Positions 1-64,000 of a DNA stretch of 64,000 nucleotides are shown one piece after another. How positions within the stretch are numbered: the first letter of the stretch is position 1; each line of letters starts with the position of its first letter. A program made the translations under genes and the position numbers. The stretch is from Candidatus Krumholzibacteriia bacterium. GTDB taxonomy: Bacteria; Krumholzibacteriota; Krumholzibacteriia; Krumholzibacteriales; Krumholzibacteriaceae. The stretch lies in the NCBI GenBank assembly GCA_963836185.1, contig CAWIIQ010000002.1, positions 320,001 to 384,000 of the forward strand. Direction: 5' to 3'. Under the pieces are notes generated by a model. The model did not search any database. It was given only the letters and a program-made list of their open reading frames with translations, and was not told where the DNA came from.

Positions 1-889
<889 letters not shown>

Positions 890-940
890 TGACCGGCGCG
901 GGATCGAAGATCCGTGATCTTGAAAGATCTGTTTATGATG

Positions 941-969
941 GCCCCGGCGTCCGCCGGGGCTTTAATTTA
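941..969 (+). terminator. Rho-independent terminator after ahcY
   Basis: GCCCCGGCG-TC-CGCCGGGGC inverted repeat followed by TTTAATTTA. Confidence 0.7.
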
Positions 970-1155
970 TCTCCAGTCTCCCCGGGGAGACTGGATCTTC
1001 GCAAAACTGCCGTTTGTGCGGAATCTGCGCACTCCCGGCGCCGGGACTGCGCAGATAACCTGAATAAAGCAGAAAAAGCGTAATGTCAGTATTTTTACCA
1101 CCACCAGTGACGGTAAAAATCCTGCCACTTTCAACAGGTAATCCTTCGTGTTCTC

Positions 1156-1214
1156 TGTGCGGTCTGTCCAGGCGACCTTTTCTGTTTCTGTGTGCGGTCT
1201 GTCCAGGCGACCTT
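1156..1214. repeat. 24-bp direct repeat, 2 copies, 35-bp period
   Basis: TGTGCGGTCTGTCCAGGCGACCTT at 1156-1179 and 1191-1214. Confidence 0.9.
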
Positions 1215-1232
1215 GTTATGAGCGATATCCAT

Positions 1233-1297
1233 TCAGTCGAGGATCGCGAAGCTATCAGTCGAGGATCGCTAAGCTATCAATCGAGGATCGCGAAGCT
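1233..1297. repeat. 22-bp tandem repeat x3 matching the 3' end and stop codon of GWxTD paralog 1
   Basis: TCA(G/A)TCGAGGATCGC(G/T)AAGCT(A) at 1233, 1255, 1277; copy 3 encodes SFAILD* on the minus strand. Confidence 0.9.
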
Positions 1298-2459
1298 TGA
1301 TGTCTGCTCCGTGCTTTTCCACTTAGTGCGGTCAGTGACCTTCACCTTCAGCACAAAACGGCCGCTCCAGAGATTGTCGGTATTGATCTCGAGTCTCATC
1401 GGCTGCTGAGAGCCGAACCCGCTAGCCTTGAAGTCGGCGCTGATCCCCGTTTTCTGGTCGACGTAGACGAGCCCCCATCTCTTCTTCTCGGTCGGCGTTA
1501 CGGTGTATTCCACTTCGTAGAACCCGAAGTCCTCCTTGTCCACGTCAAGACCGTAGATCTCGAAATAGAAAGCTATCGGGAATGACTTCCTGTAGAGGTG
1601 AAGCGGATAGGGGATCATGATCAGGTTCCCTTTCCTGTATCTGCTGTTCTCGTCCCCGTCGCTTATTCTTCTGGCGAACTGGATATCGCTTATCGCCAGG
1701 CCGTGACCGCAGGTCAGCCGCTTGTTTGTGCGGAAGACGCCCCTGCTTCCCGATTTCCTGTCGATAGTTTCAAGCCCGAACCTGTAATAGCCAGGGTCAA
1801 GGGTCATGATGATCTGCCCGGGCAGGTATGCCGGTACCCTGGCGTCGTCTGTGTTCGGCACGGAGACCCTCAACAATTCAGCGGCCTCATCTATCTCTTT
1901 CATGTCGAGGCCCCAGACCTTCACGCGCAGTTCCACTTCGCCCTCGAGCCGGGTGCCGGAAGTATCGAACGTTATCTCAGAGACAGGTATCTCAAAGTTG
2001 ATCTCGGTCCTTAATTTGTCTGGTCCCGAGTGGAACGATGTGATGTCAAAGTACGCCTGCATGTCGAAATCGAATCCCGGATAATGGATGAATCTGGTCG
2101 ACATAATCTGATGATGGAAATCATACAGTGCCTTGTCTGCCATGATATATTCATCGGTCACGTTCTTGAATACGGTTTCCCTGATAGCCCATCTGATTTC
2201 AGCATTCCTGACAAAATCGAGAGCATCAGGATTTAATGTGTTTACGGGATCGGTAAGATCCGGATCGATGTGCATTGGAAGGAACTTGAAGCTGACCGCA
2301 TACTCGACCTGTCCCATGACTTTGTCGACCTTACAGCCTGTTGAAGAGGGTCTCCTCGTCGAAGACCTGGTAGTCTTCAGACTTGAGGAAGGAGGCGGCA
2401 GCGAGCATGAGACATGACAAGACCATAACCGACACGTTGTGCGTGTTCAGAAATCGCAT
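1277..2459 (-). pseudogene. GWxTD-family paralog 1 with the GWxTD domain deleted (signal-peptide fragment 2331-2459 plus C-terminal ORF 1277-2317)
   Basis: 2459-2331 reads MRFLNT...AASFLKSEDYQVFDEETLFNRL*, matching paralog 2 EDYRVFDEETLFNRL; ORF 1277..2317 aligns to the C-terminal ~350 aa of paralog 2 (identical STRFIHYPGFDFDMQAYFDITSFH). Confidence 0.75.
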
Positions 2460-2502
2460 TGTTACTGATGCCCCTCGGTAACACCCCTCTGTGGTGGGAT
2501 CA

Positions 2503-4338
2503 CTACTCGAGTATAGAGAAACTTGTCACCGTTTCAACCGATTTTCGCGTGCGCCTGTCCATCACGCGGACGCGGAGACGGTAACTTCCTTCCCAGAGGT
2601 CCCTGCTGTCGATCTCGAGGCGCTCGCACTGGGTCGAACCGAACCCCGAGGCGTTGAACTTCGAGCTGATCACCGTACCCATATCCCTGTATATTGGGCC
2701 CCAGCGCTTTTTTTCCGTGGGCGCGACCTCATATTCGATCTCGTAGAGCCCCAGTCCTTCCTTATCCGCATCAAGGCCGTAGATCTCGAAGTAAAAAGCT
2801 ATAGGGAACGATGTCTTATATAGGTGCAGGGGATAGGGGATGACGATCAGGCTGCCCTTCCTGTATCTGCTGTTCTGGTCCCCTTCGCTGATCCTCCTGG
2901 CGAACTGGATATCGCTGAGCGAAAGTTCCTCGCCGCAGGTCAGCCGGCGGGTAGTCCGGAAGACACCCCTGCTTCCGGAGTTGATATCGATCGTCTCGAG
3001 CCCGAACCTGTAATAGCCCGGCTCCAGCGTCAGCAGGACCTGGCCGGGGAGGTAGGCCGGCACCTTCGCGTCTTCTGTATTGGGAACAGAGACCGTGACC
3101 CTCTCTGTCTTTTCAGCGATCTCATCGTATCTCATGTCCCAGACCTTGACCCGCAGCTCCGCATGCGCCTCGAGGTTCGTTCCGCTGGTGTCGAAGGAGA
3201 TTTCGGAGACAGGTATCTCGAAATTCACCTCGGTCCTGAGTTTCCCCTGTCCCGCGTGAAAAGAGGTGATATCGAAGTAGGCCTGCATGTCGAAGTCGAA
3301 TCCGGGGTAATGGATGAACCTCGTCGATATGACCTGGCGATGATATTCATACAGGGCCTTGTCGGACCTGACATATTCATCGGTGACGTTCCTGAATGCG
3401 ACATCCATGAGGCGGTTCCTTGAGACGTCATGGTAACGGATGTAGTCGATCGCGTCGGGATTGAGCGAGTTGCGCGGATCGCTCAGGTCGGGATCGAGAT
3501 ATACCGGGAGAAAACTGTTGATGATGGAAGACTTGCCCAGAGAGTTGTCGGTATGATACATATGCGTGCTCAGGTCCATGACGGGCCGTTCATGGTATAT
3601 CGCCGCGGCCGCGCCTTTTCTTGAAAGGTCCATCGGCCTGTCATAGCCCTGTGCTTCTCTCGGAGTAAAAGTGGGTACTGTCACTGCATCCGCCGTAGAA
3701 TTATTCGGGTGATATATATCGGCCAGTTCCTCGAGGACCATCCTCGAGCTCTTGCCGAAATTGCCGTTGTAATAATCTTCCGTCCAGGATTCGCGGCCGG
3801 CCGCTTCGGAAGAGCGGACAAACTTTCCAGAGAGGTATGCGTCGCTGAAAGTCACCAGCATCGGCGGGGACCAGTAGTACCAGATCTCGGCGGGCCAGCG
3901 TTGCTCAAGCCTGTATACCTCCGACCACACCCTCTTTATCGAATCGGGCATGCCGAATCTTATAAGTGTCTCCCCCCGGTCGTCCCATCCGGGAGGATCG
4001 AAGCAGCCGAATCTTTCGACGGCGAGCTTGACCCTTTCGAAATGTTCCTTCCTACGTTCGTTCTGTCTGGTCGTCGGCGTCGGGTCCATCTCGAGCCAGA
4101 AGCGGCGGAGCCATTCTTCCCTTTCGTCCCGCGTCTCGAGGGAAAGGTATTGTCTCTTCTGATGATCGTTGAGGATATACTGAAGACCGTTGTACCGGAC
4201 TCTCTCCCTGTAGTGGAGCCTGTTGAAGAGAGTCTCCTCGTCGAAGACCCGGTAGTCTTCTGCCTGCAGGAGTGCGGCGGCCGAGATCAAACACAATACA
4301 GCAGCCGCCGCTGCGAAGCGAGCGTGCGGAGTAACCAT
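2503..4338 (-). CDS. GWxTD-domain exported protein, paralog 2 (611 aa)
   Basis: Signal peptide; FWLEMDPTPTTRQNERRKEHFERV and GWDDRGETLIRFGMPD resemble the GWxTD domain; C-terminal beta-rich region with LSDIQFA and FYFEIYGL. Confidence 0.8.
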   Translation of the reverse strand: MVTPHARFAAAAAVLCLISAAALLQAEDYRVFDEETLFNRLHYRERVRYNGLQYILNDHQKRQYLSLETRDEREEWLRRFWLEMDPTPTTRQNERRKEHFERVKLAVERFGCFDPPGWDDRGETLIRFGMPDSIKRVWSEVYRLEQRWPAEIWYYWSPPMLVTFSDAYLSGKFVRSSEAAGRESWTEDYYNGNFGKSSRMVLEELADIYHPNNSTADAVTVPTFTPREAQGYDRPMDLSRKGAAAAIYHERPVMDLSTHMYHTDNSLGKSSIINSFLPVYLDPDLSDPRNSLNPDAIDYIRYHDVSRNRLMDVAFRNVTDEYVRSDKALYEYHRQVISTRFIHYPGFDFDMQAYFDITSFHAGQGKLRTEVNFEIPVSEISFDTSGTNLEAHAELRVKVWDMRYDEIAEKTERVTVSVPNTEDAKVPAYLPGQVLLTLEPGYYRFGLETIDINSGSRGVFRTTRRLTCGEELSLSDIQFARRISEGDQNSRYRKGSLIVIPYPLHLYKTSFPIAFYFEIYGLDADKEGLGLYEIEYEVAPTEKKRWGPIYRDMGTVISSKFNASGFGSTQCERLEIDSRDLWEGSYRLRVRVMDRRTRKSVETVTSFSILE

Positions 4339-4440
4339 ATTAATTTTCCCCTGTATCTCCCCGCGGTGGGATCCCTGTCTAAATATAGGGCGATTTGCCG
4401 CCGCTTCAACGACAAATAAAAAAATGTATGTTAATAAGAA

Positions 4441-5991
4441 TTATTCCAGGATGGAGAAGCTCGTCTGTGTTTCAACCGATTTTCTCGTGCGCCTGTCCAT
4501 CACGCGGACGCGGAGGCGGAAGCTTCCTTCCCAGAGGTCTTTGCTGTCGATCTCGAGGCGCTCGTGCTGCGTCGAGCCGAATCCCGAGGCGTTGACCTTC
4601 GAGCTCATCACAGTGGCGACATCCTTGTATACCGGCCCCTCGCGCTTCTTCTCCTTCGGTTCTACCGAATACTCCACTTCCCAGAACCCGAAATCCTCCT
4701 CGTCGAGGTCGAGGCCGTATATCTCGAAGTAGAACTTCACCGGGTCGGGCTTGCGGTAGGCGTGTACGGGGTGGGGGATCACACGCAGCGGCCCCTTGAT
4801 GAAACTTGTCCGTCCGCCCGCATCGGTCGATAGAGCTGGCGAGCTGTATGTCGCTCACGCTGAAGGAATCGCCCATCGCCGTTATATTCCTGCTCGTGAG
4901 AAATACGCCGTGCTTCTTCGATCCTTCGGTCCCTGACCTCGAGGCCGAACCTGTAGTATCCAGGATCGAGGGTGAGGATGAACTGGGCCGGAAGAAGCCA
5001 CGGAGAGTCGGGCTCCGGTTTCTCGGGAAGGTCGATATCGACCACATCCATGCCCGAGACGACCTCTTCCATGTTCAGGTCATATACAGCGACCTTCACC
5101 TCGAAATCTGTCTTGAATCCCTCGCGGACCTTTTCGAAGGTGAGTTCCCTCGCCGGTATCTCGAAGTTGACCTCTGTGCGCACCTTGCCCTGGCCGCCCC
5201 TGAAGTTCGTGATGTCGAAGTAGCAGGGGAGGGGCTGGCGTGCGATGTCGGCCGTGTGAAAGTGCCTGTTGTGCTCGAGATTCGAGTAGAAGTTCAACAG
5301 CTGCGGGGCTCGCCGGAGAAGAACAGGTCATAGACGTTCGAGCTGGAGTAGTGTCATCGACTCGAGGCAATCACTGTAATAGTCATCGAGCTCTCGGTAA
5401 GGATATTGTGGTCGTTATCCGTCCTTACCTCCATGAAGTAGATCATGCTCTCCGCTGAGATTCACGTCCTCGAATGGGACGACCATGCCGAGCCTGGGAT
5501 AGTGCCAGACCTCTCCCGGCATCTTGATGTCCTCGGCGCTGTTCTGGTTGCTTGGTGCGTCGAATCCGCCGATATTCCCGGGGATGTCGGCTATGACACG
5601 CAGGTTTGCCGAACCTGATCAGAGTCTCGCCGCGGTGGTCCCAGCCGGGAAAGCCTTCCTTCGGGTACTGCTCCCTCGCGTCCTTCACCCGCTGCTCGTG
5701 CTCGATCCTTCGCTCGTTCTTCCTGGTGGCCGGTGTCGGGTCGTTCAGTTTCCAGAACCTCGCTATCCAGTCGTCGCGTTCTTTCCTCGTCGGAGTCTTC
5801 AGATAGTGCAGCTTCTGGTAATTGTTCATCAGGTAGCGCAGCCCTTCGTAGCGGCGCTTCTCGTACCGGTCGAGCTGGCTGAAGAGCTCTTCCTCGTCGA
5901 AGGGGACATCGTATCCTTCAGCCGCGATGGCTGAGGGGAGCATGCAGGCAAGCAGGACGATCAGGATCAGATATCTCAAAAAGGCGGACAT
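4441..5991 (-). CDS. GWxTD-domain exported protein, paralog 3 (split by several frameshifts)
   Basis: Colinear fragments: 5443..5991 (FWKLNDPTPATRKNE, GWDHRGETLIRFG), 4779..5297 (FDITNFRGGQGKVRTEVNFEIP), 4441..4782 (FYFEIYGL...TSFSILE). Confidence 0.75.
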
Positions 5992-6038
5992 CGACCGTGC
6001 CTTTCGCTGAACGGAGATATATACAGGCGGCGGGGTCC

Positions 6039-7616
6039 CTACTCCAGTATAGAGAAGTTGGCGATCTTTTCAACAGATTCACGCGTCCGGCGGTCCTTTA
6101 CGGTGATGATCAGCCTGAACGAGCCTTCCCAGAGGTTGCCGGTCGCTATCTCGAGCCGCTGCGGTTGAGTCGAACCGAACCCGCTCGCCTCGAACTTCGA
6201 TTCGACGGCGGTATCCATCTCCTCGAGGGTCAGCCCTGTTTTCTTCTTCGAGACAGGGACGACCCGGTACTCGACCTCGTAGAGGGCGAATCCCTCCTCG
6301 TCGGTATCGAGGCCGTAAATCTCGAAATAGAAAGTCAGGGGGTAGGGGATCCTGTAGGCGTGGAGGGGATGGGGGACGACCTGAAGGTTCCCCTTCTGGT
6401 ACCTGACGGTCTTGTCGACCTGCGTGATCGTGCTGGCCAGCAGGATATCGCTCAGGGCGAGTCCCTTGTCCATGGGCGGGAGCTCGACGTTCGCCCGGTA
6501 GACGCCCATCCTTCCCGACTTGAGGTCGTGCGCTTCGATACCTATCCGGTAGTAACCCGGATCGAGGGTGACGGCGACCTGCCCGGGGATATACGACGGC
6601 CCGTCGAAGGTCTGGCCCCCTTCCTGGGTCGCGCCGGTGAATTCGGAGGCGGACGCGACTTCCTTCATGTCGATGTCGCGGACCATCACGCTCAGTTCCA
6701 CACCCGCGCTCAGGATGCCGTCCCTGCGTTCGAAGACGAGCTCCCTGGTCGGCACCTCGAAGTTGACCTCGGTGCGGATCTTGCCTTCTCCCGCGTTGAA
6801 CGAGGTGATGTCGAAGGCGACGGGGAGGAGGTCCTCGTCCATCTCGAACGAATAGATCGTCGGTTTGTCCTCGAGATACATGTAGAAGTTGTTCTTCGAT
6901 TCGCGGAGCTGGTCCTGCCTGACGACGTCCTCGAAACTCCTCGTCGCGAGCTGCGCCCTGAGGTCGGGGGAGGCGACGTAATCGATATTGTCGGGATTGA
7001 AGTTCTTCAGCGCCATCAGCGCGGAGCCCTGGTCGAGCTGCATCTCCTCGATCGGCACAAGCTTCGAGTGCTCGGAGACGGCCCTCATCTTGTCGAGCGT
7101 CTCTCTCGCCGACATCGCCTGCGGCTCGATCGCGAATATATGTATGCCGTTGAGGTTGAAGTCGTGGAAAAGTATCGTCATGTCGAGCCTGTAATAGTAC
7201 CACATCTCGCCGGGGGGCAGCATCCTGTAGAAGCCGATGTTTGCCGGGAAGTGCGACCGTACCCCGGGCCATCCCCACCTGATGAGGCATTCGCCCCTTT
7301 TGTCCCAGCCGGGCGCCTTCTTCATGCCGAACTCGCCGCGGGCGAGCCTGACCCTCAGGTCGTGCTCTATCCTGCGCTCGTTCTCGCTGGTCGCCGGCGT
7401 CGGGTCGTTCATCGCCCACCACCGCTCGAGCCATTCGTCCCGCCCGGCCCTCGTCGGCTGGGAGAGGTAATGACGTTTTTCATGGTCATTCAGCGAGTAG
7501 CGGAGGCCGAAGTATGTGAGCCTCTCCTCGGGTTCGATCTTTCTGAGGAGGTCGTTCTCTCCCTTGAAGTCCTCGGAACGCGCGGCGGGCAGGCGCAGAG
7601 ATGCGAGGAGGATCAA
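6039..7616 (-). CDS. GWxTD-domain exported protein, paralog 4 (~525 aa; start uncertain)
   Basis: WWAMNDPTPATSENERRIEHDLRV, GWDKRGECLIRWGWP, same C-terminal domains ending FSILE. Confidence 0.8.
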   Translation of the reverse strand: MILLASLRLPAARSEDFKGENDLLRKIEPEERLTYFGLRYSLNDHEKRHYLSQPTRAGRDEWLERWWAMNDPTPATSENERRIEHDLRVRLARGEFGMKKAPGWDKRGECLIRWGWPGVRSHFPANIGFYRMLPPGEMWYYYRLDMTILFHDFNLNGIHIFAIEPQAMSARETLDKMRAVSEHSKLVPIEEMQLDQGSALMALKNFNPDNIDYVASPDLRAQLATRSFEDVVRQDQLRESKNNFYMYLEDKPTIYSFEMDEDLLPVAFDITSFNAGEGKIRTEVNFEVPTRELVFERRDGILSAGVELSVMVRDIDMKEVASASEFTGATQEGGQTFDGPSYIPGQVAVTLDPGYYRIGIEAHDLKSGRMGVYRANVELPPMDKGLALSDILLASTITQVDKTVRYQKGNLQVVPHPLHAYRIPYPLTFYFEIYGLDTDEEGFALYEVEYRVVPVSKKKTGLTLEEMDTAVESKFEASGFGSTQPQRLEIATGNLWEGSFRLIITVKDRRTRESVEKIANFSILE

Positions 7617-7705
7617 GATTGTGATGGCACTGTACGTTATATCGGTATTTCTCAGTCTCGGGGCATGAACGGGATATCAATATAATAAACATTGTTACTT
7701 CTTTC

Positions 7706-8785
7706 CTACTTGTTCGCCCTCCACAGCAGGACGGCTCCGAGGAGGACGAATATGATATTGCCCATCCAGGCGCCGAGCAGGGGGTGAAGCACACCGCTGT
7801 GCCCGAGCGACTGGCCGACGCGCAGGATCCCGTAGTACATGAAACTTATAAGCAGTGTCAGCCCGAACCCGGTGGCCATCGACGGCTTTCTTTTCGCCGA
7901 GGACAGGGCCACCCCGATGATCGCGAAGATAAAGGCTGTAAACGGGAAGCTGAACTTGAAGTATAGATCGACGAGGTACTTGTCGATTGCGCCCCCGCCC
8001 CTTCTGATCTTGTCGATATGCTCTCTCAGCTCGAGGAAGTTCATCTCCTCGGGAGTGATCTCCTCCTTGGCGATGTCTTCCGGTCTCTCGGGAAGGTGGG
8101 GCATCTCCATCCTCTGGAATGTCGTGACCGTCTCGCCGGCCTCCTGGAAATCCCTGACCGCCCCATCCATGAAGACCCATTTCGAGCCGTCCCAGAAAGC
8201 CTTCTTGGCGTCTACGCGGCGGACGAGCTTCGCGTCCTCATGCTCGTGCAGCGCGACATTGAGCAGCACGCTCAGCTTGATGTCGTATCTCTCGGCGTAC
8301 CAGGTCCGGTTGCCTTCGCCCTGGTAATGAAGGTTCTTCCTGTACTTGAAGCTGTCACTTTCCCTGCTCCCCTTGATATCGACCGACATTATCTTGTCGG
8401 CCCGCCGATTGGCGTAGGGTACGATGAATTCGCTGAAGACAAGCGAGGCAAGGCTGATCAGCAGGGCGGAGAGAAGTATCGGCCTCGCTATCCTCGTCAG
8501 GGGCATTCCCGCCACCACCAGCGCGGTGAGCTCGTTTTCCCGCGACAGCCGTCCGAGTGTAAACACGGTCGAGAGAAGGACCGAGATCGGCATCGTCAGG
8601 AGAATTATCCATGGGAGCTGAAAGAGGTAGTACGACGAGACCTCGCCCATCGTCGCCTTGCTGTCGTAGTAATCGTCAGATTTTTCGCTGAGGTCGACTG
8701 TGACATAGATCACCGTAAAGGCGATGAAGCCTATGATCAGGTTTCTCCAGAACCCTCCGAGTATATAGCGATCGTGGATCCTCAC
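7706..8785 (-). CDS. lptG: LPS export ABC transporter permease LptG
   Basis: YjgP/YjgQ pattern: DRYI N-terminus, LSRENELTAL, three TM + periplasmic domain + three TM, GAWMGNIIF. Confidence 0.88.
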   Translation of the reverse strand: MRIHDRYILGGFWRNLIIGFIAFTVIYVTVDLSEKSDDYYDSKATMGEVSSYYLFQLPWIILLTMPISVLLSTVFTLGRLSRENELTALVVAGMPLTRIARPILLSALLISLASLVFSEFIVPYANRRADKIMSVDIKGSRESDSFKYRKNLHYQGEGNRTWYAERYDIKLSVLLNVALHEHEDAKLVRRVDAKKAFWDGSKWVFMDGAVRDFQEAGETVTTFQRMEMPHLPERPEDIAKEEITPEEMNFLELREHIDKIRRGGGAIDKYLVDLYFKFSFPFTAFIFAIIGVALSSAKRKPSMATGFGLTLLISFMYYGILRVGQSLGHSGVLHPLLGAWMGNIIFVLLGAVLLWRANK

Positions 8786-8831
8786 GGCTGGTATTTACCC
8801 CTGGAAAAGCACGAGGTTCCCTGCTGTCGGG

Positions 8832-10232
8832 TTACAATATACCCGCAGCGCGCTTCTGCCGCCAACGTTTTAAGATGTTAAAGCGGTCCCAGTTGATAGT
8901 CTGCGACTCGCGGACGGTGCTCCAGAGGAGCAGCCCGGCGGCGCCGAGGAGGACGATATTGGGGAGCCACATCGCGAGCCAGGGCTCGAGCACCCTCCTG
9001 TCGGCGAGTTTTTCCCCGGTGATCAGGAAGACGTAGTAGACGAGGAAGAAGATGATAGAGAAGGAGATCGACATCGTCATCCCCTTCTTTCCCGACCTGA
9101 TGGCGAGCGGAGCGCCGAGCAGGACGAATATCAGGCAGCTGAACGGTATCGAGTATTTCTTGTGGATCTCGACCTCGTACCTCGATATCTGCTGATCGAG
9201 GCCGGTGATCCTTCTCATTATCGTCTCGAGCGCATACATCTGCTGCTCGGCGGGATTTTTGGCGTTCTGCTGAGCGCGCTGTTCGGCACGGCTCGTCGGG
9301 GGTTCGGGCGCCTCCCGGGCTTCGCCCTTGAATGCGTCGAAGGCCATCACTCTCGAGAGGTTCCCGACCATATCCTTCTCGGCGCTGATGTGCATGTCCC
9401 TGCTGTAGCCGGCTATCTCCCCCTGCAGCTGCCTGACCTTTTCGCGCATCATCCCCCCGCTCATCTCGCGGTCCCCCCGGTACGAGCGCCGGGAGCGCGC
9501 GAGTCCACGGTCGGTATCCTTTATGTTGATCGTGAAGTTGCTGAAAAGGGTCTTCCTGTATGTCGAGATGTCGGACGGGTCGGGCATCTCGTGTATCTCT
9601 CCATCCTGGAGCTCGAATCTGAGGACATTCTCCGACTCGATGAACGACATCCTGCCCCGGTCGGCGACGATAGTCGTGGGCACCATCCCTTTCTTGGTGC
9701 GGAAGATCTGTACATCCTCGATCTTTCCCGTCTTGTCGTCTTTCTCCCTGACGAGGATCGTGTAGCCATCGACGGCCGAACTGAAGATGTTTTCCTTGAT
9801 CTCGAGGGTCGGTTTCATCTTTCCGATATCGAGCATCAGGTTCATCAGCCGGTGGTTGGCCTCGGGGAGGATGATGTTCTGGTAATAGACGAGGCCGGCG
9901 CCGAGGAAGAGGGAGGCGATGATGACCGGGGCTATCATCCGGTAGAGGGAGACCCCCGTCGCTCTCATCGCCGTGACCTCATTTTCGGAGGCGAACTGGC
10001 CGAAAGCCATTAGGGTAGCGGGCATTACAGCCATTGGAATGATTAATGCGAACATATGACCGAGGCTGAGGAAAAAGAATTCGAGAACGACGAAGAATCC
10101 GACTCCTTTGTCTATAAACATATCGAGATAACGGATGATGAAATCCATGATAAATATGAAGGTGATTATGATGATACTGAAGAGATACGGAGGTATGTGG
10201 CTCTTCAGTATGTATCGATCAAGTATGTACAT
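8832..10232 (-). CDS. lptF: LPS export ABC transporter permease LptF (extended periplasmic region)
   Basis: ILDRYIL, SENEVTAMRATGVS, EIHKKYSIPFSC, AMWLPNI; tandem with lptG. Confidence 0.88.
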   Translation of the reverse strand: MYILDRYILKSHIPPYLFSIIIITFIFIMDFIIRYLDMFIDKGVGFFVVLEFFFLSLGHMFALIIPMAVMPATLMAFGQFASENEVTAMRATGVSLYRMIAPVIIASLFLGAGLVYYQNIILPEANHRLMNLMLDIGKMKPTLEIKENIFSSAVDGYTILVREKDDKTGKIEDVQIFRTKKGMVPTTIVADRGRMSFIESENVLRFELQDGEIHEMPDPSDISTYRKTLFSNFTINIKDTDRGLARSRRSYRGDREMSGGMMREKVRQLQGEIAGYSRDMHISAEKDMVGNLSRVMAFDAFKGEAREAPEPPTSRAEQRAQQNAKNPAEQQMYALETIMRRITGLDQQISRYEVEIHKKYSIPFSCLIFVLLGAPLAIRSGKKGMTMSISFSIIFFLVYYVFLITGEKLADRRVLEPWLAMWLPNIVLLGAAGLLLWSTVRESQTINWDRFNILKRWRQKRAAGIL

Positions 10233-10572
10233 GACAACAGCTTAGTTTAAAGTAAATCTTCCGGCGCGTCGCGGATCGTACCTTTCGGTCAGGTGCAACG
10301 ATCGTTCCGGCGGCGCCGGCCGGAAGTGATGAAATAACGGATATCCGGCCTGTCCGCTCCCCTGGTCGCTTGATAAAAGAGGCCTCAAGGGGATTTCTAT
10401 ACCTGTACCCGATAGTGGACAGGACAGGTGTATTCTGTCCCCGTAACGGGACATCGCCGAGCCCCATTCGAACCGGCAGTCAGCCGGGCCGACGGCGCTT
10501 TCATCGCCCGGTAATTTATCACATATCCGCGTGCGGATGACAGCCTATTCTGAATGCTTGCCCGGAGGGTAA

Positions 10573-13500
10573 GTGATGACGCCCGGACCGGACAGAAAAG
10601 AGAACCGGAGAGATAAGCTGCGGCGGAGTGCGCTTTCGACGGCGCTGCCTCTCCTTGTCCTCGCTCTTCTGTCTCCGCCCGCCGCCTCCCAGGCCAACGA
10701 TCCTGTATACCTGCTCGAGATCGACCTCCTGAAGATGTCCGATCAGCTCGATGTCCGCTACAGGTGGGCCGAGACAGGAGTGCTGCCCCCTGAATATATA
10801 CTCCTGGGCGACCCCGAAGGTGCCGTATTCATGTACCCCTCCTTTCTCAAACCGGAAAAGGAGTTCAGGAAGAATTACACCGAATACGATCCCGTCTCCG
10901 GCCAGCTCTACAGTTTTCAGGTGCCGGGGTACCAGATGTTTTCAAAGAAAGCGGAACGGTCCGGCCCCTATTTCATCGAGACCGGAAGGCCGATGGATGT
11001 CGAAGGGATGAAGATATCGATCACATCGATCGATCATCAGGCGGACGACCTTTGGAAGGAAGGGCTCCGGGTGGTCTGGGTGGACGATGTCAAGTATGCC
11101 CTTTCGACGAGAAAATCGTCACGCGGCGGCAGGGGCGGGCTGATCGATATCAATATCCCGATCTCGCTTCCGAAACAGCTCGAGGCGATCTTCGGCCGAG
11201 GCGAAGAGACGAGACTGACCGTGTCGGGAAGGGAAAAGATCACTATCGGCGGTACTTCGCGCTGGTGCGCCAACTGCCCCCGTACCGAGGGAATGCCCCA
11301 GCAGCAGAAGTTCCCCGACCTCGAGATGGAGCAGCAGCTCACAGTCAACCTCCACGGGACGATCGGCGAGAAGATCAACGTGGCGATCGACCATTCGAGC
11401 ATGGGTGGGGGAGCGCCGTCGACGAACAGGATCAGGCTGAACTACACCGGGTTCGACGACGAGATCATCAAGCTTATCGAGATGGGCGACACCGACCTGA
11501 CCCTTTCAGGAGCGCAGCTGATCAGTTACTCGGGACAGGCGAAGGGTCTCTTCGGCGTCAAGGGCGTCGCCCAGATCGGCCCGATCGACCTGACGGTCAT
11601 AGCGAGCAAGGAGGAGGGCGAGTCTTCCTCGGGCACCTTCTCGGCAACGGGAGGCCAGAGCAGCGAGATCTCCATAAACGATTACGCGTACATCAAGAGA
11701 CAGTTCTTCTATCTCGAATCGCCCGGCGATGACTACCAGGCCCCCGGGTTCGGAACTATATACCCGGTGATCGGCGGCTACGACAGTCTCGAGGTCTTCG
11801 CGTCCCTTCGGCCGGATCTGGAATGGAACAACTTCAGCCCGAAGTATTACATCAAGGCGTGGACGGATCCGGGAAACACGGGGGACCTGTACCTGGGGGA
11901 GAGTTTCGCGCAGTGGTTCTACCTGCTTGTAGAGGGGAGGGATTACGACCTGATACAGGTCTACGGGGGGGAAAGCACCACGCCTAAATATCTTGGTATA
12001 AGGCTGAGGCAGCCCCTTGGAGAAAACAGGGCGCTCGCTGTAAGGTACAAGATGGACCTGGGCAACGGCGATCATACGGTAGTAGGAGATTATAATTATT
12101 TCCCGCCCCTGCCCGACACACTGGTCGTAGTCCCCGACGAATCGACGTGGATAACAGCCGAGCTCATCTGTCCTCCCGAGGACGATTTCCTGCCTTCGTC
12201 CGTTCCGGGCGCGAAGTACACCTCGACATGGAACATGATGTTCAGAAACGTCTACTCGATCGGCCTGAGCGGACTCGATGACGCAGCCATAAATGTGAAG
12301 ATCAGGGATCGCAGAACGGTCATCGGCACAGCCGAAATAAACGATTTCTCGAACGAGAGCTACCTGAGGATATTCGGCCTCGACCGATACAAGTCGACGG
12401 GGGCATGGGGGGAGGACGGATTTGTCGATAACAGGCAGGGTGTGATCGACTTCAACGATGGATATATCATGTTCCCATCGTATCGTCCGTTCGATATCAC
12501 CGAGTACGAACTGCAGAGGTATTTCAGTGAATCCGAGAACAATATTTCGAGCGATCCTGAACTGATAGCATCGGTGGAGGCCCTCAGCGACACGCTGAGG
12601 AGAAACAGCTCGATATACAATGAGATCCTCGACAAGAACAGCCCGGCCAACGAGTACGAGATAATCATCGAGGCATCGAGCGGAAACCGCGTGTTCAACC
12701 TCGCCGCCTTCGACATACTCGATGGAACGGAAGTCGTCATGGTCGATGGTGTGAGGCTCTCAAGGGGCTCCGACTACGACATCGACTATATCGGCGGTTC
12801 GGTGACCCTCAAGGGTGATTACGCCAACCTGCCTCCCGATGCGAGCGTGAAGATCGATTATCAGCACAAACCTCTTTTCGGCGGGGGTAAAAGCTCGCTG
12901 CTCGGCATCGGAGCCAACCTCTACCTCTCGGAGAACGCGAGGATCAACGCTACATACCTGTATAACTCGGTAGGCGCCCCTAAATACAGGCCCAGGCTCG
13001 GAGAGGAACCGACACGGAACATGGCCGGTGATATCAACGGATCGTTCCAGTTTCAGCCGGGATGGATGACGTCTCTGGCTAACATGCTCCCCATGGTCAA
13101 TACCGACGCGGCAAGCAGCCTGAGCCTGACCGGTGAGATAGCGATGAGCATCCCCAATCCCAATACGAAGGGAGAGGCCTATATAGACGACATGGAGGGG
13201 GTCGAGGACAGCGATCAGATCAACCTCGTCCGCGCCCAGTGGTACGAGGCCAGCCCCCCGATAAGTCCCCTCGATTCAGTGACCGTGCTTCCTCCTCTGC
13301 CGCCGGAGAAGGAATTTTTCTGGTACAACCCGGCCAACACCAACGAGCAGCAGTTTCTGACGACGAGCAAGAAGGATCTCAATCCGAACCTGGACGACCG
13401 GGAGAACTCGAGGCAGACCTCGATGTTTATCAAGGCCTGGGAACCGGATCTCAACCAGTGGTCGGGGATCATGACGGGATTTACAGGCGGGATCGATCTT

Positions 13501-16500
13501 TCTACGTCGCAGTACATCGAGATATGGGTCAACGACTATACGGTGGACCAGGATGACAGGCGGGGAGTGCTGCATATCGATTTCGGAAAGATCGATGAGG
13601 ATTTCCATCAGCCCGAGTTGAACCGGCACGACAACGAGAACGCTATCAACTGGACGAACGAGGCCGACACCGGGTTCGTCGGCGAAAAGTATGAAGATAG
13701 GCCGTTCAACAGGGATTTCAACGAGGACAAGTTCGACGAGGTCATGGGCGTATACATGTGGATCAACTCGAGGTTCGGGAACTCCAGGGCTGACAACGAG
13801 GACATGAACGGGAACGGCCGCCTCGATGAGAGCAACGAGTACTATACCATCGCGCTCGACCTCGCTGACACGGCGATAATCGATGTACAGAGGGATTTCT
13901 CCGGGGTCACCGAATACTGGAATGATCCCGAGAAGGGATCGATCAACAGGCAAAAGAGCTGGAGGATGTACAGGCTCGATATCACCAAGGCGGCGCGGAT
14001 GGGCGACCTGGCTCCCAGGCTCGACAAGATCTCCCATATGAGGATCTGGGTGGAGAACATCGATCAGGTCCAGGCGATCACGCAGACTGACAGGTCCCCC
14101 GATAACATGGTTGAGATCACAGGGGTCAAGTTCGTCGGCAGCAGGTGGGAGTACAACAATGTAAGGGACCTTGCCAATCATGAGGTCCCGATCAATCCCG
14201 ATACCCTGGACCCCGCCCATGAAGGTCAATCTGGGGACGATAAACAACAAGGACAACCCTTCGATCTACACGACGCCATATCCGCCCGATGTCGAGGAAG
14301 GGATACAGAACCGCGAACAATCCCTGCTGTTCGCGGTCGAGAACTTCCATCCGGGCTATTCGTTCAAGTCGATGAAGCGATTCTTCGGGGCAGGGCCTGA
14401 GTTTCATGCAGTACGAGGAGATCCAGTTCTTCATCCGCCCTGACAACGACCTTGTCGGCGGAGTGGCAGAGCAGGACAGTATGGAGTTCTTCCTGCAGAT
14501 CGCATACGACAGCCTCAACTATTATGAGATGGCCATACCCCTCAAGGACGCGCTGGCGAACAAATGGCAGTGGGTCAACATACGGATGAGCGACCTGACG
14601 AACATGAAGATCGACGCGGTGCCCGGCAAGATAACCGAAAAGGAGATCACCGATACGGCCGATCCGTCAATGACATATATGGGGAGGCTCCGGGGCGATC
14701 CCAGCCTGTTCAGGGTGAGATTTCTGTTCGCCGGGATCAGGTATCCTCGCGGAGAAGAAAGGGCGAAGGGTACTCTGTGGTTCAACGACATCGCCCTTGG
14801 ATGGGTGCGCAAGGATATCGATCATGCGGAAAGGGTCGGCTTGTCGGCGAGTTTCGCCAATGTATTGTCATTGAATGCCAGCTACCAGAGGACCGGCCCC
14901 GAGTTCAGGTCGCTGAAGCAGAAGGCAGGAAGCGGCACGACGAGCGACAATTTTCTCATGTCGGGCAAGACCGAGATCAATCACATCATCCCGACACTCG
15001 GGTTCACTATCCCTATCACCGGGAAATACAGCAAGTCGCAGTCGAAGCCGAAGTATCTCTCGCAGAGCGACGTGGAGATTGCCGACGAGGCGGTCCAGGA
15101 ATCGCAGAAGACGATAAGAAACAGTTACTCATACAGTCTCTCAATGAGCAGGCGCGGTTCGAAGAACCTGATAATGAAGCACCTGTTCGACAATCTCAAA
15201 GCGGGCGCCAGTTACTCGAAGTCCAACCTCGCATCGCCGACGGTGCTGGATACGTCGTGGTCATACAGCTGGAACACGAACTACCAGATCCAGTTCAGCA
15301 AGGACCGGAAGCTGAATCTCTTCAAGGGAATCGGTTTCAGGTACTGGCTCACGAGCTTTTCCTACAACGCGGCCGGCTCGAAGGCTCTGAAGAACACATA
15401 TTCGTACAACGGTGAAAGGTATATCAAGAGCCCGACAGGATTCTCGCACAACTGGAACAACGAGATGTCGATGAGCTACGATCCGTTCGAGTCGATCAAG
15501 ATCAACTTCCGGAGGAACGAAAAACGGAACATGATGAATTACCGGGAGTTCTACGGAATTCCCATCGGAAAGCTCTACGACTACAGGGAGAGCTTCGAGT
15601 TTCAGTACCAGCCTCGCGGACAGGTGTGGCTGCTCTCGCAGTTCAACCCGAGATTCGAGTATACATCGCGATACGGAGAGAACCTCAATCCGAGTTTGAG
15701 AGGGCCCGGCGATCCCGAAGACACGAGAAACGTCAGCAGCGAGAGACAGATCAATGTCGTCTTTGATGTCGACATCGGTGGATACGCCATCGATTTCGGT
15801 AAGTTGATCAGGGTGTTCGGTGAAGACGAGACGGCAGTGAGTATGCCAGGATCTTCCGGCGCCACGCTTGACAAGCAGAAGGAGGATTTCAGGAGCAAAT
15901 TCGACGGCAGGGTGAAGTCGGACCAGGGGGAAGGCCTGGGCGAGAGAAAGTCGCTTGTCGATGATGCTCCGCAGCAGGAGCCGCCGCCAGAGGGGCAGGA
16001 AGAAGGTGAACAGGAAGAGAAGAAGGGCGCCTACTCGGATCTGATGGTCCAGAAGCCGCGAGGGGAGATAGCCGGGCTGGGACAACCGAAGACAGACGAG
16101 GAGAAGGCCGCCGAGGCGGATACGATCAAGAAACCGAGGGGGGACTCCTGGAGACTGGTCAAAATGGCCCTGAGGTTTGTCGGCAGGATAGATCCGATAA
16201 AGAGCGCTATCCGTATCGATGACAGGAGCAGCTATCAGCGTCTGTACGAGAGGGCGAGCCTCGCTTACCGTTTCGGTTTCGACCGTGGATCGGGCGTGAT
16301 CGGTTCCTCGTGCACTGAGGAAGAATGTTCGCCTGAGAACGATCCGAACAGAGCTTCGAAGAGGATCAATCTCGATCTCAGGTCGGGCCTCGACCTGACC
16401 AGCAACATCTCGGCCGATATACGCTTCAATATGTCGAGGAACACCGATGAGGCCGATGCCAGGTTGACTGAGTCCGAGAACATGACCTGGCCCGACATAG

Positions 16501-17046
16501 CCGTGAACTGGAAGGGCCTGGAGAACTGGGGGCTGCTCAGAGGACTGGTGAAATCGCAGCAACTTCACTATCAACTATATAAGGAAGACGACGAAGAGTA
16601 TCGCGGTCGACAGGCAGGAATTACGCGTTGAGTCCCAACTGGAGCCTTACCTGGAAGAACACGCTCTCGACGAACCTGTCGTTCTCATTCAGCAAGCAGA
16701 CGAAGATCGAAAAGAACCAGGAGATCTGGGACCAGACATGGTCGGGTAATCTCGAGCTGCGCTACGACATCAAGGGATCGAAAGGGCATATCGATACCCG
16801 GACTCGGCAGCAGGCTGTCGTTCGAAAGTAACTTTGACCACGGTACTTAACCTCGGTTACAGTTCGACGGAGAGCCATAATCTGCCTGCGTCGACTGTCT
16901 TGACGGTCTCTCCCCGTTTCACATATACTTTCAGCCGGAATATTTCGGGAAGCCTGACGCTCAACTACAGGAGGGTGGCAGGCGGCAGGTACGGGTACAT
17001 CAACCACGAGGTCGGGCTTCATGCATCCGCGGAATTCAAATTCTAG
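10573..17046 (+). CDS. sprA: SprA/Sov-family outer-membrane protein (type IX secretion translocon homolog), ~2,100 aa, split by about 4 indels
   Basis: Signal peptide; GTIGEKINV, YTGFDDEIIKLIEMGD, GLFGVK, GEEPTRN, AYIDDMEG, YIEIWV, LHIDFGKIDED, EDMNGNGRLD, LWFNDI; colinear ORFs 10573, 14171, 14406, 16628, 16834; ends ...SAEFKF with a terminal Phe like a beta-barrel. Confidence 0.85.
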
Positions 17047-17050
17047 TACA

Positions 17051-17956
17051 TTGCGGAGGCTCGTCTCATCGGCGCCCTTCCTGACCGCAGTAGTCCTCAC
17101 CGCTTTTACAAGCTGCGGTTCCGGCAGCGTGCCGGAGTTCGACAGCGAGTCAGCGTTCACTTTTCTCGAGGAGCAGGTCGATATCGGATTTCGCTACCCG
17201 GGCTCTCCCGAGCATACGCGGCTGCAGAGGTACCTGACAGACAAGCTGCGGGATTTCGGCGCTGATGTCTCCCTTCAGCCGTTCGACGCTGTGCTGACGA
17301 CCGGAGATACGCTGCACCTGATCAACATCATCGGTAATTACAACAAGGGGGCATCGAAGCGGATCATGCTCGCCGCCCATTACGATACCAGGCCGTTCGC
17401 CGACCGGGATCCCGATCCCGCGAATCGCGACAAGCCGATCCACGGAGCTAACGATGGAGCGAGCGGAGTCGCCGTCCTGCTCGAGATAGCGAGGCTTCTC
17501 GGAAACCACGAACCGCCCGTCGGAGTAGACATCGTCCTTTTCGATGGAGAGGATTACGGCAGGGAAGGTTCGCCGGCCGACTATTGTCTCGGTTCGGGCC
17601 ACTTTGCCAGGAGGCTGAGGGGGTACAAACCGTCGGCTGCGATCGTGATCGACATGATCGGAGACAGTGATCTGGAGATTCCAATGGAGGGGTACTCGAG
17701 GGCCGCTTCGCCCGCCCTCCTCGGTGAGCTGTTCGATATCGCAGATCAGCTTGGTTACGAGCAGTTCAGCAGGAAAAAGCTCGGCGCCATAATAGACGAC
17801 CATCTGCCCCTGATACAGGCTGGCGTCAACGCTGTCGACCTGATCGATTTCGAATATGAATACTGGCACACCCTCGAGGACACTCCCGACAAGTGTTCGC
17901 CCGGATCGCTTGAAGCTGTCGGGAATGTGCTTCTGCACTACATCTGGCGGCAGTAA
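17051..17956 (+). CDS. M28-family lipoprotein, probable glutaminyl-peptide cyclotransferase (start uncertain)
   Basis: Lipobox-like AFTSC; AHYDTRP, GANDGASGVAVLLEIAR, FDGEDYG, YCLGS, DMIG, DDH, YWHT. Confidence 0.75.
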   Translation: MRRLVSSAPFLTAVVLTAFTSCGSGSVPEFDSESAFTFLEEQVDIGFRYPGSPEHTRLQRYLTDKLRDFGADVSLQPFDAVLTTGDTLHLINIIGNYNKGASKRIMLAAHYDTRPFADRDPDPANRDKPIHGANDGASGVAVLLEIARLLGNHEPPVGVDIVLFDGEDYGREGSPADYCLGSGHFARRLRGYKPSAAIVIDMIGDSDLEIPMEGYSRAASPALLGELFDIADQLGYEQFSRKKLGAIIDDHLPLIQAGVNAVDLIDFEYEYWHTLEDTPDKCSPGSLEAVGNVLLHYIWRQ

Positions 17957-18036
17957 ACAGGGCTTCGGCCGGCGGTTTCCATTAAAAAGTGCTTGATTTA
18001 TCGGTCCCGGTGGGATACTTATTATAGCGACGTATG

Positions 18037-18066
18037 AATGGGGCGGTGGCGCCCCGTTTTCTTTTA
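18037..18066 (+). promoter_or_regulatory. rimP-leader-type terminator/attenuator hairpin
   Basis: AATGGGGCG-GTGG-CGCCCCGTT followed by TTCTTTT, directly upstream of rimP-nusA-infB. Confidence 0.6.
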
Positions 18067-18108
18067 TATCCGGCGTTTCGGCGTTCGGAGGTGTTGGGGT
18101 GGCTGTCT

Positions 18109-18618
18109 ATGAATCCGGAGCAGGGACTCTCTTCCGTAGTAGAGAAAGAAGTCGGCCTTCTCGGCTTCGAGCTGATCAAGCTCGATGTGATCTCGAGGGG
18201 CCGCAAGAAGGTCCTGCGGTTGTTCATAGACAATCCCGAGGGGAGCGTGTCGGTCGCCGACTGTGTGAAGACGTCGAAGGCGGTCGGGTTCGTGCTCGAG
18301 GGCGAGGATCTGATCCAGGGGGCATTCAACCTGGAAGTCTCGTCTCCAGGCATCAACAGGCCGCTCGTCAAGCCAGCGCACTTCGAAAGATTCACCGGGC
18401 ACGGCGCCAGGGTGGAGTACACCGCGGGCGCGGGTGAGAAGAAAACGGTCATAGGAGAGATCGCGAGGGTCGGAGACGGCTCTGTAGTGATCCTCTCGGA
18501 AGGCGATGAGACGGCCGTCAGGTTCGACCGGATGATCAAGGCGAACCTCCATGGAGAGAAATGGGATATTGGCTCAAAGAAGGAGCGCGACAGCAAGCGC
18601 GCCGGGAAAAGCCGCTAG
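18109..18618 (+). CDS. rimP: ribosome maturation factor RimP
   Basis: LRLFID, DC, LEVSSPGINRPL; first gene of the nusA-infB operon. Confidence 0.93.
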   Translation: MNPEQGLSSVVEKEVGLLGFELIKLDVISRGRKKVLRLFIDNPEGSVSVADCVKTSKAVGFVLEGEDLIQGAFNLEVSSPGINRPLVKPAHFERFTGHGARVEYTAGAGEKKTVIGEIARVGDGSVVILSEGDETAVRFDRMIKANLHGEKWDIGSKKERDSKRAGKSR

Positions 18619-18688
18619 AGGAAAAGATTTTGACACTTCAGCGTGCGTACACTAGAATGTCTTGCACGGTTTGAAGGGAGCGTCGAGG

Positions 18689-20318
18689 ATGAACGCAGGA
18701 TTTCTGGAAGCATTTGCCCAGATAATAAGGGTCAAGAGAGTCGACAAGACCACTCTCATCGACACTATCAAGACAAGTCTCATATCGGCTGCCAAAAGGA
18801 AGTTCGGGCAGGAGGCGGAGATCGAGGTCGAGCTCGACGACGCCAAGGGCATTCTGGAGGTATACCGGATATTCAAGGTCGTCAAGAAGGTGGAGGAACC
18901 CGATACCGAGATCGACCTGAAGGAAGCCCGCGAGATGGATGACGAGGCCGTGGTCGGGTCCGAGATCAAGCTTATGCTTCCCCTCGAGGAGTTCGGACGT
19001 AACGCCGTCCAGACGGCCAAGCAGGTCCTGATGCAGAAGGTCCGGGAGGCTGAGAGAGACAGGGTCTTCGAGGACTACAAGGACAAGATCGGGGTCATCG
19101 CCTCGGGCACGGTCCGCCAGGTCGATCGCGGAAACATCCTCGTCAATCTCGGCAGGGCGGAGGCCTATCTGCCCAACCGCGAGCAGATCCGCAAGGAACG
19201 CTACAACCAGGGCGACACGATCAGGGCAGTCATCATCGAGGTCGACAAGGAGGCCAAGGGTCCCCTGATCATCCTTTCGAGGACAAGCAACCAGTTCCTC
19301 CAGAAGCTGTTCGAGCAGGAGGTGCCCGAGATATTCGATGGTGACGTAGAGATAAAGAGCATCGCCCGTGAGCCGGGAGGACGTTCGAAGATCGCCGTCC
19401 ATTCGAGAAGCGAGAAGGTCGACGCCGTCGGTTCTTGTGTCGGAATGAAAGGATCGCGCGTGCAGGCCGTAGTAAACGAGCTTCACGGCGAGAAGATAGA
19501 TATCGTCAGCTGGAACGAGAGCTCGAACGAGTTCGTCTCCAGGGCGCTCGCGCCGGCGAAGGTGTCGGCGTTGAGGTTCAACGAGGCCGAGGATGATGTC
19601 CTCGCCATAGTCGAGGAGGACCAGCTCTCTCTTGCCATCGGCAAGGAGGGACAGAACGTCCGTCTCGCCTCGAAGCTCACCGGCTGGAAGATAAACCTGG
19701 CGACAGTCAGGAGCGTCGAACGCAGGGACAGGCTCGAACAGAAGCTTCAGATGGATATCGCCGATATGGTCGGTGTGACGCAGACGATCGCGTCGAAGCT
19801 CAGGGGCATCGGCATCCTGACCGTCCAGAAACTCTACAAGACTACGCTCGAGGAGCTGCTCGAAGTCGATGGCGTCGGCCCGAAGACGGCGGAGAAGCTC
19901 AAGGAGAGCGCGATAGAGACGATGGAAGAGCTGAACAAGGCGCTCGAGGAACTTCTCGAGAAGGAAAAGGCCGAAGAGGCCGTTACCGAGGAGCTCTTCG
20001 ACGAGACAGCACTCGCTCCCGAAGTCGTCAAAGAGGTCGAGGAAGTCAAGCTCACCGAGGAGGAGCTGTTCGGCGAACCTGTCCGGTTCCGATGAAGAAG
20101 ATGAGAATGAGCAGGACGAAGAGGATGTCGAGGAGGCCGGTGAAGAGGTAGCAGCAGAAGAGGACGAGGCAGAGGAAGCGGAAGAAGAAGAGGAAGATGA
20201 AGAGGAAGATGCCTCCGAAGAGAAAGAAGAGACAGGGGACGGGGAAGAGTCTCCTTCGGAAGATATAGAGACAGAGGAGCCGGGCGGCGAGGATACCGGT
20301 CCCGGCAAAAAGGAATAA
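18689..20318 (+). CDS. nusA: transcription termination factor NusA; acidic tail joined across a probable indel near 20080
   Basis: FGRNAVQTAKQV, LFEQEVPEI, AREPGGRSKIAV, CVGMKGSRV, LSLAIGKEGQNVRLASKLTGW; ORF 18689..20095 then an E/D-rich frame ending at TAA 20316-20318. Confidence 0.95.
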
Positions 20319-20345
20319 CAGGTGCTCGAAGGGAGTTGAGGTCCT

Positions 20346-22499
20346 TTGGCGAAAGTCCGCGTATATCAGCTTGCTCGCAAGTACGAGATCTCCAGTGATG
20401 CTCTGCGCAAGATCCTCGTAAAAGAGGGGATCACAGTCAAGAGCCACATGAGCTCCGTGGACGAGAAGGTCGAGACCTTCATCGAGCAGCATTTCAAGCG
20501 CGTCAAGGCTGCCACGACTCGCGAAGTAAAGAAAAAGAAGGACAAGCAGCCTCCCAGGGGCGATACCAGACCCCCGAAGAAGGCCAAGGGTAAAAGGCCG
20601 AGGAAGCAGGCGAAGAAGCCCGAGACCGACCACAAGGCAGTCAAGGAAAGCGTAAAGCGCACCCTCGCCAAGCTCGATGTGACGAGAAAATCCCGCAGGC
20701 GCAAGCGTGAGAAGGAAGATGTCGTGGTGGTCGAGGAGGATCAGGGCGTCATGAAGCTGCCTGAGTTCTCCACCGTCGCGGACGTTGCCCAAAAACTCGA
20801 CATCGATCCGGCCGAGATCATCCAGAAATGCTTCGCTATGGGCCTGATGGTCTCTATCAATCAGAGACTCGACTCGGATACGATCGTGATGCTGGCCGAA
20901 GAGTACGACTTCACCGTTCAGTTCGCGTCTGTTTACGGACAGGACATGCTGGCGGGCAAGAAGGAAGTCGACCCCGAGCGTATGATCGAACGTTCCCCCA
21001 TAGTGACGATCATGGGTCACGTAGATCACGGAAAGACATCGCTTCTCGACAACATGCGCGACAGTAATATCATCGCCGGAGAAAAGGGCGGGATCACGCA
21101 GCATATCGGTGCGTACGAAGTCGAGATCGGGGGCAAAAAGATAACCTTCATCGACACACCCGGCCACGAGGCCTTCACGGCTATGCGGTCGAGGGGCGCG
21201 CAGCTCACCGACATCGTGATCCTGATCACGGCCGCCGACGATGGAGTAATGCCCCAGACGATCGAGGCGATCAACCACGCCAGGGCCGCCGATGTTCCGA
21301 TAATCGTAGCGATAAACAAGATCGACCTGCCGAATGCCGATCTCGGCAAGGTCAAGCAGGGCCTGATCCAGCAGAACCTCGTGCTCGAAGAGTACGGCGG
21401 TAATGTCATGGGCGCCGAGATCTCGGCGAAGAATGGCGTCAATATAGATAAACTGCTCGAGATGATCCTTCTGCAGGCGGAGATGATGGAACTGAAGGCC
21501 GATCCCGAGGCCGAGGTCCGCGGAGTGGTCCTCGAGGCTCGCAAGGAAGAGGGCAGGGGCAATATCGCCACCGTCCTTATCCAGCAGGGAACCCTCAGGG
21601 TCGGCGACAATTTCATCACCGGAAATTTCTTCGGGCGCGTAAAGGCTATGCTCAACGAGCGGGGTAAAAGGATCGATGAGGCGCCTCCTTCGACACCTGT
21701 CGTCATCCTCGGCTGCACGGGGATACCGCAGGCTGGAGACGCGTTCTACCAGATAGAGGACGAAAAGACGGCCAAGGATATCGCCAGCAAGCGTCAGCAG
21801 TTCGCTCGCGAGAAGGACCGCAGGCTTGTCCAGAGGATCACCCTCGAGGACCTCTACAGGCAGATCCAGGAAGGGACCATAAAGGAGCTCAACATCATCG
21901 TCAGGGCCGATACGGACGGCTCGGTGGAAGCGCTCACCGACAGCTTCACATCTCTTGCCACGGAAGAGGTCAAGGTCAACGTCATACAGAAGCTCGTCGG
22001 CATGGTGAACGAAAGCGACGTCCTGCTCGCCTCGGCTTCGAACGCCGTCGTTATCGGGTTCCATACAACGATCACTCCGCAGGCGGAGATGCTCGCCAAG
22101 ACCGAGAATGTCGACGTGAGGTTCTACGAGGTGATCTACAAGGCTATAGATGATATCAAGGCGGCCATGTCGGGTCTCCTCGAGCCGGAGATCATCGAGA
22201 CGCCTCTCGGCGACGCCGAGGTAAGGCAGGTATTCAAGGTCTCCAAGACAGGTACGATCGCGGGATGCTACGTCACTTCGGGAACGATAAAGCGCAACGC
22301 CCTGGTACGCGTGAAAAGGGAAGGGGATGTCATCCATGAGGCGGCGATCAATTCGCTGAAGCGCTTCAAGGACGACGTCAAGGAGGTCCAGTCAGGGTTC
22401 GAGTGCGGTATCGGGGTCGAGGGCTTCGATGACTATGTCGAGGGTGACATCTTCGAGGTATATGAAGAGGTAGAGAGGCACAGATCGATCGATGACTGA
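20346..22499 (+). CDS. infB: translation initiation factor IF-2
   Basis: GHVDHGKTSLLD, GGITQHIGAY, DTPGHEAF, NKID, SLKRFKDDVKEV, ECGIG. Confidence 0.98.
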   Translation: MAKVRVYQLARKYEISSDALRKILVKEGITVKSHMSSVDEKVETFIEQHFKRVKAATTREVKKKKDKQPPRGDTRPPKKAKGKRPRKQAKKPETDHKAVKESVKRTLAKLDVTRKSRRRKREKEDVVVVEEDQGVMKLPEFSTVADVAQKLDIDPAEIIQKCFAMGLMVSINQRLDSDTIVMLAEEYDFTVQFASVYGQDMLAGKKEVDPERMIERSPIVTIMGHVDHGKTSLLDNMRDSNIIAGEKGGITQHIGAYEVEIGGKKITFIDTPGHEAFTAMRSRGAQLTDIVILITAADDGVMPQTIEAINHARAADVPIIVAINKIDLPNADLGKVKQGLIQQNLVLEEYGGNVMGAEISAKNGVNIDKLLEMILLQAEMMELKADPEAEVRGVVLEARKEEGRGNIATVLIQQGTLRVGDNFITGNFFGRVKAMLNERGKRIDEAPPSTPVVILGCTGIPQAGDAFYQIEDEKTAKDIASKRQQFAREKDRRLVQRITLEDLYRQIQEGTIKELNIIVRADTDGSVEALTDSFTSLATEEVKVNVIQKLVGMVNESDVLLASASNAVVIGFHTTITPQAEMLAKTENVDVRFYEVIYKAIDDIKAAMSGLLEPEIIETPLGDAEVRQVFKVSKTGTIAGCYVTSGTIKRNALVRVKREGDVIHEAAINSLKRFKDDVKEVQSGFECGIGVEGFDDYVEGDIFEVYEEVERHRSIDD

Positions 22500-22510
22500 G
22501 CGGGAGGCCC

Positions 22511-22795
22511 GTGATGATCGTGGCTTGCCTCAGGATCAGGCTGCACTTGCCCGGCTGTACTTCACTCAAGGAAAAGCGGTTCGTTCTGAAGAGCCTGAAG
22601 GACAGGCTGCACGGCAGGTTCAATGTCGCACTCTGCGAGTACGGCAGCCATGACAAGTGGCAGCTCGCCGATTTCGGCGTTGCGACTGTGACTACCGACA
22701 CGAGGGGTGCGGACAGCGTTCTCCAGTCGGTCCTTAATTTCATGGAAAAGGACGGCCGCATCGAGCTGGTCGAGATAGATAGAGAGACATACTGA
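22511..22795 (+). CDS. DUF503 (YlxP-like) protein
   Basis: SLKEKR...FNVALCE...WQ; conserved position between infB and rbfA. Confidence 0.88.
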   Translation: MMIVACLRIRLHLPGCTSLKEKRFVLKSLKDRLHGRFNVALCEYGSHDKWQLADFGVATVTTDTRGADSVLQSVLNFMEKDGRIELVEIDRETY

Positions 22796-22811
22796 CACGG
22801 CGGGACAGGAT

Positions 22812-23198
22812 ATGAGCGAGAGGATCAAGGGACGGATAGAACAGACGATACGCCAGACAGTCGCGTCGCTTCTCATGCTGAAGGTCAAGGACCCGCGAGT
22901 GGCCGATGTCTCTATCCTGCGCGTCGATGTCTCGAGGGACTATTCCGTAGCGAAGATATACTTCAACCTTATCGGCGGAAGTGAGCCGGAAAGGGTCGCC
23001 GAGGCCGAGAAAGGCCTGCTCAGCAGCAGGGGATACATGCGGATGCACGTCAAGAAGCACCTCAGGCTCAGGGTCATCCCCGAGCTCATCTTCAAATATG
23101 ATTCCTCACTCGACAGGGCGATGCATCTCGAGGAGATCATCGAAAGCATTCACAAAGAGGAAGAAGGCACAGAAGGCGAAGGAGAGGAACAGGGATGA
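22812..23198 (+). CDS. rbfA: ribosome-binding factor A
   Basis: KDPRV, VSRDYSVAKIY, LRVIPELIFKYDSSL. Confidence 0.95.
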   Translation: MSERIKGRIEQTIRQTVASLLMLKVKDPRVADVSILRVDVSRDYSVAKIYFNLIGGSEPERVAEAEKGLLSSRGYMRMHVKKHLRLRVIPELIFKYDSSLDRAMHLEEIIESIHKEEEGTEGEGEEQG

Positions 23199-24178
23199 GC
23201 GGGGAACGGTTCGAAAAGCAGTTCTCGGAGATGATGGCGTTGTTCGAACGGCACGATTCTGTACTCGTCACCGGACACATCGACCCGGACGGAGACTGTA
23301 TCGGCTCGATGTTCGCCATAGCCCTGATGCTCGAGAAGATGGGCAAGAAGGTCATCTGTTACGCACCGGGTGAGATATCGGAGCTATTCCTCAAGCTTCC
23401 CGGCGCATCGATGCTAGCCGGGCGCGAGGCGGCTTCGGACTTCGAGCATGACCTCGTCGTTGCGGTCGATTCTCCCAACACGGCGAGGACGGAGCATTTC
23501 GCCAGGCCGTGTGAGAACGAGGATGTCATAAACATAGACCATCATCCAACGAACGAGATGTACGGCTGCGTGAATGTCGTCGATGGTGACGCCGCCGCTA
23601 CTACCGTGCTGGTATACAGGTTCTTCATCTCCGCCGCTCCTGACAGGATGACAGCTGATATCGCCGACTGCCTCTATCTGGGTGTCCTTATGGACACGGG
23701 CGGCTTCCGGTTCCAGAACGTGAATTCCGAGGCTCTCAGGATCTCTTCCGAACTGATCGGCCTGGGAGCGAGGGGATACGACCTTGCTCATGAATATATC
23801 TATGTGAAGAAGTTCTCCACTCTCAAGCTGCTCGGCCTCGTGCTCGATTCACTGCGTCTGCATGTAGACGGGCGGGCTGCGACGATGGATGTTACCCTGG
23901 AGATGCTCGAGAGGACGGAGACGACCCTGAAGGATTCGGAAGGATTCGTGGATTACGGTGCCGCGCTTGACGATGTGGAACTCGTGGCGCTCTTCAGGGA
24001 GAACGCTCCGGGCGAGATAAGGGTCAGCCTCCGCTCAAGGAACCATCACGACGTCTCGGCCCTCGCCGAGAGATTCGGCGGCGGCGGACACATGAGGGCC
24101 GCTGGACTCACCCTTGAGACCGACCTCATGTCAGCGAAGGAGACTATCGTCAAGGGCTTCGCGGAGATGCTCGACTGA
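23195..24178 (+). CDS. nrnA: DHH/DHHA1 phosphoesterase (NrnA-like nano-RNase/pAp phosphatase)
   Basis: HIDPDGDCIGS, NIDHH, DTGGF, RVSLRS, GGGGHMRAAG. Confidence 0.9.
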   Translation: MSGERFEKQFSEMMALFERHDSVLVTGHIDPDGDCIGSMFAIALMLEKMGKKVICYAPGEISELFLKLPGASMLAGREAASDFEHDLVVAVDSPNTARTEHFARPCENEDVINIDHHPTNEMYGCVNVVDGDAAATTVLVYRFFISAAPDRMTADIADCLYLGVLMDTGGFRFQNVNSEALRISSELIGLGARGYDLAHEYIYVKKFSTLKLLGLVLDSLRLHVDGRAATMDVTLEMLERTETTLKDSEGFVDYGAALDDVELVALFRENAPGEIRVSLRSRNHHDVSALAERFGGGGHMRAAGLTLETDLMSAKETIVKGFAEMLD

Positions 24179-24204
24179 ATGGGCGCGGAGACGGCGAACC
24201 GGAT

Positions 24205-25107
24205 ATGGACGACAGACTCGATAATCTCGTGATCCCAGTTAACAAGTCACTCGGCCTGTCGACATACGATGTCATCAGGCGTTTCAGGAAAGCCGTCAGG
24301 GTGAGGAAGGTCGGGCACTCGGGCACGCTGGACCCCCTGGCCACCGGTCTCGTCCTGCTTCTCACGGGCGATGCCACGAAGCTGTCGGGCTACCTGATGG
24401 AACTTCCCAAGACATATATAGCCGATGTCGAGCTCGGAAGCTCGACCGATACGAACGACACGGAAGGTAATGTCGTAGAGACAGGCGACTGGAGCGGCGT
24501 CACTGAGGATGCCATACGCGCGGTTCTACCCTCCTTTCTCGGAAGGAGGGAGCAGGTCCCCCCGATGTTTTCCGCGCTGAAGCACAAGGGCGTGCCGCTG
24601 TACACGATGGCTCGCAGGGGCGAGCATGTGGAGCGCAAGCCGCGCGAGGTCGAGACGTACGGGCTCACGCTGCTTGCCTGCGAACTTCCCGTCTTCCGGG
24701 TCGAGGTCGTCTGCTCGAAAGGTATGTATGTAAGGGTCCTCGCTGAGGAGATCGGCGCCAGTCTCGGTGTGCCCGCGCATCTGAAGAGTCTCGTCAGGAC
24801 GAAGATCGGGCAGTTCGACGTCGAGTCGGCCGTCAGGGACGATGCTTTAGACGCTATTACGGATATGGATGACCCGGGATTCGGGCTGGCGGAGGCGCTC
24901 GGACATCTCAGGCCGGTAGAGCTCGATGAGCAGCAGGTCGCAGGGGTGCGCAACGGCGCTGCCCCGAGGATGAACAGCGCGGTAGCCCGCGTAGGAGAGA
25001 TATTGCGGCTGGTCGACGCCGAGGGAGCACTCTGCGCTCTCGCCGAGGCGGGGCCGGCGGGGATCATGAAGCTCAAGAGGGTCTTTATCAATGATGACCG
25101 GAGATAA
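24205..25107 (+). CDS. truB: tRNA pseudouridine(55) synthase
   Basis: KVGHSGTLDPLATG, QVPPMFSALK, CSKGMYVR. Confidence 0.96.
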   Translation: MDDRLDNLVIPVNKSLGLSTYDVIRRFRKAVRVRKVGHSGTLDPLATGLVLLLTGDATKLSGYLMELPKTYIADVELGSSTDTNDTEGNVVETGDWSGVTEDAIRAVLPSFLGRREQVPPMFSALKHKGVPLYTMARRGEHVERKPREVETYGLTLLACELPVFRVEVVCSKGMYVRVLAEEIGASLGVPAHLKSLVRTKIGQFDVESAVRDDALDAITDMDDPGFGLAEALGHLRPVELDEQQVAGVRNGAAPRMNSAVARVGEILRLVDAEGALCALAEAGPAGIMKLKRVFINDDRR

Positions 25108-25113
25108 GAGGCT

Positions 25114-26058
25114 ATGACACTGCTTGTCAGGAGTGAGGACGCGGCAGGGATCGAACGGATCGATTCGGCCGTCACTATCGGGGTCTTTGACGGGGTCCAC
25201 ACGGGCCATCAGAAAGTCATCTCCGAGGCGCTCGGGAAGGCGCGGGAGGCAGGCCTGAAGAGGACCGTCCTTGTGACATTCGACAGACACCCGATGAGTG
25301 TGACTCGGCCGGAAGCGGCTCCGGGGCTCCTTACGACCCTCGACGAGAAACTCTCGCTCCTGCAGGACCTTGATCTCGACATGATATTCGTGGAGAGGTT
25401 CGACGGCGAGACCGCCTCGATCCCCTACACAGGCTATATAAGGGAAAGGCTCGCGGGCTCCCTCGGGATGAAGCAGCTGGTCGTCGGATACGACTTCCAT
25501 CTCGGCAGGGGAAGAGAGGGGGGCAGCGAGGCTCTTATCGAGGAGGGACGCAGGGCGGGATTCGGCGTGACCGTCGTTCCCCCCGTGGTAGTGGGCGGCA
25601 CAGCCGTTTCGAGCACGCGGATACGCAAGGATGTCATGGAGAGGAAGATGGGCCGTGCGGCGAGATTCCTCACCCGACCCTATTTCTTTGATGCCGACGT
25701 CGAGAGCGGGGGCGGGGTGGGCCGCGAACTGGGGTACCCGACAGCCAACGCCTGCGTTGCGCACAGCGAGAAGCTCATACCGCCGGGAGGGGCCTATGCG
25801 GTAACCGTCGATACGGGCGAGAAGGTCCACTGGGGGATGATGAACATCGGTCTCGCTCCGACGATCAGGTGCGACGGGCGCGAGAGTATAGAGGTCCATC
25901 TCTTCGACTTCAACGGAGACCTCTACGGCAGCCGGCTGCGGATAAATGTCGTCGAATACATCCGGGACGAGAGGCGATTCCGCGGTCGTGACGAGCTGAT
26001 GGAACAGCTTCTGCAGGATAGCGTAAAGGTCAGGGGGATTCTGGAAAAGAAACGTTGA
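25114..26058 (+). CDS. ribF: bifunctional riboflavin kinase/FAD synthetase
   Basis: GVFDGVHTGH, VGYDFHLG, SSTRIR, GRELGYPTAN, EVHLFDF. Confidence 0.96.
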   Translation: MTLLVRSEDAAGIERIDSAVTIGVFDGVHTGHQKVISEALGKAREAGLKRTVLVTFDRHPMSVTRPEAAPGLLTTLDEKLSLLQDLDLDMIFVERFDGETASIPYTGYIRERLAGSLGMKQLVVGYDFHLGRGREGGSEALIEEGRRAGFGVTVVPPVVVGGTAVSSTRIRKDVMERKMGRAARFLTRPYFFDADVESGGGVGRELGYPTANACVAHSEKLIPPGGAYAVTVDTGEKVHWGMMNIGLAPTIRCDGRESIEVHLFDFNGDLYGSRLRINVVEYIRDERRFRGRDELMEQLLQDSVKVRGILEKKR

Positions 26059-26184
26059 CAATCCTAAAAAGTCGTGTATGTTTGGTTATTGCGCTTGACA
26101 TACAAGGCAGTTTGAGGCGGATTGGGCATGGGGCCCTTTCTGCTGCCATCGTGTATCAGCACGAGTATGAAGGAGGTCAGGACG

Positions 26185-26454
26185 ATGGCACTGCAAAAGG
26201 ACACGAAAAAAGAGGTTATCAGCAAGTTCCGGCTGCACGAGTTGGACTCGGGGTCGCCGGAAGTGCAGATCGCGCTCCTCACAGAGCGAATCAACGCTCT
26301 TACCGAGCACTTCAAGGTTCACAAGAAAGACTTCGCGTCGAGACGCGGGCTTCTCAAGCTCGTCGGACGCCGCCGCAAGCTTCTTGATTACCTGAAGAAG
26401 AGCAGGATCGAGAAGTATCGCGAGCTCATCAAGGAACTAAACCTCAGGAAGTAA
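26185..26454 (+). CDS. rpsO: 30S ribosomal protein S15
   Basis: [29 protein letters not shown]; AGGAGG RBS. Confidence 0.98.
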
Positions 26455-26549
26455 GCTCAGGCTTTATTGTTTCCACCGCCGGTGTCGTGGCCGGGTAGGT
26501 GGAGTAGTACCTTCTGTTGATATTGGCAGATGGAGAAGAGAGAAAAGGA

Positions 26550-28706
26550 ATGATCAGAAAGACAAAGCAGATCGATGGAAGAGAACTCTTCATCGAGACA
26601 GGGCGAATCGCCAGACAGGCTGACGGCTCGGTCCTGGTAGGGGAAGAGGGGACCACCGTCCTCGTCACGGCAGTCTCATCAGAGGCCGTGAGCGACAGGG
26701 GGTTCTTCCCGCTCTTCGTCGAGTACAGGGAAAAATTTTACGCCGCCGGCAAGATCCCCGGCGGATTCTTCAAGCGTGAGGGAAGGCCCTCCGAGAGGGA
26801 GACCCTCGGAGCGAGGCAGATAGACCGGCCGATCAGGCCGCTCTTTCCCGAGGGCTTCATGAGCGAGGTCCAGGTGGCTTGTACGGTCCTGAGCAGCGAT
26901 CAGCAGCATCAGGCAGACATCCTGGGTATCATCGGCGCGTCGCTTTCGCTGAACATGTCGAACATCCCGTTCGACACGATTGTCAGCGGAGTGCGGGTCG
27001 GCCTGAAGGACGGCGAGTTCATCCTCAACCCGACCTTCGATCAGCTTGAGGAGAGCGAGCTCGAGCTCGTCATCGCCGGTTCAGACGAGGCGATCATCAT
27101 GGTCGAGGGGGATGCCAAAGAGCTCCCCGAAGCGAAGATCATGGAAGCGCTCGAATTCGGACACGTGAAGATAAAGGAACTGAACGCCTTCCAGAGGGAA
27201 GTGCTCGCCGAGTGCGACATCCCCGAGAAGAGGACGTTTGAGGTGACCGAGGTAGATCAGGACCTCCAGCAGAGGCTGAGGCATGACTATCTCCAGGGAG
27301 TCGACCAGGCCTGTCGCGTAAAGGGCAAGCATAAGAGAGCGAAGGCTCTTTCGAATCTGACGGCCGAGGCCCTCGAAAAATACGGCGAGGAATTCCCCGA
27401 GTCGGAAAAAGCCATAAAGAACATCATGCACGACCTCGAGCGTGAGGCTGTCAGGAAGATGATCCTCGACGAGAAGGTCAGGACCGACGGCCGTGCCTAC
27501 GATGAGGTACGTGACATCAAGTGCGAGATCGCGGTACTCCCGAGGACCCACGGCAGCGCCCTGTTCACCAGGGGAGAGACTCAGGCTCTCGTCGTGACGA
27601 CACTCGGCACCTCGCAGGACGAGCAGCGCATCGACGCGCTGTCGGGCGAGAGCTGGAAGAAGTACATGCTTCATTACAACTTCCCGCCGTTCAGTGTCGG
27701 CGAGGTCGGATTCTTCCGCGGCCCCGGCCGCAGGGAGATCGGCCACGGAGCGCTCGCCGAGAGGGCGATCAGCCCCGTTATCCCCACTGACGAGGATTTC
27801 CCCTACACGGTCAGGGTGGTCTCCGACGTCATGGAGTCGAACGGCTCCAGCTCGATGGCCACTGTCTGCGGCGGAAGCCTCGCGCTGATGGATGCCGGCG
27901 TACCTATCAAAAAGCCCGTTGCGGGTGTTGCGATGGGTATGATCACGGAGGACGGCAAGCACGCGATCCTCACCGATATCCTCGGACTCGAGGACCATCT
28001 CGGCGACATGGACTTCAAGGTCACCGGGACGTGCGACGGCGTGACCGGGTTCCAGATGGACACCAAGGTCATGGGTATCTCGAAAGAGGTAATGACCGAA
28101 GCGCTCGAGCAGGCGAAGAGGGCAAGACTGCAGATCCTCGATATCATGAACGGGACAATCGACAAGGCGCGAGACGACATCTCGCCCTTCGCTCCTAAGA
28201 TCCACCAGATCAAGGTGCCTGTCGACAAGATCCGTGAGATCATCGGCCCGGGAGGCAAGATGATCAGGCATATCCAGGATACTTCAGGCGCGAAGATCGA
28301 CATCGATGATGACGGCACAGTCACTATCGCCGCCATCGACGGAGAGTCGCATGACAAGGCGATGGCGATGCTCGAAGAGATCACCGCCGAGCCCGAAGTC
28401 GACAAGGTCTACAAGGGCAAGGTCAGGAGCGTCGTCCAGTTCGGCGCCTTCGTAGAGATCATGCCGGGCCGTGACGGGCTGCTGCACATCTCCGAGATAG
28501 ACATCAACCGTGTCGAAAGAGTCGAGGATGTTCTCAACGTCGGTGACGAGATCGAGGTCAAGGTCGTCAACGTCGATCGCGACGGCAAGATCCGCCTCAG
28601 CCGCAAGGTGCTTCTCCCGGATTACGACGAGGAAAAGCACGGAAGCAGCAGGGACGGGGGCCGAAGAGGCGGCGGCGACCGTGGCGGTCGCGGCGGCCGA
28701 CGCTGA
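26550..28706 (+). CDS. pnp: polyribonucleotide nucleotidyltransferase
   Basis: GKIPGGFFKREG, HGSALFTRGETQ, RREIGHGALAERA, ESNGSSSMA, KH and S1 domains. Confidence 0.98.
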   Translation: MIRKTKQIDGRELFIETGRIARQADGSVLVGEEGTTVLVTAVSSEAVSDRGFFPLFVEYREKFYAAGKIPGGFFKREGRPSERETLGARQIDRPIRPLFPEGFMSEVQVACTVLSSDQQHQADILGIIGASLSLNMSNIPFDTIVSGVRVGLKDGEFILNPTFDQLEESELELVIAGSDEAIIMVEGDAKELPEAKIMEALEFGHVKIKELNAFQREVLAECDIPEKRTFEVTEVDQDLQQRLRHDYLQGVDQACRVKGKHKRAKALSNLTAEALEKYGEEFPESEKAIKNIMHDLEREAVRKMILDEKVRTDGRAYDEVRDIKCEIAVLPRTHGSALFTRGETQALVVTTLGTSQDEQRIDALSGESWKKYMLHYNFPPFSVGEVGFFRGPGRREIGHGALAERAISPVIPTDEDFPYTVRVVSDVMESNGSSSMATVCGGSLALMDAGVPIKKPVAGVAMGMITEDGKHAILTDILGLEDHLGDMDFKVTGTCDGVTGFQMDTKVMGISKEVMTEALEQAKRARLQILDIMNGTIDKARDDISPFAPKIHQIKVPVDKIREIIGPGGKMIRHIQDTSGAKIDIDDDGTVTIAAIDGESHDKAMAMLEEITAEPEVDKVYKGKVRSVVQFGAFVEIMPGRDGLLHISEIDINRVERVEDVLNVGDEIEVKVVNVDRDGKIRLSRKVLLPDYDEEKHGSSRDGGRRGGGDRGGRGGRR

Positions 28707-28712
28707 TCCATT

Positions 28713-29978
28713 ATGATAAAACTGCCAGAACCACGCAGGATCGCCCTTGATTCAGGGGCGGTCCTGCTTTATCAGAAGAACATCGTTCCGCAGACAGCGG
28801 CGTTCGGCGTATGGATAAGGAAGGGCTCCCGTGACGAGGGACCCGGCCAGCGCGGGATGTCGCATGTCCTCGAGCACATGGTGTTCCGCGGAACGCCGTC
28901 ACGCACCGGCCTCGATATCGCGCTCGACCTCGAGTCGATCGGCGGCCAGTGGGACGCTTTCACCAGCAAGGAATCTGTCTGCTATTACGGGAGGACGCTC
29001 GAGGAGCACTTCCCGCAGCTGGCCGACGTCTTCTCCGACATCGTCCTCAATCCCCTGGTCGAGTCTCCGTCATTGAGGACGGAGCTGAAGGTGATAAGAG
29101 AGGAGATCAGGAGCGTCAATGACTCTCCCGAGGAGGAGGTCTACGAGCTCTTCTTCAAGGGGCTGTTCAACGGAAGCCAGCTCGGGTACCCCGTCGCGGG
29201 CAACCTCATGGACCTTTCCAGGATAAACCGGGACGGCCTGACGGCCTTTCACAGGAAGACCTACACGGCGGCGAACACGGTATTCGCCTATATCGGCACT
29301 CTCGCTCCCGGAAAGGTGGCGCGGATGCTGGACAGTAGATTTACCTTCCAGCTCAAGGGGAGGCGCCCGGGGCTCAGGCGCGACAGTATCATGCCGGCCG
29401 TCTCCAGGTCGATCCGCAGGAGCGGATGGAAGCAGTACCATACGTGTATCGGCAGCCGGACCGTTTCCGCGGGCCACCCTTTGAGGTTCGCCGTGATGCT
29501 CCTGTCCGGGATCATAGGCGGCGGGGTCTCCTCGAGGTTGTTCCAGAGCATGAGGGAGAAGGCGGGTCTCGCTTATTCGGTCTTTTCAAACGTTAATTTG
29601 TGGAGCGACACGGGCGCCTTTTCGGTATACTTCTGTGTCGATCCGAAAAATCTGCGGCCGGCTCTTGATATCTTCGAAAAGGAGATCGAAAAGCTTCGCA
29701 GCGGCGGTGTCACTCGTGAAGAGCTAGAGAGCGCCAGGGCGCAGCTGAAGGGATCGATAATCTTCGGCCTCGAAAGCTCGGAGACGAGATTGTTCAGACT
29801 CTTTCACGAAGAGTGCTACCTCGGCAGTTTCAGGAAGGTCGAGGATGTGCTCAGGGACATAGACGCGGTAGATACGGGCATGATCGCAGAGGCAGCAGAT
29901 ATGCTTCTCGCGCCGGACCGGCTCATCCGGGCGACATGCGGTCCGGAAGGCGCGTCCGGAAGGAAAACGGGCAGATGA
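28713..29978 (+). CDS. M16 (pitrilysin-like) zinc peptidase
   Basis: GSRDE, inverted zinc motif HVLEH, SSRLFQSMREKAGLAYSV; usual pnp neighbour. Confidence 0.9.
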   Translation: MIKLPEPRRIALDSGAVLLYQKNIVPQTAAFGVWIRKGSRDEGPGQRGMSHVLEHMVFRGTPSRTGLDIALDLESIGGQWDAFTSKESVCYYGRTLEEHFPQLADVFSDIVLNPLVESPSLRTELKVIREEIRSVNDSPEEEVYELFFKGLFNGSQLGYPVAGNLMDLSRINRDGLTAFHRKTYTAANTVFAYIGTLAPGKVARMLDSRFTFQLKGRRPGLRRDSIMPAVSRSIRRSGWKQYHTCIGSRTVSAGHPLRFAVMLLSGIIGGGVSSRLFQSMREKAGLAYSVFSNVNLWSDTGAFSVYFCVDPKNLRPALDIFEKEIEKLRSGGVTREELESARAQLKGSIIFGLESSETRLFRLFHEECYLGSFRKVEDVLRDIDAVDTGMIAEAADMLLAPDRLIRATCGPEGASGRKTGR

Positions 29979-30454
29979 GCAGCGGGTCTAAAGAAAATGC
30001 GCCAGTCACCATCGAGATCAGGTATCTCCCCCACTACGAAAAATTGCCTCCCATCGCCCGCATGACCGAAGGATCGAGCGGATTCGATCTTCACGCGGCC
30101 TGCGAAGGAGAGATAATGGTCGAGCCGGGCAGGGTGGCCCTCATCCCCGCCGGGTTCGAGATGGCCGTCCCCCGGGGATTCGAGGCGCAGGTAAGGCCCC
30201 GCAGCGGACTTGCCCTTAAAAGCATGATCGGACTGCTCAACAGCCCCGGCACTATCGACAGCGACTACCGCGGAGAAGTCGGCGTGATCCTCTTCAACTT
30301 CGGGAGCGAGGATTTCGTTGTCCGCAGGGGGGACCGGATAGCGCAGATGGTCATCTGCGGCCTTCCCGAAGCTGAGCTCGTCGAGACCGAAGAGCTCGAC
30401 GACACAGCCCGCGGCCCGGGAGGGTTCGGCCATACGGGCAGGGGACGGAGATGA
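29975..30454 (+). CDS. dut: dUTP diphosphatase
   Basis: GFDL, RPRSGLA, GTIDSDYRGE, GDRIAQ, RGPGGFGHTG. Confidence 0.97.
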   Translation: MSSGSKENAPVTIEIRYLPHYEKLPPIARMTEGSSGFDLHAACEGEIMVEPGRVALIPAGFEMAVPRGFEAQVRPRSGLALKSMIGLLNSPGTIDSDYRGEVGVILFNFGSEDFVVRRGDRIAQMVICGLPEAELVETEELDDTARGPGGFGHTGRGRR

Positions 30455-31314
30455 CGGATCTGCTTCAGGTGTCGGCACTCATCATCCTCGCCGTCGCCGC
30501 TCTCTACGCCTTCTGGCATCACCGGTGGGGGTATCCCGGCCGCGAGATCCCCGGGGTGCTCACATATCACAAGGTGATCGATTTCGAGCTCGGGGGGACC
30601 TGGATCAGCCCCCGCAGGTTCGAGGGGCATATCAGATCGCTTATCGATTCCGGATACAGCTTTATCGATGAGACGGCGTTCCTCGAGACTGTCGAAGAAA
30701 CGAGGCAGGCCGCGGAGAAGGAGATCCTCCTTACATTCGATGACGGTTACGACTGCGTAGCGCGCAGCGCTGCCCCGGTACTCGAGAGCCTGGGCGTTCC
30801 GGCGCTCGTCTTTCTCGTCTCCGGATTCGCTGGCAGGGAGAACAGCTGGGAACTCGACCTGCCCGGGAGAAAAGCGCGGCACATGGACTGGGAGACGGTG
30901 AACACTCTTCTCTCGGGGAACTTTTCTTTCGGTTCGCACTGCGAGAACCATCTGCCGCTGACCCGCCTTCCGCGTGGGGAGGCGCTGCGTGAGATGGCGA
31001 GATCGAAGGAAGAGATCGAGAGGCGCACCGGCACCCGGGTCCAGAGCCTCTCCTATCCGTTCGGAAGGACGGACCGGGATATCGCCCTGCTCGCGGCGGA
31101 AGCGGGCTACAGGGCCGCTTTCACCCTCTATCCATCAGGAAGCGCGGCGGAGACCGACCCTTTCCGCCTCAGGCGCGACGGGGTCTGGGTGATCGACACG
31201 CCAGTGACTGTAAAGATCAAGCTTTCACGCGCAGGGCTCTTCTGGCTCGAGGATATCAAGGGGCGGATGATAAACGCCGTCGCCGACCTGACTCCGCTTC
31301 TCAAGAAAAGATAA
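30451..31314 (+). CDS. polysaccharide deacetylase (CE4/NodB-like) with N-terminal membrane anchor
   Basis: LTYHKV, LTFDDGY, GSHCENH, SYPFG. Confidence 0.9.
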   Translation: MTDLLQVSALIILAVAALYAFWHHRWGYPGREIPGVLTYHKVIDFELGGTWISPRRFEGHIRSLIDSGYSFIDETAFLETVEETRQAAEKEILLTFDDGYDCVARSAAPVLESLGVPALVFLVSGFAGRENSWELDLPGRKARHMDWETVNTLLSGNFSFGSHCENHLPLTRLPRGEALREMARSKEEIERRTGTRVQSLSYPFGRTDRDIALLAAEAGYRAAFTLYPSGSAAETDPFRLRRDGVWVIDTPVTVKIKLSRAGLFWLEDIKGRMINAVADLTPLLKKR

Positions 31315-31326
31315 GATCGATGTGGA

Positions 31327-32469
31327 TCATTCGCGGGCCAGAGCATAATCGCGTCCGCTGTCGCCCATCCTGTACACGATGCCTGACTGGTGGACCTGCG
31401 ATATCGTGTCGCGGGTGACGAACTTCCTGACGACGAGTATCTCGAGCGTAAAGGGATAGGTGCCCTTGACGGCGAAGTATTCCTCGAGGCCTTCGCTTAC
31501 CGTTGCCTCGAGCCGCCGCAGCTGGAATTCCGGGAGATCGGCCGACAGCATCCCTTCGCCGGATGAAGCCGCCGCCCTGGAATCGCTCGAGAAGGCCTCG
31601 GCGGTCCATCCCGGCGGCAGGATCGCGGGCACGACATATTCACCGGCAAAGAAGCATGCGATAAGCATGAAGACTACAGCGAGGGTCGGAGCGAATTTCT
31701 TTCCGCTCTTTGCTTTCTCTTCGAGGACCTCTTCCTCGATCTGCTCGGCTACCGGGCTCGTGTCCTTCGTGATCTCGAGCAGCTCTTTCTCGAGCAGGAG
31801 CTTGAGGGCCTCATAGGTGCTGAACCTCGCCATACGGGAGTGCGCCATCAGCTCGGATATGCTCGTCTCTTCGGACAGCATGTTGTAGAGGACCTCTTCG
31901 TTCTTCTCCAGCTTGGCGCTGCTGCCCGTCGGCGCGGGAAGCCGGCGAACGACTATCTCATCCGAAGGGAATATCCTCTGCATCTCGGGGAGCTCATCGA
32001 TGCGTCTCATGCTCTCCATCAGGAGCCCCTCGACCTTGATGGCCGAGAAGGTCCGGACGCCGACGAGGACTCCGCTGCCGCTGACGAACTTGTAGTAACT
32101 CTTCGGCCAGGAGAGGACCTCCTGGACCGTCTCGTATATCTGCTCGTTGAATATCGTGCTCAGCTCGTCGTCCGAGAAGTACTTCTCCTGAAGCAGGATG
32201 TCGGTCAGGTCCATGCCGGACCTCGCCTGGATCTGCTGCAGGTTGTTCATCTCGTCGCGGCCGATAAAGCCGTACCTGAGAAGGTATTCCTTGAGGGGAT
32301 CGCGCGATCTGGCCCTGCGGTCCCTCGTCGAGACGATAAGGCCGTCCTGGAAGAATATTGCCATATTCTCGTCACCCGAGACCGAGAGCATCCCGGATTT
32401 CTTCTGGATCGAGATGAGCTGGAATATCTCACTCAGCCCGAAATCCTTGGCGTTGCCTTCCAGTGCCAT
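31327..32469 (-). CDS. DUF4388-domain membrane protein
   Basis: MALEGNAKDFGLSEIFQLISIQKKSGML, LLMESMRRIDE; one TM; C-terminal LEEYFAVKGTYPFTLEILV. Confidence 0.85.
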   Translation of the reverse strand: MALEGNAKDFGLSEIFQLISIQKKSGMLSVSGDENMAIFFQDGLIVSTRDRRARSRDPLKEYLLRYGFIGRDEMNNLQQIQARSGMDLTDILLQEKYFSDDELSTIFNEQIYETVQEVLSWPKSYYKFVSGSGVLVGVRTFSAIKVEGLLMESMRRIDELPEMQRIFPSDEIVVRRLPAPTGSSAKLEKNEEVLYNMLSEETSISELMAHSRMARFSTYEALKLLLEKELLEITKDTSPVAEQIEEEVLEEKAKSGKKFAPTLAVVFMLIACFFAGEYVVPAILPPGWTAEAFSSDSRAAASSGEGMLSADLPEFQLRRLEATVSEGLEEYFAVKGTYPFTLEILVVRKFVTRDTISQVHQSGIVYRMGDSGRDYALARE

Positions 32470-32481
32470 CGATCTTCCTTC

Positions 32482-34498
32482 CTACAGCGTTTCGAGGTAA
32501 TCCTTGAACGCTTCCTGGGCCTTGTTGTCCTGCTCGGTGAAACGCCTGCGCTCGGGTGACTGCATCGCGCCGTCCTGCGTTCCGGCTGGCCGGCTCATCC
32601 CCCAGATCGAGGCTCTGCCTCGCCGCGGGTCTCTTCTCTTCGGGTTTCTCCACCCGGTAGTCCTGGGGCAGTATACGGTAGTTTATCTGTTCGTGGGGTT
32701 TTCTCGACCTGAACGTCGCGAGCCAGCAGAGGGCGATGACCGCCGCAGTGGCAGCCTGCTGCATCAGCGGAGCGGCAGAGCCGGCGCTGCGCGGGTCATG
32801 GAGATAGAATCCGTTCCAGATAAGCATGAAGACGGCGCCTGCCGCTGCCGACATGATGAACATGCCCTTCCAGGCTGATCCGAGGATTATCTTCGATGAT
32901 CCGGGAACGACGCCCATTCTCCACCATTTGCCGCGATTGCCTCTCGACCTGACCTTCTGTCTCCTGTGCCGGAGCAGGGCCTCCATGACCTTCACGCTCG
33001 ACAACCCTCCGATAGCAGTGGCGCAGTTGTGGCAGAGCATGATTCCTGTATCCGTATCGCAGCAGTCGGGACATGTCGTCAGGTTGCAGTTGGCGCAGAA
33101 CGATACCTTCCATGACCGGGGTACGATCCTCGCCAGGATCATTCCAGCCGCTACCGCGATGACGAGCAGTATCCAGATGTACCTGAGCGGGAAGAGCAGG
33201 TAGGGACGGAAAACACCGTCGAGTATCCTTGATCTTCCAGAGCCGCCCTCCCTGTATGCGATCCTCCACAGCTCGGCGGCGGGGAATCCGCAGTCATATA
33301 TGTCGAGCTCGAGCAGGGTAGTGGCGGGATTCGCCTCGTTATATGCCTCTATGCCAAATTCGCGAGCCCTCTCGAGGGCATCGCTCGATTCCGCGAAAAG
33401 CATCTTGTTGATGTAAGTCTGTCCGATGTTGAACCAGGCGAGTGCGTTCGTCGAGTCGATCGAGACGACGCTCTGGTAGCCTGCCAGCGCCCGGTTGAAA
33501 TCGCCCTGCCTGAAGTAGACATTTCCGAGATTAAGGTACGCCGGCTCGAAATCTCCGCGCTTAGAGACGCTCGCGAGCAGGTGGTCGCGGGCCTCTTCGT
33601 ACAGCCCCATCCTCGACTGCATCGTGCCGAGAGCGAAATCTTTCTCTGCCGAGAACCTTTTATCATCGATCGATCTTATCGACCTGATGAGCCTCGAGTC
33701 GGCCCCGGTCTCGTTGATCATGGCGAGTCGCCGTGTGACGCTTCCCTCGTCGACCGCCGCCGTGAGCGATTCGAGCCTGGGGGTAAGGACCGATATGGCG
33801 CAGATGAAAATTGTCAAAGTCAGAAGGGCGGCCTTCTCCCTGCGGCCTATGACCGGCCAGAGGACAGCCATCATCAGTGCGGAGTAAAGGGCGATACCGC
33901 CTCGCGCTATGAGCAGGCCGAGTATCGCGAGAGGGCCGATGAACCTTGCCGGCGGGAAAGCGAACCTGCCGCCGTACATCTCTCTTATCTTGTGGTCGTA
34001 CTCGGGCCAGTGCCTGACGAGCAGGAATATCAGCGCGAGAAAGAGGACGGCGAAGGATACTGATGTCGACAGTATCACAACGTTCGCGGCAAGCAGGGCC
34101 TGTCCGTAGAAACCCCTGACCTTGCGCTTGTATCCTTCTAAAAGGTGGACCACGAAATCGGTGTTTCCCTTGCGGAGGTCTATGCGCGCCAGGGCGAACA
34201 TCGGATCGGGATAGTCGCCCGACATCCTCGCGGCCAGCATGAGTTTGCGTCGGGCCGTATCGCTGTCGCCCGCCTTGAGGGTCTCCATCGCGTCGCGGTA
34301 GACCGCTCTTGCCGGGACCTGGAGCGACCACGCCCCGTGCTGGAGCTCAGCGGTCGTGTATGACTTGAGTATCTCGTTGTCTATCTCATCCAACGGGTTG
34401 GCCGTCAACGGTTTGCAGAATGCAACCATGAGAATGAGAGCGATGATCGCGCTTGTTCGATGTGCCTTCGTAAGTCTTTGCGGCGTATAGATATTCAC
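32482..34498 (-). CDS. polytopic membrane protein with TPR repeats and a Cys cluster (C-terminal indel likely)
   Basis: TPR motifs AYLNLGNVYFRQG and AWFNIGQTY; several TM segments; CANC-x4-CPDC-x9-CHNC; alternative frame ends ...YLETL* at 32482, before the RBS of the DUF4388 gene. Confidence 0.75.
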
Positions 34499-34679
34499 TG
34501 GTCCCTGTCATCCCGTTCGTATATATTGAAATCGTTTTTATTTCCGTCGGTTGCTTATCGGCAATTATCGTGCCGTATCGCGGCGTTTGACTTCTGGCGA
34601 GCCGCGGTGTTTATTTGTTTGTTTACAGGGGTCCCCCCCGGTGATATAAAAAACAGGGTCGTTTTTAAGGGAGATATAG

Positions 34680-35975
34680 ATGAAGCCGGCAGAGATATCA
34701 GGAATCGGCGAGTTCACCGGCCAGGAAGTGACGCTCAAGGGCTGGGTATACAACATGCGCTCAAGCGGCAAGCTCCTCTTCCTCCAGATGCGCGACGGCA
34801 CGGGTATTATCCAGTGCGTCATAGAGAAGGCCGTAGTCGGAGATGAAGAATTCGAGCATGCTTCGTCCCTGACCCAGGAATCCTCGCTCGAGGTTACCGG
34901 GAATGTGAGGGAGGACGCGCGCGCACCCGGCGGGTACGAGATGAGTGTCGCCCGGTTCAAAATAATCCAGATCGCCGAGCCGTACCCGATAACTCCAAAG
35001 GACCACGGCAACACATTCCTTATGGACAACCGCCATCTCTGGCTGCGCAGCCGCAGGCAGAACGCCATCCTGAAGATAAGGGCCGGGCTTATCCGTTTTA
35101 TCAGGGAGTTCTACGACAACAGGGGATTCATCCTCTGCGATACGCCGATATTTACTCCGAACGCGTGCGAGGGTACGACCACTCTCTTCGAGACCGAGTA
35201 CTTCGGCGACAAGGCGTACCTGACACAGAGCGGGCAGCTCTACAACGAGGCGACAGCGGCGGCCTTCCGCAAGGTCTACACCTTCGGCCCGACTTTCCGG
35301 GCGGAGAAGTCGAAGACGAGGCGGCACCTGATCGAGTTCTGGATGGTGGAGCCCGAGGTCGCGTTCGCCGACCTCGACGACATCATGCAGCTCGGTGAGG
35401 ATTTCATCGTGGAGATCGTCGGCCGTTCGGTCGAGACATACAGGGATCTGCTCGAGGGAGAGCTCGAACGCGACATCTCCCAGCTAGAGAAGGTGCAGGG
35501 CCCCTTCCCTCGGATCTCCTACACTGAGGCGGCGCGTATACTCAGGGATAAAGGTGTCGATTTCAACGAGGGGGGAGACTTCGGCGGCACTGACGAGACC
35601 ATCCTTGCCGGTGAGTTCGACAGGCCGGTATTCGTCCACCGTTTTCCCTCGGCGATCAAGGCTTTCTACATGGAGCCCGATCCTGACGATGAGACATACA
35701 GCCTCTCGGTCGACCTTCTCGCCCCCGAAGGGTACGGAGAGATCATCGGCGGCGGACAGCGGGCCTCAGACCTCGGCCTGCTTCAGAAGAGGATCGAGGA
35801 GCACGGCCTTCCGGAAAAGGCGTTCGAATGGTACCTCGACCTTAGAAGGTACGGCACATTCCCCCATGCGGGCTTCGGCCTCGGGGTGGAGAGGACGCTC
35901 GCCTGGATATGCGGGATCCAGCACGTAAGGGAGACCATCCCCTTCCCGAGACTCCTCAACCGGCTCTCTCCATAA
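34680..35975 (+). CDS. asnS: asparagine--tRNA ligase
   Basis: LRDGTG-like [51 protein letters not shown]. Confidence 0.96.
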
Positions 35976-36066
35976 AAAAGCAATGCCGGATTACATCTTT
36001 TCTGCCTGCCTAACTTGTAACGATTACAGCAGTTACTCCATTATTGATGTCTTTTGTCATGTATAG

Positions 36067-36118
36067 TTGACAGAAGGCCGATATTTATCTAGATATTTAC
36101 CCCTATTTCTGATACAAT
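36067..36118 (+). promoter_or_regulatory. putative sigma70 promoter region of the secreted-protein cluster
   Basis: AT-rich; TTGACA at 36067-36072 and extended -10 TGnTACAAT at 36110-36118 (too far apart to be one promoter). Confidence 0.45.
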
Positions 36119-36227
36119 CCTGCCACATCCCCCTCTAAGACGACGTGGTGCGGCTGTGACGGGCAGGGAGGATTGTTAGTTTACATCAGAATCGGGAACA
36201 GGTTGCTTCAACACCAGGAACGGAGGG

Positions 36228-36965
36228 ATGCAAGTGAAGCTTCTGCGATTGTTTTCCGTGATGATACTCGCCATCGTGACAGCGGTCTCACTGACCGGTG
36301 TCGCGTCTGCGCAGACTCATCCATGTGGTGATGGTGCGCTGCCGTACGAGGGCAGCTGGACAGCGCCGGGCGGGGGCCTGCTCGAGGGCAGGATCTCCGA
36401 GGCGTGGTGCTACTCACCATTCTATTCCGGAGTACCCGGCAACACTCTGAACGCGGAGTCTTGGGACGGGGCCGCTCTGGGCACTCAGTGGAAGATATGG
36501 GGAATGTCGATCGACGCCGCCGGCGGTGTCGAAGTCGATCGCGATGTCAACGCATCGGGATTCGGCTGGATCGACTATGTGACGAACTACGAGGGAGGCA
36601 ACTTCTGGCTCGAGGGGAACAATCCCTGGAGCGACGGGACTGACCTCGATGGGTACGTCACGGTCTGCAACGTGAACGCGAGAGTGACTGTCGTGGGCAA
36701 TATGCCCGTAGCAGTCACGTCGAACATCACCATAGTAGGCGTGTTCGACCTCTGTGAGCTGTGCTCGATCGAGATATCCGCAAACTCGACGAGAATGTGG
36801 AAGACCGGGGACGCCGCCGCGATGCCGGCGGGTTATCCGCCCTTCCTCTGCAGCGCTGACAGCGGCGAGCTGCACTATACGTGCTGCCTGACCGCTACGA
36901 TAATGTGCTCCGTGACCGGCACCGAAGAGTCGACATGGGGCGCGATCAAGGATATGTACAGGTAG
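36228..36965 (+). CDS. secreted Cys-rich hypothetical protein with C-terminal TEESTWGAIK tail
   Basis: GGAGG RBS, signal peptide VASA|Q, 9 Cys, paralog of 37129..37845, ends GTEESTWGAIKDMYR. Confidence 0.85.
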   Translation: MQVKLLRLFSVMILAIVTAVSLTGVASAQTHPCGDGALPYEGSWTAPGGGLLEGRISEAWCYSPFYSGVPGNTLNAESWDGAALGTQWKIWGMSIDAAGGVEVDRDVNASGFGWIDYVTNYEGGNFWLEGNNPWSDGTDLDGYVTVCNVNARVTVVGNMPVAVTSNITIVGVFDLCELCSIEISANSTRMWKTGDAAAMPAGYPPFLCSADSGELHYTCCLTATIMCSVTGTEESTWGAIKDMYR

Positions 36966-37128
36966 GTCCGCTGCCTGACATAAGCGAATCCTGAACTTGC
37001 GGGGGTGATACTACTCGCAGTGCTTTTCATCCGGCCCGCTGACGGGAGGTGATCGCAAGGTAGATTCGCAAGACGGGTTTCCGATGGATAGAATGATCCG
37101 TCACTTTATCTGGAACCGGAGGGAAATT

Positions 37129-37845
37129 ATGAAGGTTTTGAAAATGCTGCTCATCGTTGCGGGAATGATGCTTCTCGCGACGGCTGTCTCCGCGCAGTTC
37201 TGCAACTGCGATGTTCAGTACATTCCCAACCAGGGCTACTATTCCACTTACGCGGGAACACTCCTTCCCGGGCGTGTATCCGAGGGATTCTGCGGGACCC
37301 CCGTCAATGGAGGAGTCCCGGGCAACACACAGGATGCCATGTCGTGGGATGGCGCTACCCTGGGCGGGCAGTGGCACGTATGGGGCATGGCGATCGACGC
37401 TGCCGGCGCTGGTGAAACGGGCCGCAGTCTAGACGCGACAGGCACGGGCTGGATCGACTACGTCACGAATTATGACGGGGGCAACTTCTGGCTCAACGGT
37501 GCGTACTTCGGCTCGTCGGGATTGGATTTCACCGGCACGATCTCGTACTACAATGTCAGTGCGAGGGTCAGCCTGCTGTACGGCCAGGTAACCGGTGTCA
37601 CATCGAATGTGACCTTCAACGGTCAGTTCACCGAGTGCGAGTGCTGCTACATCGAATTCGCCATCGCCAACGCGATGAGGGTATGGCCGAACATCGAGGG
37701 CACGTCGATGCCGTCTTTCTACCCGGCGTTCTACTGCGGGCCGACAGGCGAGCTCTTCGATGCCTGCTGCATCCTGATGAGTGTCTCCTGCCCGGTGGGC
37801 ACGGAAGAGACGAGTTGGGGCGCGATCAAGGAGATGCACAAGTAG
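37129..37845 (+). CDS. secreted Cys-rich hypothetical protein (paralog) with C-terminal TEETSWGAIK tail
   Basis: GGAGG RBS, signal peptide AVSA|Q, 10 Cys, shared GVPGNT/SWDGA/GWIDYVTNY.GGNFWL blocks, ends GTEETSWGAIKEMHK. Confidence 0.85.
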   Translation: MKVLKMLLIVAGMMLLATAVSAQFCNCDVQYIPNQGYYSTYAGTLLPGRVSEGFCGTPVNGGVPGNTQDAMSWDGATLGGQWHVWGMAIDAAGAGETGRSLDATGTGWIDYVTNYDGGNFWLNGAYFGSSGLDFTGTISYYNVSARVSLLYGQVTGVTSNVTFNGQFTECECCYIEFAIANAMRVWPNIEGTSMPSFYPAFYCGPTGELFDACCILMSVSCPVGTEETSWGAIKEMHK

Positions 37846-38160
37846 GCCTGCATGGAGACTGTGATTTTTCGGATGTGACGGCCGGGCAAGGGTCGGCCGT
37901 CACACCCGGTTCGAGCATCGTCGGAGGGGCAACCAGGGGATTCAGCGATCACATTACAGGAGTGTGGCTTCTTGTCCGGCTGACGCCGGATCAGGAGGGG
38001 GAGAGGCATTCTTGTCTCGATTTTACACAGGGACTATCCCGAAAACATACATGACAACCGCGAGGGGAGGTATGCGATGACCGGATTGTCACCGTAACCT
38101 CGACCGCAGGGGTACGGGTTTAACTGATAGTTGCTTCTCAACTGTTTAGGAGGGGGTACC

Positions 38161-41100
38161 ATGAAAAGACTCGCGTTAGTGTCCGCACTCTGTCTTCTCG
38201 TCTGCTTTTCGCTGACGGCAGGATCGAAGGCGGCTACTCTGAACGTCCCCGGTGACTACGCAACGGTCCAGGCGGCGATAGACGCGGCGGTAGCTGGTGA
38301 CGAGATCGTCATAGCTGCCGGGACCTGGACTGAGAACATCACAATAAACAAGACTCTCACACTGAAAGGTGCACAGGCCGGTATCGACGCTAGAGGCAGG
38401 ACAGGTTCCGAGACGATCCTGACCTGCGCCTCCGGGCACCTCGTGACAGTCGCCGCGGTCGACGTGGTCCTCGATGGACTCACGATGACCGGTACCGCAG
38501 CGGCCGGACGTCTCGGCAACTGCGACAGCCACGGCTCAGGATTCGAGATGCGCAACTGCGTCATGGACGGAGTCGCGCAGAGAGGTTTCTGGTTCAACGT
38601 CACATCACCGGACATCGTGCTGGAGTACAATGTCTTCGATGCGGCCCTCTGGACCGATTCTTACTCTGTAGCGCACTTCGACGGCTCCGACGTATTCAAC
38701 GATCTGTACATCGGAAACAACGAGTTCACCGGTGGTTCGATCTTCGCCGGGAACGTTACATTCAATTCATCTGGATTCCAGTTAGTCGACAACCTGTTCG
38801 ATGGCTGCTCCATGAATCTCGCATCAGCGTTCGAGAACGCGACTGTTTCGGGGAACATCTTCCGAAACAACGGCTACACGAACATGCAGGCGGCATTCAA
38901 GAACAGCACGATCTCCTACAACCAGTTCGAGGCAACGGGGCCTTCGCCCTACGCGGGCTACCCGTCCGCCTGCCTGCAGTTGTACGGGACAGATTACGGA
39001 TTGGCCTCAACTAATGTGACTATCGAAGGAAACACATTCGAGTTCAACGGTTCTGCCGCGCCGGCCGATCCGGCCAACGGCATACGCTTCCGTGCGGGAC
39101 TCGATGCCTCGACGATCACGGTCCGCGACAACGCCTTCATCGACGGCGGAGCCCAGGCTACCGCCCTTGCGGTGAGGCACCAGGGGACCGGCGACGCTGA
39201 CGCCTCCGGCAACTGGTGGGGATCGAATGATCCTGCTGGCGTGAACGCGCTTGCCAACGGCGGAACGCTCGTCGATTACACCCCGTGGCTCGATACTGGT
39301 ACGGACAACCGTCCCGGGATCGGCTTCGAGGGCGATTTCTCCGCTCTGCACGTCGATGACGACAGCCCCCAGACGGGCATCGTCGGGATCGCGCAGGAGG
39401 GTATCGACCTCGTCGACGGCAGCACCGTCTATATCCATGACGGCACCTACGAGGAGCAGCTTGATATCGGCAAGGATCTCGTCCTCCAGGGAGACGGCCT
39501 GGGTACGGAGATCCTCTCACCCGATCTTCTGGCGCTCTCATGGGCCACGAGCAAGGATTATCGTGCGATCATATATATCCATGATGCTGATGCCGAGATC
39601 CGCGACATAACACTGAACGGAGCCGGCAAGGGGAACGCGAATACAGGGTTCCTCGGTGTCGGGTTCAGGAACGCGGGCGGCGGCATCTATGACTGCGATA
39701 TCCTCGACATCCGAAACACGCCGTTCAGCGGCGCACAGTATGGTGTCGGTATCAGTTCCTGGAACGACGATCTGACCTCACGGTCGATCGATGTCCACGG
39801 CTGTACGCTCACCGGATTCCAGAAGAACGCTATGGCGCTCAATGCCGACGTGACGACAGGCCTTGCGGTCGATGTCCGCGGTAACACGATCACCGGTGCG
39901 GGCGCGACTACAGTAACAGCGCAGAACGGTGTGCAGGTCTATGGTGACATCGCCACCGGTACCATAGCGGACAACGTCATAAGCGGGATCGCTTACGACA
40001 ATACAGCCGATGTCACGAAGTGGGTAGCGACCAGCATCCTGAATTACTATGCTGATGTCGATATCACCGGCAATACGATCACGGCTGCCCACATGGGTAT
40101 CTACAATATCGACGGTGCAGGCCTGATCAGCGAAAACGACCTGACGATCGAGAAGATCGGTGTATACGCTTTCGGTATCATCGGCAGCGATCCGCCGAAG
40201 GCTGTTCCCTCTCCGGCAGGGATGGATGACATGCCAGTCGGTTCTTCGAGGCCTTTCGACGGGGCGCCTCTCGCCCTGCTCGATGTCGACATACTCGACA
40301 ATGTCGTGACATTCACCGGCCCTGACAATACGGCGACCTTCGGTATCGAAGTAGATGCCGGCTGGGGACCGAATGATCTCGATGCGACGATCAATGGAAA
40401 CATCGTCACCGGTTTCGAGGTTGGTATCGAGGTATATACCTGCGAGAGCGGTTGCGCCGCCGGTATCTTCACCGCGGTCGATGCCAGATTCAACGGCCTG
40501 TTCAGCAATACACTGGCTGTCCGTTCGAATGTCGACACGATCACAGTCGATGCCTCGGGCAACTGGCTCGGATCAAACGTCCCCGCGGCGCTCATCGCGG
40601 GTACACTCGATTACACTCCGTGGCTCGACGTCGGAACAGACATGAGTACCGACATCGGGTTCCAGGGTGATTTCTCCGCCCTGCACGTCGATGACGACAG
40701 CCCGCAGACGGGCCTTGTCGGAATCGTGCAGGAGGGAATCGATATGGTCGACGGCAGCACCGTCTACATCCACGACGGTACATACGAGGAGCAGCTCGAG
40801 ATCACAAGCGATCTCGTCCTTCAGGGAGACGGCGCGGGGACTGTGATCCTTTCGCCAGACGCCCTTCCGCTCTTCTTTACCACGGGTACACTCAACAACT
40901 ACCCGGTCGTCTATATCCACGACACAGACGATGTGGAGATAAACGATCTCACCGTCGACGGCGCGGGAAAGGGTAACGCGAACTACAGGTTCCTCGGGAT
41001 CGGATACCGCAACGCAGGCGGAGGAGTCTACGACTGCTCGATCCTCGGGATCATGGACACCCCGTTCAGCGGCGCGCAGCACGGCGTAGCGATGTACTTG

Positions 41101-44016
41101 TACAACGATGACCTGACTACAAGGTCGATCGACGTACATGGGACTACGATCACCGGGTTCCAGAAGAACGCTATGGCGCTGAACGCGGAGCGAACGACAC
41201 CTCTCGCCGTCGATGTGCGAGACAACATTATTACCGGTGCCGGAGAGACCGGCGTTACGGCCCAGAACGGTATCCAGGTCTCGGCGGCCCTTGGTACCGG
41301 CGATATCGAAGACAATGTGATATCGGGAATCGCTTACAACGGCGGCAGCTGGGTCGCTACCTCGATCCTCAGCTACTACGGCGTTCACGCGATAGACGGC
41401 AACACGATCACCGGTTCCCATATGGGAATCTATAATATCGATGGAGCGGGAACGATCTCGGGGAACGATGTCGAGGTCGAAATGATCGGTGGTTACTGCT
41501 GGGGTATCGTTGCCAGCGATCCACCGAAACTGAAGCCATCTCCGTTCGTCGAAGAAGAGGCTCCGCTGACCTCGGGCAGGGATATGCTCAAGGCCCCGCT
41601 AGCCGTTCTCGACGTAGATGTCATTGGCAACACGGTGACGAATGTCGGAACGACTGTCGCAGGCACATACGGCATCGAGGCCGACGCCGGATACGGTCCC
41701 GACGACCTCGACATCACGATCAGTTACAACACTGTCTGTAACTTCGAGGCCGCGATCGAGTTCTGGGTCTGCCAGAGCACCTGCGACACGGGTGTCTTCA
41801 CCAGCGCTGTGGCCAACTACAACTATATAGGCTGCGGCAATACGTACGGTATCCGCTCTAACGCCGATTATCTCATGGTAGACGGCACGAACAACTGGTG
41901 GGGCGACGCATCCGGGCCTTATCACGCCACGCTCAATCCGACCGGTACGGGAGACGCTGTCTCCGATTACGTCGACTTTGATCCGTGGCTGGGTGCTCCC
42001 AACCAGCTCAGCGTAGTGCCGGCCTACGGCACGACGAACTGTCTCGATCCGATCACCTACACCTTCTGGCTCGACCATGTCGGTGTGGATGAGGTACGCG
42101 GAATCGACGTGACCTTCCAGGTCGACGGCGCGGTAGTGTCGGTCGGCAACGTATCGACTGATATCGTCGAAGGATCGTACCTGCCCGGAATCGGCGGGAC
42201 GACCTTCTTCGCTCTCGACAATGGCGGCGGAGAGTATCAGATCAGCACGTCGATCCTCGGCGGGACCACCGGCGCCACAGGTTCCGGCGATCTCTTCACG
42301 GTAGTATTCACGCCTGTGGCCGAGGGACTCAGCGCGATCACGATCACCGACCTCAAGGTCCGTGACGTGAACAACGTGCCTCTCAGCGTGGCGATGGTCG
42401 ACGGAGAGGTCCGCATCGACTGCACCGGGCCGACGATGGAGCCGATCGCCGAGGCGGAGGGCGTCTGCTACAACGTGGCGCCCACATTCGCGAACTTCGG
42501 ATTCGACGATGACCAGGCGCTCGACTGGGCCGAGTACCAGATCGACGCGGATGGATGGGTCACGATATTCACCGGCATCGATGTGCCCGAGTGGAACGAC
42601 GACGGCTGGGCGCTGCCCGGCTTCGCCGGACTCTCGGAAGGGAGCCACACCGTTTACTTCCGCGTGGCAGACATGGCGGGGAACGAGAACGGAGAGGGCA
42701 CCCCTGATACGTACAGCTGGTCGTTTATCAAGGATACCGTGCCGCCGGCGGCGCCTTCCGGATTCTCGGCGATGCCGGGCCACAACAAGGTCCATCTCGC
42801 CTGGACGAATCCCACGGGCGACGCTTCGTTCGTCGGCGTGGAGATCAGGCTCGTCGCATGGGGCGACTATCCCCAGTATATCACCGCGCCTTCGTACCCC
42901 GCCGATCATCTCGGCGGAACGTTCGTCACGCAGGTGCCCGGTGAGTCGTTCGACGACGATCCGCGCGCACCGCGCGACATCTATTACTACGCGGCATTCT
43001 CGTACGACTGCGCCGGCAACTACTCGGTCTTCGACGCAGGAGCGGCGGACAGGTCGACGAGCTACTGGCTCGGCGACATCTTCGCCGGGTATGACGGCCT
43101 CGTCAACTTCAACGATCTCGGAGATTTCTCCAACGCGTTCGGCTCTACAGAGGGCGGAGGCGGAGGATGGATCGCCGAGGCGGACTTCGGGCCGACCGAC
43201 GACTGGTCGAGGTTCGGAATACCTCTGCCCGACGACGCGATCGACTTCGAGGACCTGATGATCTTCTCGATGAACTACGGCAACGTGGATCCCCTGGGAT
43301 TCGACTTCGTGCCTGAGGAGAGATCGACGGAGAACCTCGAGAACATGGTCGCCTTCGATCTCGTTCCCACGACTACCGATGCGGGAACGATCGTCTCGAT
43401 CATGATGAGCAGCCGCGCCTCGACACTGAAGGGCGCGAGGCTGGTCATCGAGACTGGCGACGGATGCGAGATCGTAAATATCTCGAAGGGTGACGCTGTC
43501 GCCACGCGCGGCGATGTCTTCTTCGGGACTATCCCCTCGTTCGGCGGCATGGAGGTCTGCCTCTCGGCGCTCGGCGTCGACAAGCCTCTTGCAGGCTCCG
43601 GCGAGGTCGCGAAGATACTCGTAAAGAGTGAAGGTTCGATAAACGTCTCGCTCGCCGAGGCCGATATCAGGGATATCGAGAACAGGCAGTTCGTTCTCGA
43701 GGGGACCGGCAGTTATGAAGGCCCCGAGGTCCCGATAGCCGACGCGCTTAACCAGAACTTCCCGAACCCGTTCAACCCGGCGACAACGGTCGCCTTTGAC
43801 CTGGCGAAGCCCGCTTCGGTCAGGATAGGGATCTACGACGTCTCGGGACGCCTGGTAAGGACGCTTATCGACAGAAGCATGGAGGCCGGGAGTCACGAGG
43901 TCGGCTGGAACGGTACGAACAATATGGGTACCGGTGTTCCCAGCGGCATGTACTTCTACAGGATGACGACATCCGACGGCTTCACGGCTACAAGGAAGAT
44001 GATCCTGCTGAGGTAG
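38161..44016 (+). CDS. giant secreted protein (~1,950 aa): parallel beta-helix repeats, cohesin-like, Ig/FN3-like and dockerin-like modules, T9SS/FlgD-Ig C-terminal domain
   Basis: Signal peptide; VPGDYATVQAAIDAA..GD.I.IAAGTWTENITI; N/D/G-rich beta-helix turns; GSGDLFTVVF cohesin-like block; paired DGLVNFNDL/DDAIDFEDL loops; QNFPNPFNP...IYDVSGRLVRTL...SGMYFYRM...RKMILLR. Confidence 0.88.
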   Translation: MKRLALVSALCLLVCFSLTAGSKAATLNVPGDYATVQAAIDAAVAGDEIVIAAGTWTENITINKTLTLKGAQAGIDARGRTGSETILTCASGHLVTVAAVDVVLDGLTMTGTAAAGRLGNCDSHGSGFEMRNCVMDGVAQRGFWFNVTSPDIVLEYNVFDAALWTDSYSVAHFDGSDVFNDLYIGNNEFTGGSIFAGNVTFNSSGFQLVDNLFDGCSMNLASAFENATVSGNIFRNNGYTNMQAAFKNSTISYNQFEATGPSPYAGYPSACLQLYGTDYGLASTNVTIEGNTFEFNGSAAPADPANGIRFRAGLDASTITVRDNAFIDGGAQATALAVRHQGTGDADASGNWWGSNDPAGVNALANGGTLVDYTPWLDTGTDNRPGIGFEGDFSALHVDDDSPQTGIVGIAQEGIDLVDGSTVYIHDGTYEEQLDIGKDLVLQGDGLGTEILSPDLLALSWATSKDYRAIIYIHDADAEIRDITLNGAGKGNANTGFLGVGFRNAGGGIYDCDILDIRNTPFSGAQYGVGISSWNDDLTSRSIDVHGCTLTGFQKNAMALNADVTTGLAVDVRGNTITGAGATTVTAQNGVQVYGDIATGTIADNVISGIAYDNTADVTKWVATSILNYYADVDITGNTITAAHMGIYNIDGAGLISENDLTIEKIGVYAFGIIGSDPPKAVPSPAGMDDMPVGSSRPFDGAPLALLDVDILDNVVTFTGPDNTATFGIEVDAGWGPNDLDATINGNIVTGFEVGIEVYTCESGCAAGIFTAVDARFNGLFSNTLAVRSNVDTITVDASGNWLGSNVPAALIAGTLDYTPWLDVGTDMSTDIGFQGDFSALHVDDDSPQTGLVGIVQEGIDMVDGSTVYIHDGTYEEQLEITSDLVLQGDGAGTVILSPDALPLFFTTGTLNNYPVVYIHDTDDVEINDLTVDGAGKGNANYRFLGIGYRNAGGGVYDCSILGIMDTPFSGAQHGVAMYLYNDDLTTRSIDVHGTTITGFQKNAMALNAERTTPLAVDVRDNIITGAGETGVTAQNGIQVSAALGTGDIEDNVISGIAYNGGSWVATSILSYYGVHAIDGNTITGSHMGIYNIDGAGTISGNDVEVEMIGGYCWGIVASDPPKLKPSPFVEEEAPLTSGRDMLKAPLAVLDVDVIGNTVTNVGTTVAGTYGIEADAGYGPDDLDITISYNTVCNFEAAIEFWVCQSTCDTGVFTSAVANYNYIGCGNTYGIRSNADYLMVDGTNNWWGDASGPYHATLNPTGTGDAVSDYVDFDPWLGAPNQLSVVPAYGTTNCLDPITYTFWLDHVGVDEVRGIDVTFQVDGAVVSVGNVSTDIVEGSYLPGIGGTTFFALDNGGGEYQISTSILGGTTGATGSGDLFTVVFTPVAEGLSAITITDLKVRDVNNVPLSVAMVDGEVRIDCTGPTMEPIAEAEGVCYNVAPTFANFGFDDDQALDWAEYQIDADGWVTIFTGIDVPEWNDDGWALPGFAGLSEGSHTVYFRVADMAGNENGEGTPDTYSWSFIKDTVPPAAPSGFSAMPGHNKVHLAWTNPTGDASFVGVEIRLVAWGDYPQYITAPSYPADHLGGTFVTQVPGESFDDDPRAPRDIYYYAAFSYDCAGNYSVFDAGAADRSTSYWLGDIFAGYDGLVNFNDLGDFSNAFGSTEGGGGGWIAEADFGPTDDWSRFGIPLPDDAIDFEDLMIFSMNYGNVDPLGFDFVPEERSTENLENMVAFDLVPTTTDAGTIVSIMMSSRASTLKGARLVIETGDGCEIVNISKGDAVATRGDVFFGTIPSFGGMEVCLSALGVDKPLAGSGEVAKILVKSEGSINVSLAEADIRDIENRQFVLEGTGSYEGPEVPIADALNQNFPNPFNPATTVAFDLAKPASVRIGIYDVSGRLVRTLIDRSMEAGSHEVGWNGTNNMGTGVPSGMYFYRMTTSDGFTATRKMILLR
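39274..41990 (+). repeat. intragenic ~1.33-kb (~445 aa) tandem duplication of a beta-helix module
   Basis: DYTPWLD.GTD...GDFSALHVDDDSPQTG.VGI.QEGID.VDGSTVYIHDGTYEEQL begins at ~39274 and ~40609. Confidence 0.9.
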
Positions 44017-44027
44017 TACCTCAGGAT

Positions 44028-44063
44028 CGGTGCGGGGAGCGGCCGTTCCGTTTCCCCGCACCG
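44028..44063 (+). other. strong intergenic stem-loop without U-tract
   Basis: CGGTGCGGGGA (44028-44038) / TCCCCGCACCG (44053-44063). Confidence 0.75.
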
Positions 44064-44072
44064 GTGATCTTC

Positions 44073-44914
44073 ATGGAGAAAAGATTGAAAAGACTGAAGT
44101 CAATGATCAGCAGCAGGGCAGGGGCCGCAACGGCGGCCCTCGCCCTCTGTCTGCTCTTTCCGGCACCTGCCGCGGCGCAGACCATTTCCGTATGGGTCGA
44201 ACCGGCGGAGACGAGGGTCGCACCGGGCGAATTCTGTACGCTGTATGTCCATGTCGACGATCAGGTCGATTCGCTGAGTTGCGCGGAATGCTGTCTCGGA
44301 TTCGATTCGACGGTCGTATCCTTTGTTTCCGCCCGCCAGGGGCAGCTCTACGACGAGGCGCCTTTCCCGAAGTTCTTCGACCTCGACGAGCCGTCGGCGG
44401 ATTCGGTCCTGGCCACCGTCTGCGTACTGGGATACCGCTCTTATATCATCGCTCCGGGGAGTATCTTCGAGGTAAGGTTCGAGGCGCTCTCTCCCGGGGT
44501 GACCGATGTGGAGATCGGGCGCATCTCGGTGCTCGACATCGACAGGGTCCCGCTCAGACGAGGAAGTCGGGCAGGCTGGAAGGATAATCGTCACGACACA
44601 GACTGGCGGCACGGTCCCGCCGGCGGAGGAGGGAAGGCTGTCCAACTTTCCCAACCCGTTCAATCCGGTCACGACGATAGTACTCGAGCTTCCAGGCGGA
44701 AGCGGGGATCGACTCTCTACGGATATCAGGATATACGACGCGTCAGGCAGGACCGGTGCGCAGCCTTTTCAGCGGCGCGGCTCCCGCCGGGCGCAGCGAA
44801 TTTCAATGGGACGGTATGAGCGACTCCGGCTCGGCCGTAAGTTCCGGTCTGTACATGGCGGTCTCGAGGACCGGGACGCTGAGGCTGGAGAGAAAACTGG
44901 TACTTATACGTTAG
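44073..44914 (+). CDS. secreted cohesin-like domain plus T9SS/FlgD-Ig C-terminal domain (frameshifted twice)
   Basis: Signal PAAA|Q; LGFDSTVVSFV..QG, PGSIFEVRFEAL..G; next frame NFPNPFNPVTTI..IYDASGR; final frame WDG...SSGLY...RKLVLIR* (TAG 44912-44914). Confidence 0.75.
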
Positions 44915-44929
44915 GATCGGGAGAAGACT

Positions 44930-45475
44930 ATGACACTTATGAGATACAACGTCCTTCTGGCAGCCGTGGCGCTGCTCGCGATGGCTTCAAGCCCCGCCAT
45001 GGCCGATGAACTGTATTTCTCGCCGGCAGACACGATGATCTGGGACTACGCTCCCTTTCCCGTTCATGTCATGATCGATGACGTAGACAGTCTCATGGGC
45101 TGGGATATATCGGTATCGTTGACCGGGAATCCCTGCGTGAAGATACTGGGTGTCATCGAAGGCTCCCTTCCAGGCAGTAACGGCGACGAGACATTCTTCT
45201 ACTGGCTCGATCAGTTGAACCCCGGCTCCATCCATGTGAACGGATCTGTCCTCGGTACAGTCGTCGACGGCCCCGGAATCCTCTTTACGATATACTTTCA
45301 GGCTCTTCTGCCGGGTGTAGCATGGCTCGACTTCACAGACTCCGAGCTGCGCAACGGCGTCAACAGCAGCCTGGCACATGTCAGCGACAAGCGGGCGCGC
45401 ATCGAGGTCCTCGAAGCGATAGCCACGGAGGAAACGACCTGGGGAGCGATAAAGTCGGTCTGCCGCGATCGATGA
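44930..45475 (+). CDS. secreted cohesin-like domain protein with C-terminal TEETTWGAIK tail
   Basis: Signal PAMA|D; VHVMIDDVDSL.G.DI, EGSL, GPGILFTIYFQAL.PG; ends ATEETTWGAIKSVCRDR. Confidence 0.8.
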   Translation: MTLMRYNVLLAAVALLAMASSPAMADELYFSPADTMIWDYAPFPVHVMIDDVDSLMGWDISVSLTGNPCVKILGVIEGSLPGSNGDETFFYWLDQLNPGSIHVNGSVLGTVVDGPGILFTIYFQALLPGVAWLDFTDSELRNGVNSSLAHVSDKRARIEVLEAIATEETTWGAIKSVCRDR

Positions 45476-45523
45476 CAGCGCCGGGGAACCGATTTATCCG
45501 GCATTTCCGGCGCCCCTTCCATG

Positions 45524-45552
45524 TTGACCTGCCACGGGTCATTTGCTAACTT
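45524..45552 (+). promoter_or_regulatory. putative sigma70 promoter for the TPR-uvrA-gcv-opp run
   Basis: TTGACC-17 nt-TAACTT with TGn extension. Confidence 0.5.
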
Positions 45553-45620
45553 CCTAATGCTGTTTTTTTTAAAAAAGTTTTTTAAGCTGCGCCTTCCTAT
45601 ATATACCGGGAGGAATTTCT

Positions 45621-48600
45621 TTGAATATCCATTCCAGGACACGCAGGGGTGTCTCTATCGCGGCCCTGGCCGCGTTCGCTGCCGTTCTCGCCGCCGGAAT
45701 CTCCATGGCGGGGGAGAACGAGGATCTCCGTTTCGCGAAAAGGCTGCAGGGTGACAGGATGTTCGTCGCCGCGGCGGAGGAGTTTCTACGGTTCTCCGAG
45801 AAATACCCGGCCAGCACACTTCGAGCCTCGGCCCTCTTCTCGGCCGGCGAATGCTGGATGCAGGCAGGGAGGGCGAACGACGCCCTGGCATCATTCGAAA
45901 GACTTCTGTCCGATTACCCCGATGACGTGAACGCCTGCAAGGCGAGGTACTATCGCGGCACCATACTCAAGGCCCTGAAGAAGTTCAGGGAGGCTGCCGA
46001 TGAGCTGATGATGATACCGGAAGCTTCGGGAGGTTGTCCCCTCGAGGGGAAAGCCCTTCTCGAGGCGGGGGAATGTCTTGTCGCAGCCGGCGATCCGCGC
46101 GAAGCGGTGACTGTCCTGAGACGTGTCTCCGACCCGGCGAGGTATCCCGACCAGGCATCGAGAGCGGGGTACAGCCTCGCGGTCGCGCTCGAGAGATCGG
46201 GCAGGGATCTCGAAGCGGAGAAGATACTGAAGGAAACGGTCGACAAGTATCCGAAGTCGCCGGTGGCCGCCCTTTCGATGATGAAGCTCGGCGACAGGTC
46301 CCTGGCCAGGGGTGAATATGACGAGGCCGCCCGGTATTTCAGGCAGGCGGCGGAAGACTACGAGGAGGATTCCCTCCGCGAAAAGGCGATGTCGAAGCTG
46401 CTCGAAGCGGCTGAAGGGGCGGGGGATAAGGAAACGGTCCTGAAGACATCCGAAGAATACCTCAAACTCTTCCCCGACGGCGCGGGCAGGCCCCGGGCCT
46501 ATGAGCTCGGGATATTAGCCGCCAGGGAGACCGGAGACCGTGACAGGGCGATATCGATGATCGATTCGTGGCGGTCCGAAGAGGGGTACTCCGACCCGGA
46601 GGGAGAGTTCAGCCTGGTGAGGGCATCTCTCCTCGAGGAAAAAGGAAAGACTGAAGATGCCCTTGCAGAGCTTGCATGGTTCAGGCGCTCATATCCAGCC
46701 TCAGGATTTCTCGTCGACGCTCTCCTTCTTGAAGGGCGCCTCCTTGAAAAATCTAAAAAATATGAAGATGCCCTGCACCGCTATAATGTCGCGCTGGCTG
46801 AGGGAGCCTCCGGCGAAGAGAAGCTCGAGACCCTCGATCGCCTGGCGGAGATATCGGTCGTCCAGGAAGCCGATACCCTTTCCGCATTGAGATACTGGTC
46901 GATGATCGCCTCGGCTGACCGGGGCGGAGAAAAGGGTGAGGAGGCGCTCTGGCGCTCGGCAGGGGTAAGGGAGGCGGCGGGCGATATGCGTGGCGCGGCT
47001 GCCGATCTTCGCAGGATAGAGAAGGAATATACAGGCGGCAGATATGCCGTCGAGGCCGCTGAGAAAGCGGGCAGGATCGAGCTGCTTGCCGGCCCGGGTG
47101 GAGACGCTGAAGGAGCGCTCGCCCGTCTCGCTGTCGATGCCTCCATCACCGGCGGGGCGCGATATCTCGAGGCTGGAAGGATCCTCCTCGAGGAGGCGGG
47201 AAGGTTCAGGGAGGCTGCCGTATATCTCGAGAGGGCGATCGGGTCCGATCTGCCTGACGCCGAAAAGGCGAGGGCAAGGTACTATCTCGGCAATGCCCGG
47301 GCCCTCGGGTACGAGATATCTGGCGCGACAGGCAGCCCGGACGACGGCTTGAAGAAGAGCGCGATCGATGAGTGGTGGAAGGTAGCGCGAGAGGCCCCCG
47401 GCACTGAATGGGGAGGAAAATCGCACCGCGCGTGGCTCGGATACAGGCTCGATGAATGGGACATCAACGGGAAACTGAAGAGGCTCAACGAGTTTCTCGG
47501 CTATTACGGTTCGGACGGCGGGCACTACTGGTGGGCGCAGGAGAAGAAGCTCGAGAGTCTTTACGACGCCGCTCCAGGAAGGGACAACTGGGCGGCAGAC
47601 AGCGCGCTGACGATCGCGGGGCTGTTCCTTGACAATACCTCGCCGAAGGATGGAAAGAAGGAGGCTCTTCTCAGGTCGGGTTACCTCTACCGGATGACCG
47701 GTGATACGGAAAGAGCCGAATCGGCGCTCGCTTCGTTCGCGCGGACTTATCCTGACGATTACAGGACCGCGTCGGTCTATTACGATCTCGGCGAGACAAG
47801 GCTCAAGAGAAAAGATTACGCGAAGGCGCTCGAGGCCTACCAGTCATGCCTGACGAGGGATCCCCCGAGGAATCTCGCGGGCAGGTGCCTGCTCCGCTCG
47901 GGAGACTGCCTCTACTATACGCACGAATATGCTGGGGCTGCGGGGAAATACGCCGCCCTCGCGAGCCACGATCCTCCGACCGGGCTCGAAGACGAGGCGT
48001 CTTACAGGCAGGCCCTCGCCCTGAGGCAGGCCGGGAGGGGGGACGAGGCCGATGCTATACTCGGTTCCCTTTTCAAACGCGAAGATCTGCCCGCCGGGTT
48101 GCGGGCGCGGGTCCTCGAACTCACCGGCCGCCGGATGATCGATACGGGAGACTACGCATCGGCACGCGGAGTCTTCGAGGAACTCTGCAGCGCCCGCAAG
48201 AGTCCGGGTCCGCTGACGCTGCTCGGTGAGACGCTTCTCGAACTCGATCAGACGAAAGAGGCGGCCAGGCGTTTCGATGAGGCGATCAAGCTCGAGGGTG
48301 CCGACACCTGCCGTATACTCTCCGGGAGGTCGAGGTCGTACTTCGCCGCCGGTGACGACGAAGAAGGGAAACCGCGATCTCGACGAGATGACAAGGCTCT
48401 GCCCCGGCTATCCCGGGACCGCGCTCGCCCTTCTGGCGCGCGGCGAATCGGCTGTCGAGGCGGGAGACTGCGAGGGTGCTGTCGCGACCCTCGAATACCT
48501 TCGTGAGCACTATGCCGGGACCGATGCGGCGGCGGGCGCCCTCTACCAGCTCGCTCTCTGCGATGTGCGCAGGGGAGGGTATGCCGAGGCGATAGAGAAG

Positions 48601-49269
48601 CTCGGGTTATTCCTGCGGGAGTCACCCGAATCTCCCCTGACCGGCCAGGTCTATTTCAAACTGGCCACGGCACACTACGCCTCGGGGAGCAGGAATCTCG
48701 CCGCGGTGAATTATGCGCTTGCCGCTGAATCGACGGCCGACCGCGACACGAAATTCACAGCGTTGTCGAACCAGGCCCGTGTCTACCAGGAACTCGAGGA
48801 ATGGGGGAAAGCGGGCGATGTCTGGAAAGATGTGACCGGGCAGTTCCCCGAGAGGGATGACATCGTGGAGATATTCTTCAACCTCGGATTCTGCTACAGC
48901 CAGTCGGGTGACTTCGAGCTGGCCTGGGAGGTGTACCGCAGGATACCGGCTGTCGCGCTGAACGAGGAACAGCAGGGAAGGGCCCATTACTGGGCCGGAA
49001 TATCACTAAAATATCTCAACCGCTGCGAAGAAGCGATCCGAGAGTTTCTCCGTGTCCCCTACCTGAGGACGGGAGGGATGTGGGGGGTCACCTCCAAGCT
49101 CGAGGCGGCGGTCTGCTACGAGAAACTTGGACGCGTCGATGAGGCGAAAAGCATATACGCGCAGGTAGTCTCGGCCCACGGCGAGAAATCCGACTGGGGC
49201 TCGATGGCGAAGAAGTCCCTCGACAGGCTGGAGGCGGGAGAGCAGCAGCCGGAAAACAACGAAGAGTGA
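45621..49269 (+). CDS. large exported TPR-repeat protein (~1,200 aa; indel near 48370)
   Basis: Signal peptide; repeated A..F..LL..YP..A.Y..G TPR units; ORFs 45621..48506 and 48226..49269 are colinear. Confidence 0.8.
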
Positions 49270-49300
49270 TCAGCAGGTGACGTGCAGGAAGGGCAGCCGA

Positions 49301-52145
49301 ATGGCTCGTGAAGACCTCGTCGTCAGAGGCGCCAGGGAACACAATCTCAAGAATATCACAGTGACCGTGCCGCGCGGGAAGCTCGTCGTGATAACGGGGC
49401 TGAGCGGTTCGGGCAAGTCGTCTCTCGCCTTCGATACGATCTATGCCGAAGGGCAGAGACGTTATGTCGAGTCGCTGTCGAGCTACGCGAGGCAGTTCCT
49501 CGAGCAGATGGAGAAACCGGACGTCGACTCGATCGAGGGACTCTCGCCGGCGATCTCGATCGACCAGAAGACCACCTCGAGGAATCCCCGTTCTACGGTC
49601 GGGACGATCACCGAGATCCATGACTACCTCAGGGTCCTCTTCGCCCGCGCCGGCGAGCCTCACTGTCCCGGGTGCGGGCGCCCGATCAGCCGCCAGACCG
49701 TCGCGCAGATCGTCGACAGGCTGACCGCCGCCGGAGAGGGAAAGAAGCTCGTCATCATGGCCCCCGTAGTGAGGGGGCGCAAGGGTGAGCACAAGGCCCT
49801 GCTGGCGAAGCTGGCGAAGGAGGGCTTCGCGCGGGTGAGGGTCGACGGTGAGATGCACGACCTGGGCGACGAGATCGCCATCGACAAGAAACGCAAGCAC
49901 GATATAGAAGTGATAGTCGACCGCGTCATAATCAAGGATGGCGTCGAGAGGCGGCTGGCCGACTCGGTCGAGACAGCGGCGAAGGCGGGAGAAGGGATAA
50001 TCCTTGTCCAGCAGGGAGGAGAGGAGACCCTGTACAGTCTCGAGTACGCCTGCCCGTGGTGCGGCGGCGGACTCGGCGAGATATCACCGAGGATGTTCTC
50101 GTTCAACTCCCCGTACGGGGCCTGCCCGACATGCCACGGCCTCGGCACTACGAACGATTTCGCCGAGGAGCTTCTCGTGCCCGATCCGACCCTCAGTGTT
50201 GCCGAGGGAGCTCTCGCATCGATAGGATCGCCGAAGGCGAACTGGTACAGGCTGCGGCTCGAGGCACTCGCCGAGCTGCATGGTTTCTCGCTGACAAGAC
50301 CTTTCGGCAAGCTCTCGAAGAATGCCCGCCGGATGATACTCGAGGGGACCGACGACGAGATAGTCGTCCAGTACGATTTTGAACGGGGCAAGGGGGAGTA
50401 CTACACAAATTGGGAGGGTGTCGTCCCGAACCTCCGCCGCCGGTATCACCAGACCCGCTCCGATGCGATAAGGCGCTGGATCGAGACGTTCATGACTTCG
50501 AGTCCATGCTCTGACTGCCATGGAACACGGCTGAAGCCCGATAGCCTCTCCGTTACCCTCGCCGGCAGGAATATCGCCGAGATATCGTCTCTGACTATCG
50601 AGAGGGCGTCGGAGTTCTTCGGATCGCTCGGCCTCGAGGGGAACAGGGCGATCATCGGCGGCCCGCTCCTTCGTGAGATCACTTCGAGGCTGCAGTTCCT
50701 CCGCAACGTCGGCCTCGACTACCTCTCGCTCGATCGTTCCGCCGGAACGCTTGCCGGCGGCGAGGCGCAGAGGATCAGGCTCGCCACGCAGATAGGCTCG
50801 AAGCTCGTCGGTGTCCTCTACATACTCGACGAACCGTCGATCGGCCTTCATCAGCGCGACAACGCGAGGCTGATCGCTACGCTCAAGGAACTGCGGGACG
50901 CGGGCAATACAGTTATCGTCATCGAGCACGACAGGGACACGATCCTCGCGGCCGACTACGTCATCGATCTCGGGCCCGGCGCGGGAGAGCACGGTGGCGA
51001 AGTGGTCGCCGAAGGGACTCCGGCAGGAATATCCACCGTCAAGGAAAGCCTCACCGGGAAGTACCTCTGCCAGCGAGAGATACTTCGAGCTGAAGAGCGG
51101 CGAAGGGAGGGGCACGGGCGAGTCGCTCATCCTCAGGGGCGCGAGCGAGCACAACCTCAAGGAAATAGACGTCGAGTTCCCTCTCGGCAGGCTGATATGC
51201 GTCACCGGCGTCTCCGGCTCGGGCAAGAGCACACTCGTCGGGGATATCCTCTACAGGGCCCTTCACAGGATATTCCATCGAAGCACGAGGCTCGCGGGGA
51301 GGCACGACAGGATCGACGGCGTCGAACATATCGACAAGGTGATCAACATAGACCAGTCTCCGATCGGGCGGACGCCGAGGTCGAATCCCGCTACATACAC
51401 GGGGCTGTTCGGCCCGATCAGGGATCTTTTCTCCAGGCTCCCCGAGTCGCAGGTCCGCGGCTACAAGCCGGGGAGATTCAGCTTCAACGTCAAGGGCGGA
51501 AGGTGCGAGACGTGCAGGGGAGAGGGGATGATCAAGGTAGAGATGCATTTTCTCCCCGACGTCTATGTCCACTGCCAGCAGTGCAAGGGCAGGCGCTACA
51601 ACAGGGAGACCCTCGAGGTCACATTCAAGAACATCAATATCGCCGAGGTACTCGAAATGACCGTTGACGAAGCGTTCGATTTCTTTAAGAATATCCCCTC
51701 CGTCAGGAGAAAGCTGAAGGTGCTCAGGGAGGTCGGGCTCGGGTACATCCGGCTGGGGCAGCCGGCGACGACGCTGTCCGGGGGCGAGGCGCAGAGGGTC
51801 AAGCTCTCGTCCGAGCTTTCCAAGGTGAGCACCGGAAGGACGCTGTATATACTGGACGAGCCGAGCACAGGCCTTCACTTCGAGGACGTCAAGATGCTGA
51901 TGAGTGTTCTCGACAGGCTCGTCGAGAGGGGAAACACGGTGCTCGTCATAGAGCACAATCCGGATATCATCAGGCTCGCCGATCATATCATCGACCTCGG
52001 CCCCGAGGGCGGGGAACGTGGCGGCGAGGTAGTATACACCGGTTCACCGGCCGGCATCACTGGCTGCCGGGATTCGCACACAGGCGAGATGCTCAAGCAG
52101 TATGTGCGGGCCGGGAAAAAGAAAAGTAAAAAGAACAAGTCCTGA
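49301..52145 (+). CDS. uvrA: excinuclease ABC subunit A (indel near 51070)
   Basis: [67 protein letters not shown]. Confidence 0.97.
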
Positions 52146-52169
52146 CCAGCAGCGGAAAGAGAGGATCAG

Positions 52170-53272
52170 ATGGCCCTTAAGACACCCCTTTACGATTCGC
52201 ATGTAGAAAGAGGCGGAAGGATAGTCGAGTTCGCCGGGTTTCTCATGCCGGTCACATTCGAAGGGATCGTCGCCGAGCACGAGACAGTGCGGACGGGGAC
52301 CGGCCTCTTCGATGTGAGCCACATGGGAGAGATCTTTATCACGGGGCCGGGAGCCGTCGAGTTCGCCGACTACGCGGTGACGAACTCAGTCGCTAAACTC
52401 GATGAGGGGCAGATCTGCTACACGGTCTGCTGCAACGAAGAGGGACACGTGCTCGACGATCTGCTCGTATACAGATTTTCCGATGAACGGGTGCTGTTCG
52501 TCGTCAATGCCGTCAACGTCGACAAGATATTCGATCACCTCCAGGCGATAGTGCCTGAGGGCCTGAAGGTAAGGAACCTCACATCCGGTATCGGGCAGAT
52601 CGCCGTTCAGGGGCCGGCTGCGAGGGATCTTCTCGCCTCGGACTCCTTCTTCTCGCGGGTGGCGGCAGGGATCAGGGAACTGGGGTACTACCGGTTCTTC
52701 ACCTTCGAGCACGAAGGCTCAGAGATCCTGCTGTCGAGGACAGGTTACACCGGCGAGCTCGGTTACGAGATATATCTTCCCTCGAAGATGGCCGCGGAAG
52801 TCTGGAACGGGCTTCTCGATGGGGGCGAGGGCCCCTCCGATAGGCCTCGGGGCGAGGGATACGCTGAGGTTCGAACCGGGGTACTGCCTCTACGGCCACG
52901 AACTCGATGAGGACACCTCGCCGCTCGAAGCCGGCCTCTCCTGGGTAGTGAAGCTCAAAAAAGGCGATTTCGTCGGGCGGGAAGCGCTCACCGCGGAGAA
53001 GGAAAAGAAACCCGCCCGCAAGCTGATCGGGCTCGAGATTACGGGCAAGGGGATCCCCCGGCAGGGATTCTCCGTCCATCACAATGGCGAGACGGTGGGA
53101 AAGGTGACCTCCGGGACATTCTCGCCCGACTCTGAAGAAGGCGCTCGCGATAGCGCTTGTTAAAAGGTCTGTACCGAAGGAGGCGGAAGGGATTACAATC
53201 GACATCCGCGGCAGGGCCGCAACCGCCGTGCGGACGCCGCTGCCCTTCTACAAGGGGAGCGTCAACGACTGA
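52170..53272 (+). CDS. gcvT: glycine cleavage system T protein (indels near 52830 and 53130-53170)
   Basis: KTPLY, GLFDVSHMGE, SRTGYTGELGYE, GLGARDTLRFE, VTSGTFSP, PFY. Confidence 0.95.
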
Positions 53273-53341
53273 TCCTGATAGATTGAATAAAACACGGAGT
53301 ATACGAACAGATCAGGACTCTATTGAAAAGGAAGGTGCGCG

Positions 53342-53728
53342 ATGGTTCCTGAAGAATGCACTTACACCAAAGAGCATGAGTGGGTATGCCACGAGGGCGG
53401 CGTTGCCACGATCGGTATCAGCGATTACGCCGCGACCGAACTGGGTGACATCGTCTACATCGAGCTTACCGAGGCAGGATCGAACGTGAAGCAGATGGAT
53501 CCGATCGGAACGATCGAGGCTGTAAAGACCGTGGCCGAGCTCTTCTCGCCGGTCAGTGGTGAGATCGTCGAGGTCAACGAGGCTATCCTCGAGCACCCGG
53601 AGATCATCAATCGCGACCCGTTCGAGGAAGGCTGGTTCGTCAAGATCAGGATCAGCGATCCTGGAGAGCTCGACAACCTGTTTACATTCGAAGAGTACTC
53701 GGAATTCCTCGGCGAGCAGGAGGACTGA
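53342..53728 (+). CDS. gcvH: glycine cleavage system H protein
   Basis: YTKEHEWV, IGISDYA, IEAVKTV (lipoyl-Lys), PVSGEI. Confidence 0.97.
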   Translation: MVPEECTYTKEHEWVCHEGGVATIGISDYAATELGDIVYIELTEAGSNVKQMDPIGTIEAVKTVAELFSPVSGEIVEVNEAILEHPEIINRDPFEEGWFVKIRISDPGELDNLFTFEEYSEFLGEQED

Positions 53729-53750
53729 CAGAAAACAGCAAGGAAGGTCG

Positions 53751-55103
53751 ATGAGCTACGTTCAGAACACCGAAAGTGACAGGCGTGAGATGCTGGAGGC
53801 GACAGGAGTCGCCTCCTTCGAAGAGTTGCTCGAGCCGATCGACGAAAGACTTCGTGTCGATGGAGCCCTCGATATAGGCCCTTCGATGAGCGAGGCTGAG
53901 GTAGCCTCCAGGCTCGGCGCTCTAGCCTCGGCAAACAGCCCGGCCTCTGAGATGGTCAGCTTTCTCGGAGGCGGCATCTACGACAGGTTCATACCCGCCA
54001 CCGTGAGGTACGTCCTCTCGAGAAGCGAGTTTTACACCTCTTACACTCCCTACCAGGCGGAAGTAAGCCAGGGGACACTGCAGGCGATATTCGAGTACCA
54101 GACGATGATCGCCCGGCTCACGGCGATGGATGCCGCGAACGCGTCGATGTACGACGCCTCGACGGCGCTCGCCGAGGCGATGCTGATGGCAAGCGTCATC
54201 AAGCGCACCGGGCGCGTGGTCGTACCTGCATCCCTCTCAAGAAGGGTCCGCGCCGTGCTCGACAGTTACGCGGCGGGCAAGGATGTCGTGATAGACGAAG
54301 TCCCCTTCGGCGACGACGGCACGATCGATACCGGCGCCCTGGCCGGGATGCTTTCTGAAAAGGCCGCCGCCGTCGTTCTCGCCCAGCCTAACTATTTCGG
54401 CCTGATCGAGGACGCGCGGGCAGTCTCCGGTATCGTCCACGAGGCCGGGGCCCTGCTCATAGTCCTGGCCGATCCGGTGTCGCTCGCCCTTATCGAGCCG
54501 CCCGGAGAGTATGACGCCGATATCGTGGTCGGTGAGGGACAGTCGCTCGGTATCGCCCAGAGCTTCGGGGGGCCGCTGCTCGGGTTCCTCGCGGCGAAGA
54601 CTCCTTACCTGAGAAAATGCCCCGGCAGACTGATCAGCGCGACAGTCGACATCGACGGGAAGAGGGGTTACACGATGACCCTCCAGACGCGTGAGCAGCA
54701 TATCAGGAGGGAGAAGGCCACCTCGAACATATGCACGAACGAGGGGCTGGTGGCGCTGGCCGCCTCGGTCTACCTCGCCACGCTCGGCGAGGACGGCTTC
54801 AGGGATGTCGCGCTGCAGAGCGCCTCGAAGGCGAGGACCCTCTACAGGATGCTGAAGGATGCGGGAGTAGGGCTGCCCTTCGGCGAGAACTTCTTCCAGG
54901 AATTCGTGATGACGATACCGGGAGGCGCGGACGCTTTTATCGCCAGGGCGAGAGAGCGCGGCGTTCTCGCCGGTATTCCGCTCGGAAAGGACTTTCCTTC
55001 TCTCGGCGGCGACGCGATCCTCGTGGCCGTCACCGAGAAGCGTACCAGGGAGGACCTTGAGCTGCTCTGTGAGCTGGCGTCGGGGAAGGGGGGTGCGGCA
55101 TGA
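53751..55103 (+). CDS. gcvPA: glycine dehydrogenase subunit 1
   Basis: YTPYQAEVSQGTLQ, NASMYD, TLQTREQHIRREKATSNICTN. Confidence 0.97.
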   Translation: MSYVQNTESDRREMLEATGVASFEELLEPIDERLRVDGALDIGPSMSEAEVASRLGALASANSPASEMVSFLGGGIYDRFIPATVRYVLSRSEFYTSYTPYQAEVSQGTLQAIFEYQTMIARLTAMDAANASMYDASTALAEAMLMASVIKRTGRVVVPASLSRRVRAVLDSYAAGKDVVIDEVPFGDDGTIDTGALAGMLSEKAAAVVLAQPNYFGLIEDARAVSGIVHEAGALLIVLADPVSLALIEPPGEYDADIVVGEGQSLGIAQSFGGPLLGFLAAKTPYLRKCPGRLISATVDIDGKRGYTMTLQTREQHIRREKATSNICTNEGLVALAASVYLATLGEDGFRDVALQSASKARTLYRMLKDAGVGLPFGENFFQEFVMTIPGGADAFIARARERGVLAGIPLGKDFPSLGGDAILVAVTEKRTREDLELLCELASGKGGAA

Positions 55104-56557
55104 GTACGACGATATTCGAAAAAGGGACAGGCGGCAGAAGCGGAAGCTTCATACCGGCAAACGACTGTCCGGTCGACGATCTCGGGTTTGCGCATCCGCG
55201 CGGTGGAGAGGTCGGCCTGCCCCGTATCGGCGAGCAGGACCTGATCAGGCACTACGTCGAGCTTGCCTCGAAGAACTATCATATCGACAAGGGCATGTAT
55301 CCGCTCGGCAGCTGCACGATGAAGTACAATCCCGTCATCAACGAGGAAGTCGCGAGACTCGGCGGCTTTGCCGGCCTGCATCCCCTGCAGTCGGAAGATG
55401 ACGTGCAGGGAGCGCTCGAGCTGATGTATGAGCTCGAATCGGACCTCTGCGAGATCTGCGGGATGAGCGCGTTCAGCCTCCAGCCGGTAGCGGGCGCCCA
55501 CGGGGAGCTGACCGGCATGATGATCGCGAGGGACTGGTTCCGTCGCAGAGGAGAAGAGAGGAAGACCGTCCTCGTCCCCGATTCGGCCCACGGCACCAAC
55601 CCGGCGAGCGTAGTCATCTGCGGGTTCACCCCGAAGACTATCCCTTCCAACGAAGCGGGCCTTATCGATCCTGACGTGCTCGAGCGGGAGGCGGGCGACG
55701 ATACGGCGGTCCTGATGCTGACGCTGCCCAACACGCTCGGCCTCTTCGAAAAAGACATCGAGAGGATAATAAAGATAGTCCACGACGCCGGCGCCCTCGT
55801 CTACATGGACGGGGCTAACATGAACGCCCTGATGGGCATCGTCAGGCCCGGTTCGATAGGTGTCGATATAATGCATCTGAACCTTCACAAGACTTTCTCA
55901 ACCCCTCACGGAGGCGGCGGCCCGGGCTCAGGCCCCGTCGGGGTGCGCGAGCATCTGGCGGGCCTTCTGCCGGTGCCGAGGGTCGTAAGGGAGAACGGAC
56001 GTTTTACCCTCAGGGAGACGGACGAGGAGTCGATCGGCAGGGTCCATCCGTGGTTCGGCAACTTCAACGTCTTCGTCAAGGCCTATGCCTATATCAAGGC
56101 GCTCGGTGGCGAGGGGCTCAGAGAGGTCTCCGAGAACGCGATCCTCAACGCCAACTACCTGATGAAGAAGGTCGCCCGGGATTACGACATAAAGTATCCG
56201 GGCAGGTGCATGCACGAGTTCGTCGCTTCGGGAAGAAATCTGAAGAAGTTCGGGGTGAAGACGGTCGACGTGGCCAAGCGCCTTCTCGACTACGGCCTTC
56301 ACGCCCCGACAGTCTACTTTCCGCTGATCGTCGAGGAAGCTCTTATGATCGAGCCTGTCGAGACGGAAAAGAAAGAGACCCTCGACCATTTCGCCGACGT
56401 GATGGCGAAGATAGCGAGAGAAGCGGAAGAGAACCCGGATATCCTCCACGAGGCGCCGGTGACGACACCGGTCAGGCGTCTCGACGAGGCCGCCGCCGCT
56501 CGCTGCCCGGAGCTCTGCTGGTCCGGCCTGGAGTGTGTACCGATGGAGGACGAATGA
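55100..56557 (+). CDS. gcvPB: glycine dehydrogenase subunit 2
   Basis: PLGSCTMKYNP, SAHGTNPAS, HLNLHKTFSTPHGGGGPG. Confidence 0.97.
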   Translation: MSTTIFEKGTGGRSGSFIPANDCPVDDLGFAHPRGGEVGLPRIGEQDLIRHYVELASKNYHIDKGMYPLGSCTMKYNPVINEEVARLGGFAGLHPLQSEDDVQGALELMYELESDLCEICGMSAFSLQPVAGAHGELTGMMIARDWFRRRGEERKTVLVPDSAHGTNPASVVICGFTPKTIPSNEAGLIDPDVLEREAGDDTAVLMLTLPNTLGLFEKDIERIIKIVHDAGALVYMDGANMNALMGIVRPGSIGVDIMHLNLHKTFSTPHGGGGPGSGPVGVREHLAGLLPVPRVVRENGRFTLRETDEESIGRVHPWFGNFNVFVKAYAYIKALGGEGLREVSENAILNANYLMKKVARDYDIKYPGRCMHEFVASGRNLKKFGVKTVDVAKRLLDYGLHAPTVYFPLIVEEALMIEPVETEKKETLDHFADVMAKIAREAEENPDILHEAPVTTPVRRLDEAAAARCPELCWSGLECVPMEDE

Positions 56558-57352
56558 CGCAGTGGCTGCTTATCGACGACGCGCCGGCAAGCGGCGCGAG
56601 GAACATGGCCGTCGATGAGTTTCTTTTGAGAAGAGTTGAAAACGATGGCGGAGCCCCGGTGCTCCGCCTTTATTCTTTCAGTCCGCCGGCGATCACGCTC
56701 GGTTACCACCAGGATGCGTCGAAGGCGATAGACATTTCTGCGGTCGGGGCCGACGGGCTCGACATCGTCAGGAGGATAACGGGGGGCAGGGCCCTGTTGC
56801 ACGACGGTGAGCTGACCTACTCGGTGACCGCGCCGATCGGCCCGCCCTTCGGGCAGGGGCTCGCCGATACCTTTCTCGTCATAGCTGGGGTGATCGTCTC
56901 TGCCCTTCGCCGGTCGGGGATAGAAGCCCGGCTCGGAAGCGCCAGGCATACCGGGGTGGAGAAGCTCGATGTCATCGCCCTGCCTCGTATCGACGAGCAG
57001 GCACGAGATAACGGCCGGGGGAAGGAAGATATCGGGAAGCGCGCAGAGAAGGACCGGCGGAGCGTTCATCCAGCATGGATCGATACTCATGCGGACCGGC
57101 TCCGAGAGGATCGAGCAGTACCTTCGCGGGGGATGGAAGGGGCTCGCGGGGATGATCACGACTGTCGAGGCGGAGACGGGCGGTGCTGGAAAGGACAGGA
57201 GAGCTCCGCGGCCACATCATAGATCTGTTCGGTGAGCGCATGGGGGGAGAGCCGAAAGAGCTCCAGCTCGATCAGGCCGGGCATCGCGGCGATTGATATC
57301 GCCGAGGCGGACAAGAAGGCCGAGTTCTCCATCGGAAAGGCGGCAGCGGTGA
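56554..57352 (+). CDS. lipoate/octanoyl-protein ligase (LipM/LplA family), frameshifted; end approximate
   Basis: NMAVDE, LRLY, RRITGGRALLH, ELTYS, KISGSAQRR, QHGSI. Confidence 0.85.
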
Positions 57353-58335
57353 TGCTGCGGTACTTCGCGGGCAGGCTCGGGCAGTCGGTCCTTCTCGTCT
57401 GGCTCGTCCTGACCATCACATTCTTCCTCCTGCATCTCGCTCCCGGCGATCCGATGGCGAGGTACGACGATCCGGAGATGGCTCCGGAGACTGTCGAGAT
57501 GATGCGCAGGCAGTTCGGCCTCGACCGCAGCATCCCGGAACAGTACGTGAGGTGGATCTCGAACTTCTGCGTGGGGGATTTCGGGCTCAGCCTCAGGTAT
57601 AACCGTCCGGTCTCCGAGCTTCTCGCCCGAGCGGTTCCCAACACCCTGCGCCTGACCATAGCCGCCCTGACAGTATACATCGTCCTCGGCGTGGCTCTCG
57701 GAATAACCTCGGCGGCGAGGAAGGACTCGCTCTTCGACCGCTCCGGGACGCTCGCCGCTCTCGTCGTATATTCGATCCCGTCGTTCTGGCTCGCCCTGAT
57801 GCTGATCATGCTCTTCTCGCTGAAGCTGGGATGGTTACCATCGTCGCACATGCAGTCGATCGATGCGGCAAGCCTCGGCGCGTTCGCCCTGTTCCGCGAC
57901 AGGGCCGCCCACCTCGTCCTGCCCGCCTTCGTCCTCGGAGTGGCGTCGGCGGCCGGGATGGCCCGCTACATGAGGGGAAGCATGCTCGACGAGCTGCGGC
58001 GAGACTACGTCAGGACGGCGAGGGCCAAGGGGCTTTCCGAAGGTTCGGTGCTGATGAAGCATGCCTTCCGGAACGCGGCGATACCGATCGTGACGATCGT
58101 CGGCCTGAGCTTTCCCTTCCTGCTCGGAGGATCGGTCATAACGGAGAGGATATTCTCGTGGCCCGGAATGGGATCGCTGATGGTCGAATCGATATTCACG
58201 AGGGATTACCCCGTCGTCCTCGCTATCAATTTCATCGTCTCGGTGATGGTCATCCTCGGCAATCTTCTCGCCGATCTCGGTTACGCGCTTCTCGATCCGA
58301 GGATCGCCTGGTCCGGAGAGGAGGGGAAGCGATGA
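57352..58335 (+). CDS. oppB: oligopeptide/dipeptide ABC transporter permease (OppB/DppB)
   Basis: APGDP, GDFGLS, DYVRTARAKGL, HAFRNA, RDYPV. Confidence 0.9.
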   Translation: MLRYFAGRLGQSVLLVWLVLTITFFLLHLAPGDPMARYDDPEMAPETVEMMRRQFGLDRSIPEQYVRWISNFCVGDFGLSLRYNRPVSELLARAVPNTLRLTIAALTVYIVLGVALGITSAARKDSLFDRSGTLAALVVYSIPSFWLALMLIMLFSLKLGWLPSSHMQSIDAASLGAFALFRDRAAHLVLPAFVLGVASAAGMARYMRGSMLDELRRDYVRTARAKGLSEGSVLMKHAFRNAAIPIVTIVGLSFPFLLGGSVITERIFSWPGMGSLMVESIFTRDYPVVLAINFIVSVMVILGNLLADLGYALLDPRIAWSGEEGKR

Positions 58336-59189
58336 GCGGCGGCAGGTCGTTATGGTCGGCCGGATGGGCGAGGTTCCGCGGGAACCCCCTGGCGATGGCA
58401 GGGGCCGTGACGGTGCTGATCCTCTATCTCGTCGCGATATTCGCCCCCGTGCTGACCCCGTACGACCCGGTCTCTCACGGCGACCTGCCCGGGATGAGGC
58501 ACCAGCCCCCGTCGAGGGCGCATCCGCTCGGAACCGACAAGTTCGGCCGCGACGTATTCAGCAGGATAGTCTACGGCTCGAGGATCTCGCTTACCGTGAG
58601 CTTTCTCGCCGTCGCGCTGTCGGTACTTCTCGGATCGATAATAGGGGCGGTCGCCGGGTATTCCGGCGGGTTTGTCGATGCGGTGCTGATGCGGATAGTC
58701 GACGCGCTCATGTCGATACCGAGGCTCTTCCTGCTGCTTACATGCATAGCGCTCTTCTCGAGGCGCCTTCTGCTGGTCACCATACTGCTCGGAGCGACGG
58801 GATGGATGGGTACGGCCCGCCTTGTACGCGGGCAGATACTGACTCTCAAGAGCAGGGAATTTATCAGCGCCGCCGAGGCGCTCGGAGCGGGGAGCAGGAG
58901 GATCGTCCTCTGTCATCTCATTCCGAACGCCCTGACGGTGATAATCGTATCGGCGACCTTGAGGATAGGGCTTATCATCCTCGTCGAGGCATCGCTCAGT
59001 TTTCTCGGCCTCGGTGTCCCGCCTCCGACGCCGAGCTGGGGGATGATGGTCTACGAGGGACGCGAGGTGCTGCTCGACGCATGGTGGGTTTCGACCTTTC
59101 CCGGCCTCGCGATTGTTGTTACAGTAGTCGCGTACAATCTGATGGGCGACGGCCTGAGAGATTCGTTCGATCCGGTACAGTTCACATAG
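58332..59189 (+). CDS. oppC: oligopeptide/dipeptide ABC transporter permease (OppC/DppC)
   Basis: [30 protein letters not shown]. Confidence 0.9.
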
Positions 59190-59205
59190 ACGATGGAAGA
59201 ATAAT

Positions 59206-60183
59206 ATGCCTGAAGAGCTGCTCAAGATAGACGCGCTTAAGACGGTCTTCCATACCGAGGCCGGGACGGCCAGGGCGGTCGACGGCGTGAGCTTTACCGT
59301 CGGGCGCGGAGAGACCGTCGGACTGGTCGGCGAGTCGGGATGCGGCAAGAGTGTGACGGCGCTGTCGATATTGAGACTCATAGCAGATCCTCCCGGACGG
59401 ATCGAAAGCGGCAGCATCCTCTTCGAGGGGAGGGACCTCCTCGGCCTGAGCGAGAAGGAGATGAGGAAGGTCAGGGGGAACGAGATATCGATCGTCTTCC
59501 AGGAGCCGCTCAGCAGCCTCAATCCCGTATTCACCTGCGGGGAACAGATCAGGGAAGCGATAGCACTCCACCAGAAGCTGGGCCGGAAAGCATCGAAGGA
59601 AAAGGCGATCGACATGCTGAGGCTCGTCAGGATCCCCGACCCGGAGAAACGCTACGGCAGCTACCCGCACCAGATGAGCGGAGGGATGAGGCAGCGGGTG
59701 ATGATCGCGATGGCGCTGAGCTGCCAGCCGAAGCTTCTCATCGCCGATGAGCCCTCGACCGCTCTCGACGTCTCGGTGCAGGCCCAGATCATAGAGCTTC
59801 TCGACGAGCTTCGCTCCGGCATGGACATGGCTGTCCTGCTGATCACTCACGACCTTGCGGTGGTGGCGCAGATGGCCGACCGTGTCGTCGTGATGTACGC
59901 CGGAGCGGTAGTAGAGGAATCACCGGTAGGCGAGATCTTCAGTTCACCTGCCCATCCATATACGAAAGGGCTTCTCGACTCTCTCCCGAAGCTCGGGCAG
60001 GACCTCGAAAGGCTGCCGATGATCCCGGGTACAGTCCCCGACCCGCTCCATCTCCCCGAAGGATGCAGGTTCAGCGACCGTTGTTCCGAGAGGTTCGAGA
60101 GATGTGCCGCAGAGCCTCCTCTGTTCGATCTGCCCGGCGGCCGCCGGGCGAGATGCTGGCTGCTCGAGGAGGGTGACGGATGA
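59206..60183 (+). CDS. oppD: oligopeptide ABC transporter ATPase (OppD)
   Basis: [32 protein letters not shown]. Confidence 0.92.
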
Positions 60184-61142
60184 ACATCCTCTCCGCGAAA
60201 GGGTTGAAGAAATATTACAGGAGCGCCGGCGGGTTGTTCATGCGCGGCAGCAGGCTGCTTCGCGCCGTGGACGGCGTCGATATCGATCTGGAAAAAGGAA
60301 AGACGCTGGGTCTCGTCGGAGAATCGGGCTGCGGCAAGAGCACGCTCTCTCGCCTGCTCATGCGTCTCGAGGAACCGACCGAGGGGACACTCGAGATCGA
60401 CGGGACCGATTTCCTCTCCCTCAAGGGAGGGGAACTGCGCAGGGCGCGAAGGAAGATACAGATGATCTTCCAGGATCCTTATTCCTCGCTCAATCCGAGG
60501 CTGACGGTGGGCAGTACGATAGCTGAGGGGATAAGGATACACAAGCTGGCAAGGGGCGCTGATGTGCAGCGGCGCGTCGGCGAACTGCTCGACAAGGTCG
60601 GCCTGCCCAGGGCGGCTTATTCGAGGTATCCGCACGAGTTCTCGGGAGGGCAGAGGCAAAGGGTGGGAATAGCGCGCGCCCTGGCCGTCGAACCCGACAT
60701 CATAGTGGCGGATGAACCTGTATCGGCTCTTGATGTCTCGGTACAGGCCCAGATCATAAACCTCCTGGCCGATCTGCAGAAGGACCTGGGGCTGACCTAT
60801 CTTTTTGTCGCGCACGATCTCGGTGTAGTCGAGCATGTGAGCGACCGTATCTCGGTGATGTATCTCGGCAGGATAGTCGAATCAGCACCGGCGAAAGAGC
60901 TTTTTTCCGCCCCGATTCATCCGTACACGCAGGGCCTGCTCGCCTCCATCCCTACGGCGAGTCCCGGTCGAAGAGTAAAGGCCGCCATCAGCGGGGACGT
61001 TCCCAGTCCCGTAGATATTCCCGACGGCTGCTCTTTCAATACGAGATGCCCGATGGCGTTCGGCCGCTGCGGAACCGATATACCGGAGCTCCGGGAGGTC
61101 TCGCCCGGGCGCCGGACGGCGTGCTGGCTGCATGAGGAATAG
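60180..61142 (+). CDS. oppF: oligopeptide ABC transporter ATPase (OppF)
   Basis: [39 protein letters not shown]. Confidence 0.92.
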
Positions 61143-61155
61143 TCGGGCGCCTTGT

Positions 61156-61431
61156 TCAGCGCCTTCTGGTCTGTCCGTCGAGGATACGTTTCGATACCGA
61201 ACCACCGGTCTTGAGCACCTTTGATCCTCTTGTGATCTTGCAGAGACTCACTCCGAGCTTAGAGGCGATGTCGCGCTGAGAATGACCTCGCTCCAGCATC
61301 TCCATCACCTTCCATCGCTTGGATATATCCTCGATCTCAGAGGGGGTGAAGACCTCTCTGATGAATCTCTTCATCGTCCGAGGATCGTCTATCGAGCAGA
61401 ATATCTTTACAAGCCTGTCAGTTGCTTTCAT
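61156..61431 (-). CDS. TrpR-like (YerC/YecD family) repressor
   Basis: FT.SE...I..RW, SQRDIASKLGVSLCKITRGS. Confidence 0.88.
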   Translation of the reverse strand: MKATDRLVKIFCSIDDPRTMKRFIREVFTPSEIEDISKRWKVMEMLERGHSQRDIASKLGVSLCKITRGSKVLKTGGSVSKRILDGQTRRR

Positions 61432-61601
61432 CTCTCCAGTCCTGTGTGAAAAAAGAAATCGGAGTCACCCTCCGCTGCAGGTGCTCGCATGTGACGGGAC
61501 CTGGGAGAGCCGGATTATCCGAGGGGTGCGACCGGCCCTTTGAGCCTCTGCGGAATCGTGACTCCGATATCCCGGAATTAGATATCAGGTGGCACCGCGT
61601 A

Positions 61602-61641
61602 TGTTACTGTCAATAGAATCATGTTTCTATTGACAGTAACA
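61602..61641. promoter_or_regulatory. 40-bp near-perfect palindrome, putative operator
   Basis: TGTTACTGTCAATAGAA-TCATGT-TTCTATTGACAGTAACA. Confidence 0.65.
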
Positions 61642-61697
61642 GTATATCCGGGAAGCGGGGTCTTGTAAAGGGTTATTTTCAGGACCGCCTCTTTTTT

Positions 61698-61726
61698 TTG
61701 AATATTCTCTCCGCATGATGTACAAT
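61698..61726 (+). promoter_or_regulatory. sigma70 promoter of tag
   Basis: TTGAAT-17 nt-TACAAT, ~25 nt before the ATG, GGAG RBS. Confidence 0.65.
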
Positions 61727-61751
61727 GTAGCCCCCTGGAAGGAGAGGATGG

Positions 61752-62318
61752 ATGAAGCGCAGCTGTGAATGGCCCTCTGGCGACCCCCTGATGATCGAAT
61801 ACCACGACACGGAATGGGGAGTGCCTGTCCACGATGACAGGAAACTCTTCGAGTTCCTCGTCCTCGATGCCATGCAGGCGGGGCTGAGCTGGCGGACCGT
61901 ATTGAACAAGCGTGAGAACTTCCGCAAGGCGTTCAGGTCGTTCGATCCCGTCAAGGTGGCGAAGTTCGGGAAACGCGATCTAGAGAGGCTGATGAAAGAT
62001 TCCGGCATCATCAGGAACAGGCTCAAGATAGAATCGGCTGTGACAAACGCGAAGGCTCTGGTAAAGGTACAGAAGGAGTTCGGGTCGTTTGATTCGTACA
62101 TCTGGTCGTTCACCGGCGGCAGGACGATAAAGAACAGGTTGAAGAGTCTCGAAGAGATGCCCGCCGAGTCGGATGAGTCGAGGGCGATGAGCAAAGATAT
62201 GAAAAAGAGGGGCTTCAGGTTCTGCGGCCCCGTGATATGCTACGCTTTCATGCAGGCTGCCGGGATGGTCAACGACCACCTCGTCCACTGCTTCAGGTAC
62301 AGGGAGGTCGGAAGATGA
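61752..62318 (+). CDS. tag: DNA-3-methyladenine glycosylase I
   Basis: C.W, YHDTEWG, QAGLSW, IIRNRLKI, QAAGMVNDH...C. Confidence 0.96.
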   Translation: MKRSCEWPSGDPLMIEYHDTEWGVPVHDDRKLFEFLVLDAMQAGLSWRTVLNKRENFRKAFRSFDPVKVAKFGKRDLERLMKDSGIIRNRLKIESAVTNAKALVKVQKEFGSFDSYIWSFTGGRTIKNRLKSLEEMPAESDESRAMSKDMKKRGFRFCGPVICYAFMQAAGMVNDHLVHCFRYREVGR

Positions 62319-63133
62319 GATCGATGATACTGCTGATCGTTCTGATGTTGATATTCATGACGGCGGGGTGTGATGAGACTGACCCCCTCGTCGAGGACGA
62401 GGATTTCATACTGGCCGTTATGGTCCTCGACGAGGGCGGGCAGCCGAAGGCGGGGATGAGCGTCGCGAGACTCAACAGTCTCGATGGCATCACTCCGGGA
62501 TTTTCAAACCAGGTTCCTGCGGTCGCTGCTGACGATCTCGGGATATCGTATCCCAATCCCTTCTACGGCGTTACGTCTATCGAATATTCGACTTCCGAAA
62601 CGAGGAACGTTCTGCTCGAGGTATTCGACTGGCGCGACAATCATGTCAGGACGGTCCTTGACGGCAGGATGCAGGCCGGCTCCTACACAGCGAACTGGGA
62701 CGGGATGGATACGGGTGGGGAAGGTGTCGTTAATGGTGTGTATTCCTTTCGCCTGACCATCACCGATACGCTGGATGTCCCGGAGTATTCCTGGAATGGA
62801 AGCATCGACTGTACGGTATTCGATCTCAGGGACACCGGGAGGTACTGGATAGGTTCGACCGACGCGACCGGATTCTTCTCCACCCGCGACCTCGATCTCT
62901 TTCCCTCGCTGCAGGGGCATGGATCCCAGGATGCGTACAATGAGGTGAAGGACTTTTTGGGGAACTTCTCGTTCAGCGACACAGTTACGATAAAGGTCTC
63001 GACGCCGCCTCCCGCTGAGGGAGGATGGATCTATCACATGAGCCGCCGGGCCGTGCTCGTCGACGGGCCGAACTATCTCGAGTTCTATTTTGTTCCGGAC
63101 GATTCGACCGGAGTCTTAGCAGAGGGCCGTTGA
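62315..63133 (+). CDS. lipoprotein with internal FlgD-Ig/T9SS-CTD-like domain
   Basis: Lipobox MTAGC; YPNPF...VFD...VRTV...AG...WDG...NGVY in the middle of the protein. Confidence 0.75.
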   Translation: MRSMILLIVLMLIFMTAGCDETDPLVEDEDFILAVMVLDEGGQPKAGMSVARLNSLDGITPGFSNQVPAVAADDLGISYPNPFYGVTSIEYSTSETRNVLLEVFDWRDNHVRTVLDGRMQAGSYTANWDGMDTGGEGVVNGVYSFRLTITDTLDVPEYSWNGSIDCTVFDLRDTGRYWIGSTDATGFFSTRDLDLFPSLQGHGSQDAYNEVKDFLGNFSFSDTVTIKVSTPPPAEGGWIYHMSRRAVLVDGPNYLEFYFVPDDSTGVLAEGR

Positions 63134-63334
63134 CCGGTCTCAAAACCCTTTTCGGCTGTTTTCGGGCCGTCCCGGTTTTTTCCCGGGGCGGCCGTATTTT
63201 CCTTGGGGCAGCCTGCCGAATGTATTAATATATCAATCCCCGATTTACGGTGCATCCGTGCGCTGCCGGGGAACGCATCTCCGGGTCCTGACGGCGGACC
63301 CGGAAAAACCAACGAAAGCAAACGGGAGCTGAAC

Positions 63335-63652
63335 ATGGTCGAAAAGCATCTCGATGCCATTCGCGCTAAGGAATCGGAAGCGCGCGGACGCCTCGCGGAG
63401 ACCGCGAAAGAAGCTGAGCTTCTCCTGGAAAAAGCGCGCGCCGAGGGCGAGAAGCTGATCGAGGAAACCAAGATAAGCGGAAACGAACTGATGCGCTCGA
63501 TGACGGCCGAAGCGAAGAGCGAGGCCGACAGCGAGATCGTGACGCTCAGGGCTGGGAGCGCTGAAGCGTGGGCGGAACTCGATGGAGCCGCCGGACGCAA
63601 CCGGGACAAGGCGCTCGAGCTGATCATCCGCACTTTCAGGCAGGGCCTCTGA
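63335..63652 (+). CDS. V/A-type ATP synthase peripheral-stalk subunit (H/G-like)
   Basis: E/K/A-rich coiled coil of ~105 aa directly before subunit I. Confidence 0.7.
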   Translation: MVEKHLDAIRAKESEARGRLAETAKEAELLLEKARAEGEKLIEETKISGNELMRSMTAEAKSEADSEIVTLRAGSAEAWAELDGAAGRNRDKALELIIRTFRQGL

Positions 63653-63673
63653 CCCTGGCCGGGAGGGACTCAT

Positions 63674-64000
63674 TTGGCTGTCAGCCGCATGCTGAAGATG
63701 CAGCTGCTGGGACATTCTTCCATAAAGGATGATCTCAAGAGGTACCTGCGCGCCCACGGCGTCGTGGAGATCACGACGAGGGAGGTGGATTCGGCCCCTC
63801 TCGAGCCGCGCAGAGATCTCGAGACCGGACTTGAGAGCGCCGACAACGCGCTCGATTTCCTCTCCGCGTACGAGCCCCCGAGATCATTCTTCGAGAAAGT
63901 CTCAGCCGGCCCGCTCGAGACGAGTGACGGAGCGTCGGCGGATCTTGCCGGGCGGATCTCCGTGACAGAGATCTCGGACCGGTGCGCGGGCCTTCAGGCC
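63674..64000 (+). CDS. V/A-type ATP synthase subunit I, 3'-truncated by window edge
   Basis: GGAGG RBS, TTG start, MAVSRMLKMQLLG...LRAHGVVEI typical of NtpI N-termini. Confidence 0.75.
   Translation, partial: MAVSRMLKMQLLGHSSIKDDLKRYLRAHGVVEITTREVDSAPLEPRRDLETGLESADNALDFLSAYEPPRSFFEKVSAGPLETSDGASADLAGRISVTEISDRCAGLQA

Follow-up and report, generated by a model that had tools for sequence, protein, structure and literature searches.

How are proteins exported through the SprA pore encoded at this locus, and is their export tied to that of LPS? The window analysed here (the whole stretch of DNA, 64,000 nucleotides, from a Candidatus Krumholzibacteriia bacterium) carries lptF (8832-10232), lptG (7706-8785) and an array of GWxTD genes on the minus strand, pointing away from sprA (10573-17046) and an M28-family lipoprotein gene (17021-17956) on the plus strand. 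An earlier note had described this layout with four GWxTD-like genes and a 340-bp divergent gap between lptF and sprA; the layout and the gap (10233-10572) were confirmed, but only two of the four genes proved intact. Its statement that PorK/L/M/N, PorV and PorU genes are absent from the window also stood (46 open reading frames in one scan, 25 in another), the PorU profile giving a weak signal on CTD tails only. We conclude that the window probably holds the locus for the pore of a type IX secretion system (T9SS) without a recognisable GldKLMN motor, that cargo likely leaves without a rotary motor, and that the GWxTD proteins are likely optional adaptors and not a link to LPS export.

The product of sprA (sov), the outer-membrane translocon gene, scored 329 bits against TIGR04189 (cut-off, 200), was matched by F. 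johnsoniae SprA at E 3e-28 and ends in Phe. The gene carries three frameshifts (near 14190, 14400 and 16560); since uvrA, gcvT and ahcY in the window likewise end prematurely in off-frame text, assembly indels are their likely source. Of the sequencing runs searched, the closest shared a word fraction of 0.19, and no RNA run was listed. SprA in most relatives is one unbroken open reading frame of about 2,090-2,310 aa, compared with 2,403 aa in the canonical T9SS, and sprA, which follows ruvA in the single Bacteroidota record compared, here faces lptFG. A plasmid collection yielded one record with sprA. LptF and LptG were assigned by PF03739 (279 and 291 bits, respectively), with scores slightly below the TIGR04407/04408 equivalog cut-offs. 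They form the single such pair of a genome that makes lipid A, with lptB, rpoN and lpxC at other sites. The LptB2FG LPS extractor also has a single LptF/LptG pair; unlike in that system, lptFG here faces sprA and is preceded by a sigma-54-like element and upstream palindromes.

Type IX components were then counted across 121 Krumholzibacteriota genomes (families labelled f1-f9). SprA was present in 119 of these, including 106/106 high-quality genomes, and PorU in 120 (101 over cut-off; 554 bits against NF033707 in the genome of the window, cut-off 420). That genome had 14 PorV-family matches (NF033709), 6 of them over cut-off; the best adjoins PorU, outside the window, and several others directly follow a cargo-like gene. 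Type A CTD tails (TIGR04183) numbered 106, with 105 over cut-off, and one belongs to a 1961-aa cargo protein in the window (38131-44016, plus strand; 35.2 bits). Secreted proteins with a WGxIK tail numbered 28; the earlier note had suggested WGAIK-tailed proteins as possible cargo. A literature search of openly accessible article texts retrieved no paper that deals with the WGxIK tail or with type IX secretion in this phylum. SprA, PorV-family proteins, a PorV-adjacent PorU and type A cargo are common to this genome and to the systems of F. johnsoniae (SprA-PorV-GldKLMN) and P. gingivalis (Sov-PorV-PorU-PorKLMN).

The remaining parts of the canonical system were not recovered. SprE/PorW (NF052312) was found in 0/61 genomes at E 1e-20 (with no more than 15 candidates evaluated in each), PorP (PF11751) in 0/1 genome with no control run, and PorZ was matched on its tail only (71/125 candidates scored), full-length PorZ not being found. 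Scans for the GldL/M motor and GldK/N hub, all run without a positive-control genome, gave nothing over cut-off: GldM in 0/41 genomes with TIGR03517 and 0/121 with PF12081 (3 weak matches), GldN in 0/41 with TIGR03523 and 0/121 with PF19841, GldL in 0/1 with PF22827 and 0/121 with TIGR03513 (2 weak matches), and GldK (TIGR03525, genome of the window only) at best 92 bits against a cut-off of 350. The earlier note's "variant T9SS" is borne out by these counts, and a whole-genome search for Por genes recovered PorU and PorV but no PorK/L/M/N match over cut-off. Motor-less SprA/PorV sets have been mentioned in passing for Ignavibacterium (PMC11705866), and the partial systems of Ignavibacterium and Melioribacter (PorV, SprA and Plug only) likewise combine pore and shuttle with no motor genes; that set came from BLAST in an oral database with no further component, whereas here PorU, about 100 cargo tails and counts over 121 genomes are added. 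By its predicted gene content, this Krumholzibacteriota genome has a T9SS pore, shuttle, sortase and about 100 cargo proteins, with no recognisable motor gene, and export likely runs on another power source or on none.

The M28-family lipoprotein is a predicted type II glutaminyl cyclase (QC) orthologue (top PDB matches, E 5e-57 to 5e-48), closest to Bacteroidota enzymes (E 5e-57 to 2e-54). Its metal-ligand motif segments, which we take to be the zinc/metal ligands, align gap-free with Bacteroidota QC. The match to the P. gingivalis/Bacteroides enzymes (PG2157; PDB 6QQL, 7CJE and 4FUU) is full length, with a lipoprotein-type N-terminus here too; as a difference, the predicted cyclase gene overlaps the end of sprA (start at 17021, sprA end at 17046). 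A QC gene follows sprA in 66/74 loci. In a crude prediction of signal peptides, the residue found most often just behind them was Gln (56/433), a weak hint of cyclase as opposed to aminopeptidase activity. In Bacteroidota, N-terminal cyclisation occurs without control over T9SS targeting (PMC5837995).

We propose a route in which Sec would take cargo over the inner membrane and the adjacent cyclase, by homology with that of P. gingivalis, would cap N-terminal Gln. The type A tail would then load onto a SprA-docked PorV-family barrel, and the shuttle-cargo pair would be released. We give most weight, though less than even odds, to a passive release in which cleavage by PorU and anchoring on a surface glycolipid would keep cargo from going back. 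PorZ, which delivers LPS to PorU, was matched on its tail only, and this weakens the case for LPS attachment. Against purely passive release, loss of the motor in F. johnsoniae traps cargo on the pore; the source (PMC10994853) also gives shuttle loading as needing no energy, extraction as energy-dependent, and the motor as needed, in the Bacteroidota studied, for the step that pulls the loaded shuttle off SprA. CTD-dependent export in this uncultured phylum is itself predicted from genes.

As a last part of the proposed route, the divergent gap would serve as a common control region for sprA and the sole lptFG pair, probably so that these envelope genes are regulated together. The two are head to head in 76/76 loci of the phylum synteny set (genome G011, where the SprA match is weak, was left out), and in the gap between them a conserved promoter resembling the sigma-54 type is accompanied by enhancer-like palindromes. 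In the window, a sigma-54-like -24/-12 element (GG-N10-GC; 10295-10309, minus strand, facing lptF) was found post hoc and recurs at equal distance in 13/22 gaps of families f1-f3. A stricter sigma-54 pattern missed it and matched 2 of 77 gaps on one strand and 4 on the other, close to the 4.4% obtained with shuffled sequence. Two copies of the palindrome TGTCC-N8-GGACA (10404-10421, one mismatch; 10436-10453, exact) are candidate activator sites. A sigma-70 promoter and terminator scan gave no surplus over shuffled sequence. Gene order and motifs together suggest that sprA and lptFG are probably co-regulated.

The array beside lptG (all minus strand) begins with GW1 (6039 to about 7652; start codon uncertain), which is intact, and continues with GW2 (4441-5991), a paralogue spread over several reading frames by tblastn frame changes. 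GW3 (2503-4338) is intact and encodes 611 aa with a signal peptide, a GWxTD domain and an Ig-like pair. GW4 (1277-2521) is a partial GW3 duplicate (74% identity) with the GWxTD domain deleted, consisting of an N-terminal piece (2334-2521) and a C-terminal Ig-pair open reading frame (1277-2317), and is probably a remnant or an assembly artefact. A quick tree without bootstrap placed the lptG-proximal GW1 as slow-evolving and GW3 as fast. The array reached four copies through tandem duplication of a single gene that closes the lptFG operon, an expansion at the level of a family and in itself a minor, lineage-specific trait.

Three of the four genes exceeded the TIGR04514 cut-off of 28 bits (GW1, 41.3; GW2, 52.5 for its N-terminal piece; GW3, 69.4; GW4 is domain-free); no window copy reached that of the Pfam GWxTD family (PF20094). 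The motif of the window copies is GWDxRG, and in GW1 the domain is N-terminal, with two Ig-like sandwiches after it, opposite to the phylum-wide GWa type. The domain fold had no Foldseek match at E 0.001; its best match by VIA was to death-domain helices (Z 5.0), and its beta subdomain resembles the BLIP-like protein 3d4e weakly (Z 3.8; rmsd, 2.2; 49 residues aligned), which is no more than a lead. Matches of the whole protein were to Ig sandwiches of a generic kind, with Z reaching 11.4, and the GW1 profile found nothing significant among PDB sequences. Among 34 proteins scanned against Pfam, none matched an SmpA/BamE family. Clusters of GWxTD proteins dominated by Acidobacteriota exist; a literature search for "GWxTD" retrieved no relevant paper.

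GWa, a paralogue away from the lptG-linked array, bears on the power source. It occurs in 119/121 genomes, nearly always in single copy, between a PorV-family barrel gene (directly upstream in 75/78 informative genomes) and ExbB-ExbD-ExbD-TonB (exbB directly downstream in 78/82), and the PorV-GWa pair is kept even in f6 and f9, two families that lack the cargo gene otherwise lying between receptor and PorV. GWa and GW1 have an Ig pair in common with the domain order swapped (HHalign, 99.3%), and among four MotA/ExbB matches the GWa operon is the one case of ExbBD with an adjacent TonB. All of this would fit a TonB-powered T9SS in which ExbB-ExbD-ExbD-TonB pulls PorV-family shuttles via GWa, replacing GldLM and the PorKN track. 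We nevertheless regard that as unlikely: the operon opens with a TonB-dependent receptor (one of four in the genome), which already accounts for ExbBD-TonB, the PorV-GWa-TonB link is a prediction from gene order, and a local profile found GWxTD in 0/46 more distant PorV-family metagenome loci, many with short downstream DNA. A broader version is slightly more doubtful still; it would make this an ancestral, pre-gliding T9SS whose SprA cargo is extracted by ExbB-ExbD-TonB and a PorV-bound GWxTD adaptor, with GWxTD proteins serving envelope machines at large as periplasmic handles, and with sprA and LPS export co-regulated from one sigma-54 region.

Equally doubtful is an ordinary T9SS whose canonical-type motor has diverged beyond the reach of the GldK/L/M/N profiles. 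Those profiles were built on Bacteroidota and a very divergent motor could escape them; SprA itself fits its own profile only piecewise, which shows how far it has diverged, the species studied cannot do without the motor, and the scans lacked a positive-control genome. Yet the PorU, PorV and CTD profiles score strongly in these same genomes, while six motor/hub profiles (two each for GldL, GldM and GldN) gave nothing over cut-off. Sub-threshold GldK matches were FGE-domain proteins in unrelated contexts, with no GldL/M-like genes after them, a topology scan for a GldL/GldM-like pair returned 0 and then 5 unconvincing pairs, and the same gap has been described in Ignavibacterium and Melioribacter.

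The coupling of LPS export with secretion that the earlier note had assigned to the GWxTD proteins was not supported by comparison across families. While lptF-sprA synteny held throughout, the lptG-linked GWxTD type adjoins lptG in 38/74 informative loci: 38/38 in f1, f2, f3, f6 and f9, and 0/36 in f4, f5, f7 and f8. Searches recovered it from none of the 49 f4 genomes (47 of which have SprA) and missed it in 7/8 f8 genomes, and f4 and f8 genomes without it still keep SprA and lptFG. Loci of f5, f7 and second copies (n = 20) had varied neighbours, none matching lptFG or sprA, and LptF and LptG lengths did not clearly differ between groups with and without an adjacent GWxTD gene. LptFG works as an extractor in the inner membrane, the SprA pore lies in the outer one, and cargo joins LPS at surface PorU. 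Although the array proteins are exported without a CTD, GW1 evolves slowly and lptFG-sprA pairing is constant, these distributions and the separation of the two membranes make a periplasmic GWxTD bridge between LptFG and SprA very improbable. The constancy of the gene beside lptG in five families exceeds what drift alone need produce and counts against the reading preferred here. Under the preferred reading, a pore locus without a recognisable motor, the array genes likely encode optional periplasmic adaptors or helpers.

The T9SS has been proposed to have evolved first within gliding machinery (PMC12635249). A phylum-wide pore, shuttle, sortase and cargo without a recognisable motor would mean motor-free export, another energiser, or an outer-membrane module predating gliding. 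The conserved PorV-GWxTD-ExbBD-TonB operon is a concrete candidate for a substitute energiser and gives the GWxTD domain, so far unstudied, what may be its first role open to testing.

The divergent arrangement described in the earlier note was confirmed by ORF mapping and family scans: lptF (8832-10232) and lptG (7706-8785) are minus-strand genes, sprA (10573 to 17046) and an M28 lipoprotein gene (17021-17956) are plus-strand genes, and a 340-bp gap separates the two pairs. The host genome is 3.5 Mb (92.5% complete), with the window on its contig C2 (320001-384000). The sprA gene, encoding the pore of type IX secretion (T9SS), was placed with TIGR04189 (first piece, 329 bits; second piece, 107 bits; cut-off, 200) and by frame comparison with a same-genus protein; its product also matches F. 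johnsoniae SprA in sequence comparison. It has three frame changes relative to the same-genus protein, its end overlaps the M28 start, and SprA in most relatives is a single ORF (about 2,090-2,310 aa). Because ahcY (101-892), uvrA (49277-51667), and gcvT (52170-52910) in the window also stop early, in off-frame text that suggests indel errors, the sprA breaks are likely assembly indels.

Four GWxTD-like genes had been proposed behind lptG (GW1 to GW4, GW1 nearest lptG). GW1 and GW3 are intact, but GW2 is spread over several frames and GW4, a duplicate of GW3 (74% identical), lacks the GWxTD domain. The N-terminus of GW1 is signal-like, and the protein carries no T9SS cargo tag (CTD); in its model (pLDDT 86) the GWxTD domain is followed by a helical linker and a pair of Ig-like sandwiches, the structural matches are generic, and the domain modelled alone (pLDDT 88.5) had no clear match. 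At E 0.001, 1,761 representative proteins match the domain, and the nearest Atlas clusters are mostly from Gemmatimonadota, Acidobacteriota, and WOR-3. Close GW1 relatives (18 loci) were labelled Ca. Krumholzibacteriota or its class/order (9), Latescibacterota (2), or "bacterium" only (7). At a same-genus locus (L031:15200-17200), an ECF-sigma-like and anti-sigma-like gene pair, named by inspection, interrupts the GWxTD array; the inserted pair ends in a short stretch that repeats the GWxTD 3' end.

Conservation was assessed in 121 phylum genomes (each at least 85% complete; relatives, hence not independent samples) and, for synteny, at 80 sprA loci from 79 genomes (G011 left out). Gene lptF was head-to-head with sprA at all 76 loci having upstream DNA, and an M28 gene followed sprA at 66 of 74 having downstream DNA. 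A GWxTD gene followed lptG at 38/38 informative loci in families f1, f2, f3, f6, and f9 and at 0/36 in f4, f5, f7, and f8; of the synteny to be checked in relatives, lptF-sprA held throughout and GWxTD only in the first five families. Two or three lptG-linked copies occurred at 8 of the 38 loci, all f1, and in a quick tree the lptG-proximal copy sat on short branches and additional copies on long ones. A GW1-type profile (up to 12 candidates scored in each genome) matched 65/121 genomes, including all of f1, f2, f3, f5, f6, f7, and f9, one of eight in f8, and none of 49 in f4, though SprA was found in 47 of those 49. These f4 counts, and the missing lptG link in f4, f5, f7, and f8, leave unsupported the suggestion that GWxTD proteins couple LPS export with secretion. 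In 20 further loci (f5, f7, and second copies), GW1-type neighbours varied (phosphonate-type binding protein, RNA methylase, subtilase cargo), with neither lptFG nor sprA matched beside them. From the locus counts and these varying contexts, the conserved core is lptFG-sprA-M28, with GWxTD as an optional addition.

The best solved relatives of the M28 protein are Bacteroidota glutaminyl cyclases (QC). The P. gingivalis QC, as described in excerpts of PMC5837995, is an inner-membrane lipoprotein that acts after signal peptidase and does not control T9SS targeting. Since its gene sits behind sprA, the predicted QC fits a shared job with sprA on exported proteins rather than a pore component.

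The sprA-lptF gap holds two copies (10404 and 10436) of a palindrome, TGTCC-N8-GGACA, first indicated by a k-mer scan. With one mismatch allowed, it occurred in 36/77 gaps versus 1.3% of shuffles and 8/152 coding stretches (by family: 19/22 f1, 8/8 f7, 3/3 f5, 3/6 f8, and 0/19 f4 gaps); the genome has 22 matches, the two window copies alone flagged intergenic. A strict sigma-54 pattern showed no excess over chance in the gaps. A GG-N10-GC sigma-54-like element (10295-10309, ahead of lptF) lies 76-81 bases before lptF in 13/22 f1-f3 gaps; both motifs were found post hoc. The genome carries rpoN, lptB, and five proteins with the activator motif. The spacing fits an activator-dependent sigma-54 promoter for lptFG-GWxTD, and sprA may be co-regulated from this gap.

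Profile searches found SprA in 119/121 and PorU (sortase) in 120/121 phylum genomes. In the window's genome, PorU (554 bits; cut-off, 420) directly precedes a PorV (shuttle) gene, the PorV family has 14 matches (6 over cut-off), several directly after a cargo-like gene, and type A tails have 106 matches. PorU is over cut-off in two copies in some of the genomes (G081:C85, G088:C121, G105). In the window's genome, contig C1 (1280399-1297331) has an open frame of 5,372 codons, encoding a secreted protein, with its own PorV-family gene directly after it; similar cargo-PorV pairs lie at C1:1230943, C1:1969705, C2:136991, and C2:160643.

Some GWxTD gene was present in 121/121 genomes, and a distinct paralogue, GWa, carrying the GW1 Ig pair with domain order swapped, in 119/121. 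Its operon runs TonB-dependent receptor, a CTD protein in most cases, PorV-family barrel, GWa, ExbB, ExbD, ExbD, TonB, TolC; among 83 genomes drawn non-randomly from the 119, PorV was directly upstream in 75/78 informative genomes and exbB directly downstream in 78/82. Among 80 metagenome loci, GWxTD followed a close PorV orthologue in 20/21 with enough downstream DNA, and was found at 0/46 distant PorV-family loci. A TonB-GWa route driving cargo extraction appears unlikely: the operon's receptor alone could account for ExbBD-TonB, and the genome has four TonB-dependent receptors. The operon is phylum-wide (C4:967-19012 in the window's genome, where its receptor and GWa genes are frameshifted; also loci L109, L095, and L105) and continues with an ABC ATPase and often a MacAB-like set plus another GWxTD gene (GWb). 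Another GWxTD protein (C1:1562839-1564881, ~680 aa) has a TPR-like N-terminus.

Profiles for GldM (PF12081), GldN (PF19841), and GldL (TIGR03513) gave 0/121 genomes over cut-off, and TIGR03517 and TIGR03523 0/41 each, results at the level of these profiles and with no Gld-bearing control genome. A crude topology scan of 3,202 ORFs gave no GldL/GldM-like pairs, and looser settings gave five, none convincing. SprE gave 0/61 genomes at E 1e-20 (up to 15 candidates scored in each), PorP 0/1 (no control), and PorZ a match confined to the tail (71 of 125 candidates scored). A canonical motor present but unrecognised, which these control-free searches could have passed over, is given a similarly low probability to the TonB-GWa route. 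GldK candidates, sought in the window's genome, were FGE-domain proteins (at most 92 bits; cut-off, 350) without GldL/M-like neighbours. A large TPR protein in the window (45621-49269, two overlapping ORFs) has a sub-threshold PorW/SprE match (E 6e-12) among many TPR families and is possibly a distant SprE stand-in.

Across the genome, 28 small secreted proteins, many Cys-rich, end in a TEExxWGxIK-type tail (~15 residues); three in the window (36228-36965, 37084-37845, and 44930-45475) had no Pfam match. The tail is unlike the short CTDs of Prevotella intermedia (43-55 residues; PMC11969387, in part). Also in the window (31327-34498), a DUF4388 protein that weakly matches a c-di-GMP-binding motif lies beside a TPR membrane protein containing a Cys-rich segment.

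In the portions consulted, an early survey placed T9SS in Bacteroidetes alone (PMC4793230), reviews allow it in other FCB phyla (PMC11285876, PMC11205867), Melioribacter and Ignavibacterium are credited with PorV, SprA, and Plug only (PMC11705866), and T9SS is inferred to have first evolved within gliding machinery (PMC12635249). Our literature search, supplements outside its scope, turned up no work on GWxTD, on T9SS in Krumholzibacteriota, or on the WGxIK tail.

The proposed variant T9SS therefore stands on SprA and PorU being near-universal with GldL, GldM, and GldN profiles at 0/121 over cut-off: judged from sequence, the locus resembles a working T9SS yet does not pass the motor test that a canonical one would, and is a variant of it. 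Cargo would cross by Sec, be capped by the QC, and load onto a PorV-family shuttle in SprA. In F. johnsoniae, according to excerpts of PMC10994853, loading is energy-free and extraction energy-dependent. Some other energiser takes whatever weight the named readings leave; our leading, still tentative, reading is that extraction in this organism would be a passive release, made one-way by PorU.

Follow-up and report, generated by a model that had tools for sequence, protein, structure and literature searches.

A short C-terminal tail on exported proteins of Krumholzibacteriota as a candidate sorting or docking signal

Three small genes in a stretch of 64,000 nucleotides from a Candidatus Krumholzibacteriia genome (assembly GCA_963836185.1, contig CAWIIQ010000002.1, positions 320,001 to 384,000; hereafter the window) encode proteins which end in nearly the same short tail, and the question raised by this locus is whether the tail is a signal and, if so, what reads it. 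The T9SS signals described so far, all from Bacteroidota, are folded domains spanning 40-100 residues; a helical signal of 16 residues would, if genuine, alter the set of signals recognised by the translocon or its carriers, provide a portable surface-display tag and allow tens of 'hypothetical' proteins per genome to be annotated as envelope proteins. On the evidence below the tail is considered to be an undescribed sorting or docking signal, its link to T9SS and PorV standing at about even odds.

The three tails and their neighbours

The preliminary description of the window had placed the tails at positions 36,918-36,965, 37,798-37,845 and 45,422-45,475 (all features given here are on the forward strand), and exact translations were found at each. 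Tail 1, a linker (GTEES) followed by a predicted helix (TWGAIKDMYR), ends a Cys-rich, all-beta protein of 245 amino acids with a Sec signal (36,228-36,965, from homologues and an AF2 model, where the helix spans residues 237-244). It was present with 0 and 3 differences in contigs of independent public runs, which also contained a related version of tail 2 (contigs only, at low cover in both cases). Tail 2 ends a paralogue of 238 amino acids with 45% identity to the first protein (37,129-37,845), and tail 3, with a helix at residues 171-180 in the AF2 model, ends a protein of 181 amino acids with a Sec signal (44,930-45,475), whose AF2 model has a cohesin fold (Foldseek E 1e-10, the best match being a non-cellulosomal cohesin). 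The 36,228 family is modelled with a different, all-beta fold, with no Foldseek match at E 0.001 and weak barrel-like matches (best Z 8.5); the claim that the tail sits on two unrelated bodies is thus upheld. The tail or a close variant was found at the end of 48 of 48 homologues of the 36,228 protein, and the tail was kept in all 43 listed homologues of the 44,930 protein, the window's own copy included.

Between these genes lies a type A CTD cargo of 1951 amino acids (38,161-44,016; this start and that at 37,129 were judged likelier from ribosome sites), which contains beta-helix repeats, an internal cohesin-like domain and a T9SS type A / FlgD-Ig CTD (TIGR04183 at 35.3 bits, cut-off 23, with a PF13860 match). 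A dockerin-like segment was also read by eye in this cargo. The neighbouring gene (44,073-44,914, start uncertain) encodes a cohesin-like protein whose relationship to the 44,930 protein was confirmed (31% identity over 121 amino acids, E 8e-7). Both neighbours had been described as ending in a canonical CTD; this holds for the 38,161 cargo, but at 44,073 two frame changes must be crossed to reach the PNPFNP motif and the K-L-V-L-I-R end. Assembly errors are the probable cause, although the first of the two breaks lay outside the cover of the public runs, since several tail genes are also frameshifted, as is sprA (10,573-16,631, TIGR04189 at 329 bits), which encodes the T9SS outer-membrane translocon, a candidate export pore, and is split over two frames.

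The consensus of the tail is [PV]-[VT]-[PAG]-[VT]-E-x-[ST]-[ST]-W-[GST]-x-[IVL]-K-x-[LM]-[YF]-(R), 15-17 residues at the C-terminus, made up of a linker with some likeness to a PorU cut site and a predicted amphipathic helix of 8 residues with invariant Trp and Lys. W, G and K were near-invariant at fixed spacing in 149 of 149 top hits, a figure partly imposed by the search profile; W and K were also conserved in two body-family alignments not chosen by the tail (W237, at least 90% W, with K241; W171 with K175). The signature, with [ST] before W, falls within the final third of the motif and not at its start. Between 0 and 3 residues follow the Tyr, and only rarely do more than about 5 residues separate the tail from the stop. 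The amphipathic helix that had been proposed agrees with the AF2 models (short helix, pLDDT about 60) and with a mean hydrophobic moment of 0.49 at 100 degrees versus 0.36 at 170 degrees. Lineage dialects were observed, such as W-S in 22 of 26 tails of one genome of family f4 (counted by eye), and they suggest co-evolution with a single reader. Tandem or internal copies occurred in 7 of 150 top hits; one lipoprotein-rich family holds two to four tandem copies together with internal ones. As the preliminary description supposed, the tail is uncatalogued: it had no match in Pfam, NCBIfam or the PDB, and no description of it was found in the literature. An atlas search with the tail gave scores of 0.83 or lower, which serve as leads only.

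Copies of the tail in this genome and beyond

A scan of the genome for the motif, which had been proposed as a check, gave 33 copies, terminal, on many bodies and mostly on signal-peptide proteins. Across 35,483 six-frame segments of at least 50 amino acids the strict motif was found 30 times within 12 amino acids of a stop and 0 times internally (one of the 30 was left out as it had no linker). With a PSSM, 32 matches reached at least 26 bits, all of them terminal, followed by one at 14.0 bits (internal) and one at 13.7 bits (terminal, taken as the 33rd). A looser motif gave 30 terminal versus 3 internal matches in 2,787 gene proxies, the terminal zone making up about 5% of residues. Signal peptides, called by a hydrophobicity heuristic and not by SignalP, were assigned to 25 of the 33 tail proteins versus a background of 1,068 of 2,787, and 5 of the remaining 8 had one just upstream in another frame. 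Carriers were mostly 150-430 amino acids long, and 29 of them fell into 19 unrelated body families. Confinement to a few genes, equal occurrence in cytoplasmic proteins or at internal positions, and identity with a known signal or strand had each been named as grounds for abandoning the proposal; none of these was found.

The tail is also associated with type A CTDs. In 8 of 32 cases a tail gene had a CTD gene no more than 1.5 kb away, versus 2.4 expected (p=0.001). The genome has 96 type A CTD proteins, to some of which 10 of the 33 tail bodies are homologous, the tail occupying the position of the type A CTD on the shared passenger families.

The tail was detected in 149 of 151 Krumholzibacteriota genomes and in 65 of 71 genomes of an Eisenbacteria-centred set, where four of five seemingly tail-less Eisenbacteria carried variant tails and none was found in the fifth. 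Two genomes considered as tail-less negatives were likewise rejected, since they proved to carry a W-[ST] variant with Tyr or Phe as its last residue. Matches were at background level in the control sets centred on Elusimicrobia (61 genomes, 14 matches versus 8 for the control) and Myxococcota (81 genomes, 14 versus 6). Records labelled as Fibrobacteraceae, Gemmatimonadota or Verrucomicrobiia were not counted as evidence of spread, several of them sharing SprA coordinates with Krumholzibacteriota genomes. Isolated matches without SprA, 1-3 per genome, in records of Polyangiaceae, Kerfeldbacteria, Anaerolineaceae, Nocardia and Humidesulfovibrio were attributed to misbinned contigs or chance. 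At 50% identity 2,450 clusters reached E 0.001 with the tail, and among the best 150 it was terminal in 148. The 210 carriers examined fell into 88 unrelated body families with typical surface domains among the passengers, and 74 of 88 full-length top hits had a signal peptide by the same heuristic. Lipoprotein-like carriers numbered 7 of 176, versus 0 of the 96 type A ORFs of this genome, in which two members of the tandem-tail lipoprotein family have no tail. In 101 genomes of the class 20 choice-of-anchor W genes were found, every one of them ending in the tail; the same search in 121 Desulfobacterota-centred genomes gave 0 matches and is hence uninformative on other anchors.

Known signals and secretion machinery

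Like type A CTDs, the tail is C-terminal on Sec-signal proteins and present in many copies per genome alongside SprA, PorV and PorU. It differs in being about 16 residues long and predicted helical where a type A CTD is a beta-sandwich of 70-80 amino acids, in its small passengers, and in occurring on lipoproteins and in tandem. No match to TIGR04183 or PF18962 was obtained with the three tail proteins or 65 tail rows, and no homology to type A CTDs was detected by HMM cross-search (with an HMM of 91 CTDs of this genome) or hhalign; the Ig-like beta-sandwich with motifs B, D and E is not seen in the tail, a predicted helix too short for such a fold. The conserved Lys of type A CTDs contacts PorV (PMC10994853), and the invariant Lys near the end of the tail recalls it. 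The known CTDs, including the short CTDs of Prevotella intermedia (40-55 amino acids, three beta-strands with motifs B, D and E), are beta structures (PMC11969387); the latter indicate that T9SS signals can shrink, and their consensus cut, PT↓GI (PMC11969387), resembles the P-[VT]-[PAG]-[VT]-E linker, although motifs B, D and E are missing from the tail. Type B CTDs, which have PorP/SprF shuttles of their own as well as orphan carriers (PMC12618676) and are probably uncleaved (PMC10202324), offer a precedent for a second signal class; however, they are folded domains of about 100 amino acids, tail genes have no adjacent shuttle, and no match to TIGR04131 or PF13585 was obtained with the same proteins and rows.

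The tail also has features in common with the tripartite signals (LPXTG, PEP-CTERM, GlyGly-CTERM and MYXO-CTERM; bioRxiv 2023.06.07.544157), being terminal, multicopy, optional for a given body and borne by unrelated signal-peptide proteins. It has at least three near-invariant signature residues, as in that scheme, on otherwise unrelated carriers (88 families among 210), and homologues of these have no signal or a different one (a type A CTD for 10 of 33; the two tail-less members of the lipoprotein family). What it does not share, as had been noted, is their TM helix and basic or Arg cluster: the 8-10 residues after the W have a Lys in their middle, and in place of a basic cluster of 2-5 residues there is usually a single terminal Arg, missing in family f4. 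Exosortase was rejected as the reader; it is encoded by 4 of 5 genomes, yet a TM helix is missing from the tail and a regex search of this genome gave no PEP-CTERM-like end.

It had been suggested that the tail be profiled against SprA, PorV and PorU. All three occur with the tail, but the comparison has no discriminating power within the phylum because SprA is universal there (151 of 151 genomes); PorU was found in 147 of 151, and in 117 of 117 high-quality genomes. Among the 33 tail-rich genomes to which loci led, SprA exceeded its cut-off in 32, and the exception had 8 PorV proteins over the cut-off. This co-occurrence is not phylogenetically independent, as it concerns two related phyla with SprA wherever tested. 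The genome analysed here encodes SprA, PorU (with His-Gly and Cys-Thr catalytic-type motifs, by eye) and many PorV paralogues, among them one beside porU (C1:2036246-2037301) and orphans at C1:1618086-1619180, C1:1887071-1888303 and C1:587766-588815; a PorZ match fell below the cut-off. A quick PorV tree, which included three wrongly extracted ORFs, separated a PorU-adjacent clade from an orphan clade and names no reader.

Published PorU sites follow T/E/D/N↓G/A/S (PMC10202324). The putative P1' residue was G, A or S in 27 of 30 tails of this genome, and Pro in 113 of 149 top hits. A linker regex, picked after viewing both sets, matched 32 of 91 type A linkers versus 8% of shuffles; with a linker PSSM the difference from shuffles was not significant (p=0.17).

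Candidate readers of the tail

The reading first proposed, a signal for SprA-dependent export or surface docking, is supported in part, with SprA dependence, receptor and cleavage all putative. We consider the chances evenly divided that the tail is a minimal T9SS sorting signal read by a PorV-family barrel. In this model the passenger would be exported by Sec and fold in the periplasm, and the helix face formed by Trp, Ile, Leu and Tyr, together with the invariant Lys, would bind a single reader acting in trans, with a PorV-family barrel at the SprA pore as the likeliest candidate; this reader would carry the protein to the surface. Least certain are the last steps, in which PorU might cut some tails in the linker and join their passengers to a glycolipid of the surface, whereas tandem tails and those with Pro in the linker might remain bound to the carrier and serve as an anchor. 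A broader proposal is put forward only tentatively: that this is the shortest natural class of T9SS signal, a helix of about 16 residues with a PorV-family reader in a T9SS without a GldLM motor, which takes tens of small proteins per genome, lipoproteins among them, to the surface in two or more uncultured phyla, tandem copies serving as multivalent anchors. Counted against a cleaved T9SS signal were the missing CTD homology, the Pro at the putative cut, the lipoproteins, the tandem and internal copies and the non-independent co-occurrence. The T9SS reading is also weakened by the motor search described below, in which no GldL, GldM or GldN was detected, and by a PorZ match that stayed under the cut-off.

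A somewhat unlikely explanation is that the tail is a non-covalent, dockerin-like docking peptide for a receptor on a surface or periplasmic scaffold, neither cut nor read by the translocon; the scaffold may be the large type A CTD cargo, carrying the small proteins out. Lipoprotein carriers and tandem and internal copies, the latter in a family with tail-less members here, favour docking as much as a cleaved export signal. The Pro in the linker also fits docking, as do the small passengers encoded beside large CTD cargo (median 224 amino acids, versus 784 for the CTD ORFs of this genome). By analogy, a cohesin with a tail resembles the anchoring scaffoldins, which pair a cohesin with an anchor module: in OlpA, OlpC and SdbA of Clostridium thermocellum a single cohesin fold is followed by a C-terminal module, as in the 44,930 protein according to its fold matches, although those proteins are anchored through an SLH module on a monoderm host and dockerin binding by the 44,930 protein is putative. 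Against docking, no partner, receptor or shuttle gene recurred near the tail genes in 105 loci, where CTD cargo was the sole frequent neighbour, and the tail is almost always at most about 5 residues from the stop, which a pure binding module would not require. No tail matched dockerin in Pfam (PF00404, EF-hand repeats), the only PF00404 match of the genome being in a CTD protein. If docking were correct, the tail would still be an uncatalogued, phylum-wide protein-targeting motif.

Direct binding of the helix to lipid, which would need no dedicated protein reader and would make the tail an interfacial anchor to the outer membrane or to vesicles, would account for the amphipathic pattern, and Trp, Tyr and Lys are suited to a membrane interface. 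Eight residues are short for stable anchoring, however, and the fixed spacing of W, G and K and the genome-wide dialects exceed what lipid binding needs; this explanation is judged improbable.

Reading of the tail in the periplasm by a factor outside T9SS (a chaperone, a tail-specific protease or another exporter) is likewise judged improbable. It would fit the motor result, GldL, GldM and GldN being found in 0 of 5 genomes (a search without a positive control) where in Flavobacterium the motor is required for release, and the presence of SprA in genomes with few tails and of a weak SprA-like gene in those with none. The passengers nevertheless carry typical surface domains, and the variable 0-3 residues after the Tyr are unlike the substrates of PDZ proteases, which read the C-terminal carboxylate. 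If the PorV-barrel explanation is correct, T9SS-like export without a recognisable motor becomes testable with a simple fusion.

Finally, that the motif arose by chance or is a structural strand of the passenger domains is refuted by its terminal-only occurrence on 88 unrelated bodies and by low-confidence helices separated from the core by a linker.

Terminal position and anatomy of the tail

The five co-oriented genes reported in the window (36228, 37129-37845, 38161, 44073 and 44930) were confirmed, as were, by translation, the C-terminal tails of about 16 residues on three of their products (36918-36965, 37798-37845 and 45422-45475). This C-terminal targeting motif is real and widespread, and it has not been catalogued. 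The terminal enrichment anticipated in the preliminary description was borne out in the 3.5-Mb source genome, where the strict motif was found 30 times near a stop codon, with no internal occurrence among 35,483 segments; a looser motif gave 30 terminal versus 3 internal matches in 2,787 gene proxies, and a PSSM identified 33 tails, one linker-less strict match being excluded. A profile of 65 tails, 62 of them picked by a DNA pattern fixing W, G, K, Y and R (which makes these columns circular), retrieved 2,450 clusters at E 0.001 from 1.84 billion representatives. The motif was terminal in 148 of the best 150 profile matches, the other two being an unrelated repeat and a tail followed by 35 further residues. 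The tail Trp and Lys were 90-100% conserved in two alignments chosen by protein body.

The tail consists of a linker with the consensus [PV]-[VT]-[PAG]-[VT]-E-x-[ST], followed by [ST]-W-[GST]-x-[IVL]-K-x-[LM]-[YF]-(R) and the stop. AF2 models of the 36228 and 44930 proteins placed a low-confidence helix at the tail, separate from the confident core, and the hydrophobic moment was greater for a helix than for a strand; as had been claimed, there is no transmembrane stretch. In the source genome the linkers are acidic (G-T-E-E) and 31 of 33 tails read W-G; tails of one lineage family of genomes mainly had W-S or W-T with an end at Tyr (by eye, W-S in 22/26 in genome G034), and many Eisenbacteria tails a basic linker. 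Because these dialects shift genome-wide, we infer that a single trans-acting reader would recognise the tail.

Carrier proteins and co-occurrence with T9SS components

The 210 carriers belonged to 88 unrelated families. Stop-to-stop tail ORFs had a median length of 224 aa; for the 96 ORFs with a type A CTD (the folded C-terminal T9SS signal) the median was 784 aa. The tail set used here included one false match and missed one true tail. Most carrier bodies had no family match; those recognised were of surface type (beta-helix, FG-GAP, lamin-tail, thioester plus Ig, DNRLRE, choice-of-anchor W and X), and for 10 of 33 tail bodies the same genome also encodes homologous type A cargo. 'Choice-of-anchor' denotes bodies which occur with alternative anchors; a search of 101 class genomes gave 20 choice-of-anchor W genes, every one with the tail directly after the domain. 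Small tail-bearing paralogues often stand in tandem, three to eight at a time (source genome C2:78708-80463; loci L039 and L043; genome G174 C1:3010560-3018486).

The machinery of the source genome comprises the outer-membrane translocon SprA (within the window), the sortase PorU adjoining a PorV carrier barrel, and 11 PorV-family matches, six of them above the cut-off. Most PorV paralogues lie downstream of a cargo-like gene and a few are orphans. Seven (C1:2036246, C1:1234270, C4:6366, C2:159664, C1:1296471, C1:1974200 and C2:136061) lie immediately downstream of porU or of a cargo-like gene with a K/R-x-x-[VI]-[VI]-[RKN]-like terminal strand, an arrangement resembling cognate type B pairs; the other four look like orphans, and one clade of orphans was found again in two other genomes.

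Homologue names assign the source organism to Candidatus Krumholzibacteriota. The tail pattern was present in 149/151 genomes of this phylum (0-75 copies each; control approximately 1), and the two zero-copy genomes carry the W-[ST] variant ending in Tyr or Phe; SprA was detected in 151/151 and PorU in 147/151. In an Eisenbacteria-centred set 65/71 genomes had the pattern, and the eight poorest all had SprA. Among 40 genomes reached via pattern loci, and thus chosen by pattern with partial overlap with the phylum set, 33 had at least 15 tails and 32 of these had SprA above the cut-off; the exception, G164, nevertheless has 8 PorV above the cut-off. Tail matches were at background in genomes around an Elusimicrobia record, where the SprA-like gene was below the cut-off in 18/18 tested (G261-G320) and shorter (mostly 1,700-1,900 aa), and around a Polyangiaceae record, with SprA absent in the one genome tested. 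Co-occurrence with SprA therefore held in one direction, tail-rich genomes nearly always having SprA, but the reverse failed and the link comes down to two related phyla. Fibrobacteraceae/Fibrobacter titles of six loci (L021, L059, L063, L094, L112, L124) look like mislabels, as their SprA coordinates are identical to those of own-phylum genomes.

A search run with no positive control in five SprA-bearing genomes (G000, the source, and G065, G151, G005 and G174) detected no GldL, GldM or GldN, and PorZ was below the cut-off there; the T9SS of these genomes is possibly motor-less.

Candidate readings of the tail

The tail works like a sorting signal and lies outside every CTD or tripartite family so far described. 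It showed no homology to the CTD, and nothing relevant matched in Pfam, NCBIfam release 20 or the PDB. Literature searches by motif spelling (one unrelated match) or topic, largely over freely available papers, gave no description of it. It has 6/8 of the small-sorting-signal attributes published in bioRxiv 2023.06.07.544157, being without a TM helix or basic cluster. Type A domains without detected machinery were noted for Poribacteria in PMC3909097.

Most probably the tail is a minimal signal linked to the T9SS. That it is read by the T9SS through PorV, the candidate carrier, has about an even chance: the tail helix would be bound at SprA by a PorV-family barrel, with PorU possibly cutting the linker. 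Most tail proteins have N-terminal signal peptides (by heuristic), and 8/32 tail genes lie near CTD genes versus 2.4 expected. The linker resembles PorU cut sites published in PMC10202324 and PMC11969387, and a linker regex, picked after viewing the data, was enriched in type A linkers (32/91 versus 8% of shuffles). Against cutting, a linker PSSM was not significant against shuffles, and Pro often occupies the putative P1' position.

A role as a scaffold-docking ligand is a weaker prospect, at perhaps half that likelihood. It is favoured by lipoprotein, tandem and internal copies, which suit a binding ligand with no need of cutting. Lipoprotein-like carriers numbered 7/176, and an unnamed, lipoprotein-rich, weakly NTF2-like family (P0051, P0070, P0076, P0116, P0119, P0137, P0166; source genome C3:85380 and C3:86790) has 0 or 2-4 tail copies, tandem or internal, with tail-less members in the source genome. 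In the cohesin anchoring proteins OlpA and SdbA the anchor is an SLH module. Direct lipid anchoring by the tail is improbable, and a non-T9SS reader in the periplasm slightly more so.

Window genes and assembly breaks

Regarding the two canonical CTDs described in the window, that of the 1951-aa gene (38161) stood, as a type A CTD above the cut-off, but that of 44073 requires two frame changes. These are likely assembly errors, since many such breaks occur across the assembly: sprA and several tail genes also carry them, with the tail-gene signal peptide directly upstream in another frame. The first 44073 break had no coverage in any public run searched. A TPR protein and a uvrA-like gene (45621-49269 and 49277-52145) and an exosortase (C1:244051-244802) are each frameshift-split, consistent with an unpolished assembly.

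The 44930 protein has a cohesin fold; its relatives include 44073 and a domain inside the product of the 1951-aa gene. A dockerin-like double Asp-rich segment (43021-43320, by eye) follows the cohesin-like domain of this cargo; the sole Pfam dockerin match in the source genome is in a different CTD protein (C1:356937). The Cys-rich family (36228-37845; C3:8545-9423) gave a confident (pLDDT 88), all-beta, barrel-like model that matched dirigent and Diels-Alderase barrels only weakly (Z at most 8.5). At 1277-16631, sprA (in two frames) is divergent from lptF, lptG and two GWxTD-domain genes (2503-4440 and 6039-7676), possibly an outer-membrane biogenesis cluster.

Follow-up and report, generated by a model that had tools for sequence, protein, structure and literature searches.

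A T9SS-cargo operon with cohesin modules and a divergent dockerin in a Krumholzibacteria-like bacterium: a possible non-cellulosomal surface complex

In Clostridium thermocellum, the X-DocII of CipA binds the single-cohesin anchor SdbA. Two other systems, NagH–NagJ of the monoderm Clostridium perfringens (PDB 2ozn) and the cohesin of the archaeon Archaeoglobus fulgidus (PDB 2xdh), act outside cellulose degradation and in organisms without a T9SS. Amy4 of the monoderm Ruminococcus bromii is a GH13 amylase that carries a single cohesin and, at its C-terminus, a dockerin; self-recognition was shown for it experimentally (PMC4611034). For ‘Ca. Stygibacter’ (Cloacimonadota), a diderm within the wider FCB group, one study inferred, from genomes only, a cellulosome-like system with a 3,755-aa scaffoldin of tandem cohesins and CBMs, many dockerin-bearing enzymes, and a cohesin protein with a T9SS-type C-terminal domain for surface attachment (PMC8542988). 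That study already inferred, for a diderm, a cohesin–dockerin complex built on T9SS-type proteins, and non-cellulosomal cohesin–dockerin systems are already in print.

The locus lies in a window of 64,000 nucleotides (the whole stretch of DNA that was analysed) from an uncultured Krumholzibacteria-like bacterium, where an operon for T9SS cargo is carried on the (+) strand (Table 1). A giant protein bears, in this order, a cohesin, an Ig-like region, a dockerin-like module, a second cohesin and a T9SS C-terminal sorting domain (CTD). It is followed by two genes for stand-alone cohesin proteins, and this gene triad is conserved; T9SS machinery is present in the genome. Tentatively, we favour a reading in which the products are a giant T9SS cargo protein with a beta-helix and two stand-alone cohesin proteins, and in which the single divergent dockerin would dock on one of the operon’s cohesins to form a non-cellulosomal complex at the outer surface, a proposal that we hold to be plausible, though short of probable.

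With CipA and its partners SdbA and OlpB (PDB 2b59, 3kcp, 4fl4), the locus shares an Ig-like module that abuts the dockerin, a dockerin carrier that also bears cohesins and, in gene 2, a small neighbouring protein with one cohesin and a cell-anchoring domain; the dockerin model obtained here also matched C. thermocellum type II X-dockerin chains by structure. The anchor differs, being a T9SS CTD on a diderm where the monoderm C. thermocellum uses an SLH domain, there is no recruitment of enzymes here, and the dockerin lies mid-chain and is followed by a cohesin (127 of 132 representatives), whereas that of C. thermocellum is C-terminal; the loops are expanded relative to the C. thermocellum type II dockerin, and the pairing here is a predicted one. 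By structure, the dockerin model matched NagH–NagJ best and the gene 3 model the A. fulgidus cohesin, at sequence identities to the proteins here of 15–26%, and their roles outside cellulose degradation resemble the one proposed. To our knowledge, both the cassette and the operon are absent from these two systems. Amy4 and the giant alike hold cohesin and dockerin on one chain, but the giant has no enzyme, two cohesins and a T9SS CTD. Unlike ‘Ca. Stygibacter’, the bacteria considered here have no dockerin-bearing enzymes, just one or two dockerin proteins in each genome, a fixed cohesin–Ig–dockerin–cohesin–CTD cassette and a conserved three-gene operon.

Table 1. Features of the operon and its surroundings, in window coordinates.
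Feature	Position	Strand	Description
Cys-rich exported protein	36228..36965	+	Leading member of a tandem paralogue pair ahead of the giant gene; Trp tail TEESTWGAIKDMYR
Second Cys-rich Trp-tail paralogue	37084..37845	+	Tail motif; similarity to the preceding gene
Giant T9SS cargo gene	38131..44016	+	ORF of 1,961 aa
N-terminal cargo part of giant	38161..41970	+	First beta-helix-like module, then two tandem repeats of ~430 aa
Cohesin module I	41998..42432 (residues 1290–1434)	+	Profile envelope; contains GSGDLFTVVFTPVAEG
Ig-like ‘mid’ region	42433..43044 (residues 1435–1638)	+	Weak Big_13/HYR/PKD matches; abuts the dockerin
Divergent dockerin module	43051..43296 (residues 1641–1722)	+	Two loop–helix repeats
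Cohesin module II	43342..43701 (residues 1738–1857)	+	Cassette profile; PDB cohesin 2xdh at 0.0019
T9SS type A C-terminal sorting domain	43753..44013 (residues 1875–1961)	+	TIGR04183 35.2 bits, FlgD_ig 44.8 bits
Gene 2	44064..44914	+	Signal peptide, cohesin (~44187–44561), T9SS CTD (~44644–44911)
Gene 3	44930..45475	+	Signal peptide, cohesin fold (residues ~25–160), C-terminal Trp tail TEETTWGAIKSVCRDR (45425–45472)

The likely start of the giant is the ATG at 38161, from which the protein opens with a signal peptide (MKRLALV...). Its cargo repeats (39313–40620 and 40621–41970) are 62% identical, and a NosD-family NCBIfam profile matched residues 47–122 at E 3.7e-9, far under the cut-off of that family. 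The cargo part had no match in the PDB by sequence, and searches of the giant with family profiles turned up neither a glycoside hydrolase nor any other catalytic family, in agreement with the sequence-only reading, which had recognised no glycoside hydrolase. Look-alikes of the cargo part in the atlas were NosD/Beta_helix clusters at 0.95–0.96, which is taken as a lead only. The CTD scores above the curated cut-offs of both of its profiles (23 bits for TIGR04183 and 27 bits for FlgD_ig). PorU was found in the genome (554 bits against a cut-off of 420) and SprA inside the window itself (308.6 against 200), and the CTD profile matched 125 six-frame ORFs. A sorting domain above cut-off, together with PorU and SprA in the same genome, marks the giant as T9SS-type cargo, and both this assignment and the CTD at its end, already proposed from the sequence, are upheld.

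Two cohesin-like blocks had been seen in the giant, at 42001–42420 and at about 43350–43690, and both were recovered by profiles as modules I and II. The Pfam Cohesin profile (PF00963, curated cut-off 24.1 bits) matched module I at 19.8 bits (E 9.5e-4) and gene 2 at 20.9 bits (E 4.5e-4), in each case under the cut-off, and gave no match to module II or gene 3. Among 42 cassette relatives, 17 passed the cut-off, with matches that fall where module I or II lies, and 5 more matched under it; the equivalents of module I in P0109 and P0115 lie over the cut-off, as do the orthologues of module II in many relatives. A fold model was made for gene 3 only (pLDDT 80.3), and modules I and II and gene 2 are tied to it by profile matches, the gene-3 family profile matching module I at 3e-5 and the four cohesin classes matching one another at 1e-5 to 1e-14. 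Foldseek returned 265 matches to the gene 3 model at E ≤ 0.001, of which ranks 1–50 were all cohesins and the best was 2xdh (1e-9, TM 0.62/0.79), with sequence identities to solved cohesins of 9–18%. By sequence, the gene-3 family profile found no cohesin in the PDB, and one distant gene-3 relative carries a precomputed PF00963 match. The cohesin identity held in the structural check, among the Foldseek matches listed. In a tree of the cohesins, the four classes need 3 label changes, the minimum, and a branch with 96/96 support separates the stand-alone cohesins of genes 2 and 3 from the internal ones; these are four old classes, each conserved separately.

The dockerin is more divergent. A duplicated calcium-loop segment had been placed at about 43072–43281, and comparison of the two halves of the module with hhalign in local mode supported an internal duplication (probability 91.6%, P 8.4e-7, 20 columns). 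The AF2 model, of moderate quality (pLDDT 68.8), has helices at model residues 31–40 and 77–86, each after a loop. When it was compared by VIA-align with 48,161 chains, Z reached at least 2 in 15 chains, all 15 of them dockerins; the best match, 2ozn_B (rmsd 1.7 over 55 residues, 26% identity), had a Z of 6.1, one of a set of modest values that unrelated small domains can also reach. Foldseek gave nine matches at E ≤ 10, all of them chains containing dockerins, with the best E at 0.027 and every one above 0.001, and many of the structural matches of the model were type II X-dockerin chains. Sequence profiles were less forthcoming: Pfam Dockerin_1 (PF00404) did not match the window segment at E ≤ 10 or any of the 42 cassette relatives at E ≤ 0.01, and the cassette profile gave weak dockerin matches in the PDB (2y3n_B at 0.016). 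The canonical dockerin calcium loop has 12 residues in a set pattern of positions, and both loops here are longer. In loop 1 of the window protein, the first Asp is separated from the Asp-Gly by 5 residues instead of the canonical 3, a spacing of 3 being kept in only 14 of 135 family modules, and loop 2 has an insertion that is 11 residues long in 93 of the 135; calcium binding by the dockerin is therefore uncertain. The dockerin identity proposed from the sequence thus held for fold and duplication, but not for a Dockerin_1 match or canonical calcium loops. In 92 of 135 modules a single residue lies between the dockerin and the Ig-like mid region, where the cassette profile matches PDB 2yn3_A at 2.6e-7, and such an Ig-like module directly N-terminal of the dockerin gives, as far as sequence indicates, the arrangement of a type II X-dockerin dyad.

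The next two genes had been described as stand-alone cohesin-like proteins; the cohesin module stood in both, but each also carries a tail of its own, a T9SS CTD in gene 2 and a Trp tail in gene 3, which has no CTD. Reading the CTD of gene 2 requires, in this sequence, two +1 frame changes, one near 44556 and the other near 44753; the two 1-base insertions are probably assembly errors, and orthologues of 279–320 aa are intact in one frame. The gene-3 family comprises 43 proteins at E ≤ 0.001, gene 3 included, mostly of about 180 aa and at 44–82% identity, and W171 and K175 of the tail are invariant among 23 aligned. Upstream of the giant, the two Cys-rich Trp-tail paralogues are 46% identical to each other, and the first of them belongs to no Pfam or NCBIfam family; proteins ending in a Trp tail also adjoin the triad in three other genomes (G021, G020 and G018).

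The full order of giant, cohesin with CTD and cohesin with Trp tail was found in 7 of 13 genomes inspected; 5 more were cut by contig ends or partial yet consistent, and in the remaining one (G028) the orientation differs. In a search of 31 relatives, the gene-3 family was present in 11 of the 12 genomes positive for the dockerin–cohesin query. This conserved order and co-occurrence support the view that the two small cohesin genes are functionally linked to the giant. The proposal of a non-cellulosomal surface complex is supported in part, namely in its module identities, its T9SS cargo status and this link.

In the favoured version of the docking reading, the Ig-like region and the dockerin would act as an X-dockerin dyad, by analogy with CipA X-DocII and SdbA, and would bind the stand-alone cohesin class, represented by gene 2 with its CTD and gene 3 with its short Trp tail. 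These stand-alone cohesins may serve as cell-bound anchors or adaptors, and the two internal cohesins of the giant would be left free for further copies of the giant or for the genome’s other dockerin protein. Counted against docking were the window modules that lie under the Pfam Cohesin cut-off or lack a match, the dockerin that fails Dockerin_1, the gene 3 product without a CTD and the gene 2 frame broken in the assembly, as well as the consideration that a dockerin–cohesin fusion is no less compatible with an internal pair than with docking on the product of another gene. The giant has its own CTD and therefore no obvious need for an anchoring partner. Moreover, a cohesin directly follows the dockerin in nearly all representatives, 4 of the 5 exceptions ending at or near the dockerin, so that an intramolecular pair becomes a serious alternative, one that the sequence-only reading had not raised: the dockerin would clasp cohesin II of its own chain, the mid–dockerin–cohesin unit would form a rigid stalk between cargo and CTD, and the small cohesins would have some other ligand or role. 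Such a clasp agrees with the four tandem mid–dockerin–cohesin units of P0177, with a short linker (median 8 residues beyond the model ends) that is not Pro/Thr-rich, and with the dispensability of cohesin I, which is missing from 12 representatives that keep mid, dockerin and cohesin together with or without a CTD and from the second giant of G007. The second dockerin protein of the present genome, in which the dockerin is recognised by Pfam, repeats the dockerin–cohesin–CTD order. The clasp would nevertheless give no dockerin partner to the conserved triad or to the three other cohesin classes that are conserved, only two dockerin ORFs having been found in the genome, and we judge it somewhat unlikely.

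A chain that holds one dockerin and two cohesins, in a genome with few dockerin proteins and several cohesins, could also polymerise head to tail, the dockerin of one giant binding a cohesin of the next copy to build a surface fibre or lattice that the small cohesins cap or anchor; self-polymerisation had already been raised in the sequence-only reading, and Amy4 offers a self-recognising precedent (PMC4611034). The clasp and anchor models, however, agree with the same data, no observation requires polymers, and we judge this version improbable. It is more improbable still that cohesin and dockerin do not bind at all; the cohesin folds would then be spacers of an Ig/CBM-like kind or would bind glycans, the dockerin-like segment would be an insert that is structural or stabilised by calcium, and the operon would amount to a mere set of surface proteins. 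The low identity to solved cohesins, the scores under the Pfam cut-offs, the non-canonical loops and the weakness, in absolute terms, of the dockerin structure matches would suit that view. Yet the structure searches gave only cohesins (among the matches listed) or only dockerins, not CBMs or EF-hands, a dockerin followed by a cohesin in one chain occurs in 86 of the 151 genomes by which the phylum was sampled, and the stand-alone cohesins are kept beside the sole protein bearing this dockerin. Cohesins together with a dockerin are likewise the raw material of a true cellulosome-like scaffold gathering dockerin-bearing hydrolases, and for Cloacimonadota such a system has been inferred, with a scaffoldin that bears a CTD (PMC8542988); but with no enzyme family found in the giant by family searches, it is hardly credible here. 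Dockerin-bearing carbohydrate-active enzymes on a multi-cohesin scaffoldin were not found, the two dockerin-bearing ORFs of the 3.5-Mb genome both being beta-helix proteins with cohesins and a CTD and without a recognised enzyme.

On the docking reading, which we continue to favour tentatively, the dockerin of the giant would bind a cohesin of its own operon, with a stand-alone cohesin as the predicted partner. The products would be located on the outer surface of the cell, where the complex may serve adhesion or structure instead of catalysis.

The giant protein is encoded on the forward (+) strand of contig C2 in a 6-contig, 3.5-Mb genome and comprises 1,961 residues, of which the N-terminal part, behind a signal peptide (MKRLALV...), is a beta-helix-like module. 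Among close protein relatives, one carries the name Candidatus Krumholzibacteria and another Ca. Krumholzibacteriales. Residues 47-122 gave a NosD-family match in NCBIfam (E 3.7e-9), far under the cut-off of the model. The module is followed by two tandem repeats of ~430 residues with a mutual identity of 62%, for which NosD/Beta_helix clusters were found as Atlas look-alikes (0.95-0.96), a lead only. By sequence, the N-terminal 820 residues had no match in the PDB. The sequence-only reading had recognized no glycoside hydrolase, and indeed neither this nor any other enzyme family was found in the giant.

The C-terminal part is where the protein resembles others. With residues 1280-1870 as the query against 1.84 billion representatives, 1,860 proteins were recovered at E<=0.001, 279 of them at E<=1e-30; the matching region lies just ahead of the C-terminus in proteins whose N-terminal parts differ greatly, and the only public names in the cluster are "hypothetical protein", "T9SS type A sorting domain-containing protein" and "HYR domain-containing protein". 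For the module borders, an alignment of 35 of these cassette relatives (A2) was divided into profiles; these place in the giant a cohesin, an Ig-like "mid" region, a dockerin-like module and a second cohesin before the T9SS C-terminal domain (CTD). The mid region abuts the dockerin, a single residue separating them in 92 of 135 modules, and the linker from the dockerin to the following cohesin is short (median 8 residues outside the model ends) and not Pro/Thr-rich.

Features of the giant protein, its cassette and the neighbouring genes (nucleotide positions in the window; residues of the giant)
Feature	Residues	Positions	Basis
sprA, first ORF		10573-14400	
sprA, second ORF		14406-16631	
Cys-rich paralogue, upstream copy		36228-36965	
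Cys-rich paralogue, downstream copy		37084-37845	
Giant, ORF (+)		38131-44016	
Giant, signal peptide		from 38161	
Cohesin I	1290-1434	41998-42432	A2-derived profile
Ig-like "mid" region	1435-1638	42433-43044	A2-derived profile
Dockerin-like module	1641-1722	43051-43296	A2-derived profile
Cohesin II	1738-1857	43342-43701	A2-derived profile
T9SS CTD	1875-1961	43753-44013	TIGR04183 35.2 bits (cut-off 23); FlgD_ig 44.8 bits (cut-off 27)
Gene 2		44064-44914	
Gene 3		44930-45475	
Trp tail of gene 3		45425-45472	
TPR gene		45621-48506	
Second TPR frame		48226-49269	
uvrA, first frame		49277-51667	
uvrA, second frame		50994-52145	

The duplicated segment noticed in the sequence-only reading proved to be real, as the two halves of the dockerin-like module align with each other profile to profile (probability 91.6%, P 8.4e-7, 20 columns). 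Its structural model (pLDDT 68.8) contains two loop-helix elements. When compared with 48,161 representative chains by VIA-align, it matched 15 chains at Z>=2, all 15 of them dockerins, the best being the dockerin of C. perfringens NagH (2ozn_B, Z 6.1, rmsd 1.7 over 55 residues); all nine Foldseek matches at E<=10 were likewise dockerin-containing chains (best E 0.027). Pfam Dockerin_1, the family named for the check, had no match in the window segment or in any of 42 relatives. The dockerin loops exceed the canonical calcium loop in length: loop 1 has canonical spacing in only 14 of 135 modules, with two additional residues in the window protein, and loop 2 has an insertion, 11 residues long in 93 of the 135. 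Because its structure matches are dockerins only and its halves are duplicated, yet Dockerin_1 does not match and the loops are longer, the module is, as modelled, a divergent dockerin by fold and not a member of PF00404.

For the cohesins, the Pfam comparison bore out the earlier assignment only in part. Module I (19.8 bits) and the gene 2 product (20.9 bits) matched Pfam Cohesin below its cut-off of 24.1 bits, and module II and gene 3 gave no match; of the 42 cassette relatives scanned, 17 exceeded the cut-off and a further 5 scored under it, with the matches falling where module I or II lies. PDB cohesins matched the A2 profile weakly and consistently over module II (2xdh at 0.0019). Single-sequence PDB searches with module I and with the dockerin plus cohesin II returned nothing relevant, NCBIfam yielded only dockerin_GC for the cassette modules (E 0.42, not meaningful), and a sequence-level search of the PDB with a profile of the gene-3 family turned up no cohesin. 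This family holds 43 proteins at E<=0.001, gene 3 (P0003) included, with identities of 44-82% and mostly ~180 residues. It was the structural model that supported a cohesin fold for gene 3: its AlphaFold model (pLDDT 80.3) has 265 Foldseek matches at E<=0.001, every match listed (ranks 1-50) is a cohesin, and the best among those listed is 2xdh, a non-cellulosomal Archaeoglobus cohesin (1e-9). The four cohesin classes are old; they match one another by profile at 1e-5 to 1e-14, and on a tree built by maximum likelihood from 39 cohesin modules they require 3 label changes, the minimum, with the stand-alone and internal cohesins split at 96/96 support. The divergent cohesins of the related genome G028 form long branches in this tree.

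The genes downstream of the giant encode dedicated cohesins: gene 2 a signal peptide, a cohesin and a T9SS CTD, gene 3 a signal peptide, a cohesin and the tail TEETTWGAIKSVCRDR. This order was found in full in 7 of 13 genomes inspected (the window's own G000, and G008, G018, G019, G020, G021 and G022), and was partial or cut by contig ends, and consistent with it, in another five (G001, G002, G003, G005 and G007); in G028 the small cohesin is on the opposite strand. Among 31 relatives, the dockerin plus cohesin II query was found in 12 and the gene-3 family in 14, with both present in 11 of the 12. A locus in G007 (L013, G007:C1:170000-189900) carries two sets of the system ~10 kb apart, including a gene-2 orthologue with two cohesins before the CTD and a second giant that lacks cohesin I.

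In this assembly, gene 2 shows two +1 changes of frame, near 44556 and 44753, each a single base that G003 and G008 lack, and its orthologues of 279-320 residues are in a single frame. We think that these are assembly indels, because other genes in the window also look split. The gene for SprA, the T9SS translocon (TIGR04189, 308.6 bits with neighbours in frame), is spread over two ORFs whose frames differ, which is probably due to a further indel; uvrA lies in two overlapping frames, and the TPR gene, with an odd-looking C-terminal stretch, overlaps a second TPR frame. Gene 2, uvrA and the TPR gene together suggest that erroneous single-base indels are frequent in the assembly. The public sequencing runs that share words with the window do so at a share of 0.09 at most, with no RNA run among those listed.

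The T9SS machinery is present in the genome, with PorU at 554 bits and SprA inside the window, and the CTD profile matches 125 six-frame ORFs. Only the giant has this type of dockerin, so that the cassette was rejected as a general anchor for the T9SS cargo. Nor is it the sole dockerin of the genome: a second large beta-helix/PKD gene (G000, C1 ~353121-358010, +), broken across three frames, ends with a cohesin-like module, a dockerin that Pfam recognizes (28.5 bits), a cohesin (25.1 bits) and a T9SS CTD; the order is that of the window cassette, and the sequence is closer to the canonical one. A further ORF with a cohesin and a CTD is located at C1:734611-735390.

The ending of gene 3 is shared more widely. 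The motif [ST]W[GS]x[IVLM]K, with no more than 8 residues after it, terminates 31 of the 18,482 six-frame ORFs of at least 80 residues in the genome, compared with a mean of 0.45 (range 0-3) when the last 40 residues were shuffled (20 shuffles), and occurs only 4 times inside ORFs; the consensus is approximately TEEsSWGaIK plus 3-5 residues. None of the 31 matches the CTD profile, and 23 have a signal-peptide-like start by a crude hydrophobicity test, some of these starts being far inside the ORF. A literature search for the letters of this Trp tail gave no match. That gene 2 carries a CTD and its sister cohesin, gene 3, the tail would fit a role of the tail as a candidate sorting signal in place of the CTD. 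Gene 3 is among the 31, as are the two tandem Cys-rich paralogues just ahead of the giant (~250 aa, mutual identity 46%), for which no Pfam or NCBIfam family was found and an Atlas search was not informative (best score 0.76). In G021, G020 and G018, proteins with the same "YPDFLC...GEL.D.CC" ending adjoin the cohesin triad, and the Cys-rich proteins may for this reason be part of its system.

Of 151 genomes sampled from the phylum, 86 have a match to the dockerin plus cohesin II query, as do 71 of the 117 that are of high quality; a genome may hold as many as 6 such matches, and these often fall in adjacent genes. Among the best 150 representatives, 132 contain the dockerin, directly followed by a cohesin in 127; of the five others, four end at or near the dockerin. 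One relative of 2,234 aa (P0177) has four tandem mid-dockerin-cohesin units and then one CTD, and the three modules therefore behave as one repeating unit.

We infer that the dockerin binds a cohesin and that the complex would lie on the outer surface; the choice of partner is a matter of likelihood. The Ig-dockerin dyad would dock on the stand-alone cohesins in the reading favoured here, held tentatively and at somewhat under an even chance, on the grounds that the operon is conserved, that the stand-alone cohesin classes are split from the internal ones and that the arrangement resembles CipA X-DocII with SdbA, which serves as the model for such a dyad on a stand-alone cohesin. A strong rival, if in itself a rather unlikely one, is an intramolecular clasp, in which the dockerin would be held by the cohesin of the same chain; it is suggested by the obligate tandem of dockerin and cohesin. 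A third option, head-to-tail polymers, is considered improbable. Here the mid-dockerin-cohesin unit would be a self-complementary block joining T9SS-exported giants into a surface fibre or lattice throughout the candidate phylum, and the stand-alone cohesins would be the anchors, one by its T9SS CTD and one by the undescribed 15-residue Trp tail, which as an address label would be exchangeable for the CTD; this fuller version is equally doubtful.

Cohesin-dockerin pairs are among the strongest protein-protein connectors known, and to our knowledge nearly all that has been learned about them comes from Gram-positive cellulose degraders. Non-cellulosomal pairs are already known, and two of these (2ozn and 2xdh) are the closest structures to the window modules among the matches listed. 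Passages of PMC4611034 describe Amy4 of R. bromii as carrying both a cohesin and a dockerin and recognizing itself, and in those of PMC8542988 a cellulosome-like system with a CTD-bearing scaffoldin is inferred from genomes for Cloacimonadota. None of the papers searched pairs cohesin with Krumholzibacteria. The novelty lies in the fixed cassette, in an operon whose two dedicated cohesins bear different C-terminal tags, and in the phylum-wide spread. Protein engineering would gain new orthogonal connector pairs from the cassette and its dedicated cohesins, and paralogous cohesins with either a T9SS CTD or a Trp tail are a testable case on the role of the tail. A fixed cohesin-Ig-dockerin-cohesin cassette just before a T9SS CTD would extend the cohesin-dockerin interaction to outer-membrane surfaces and to non-enzymatic cargo.
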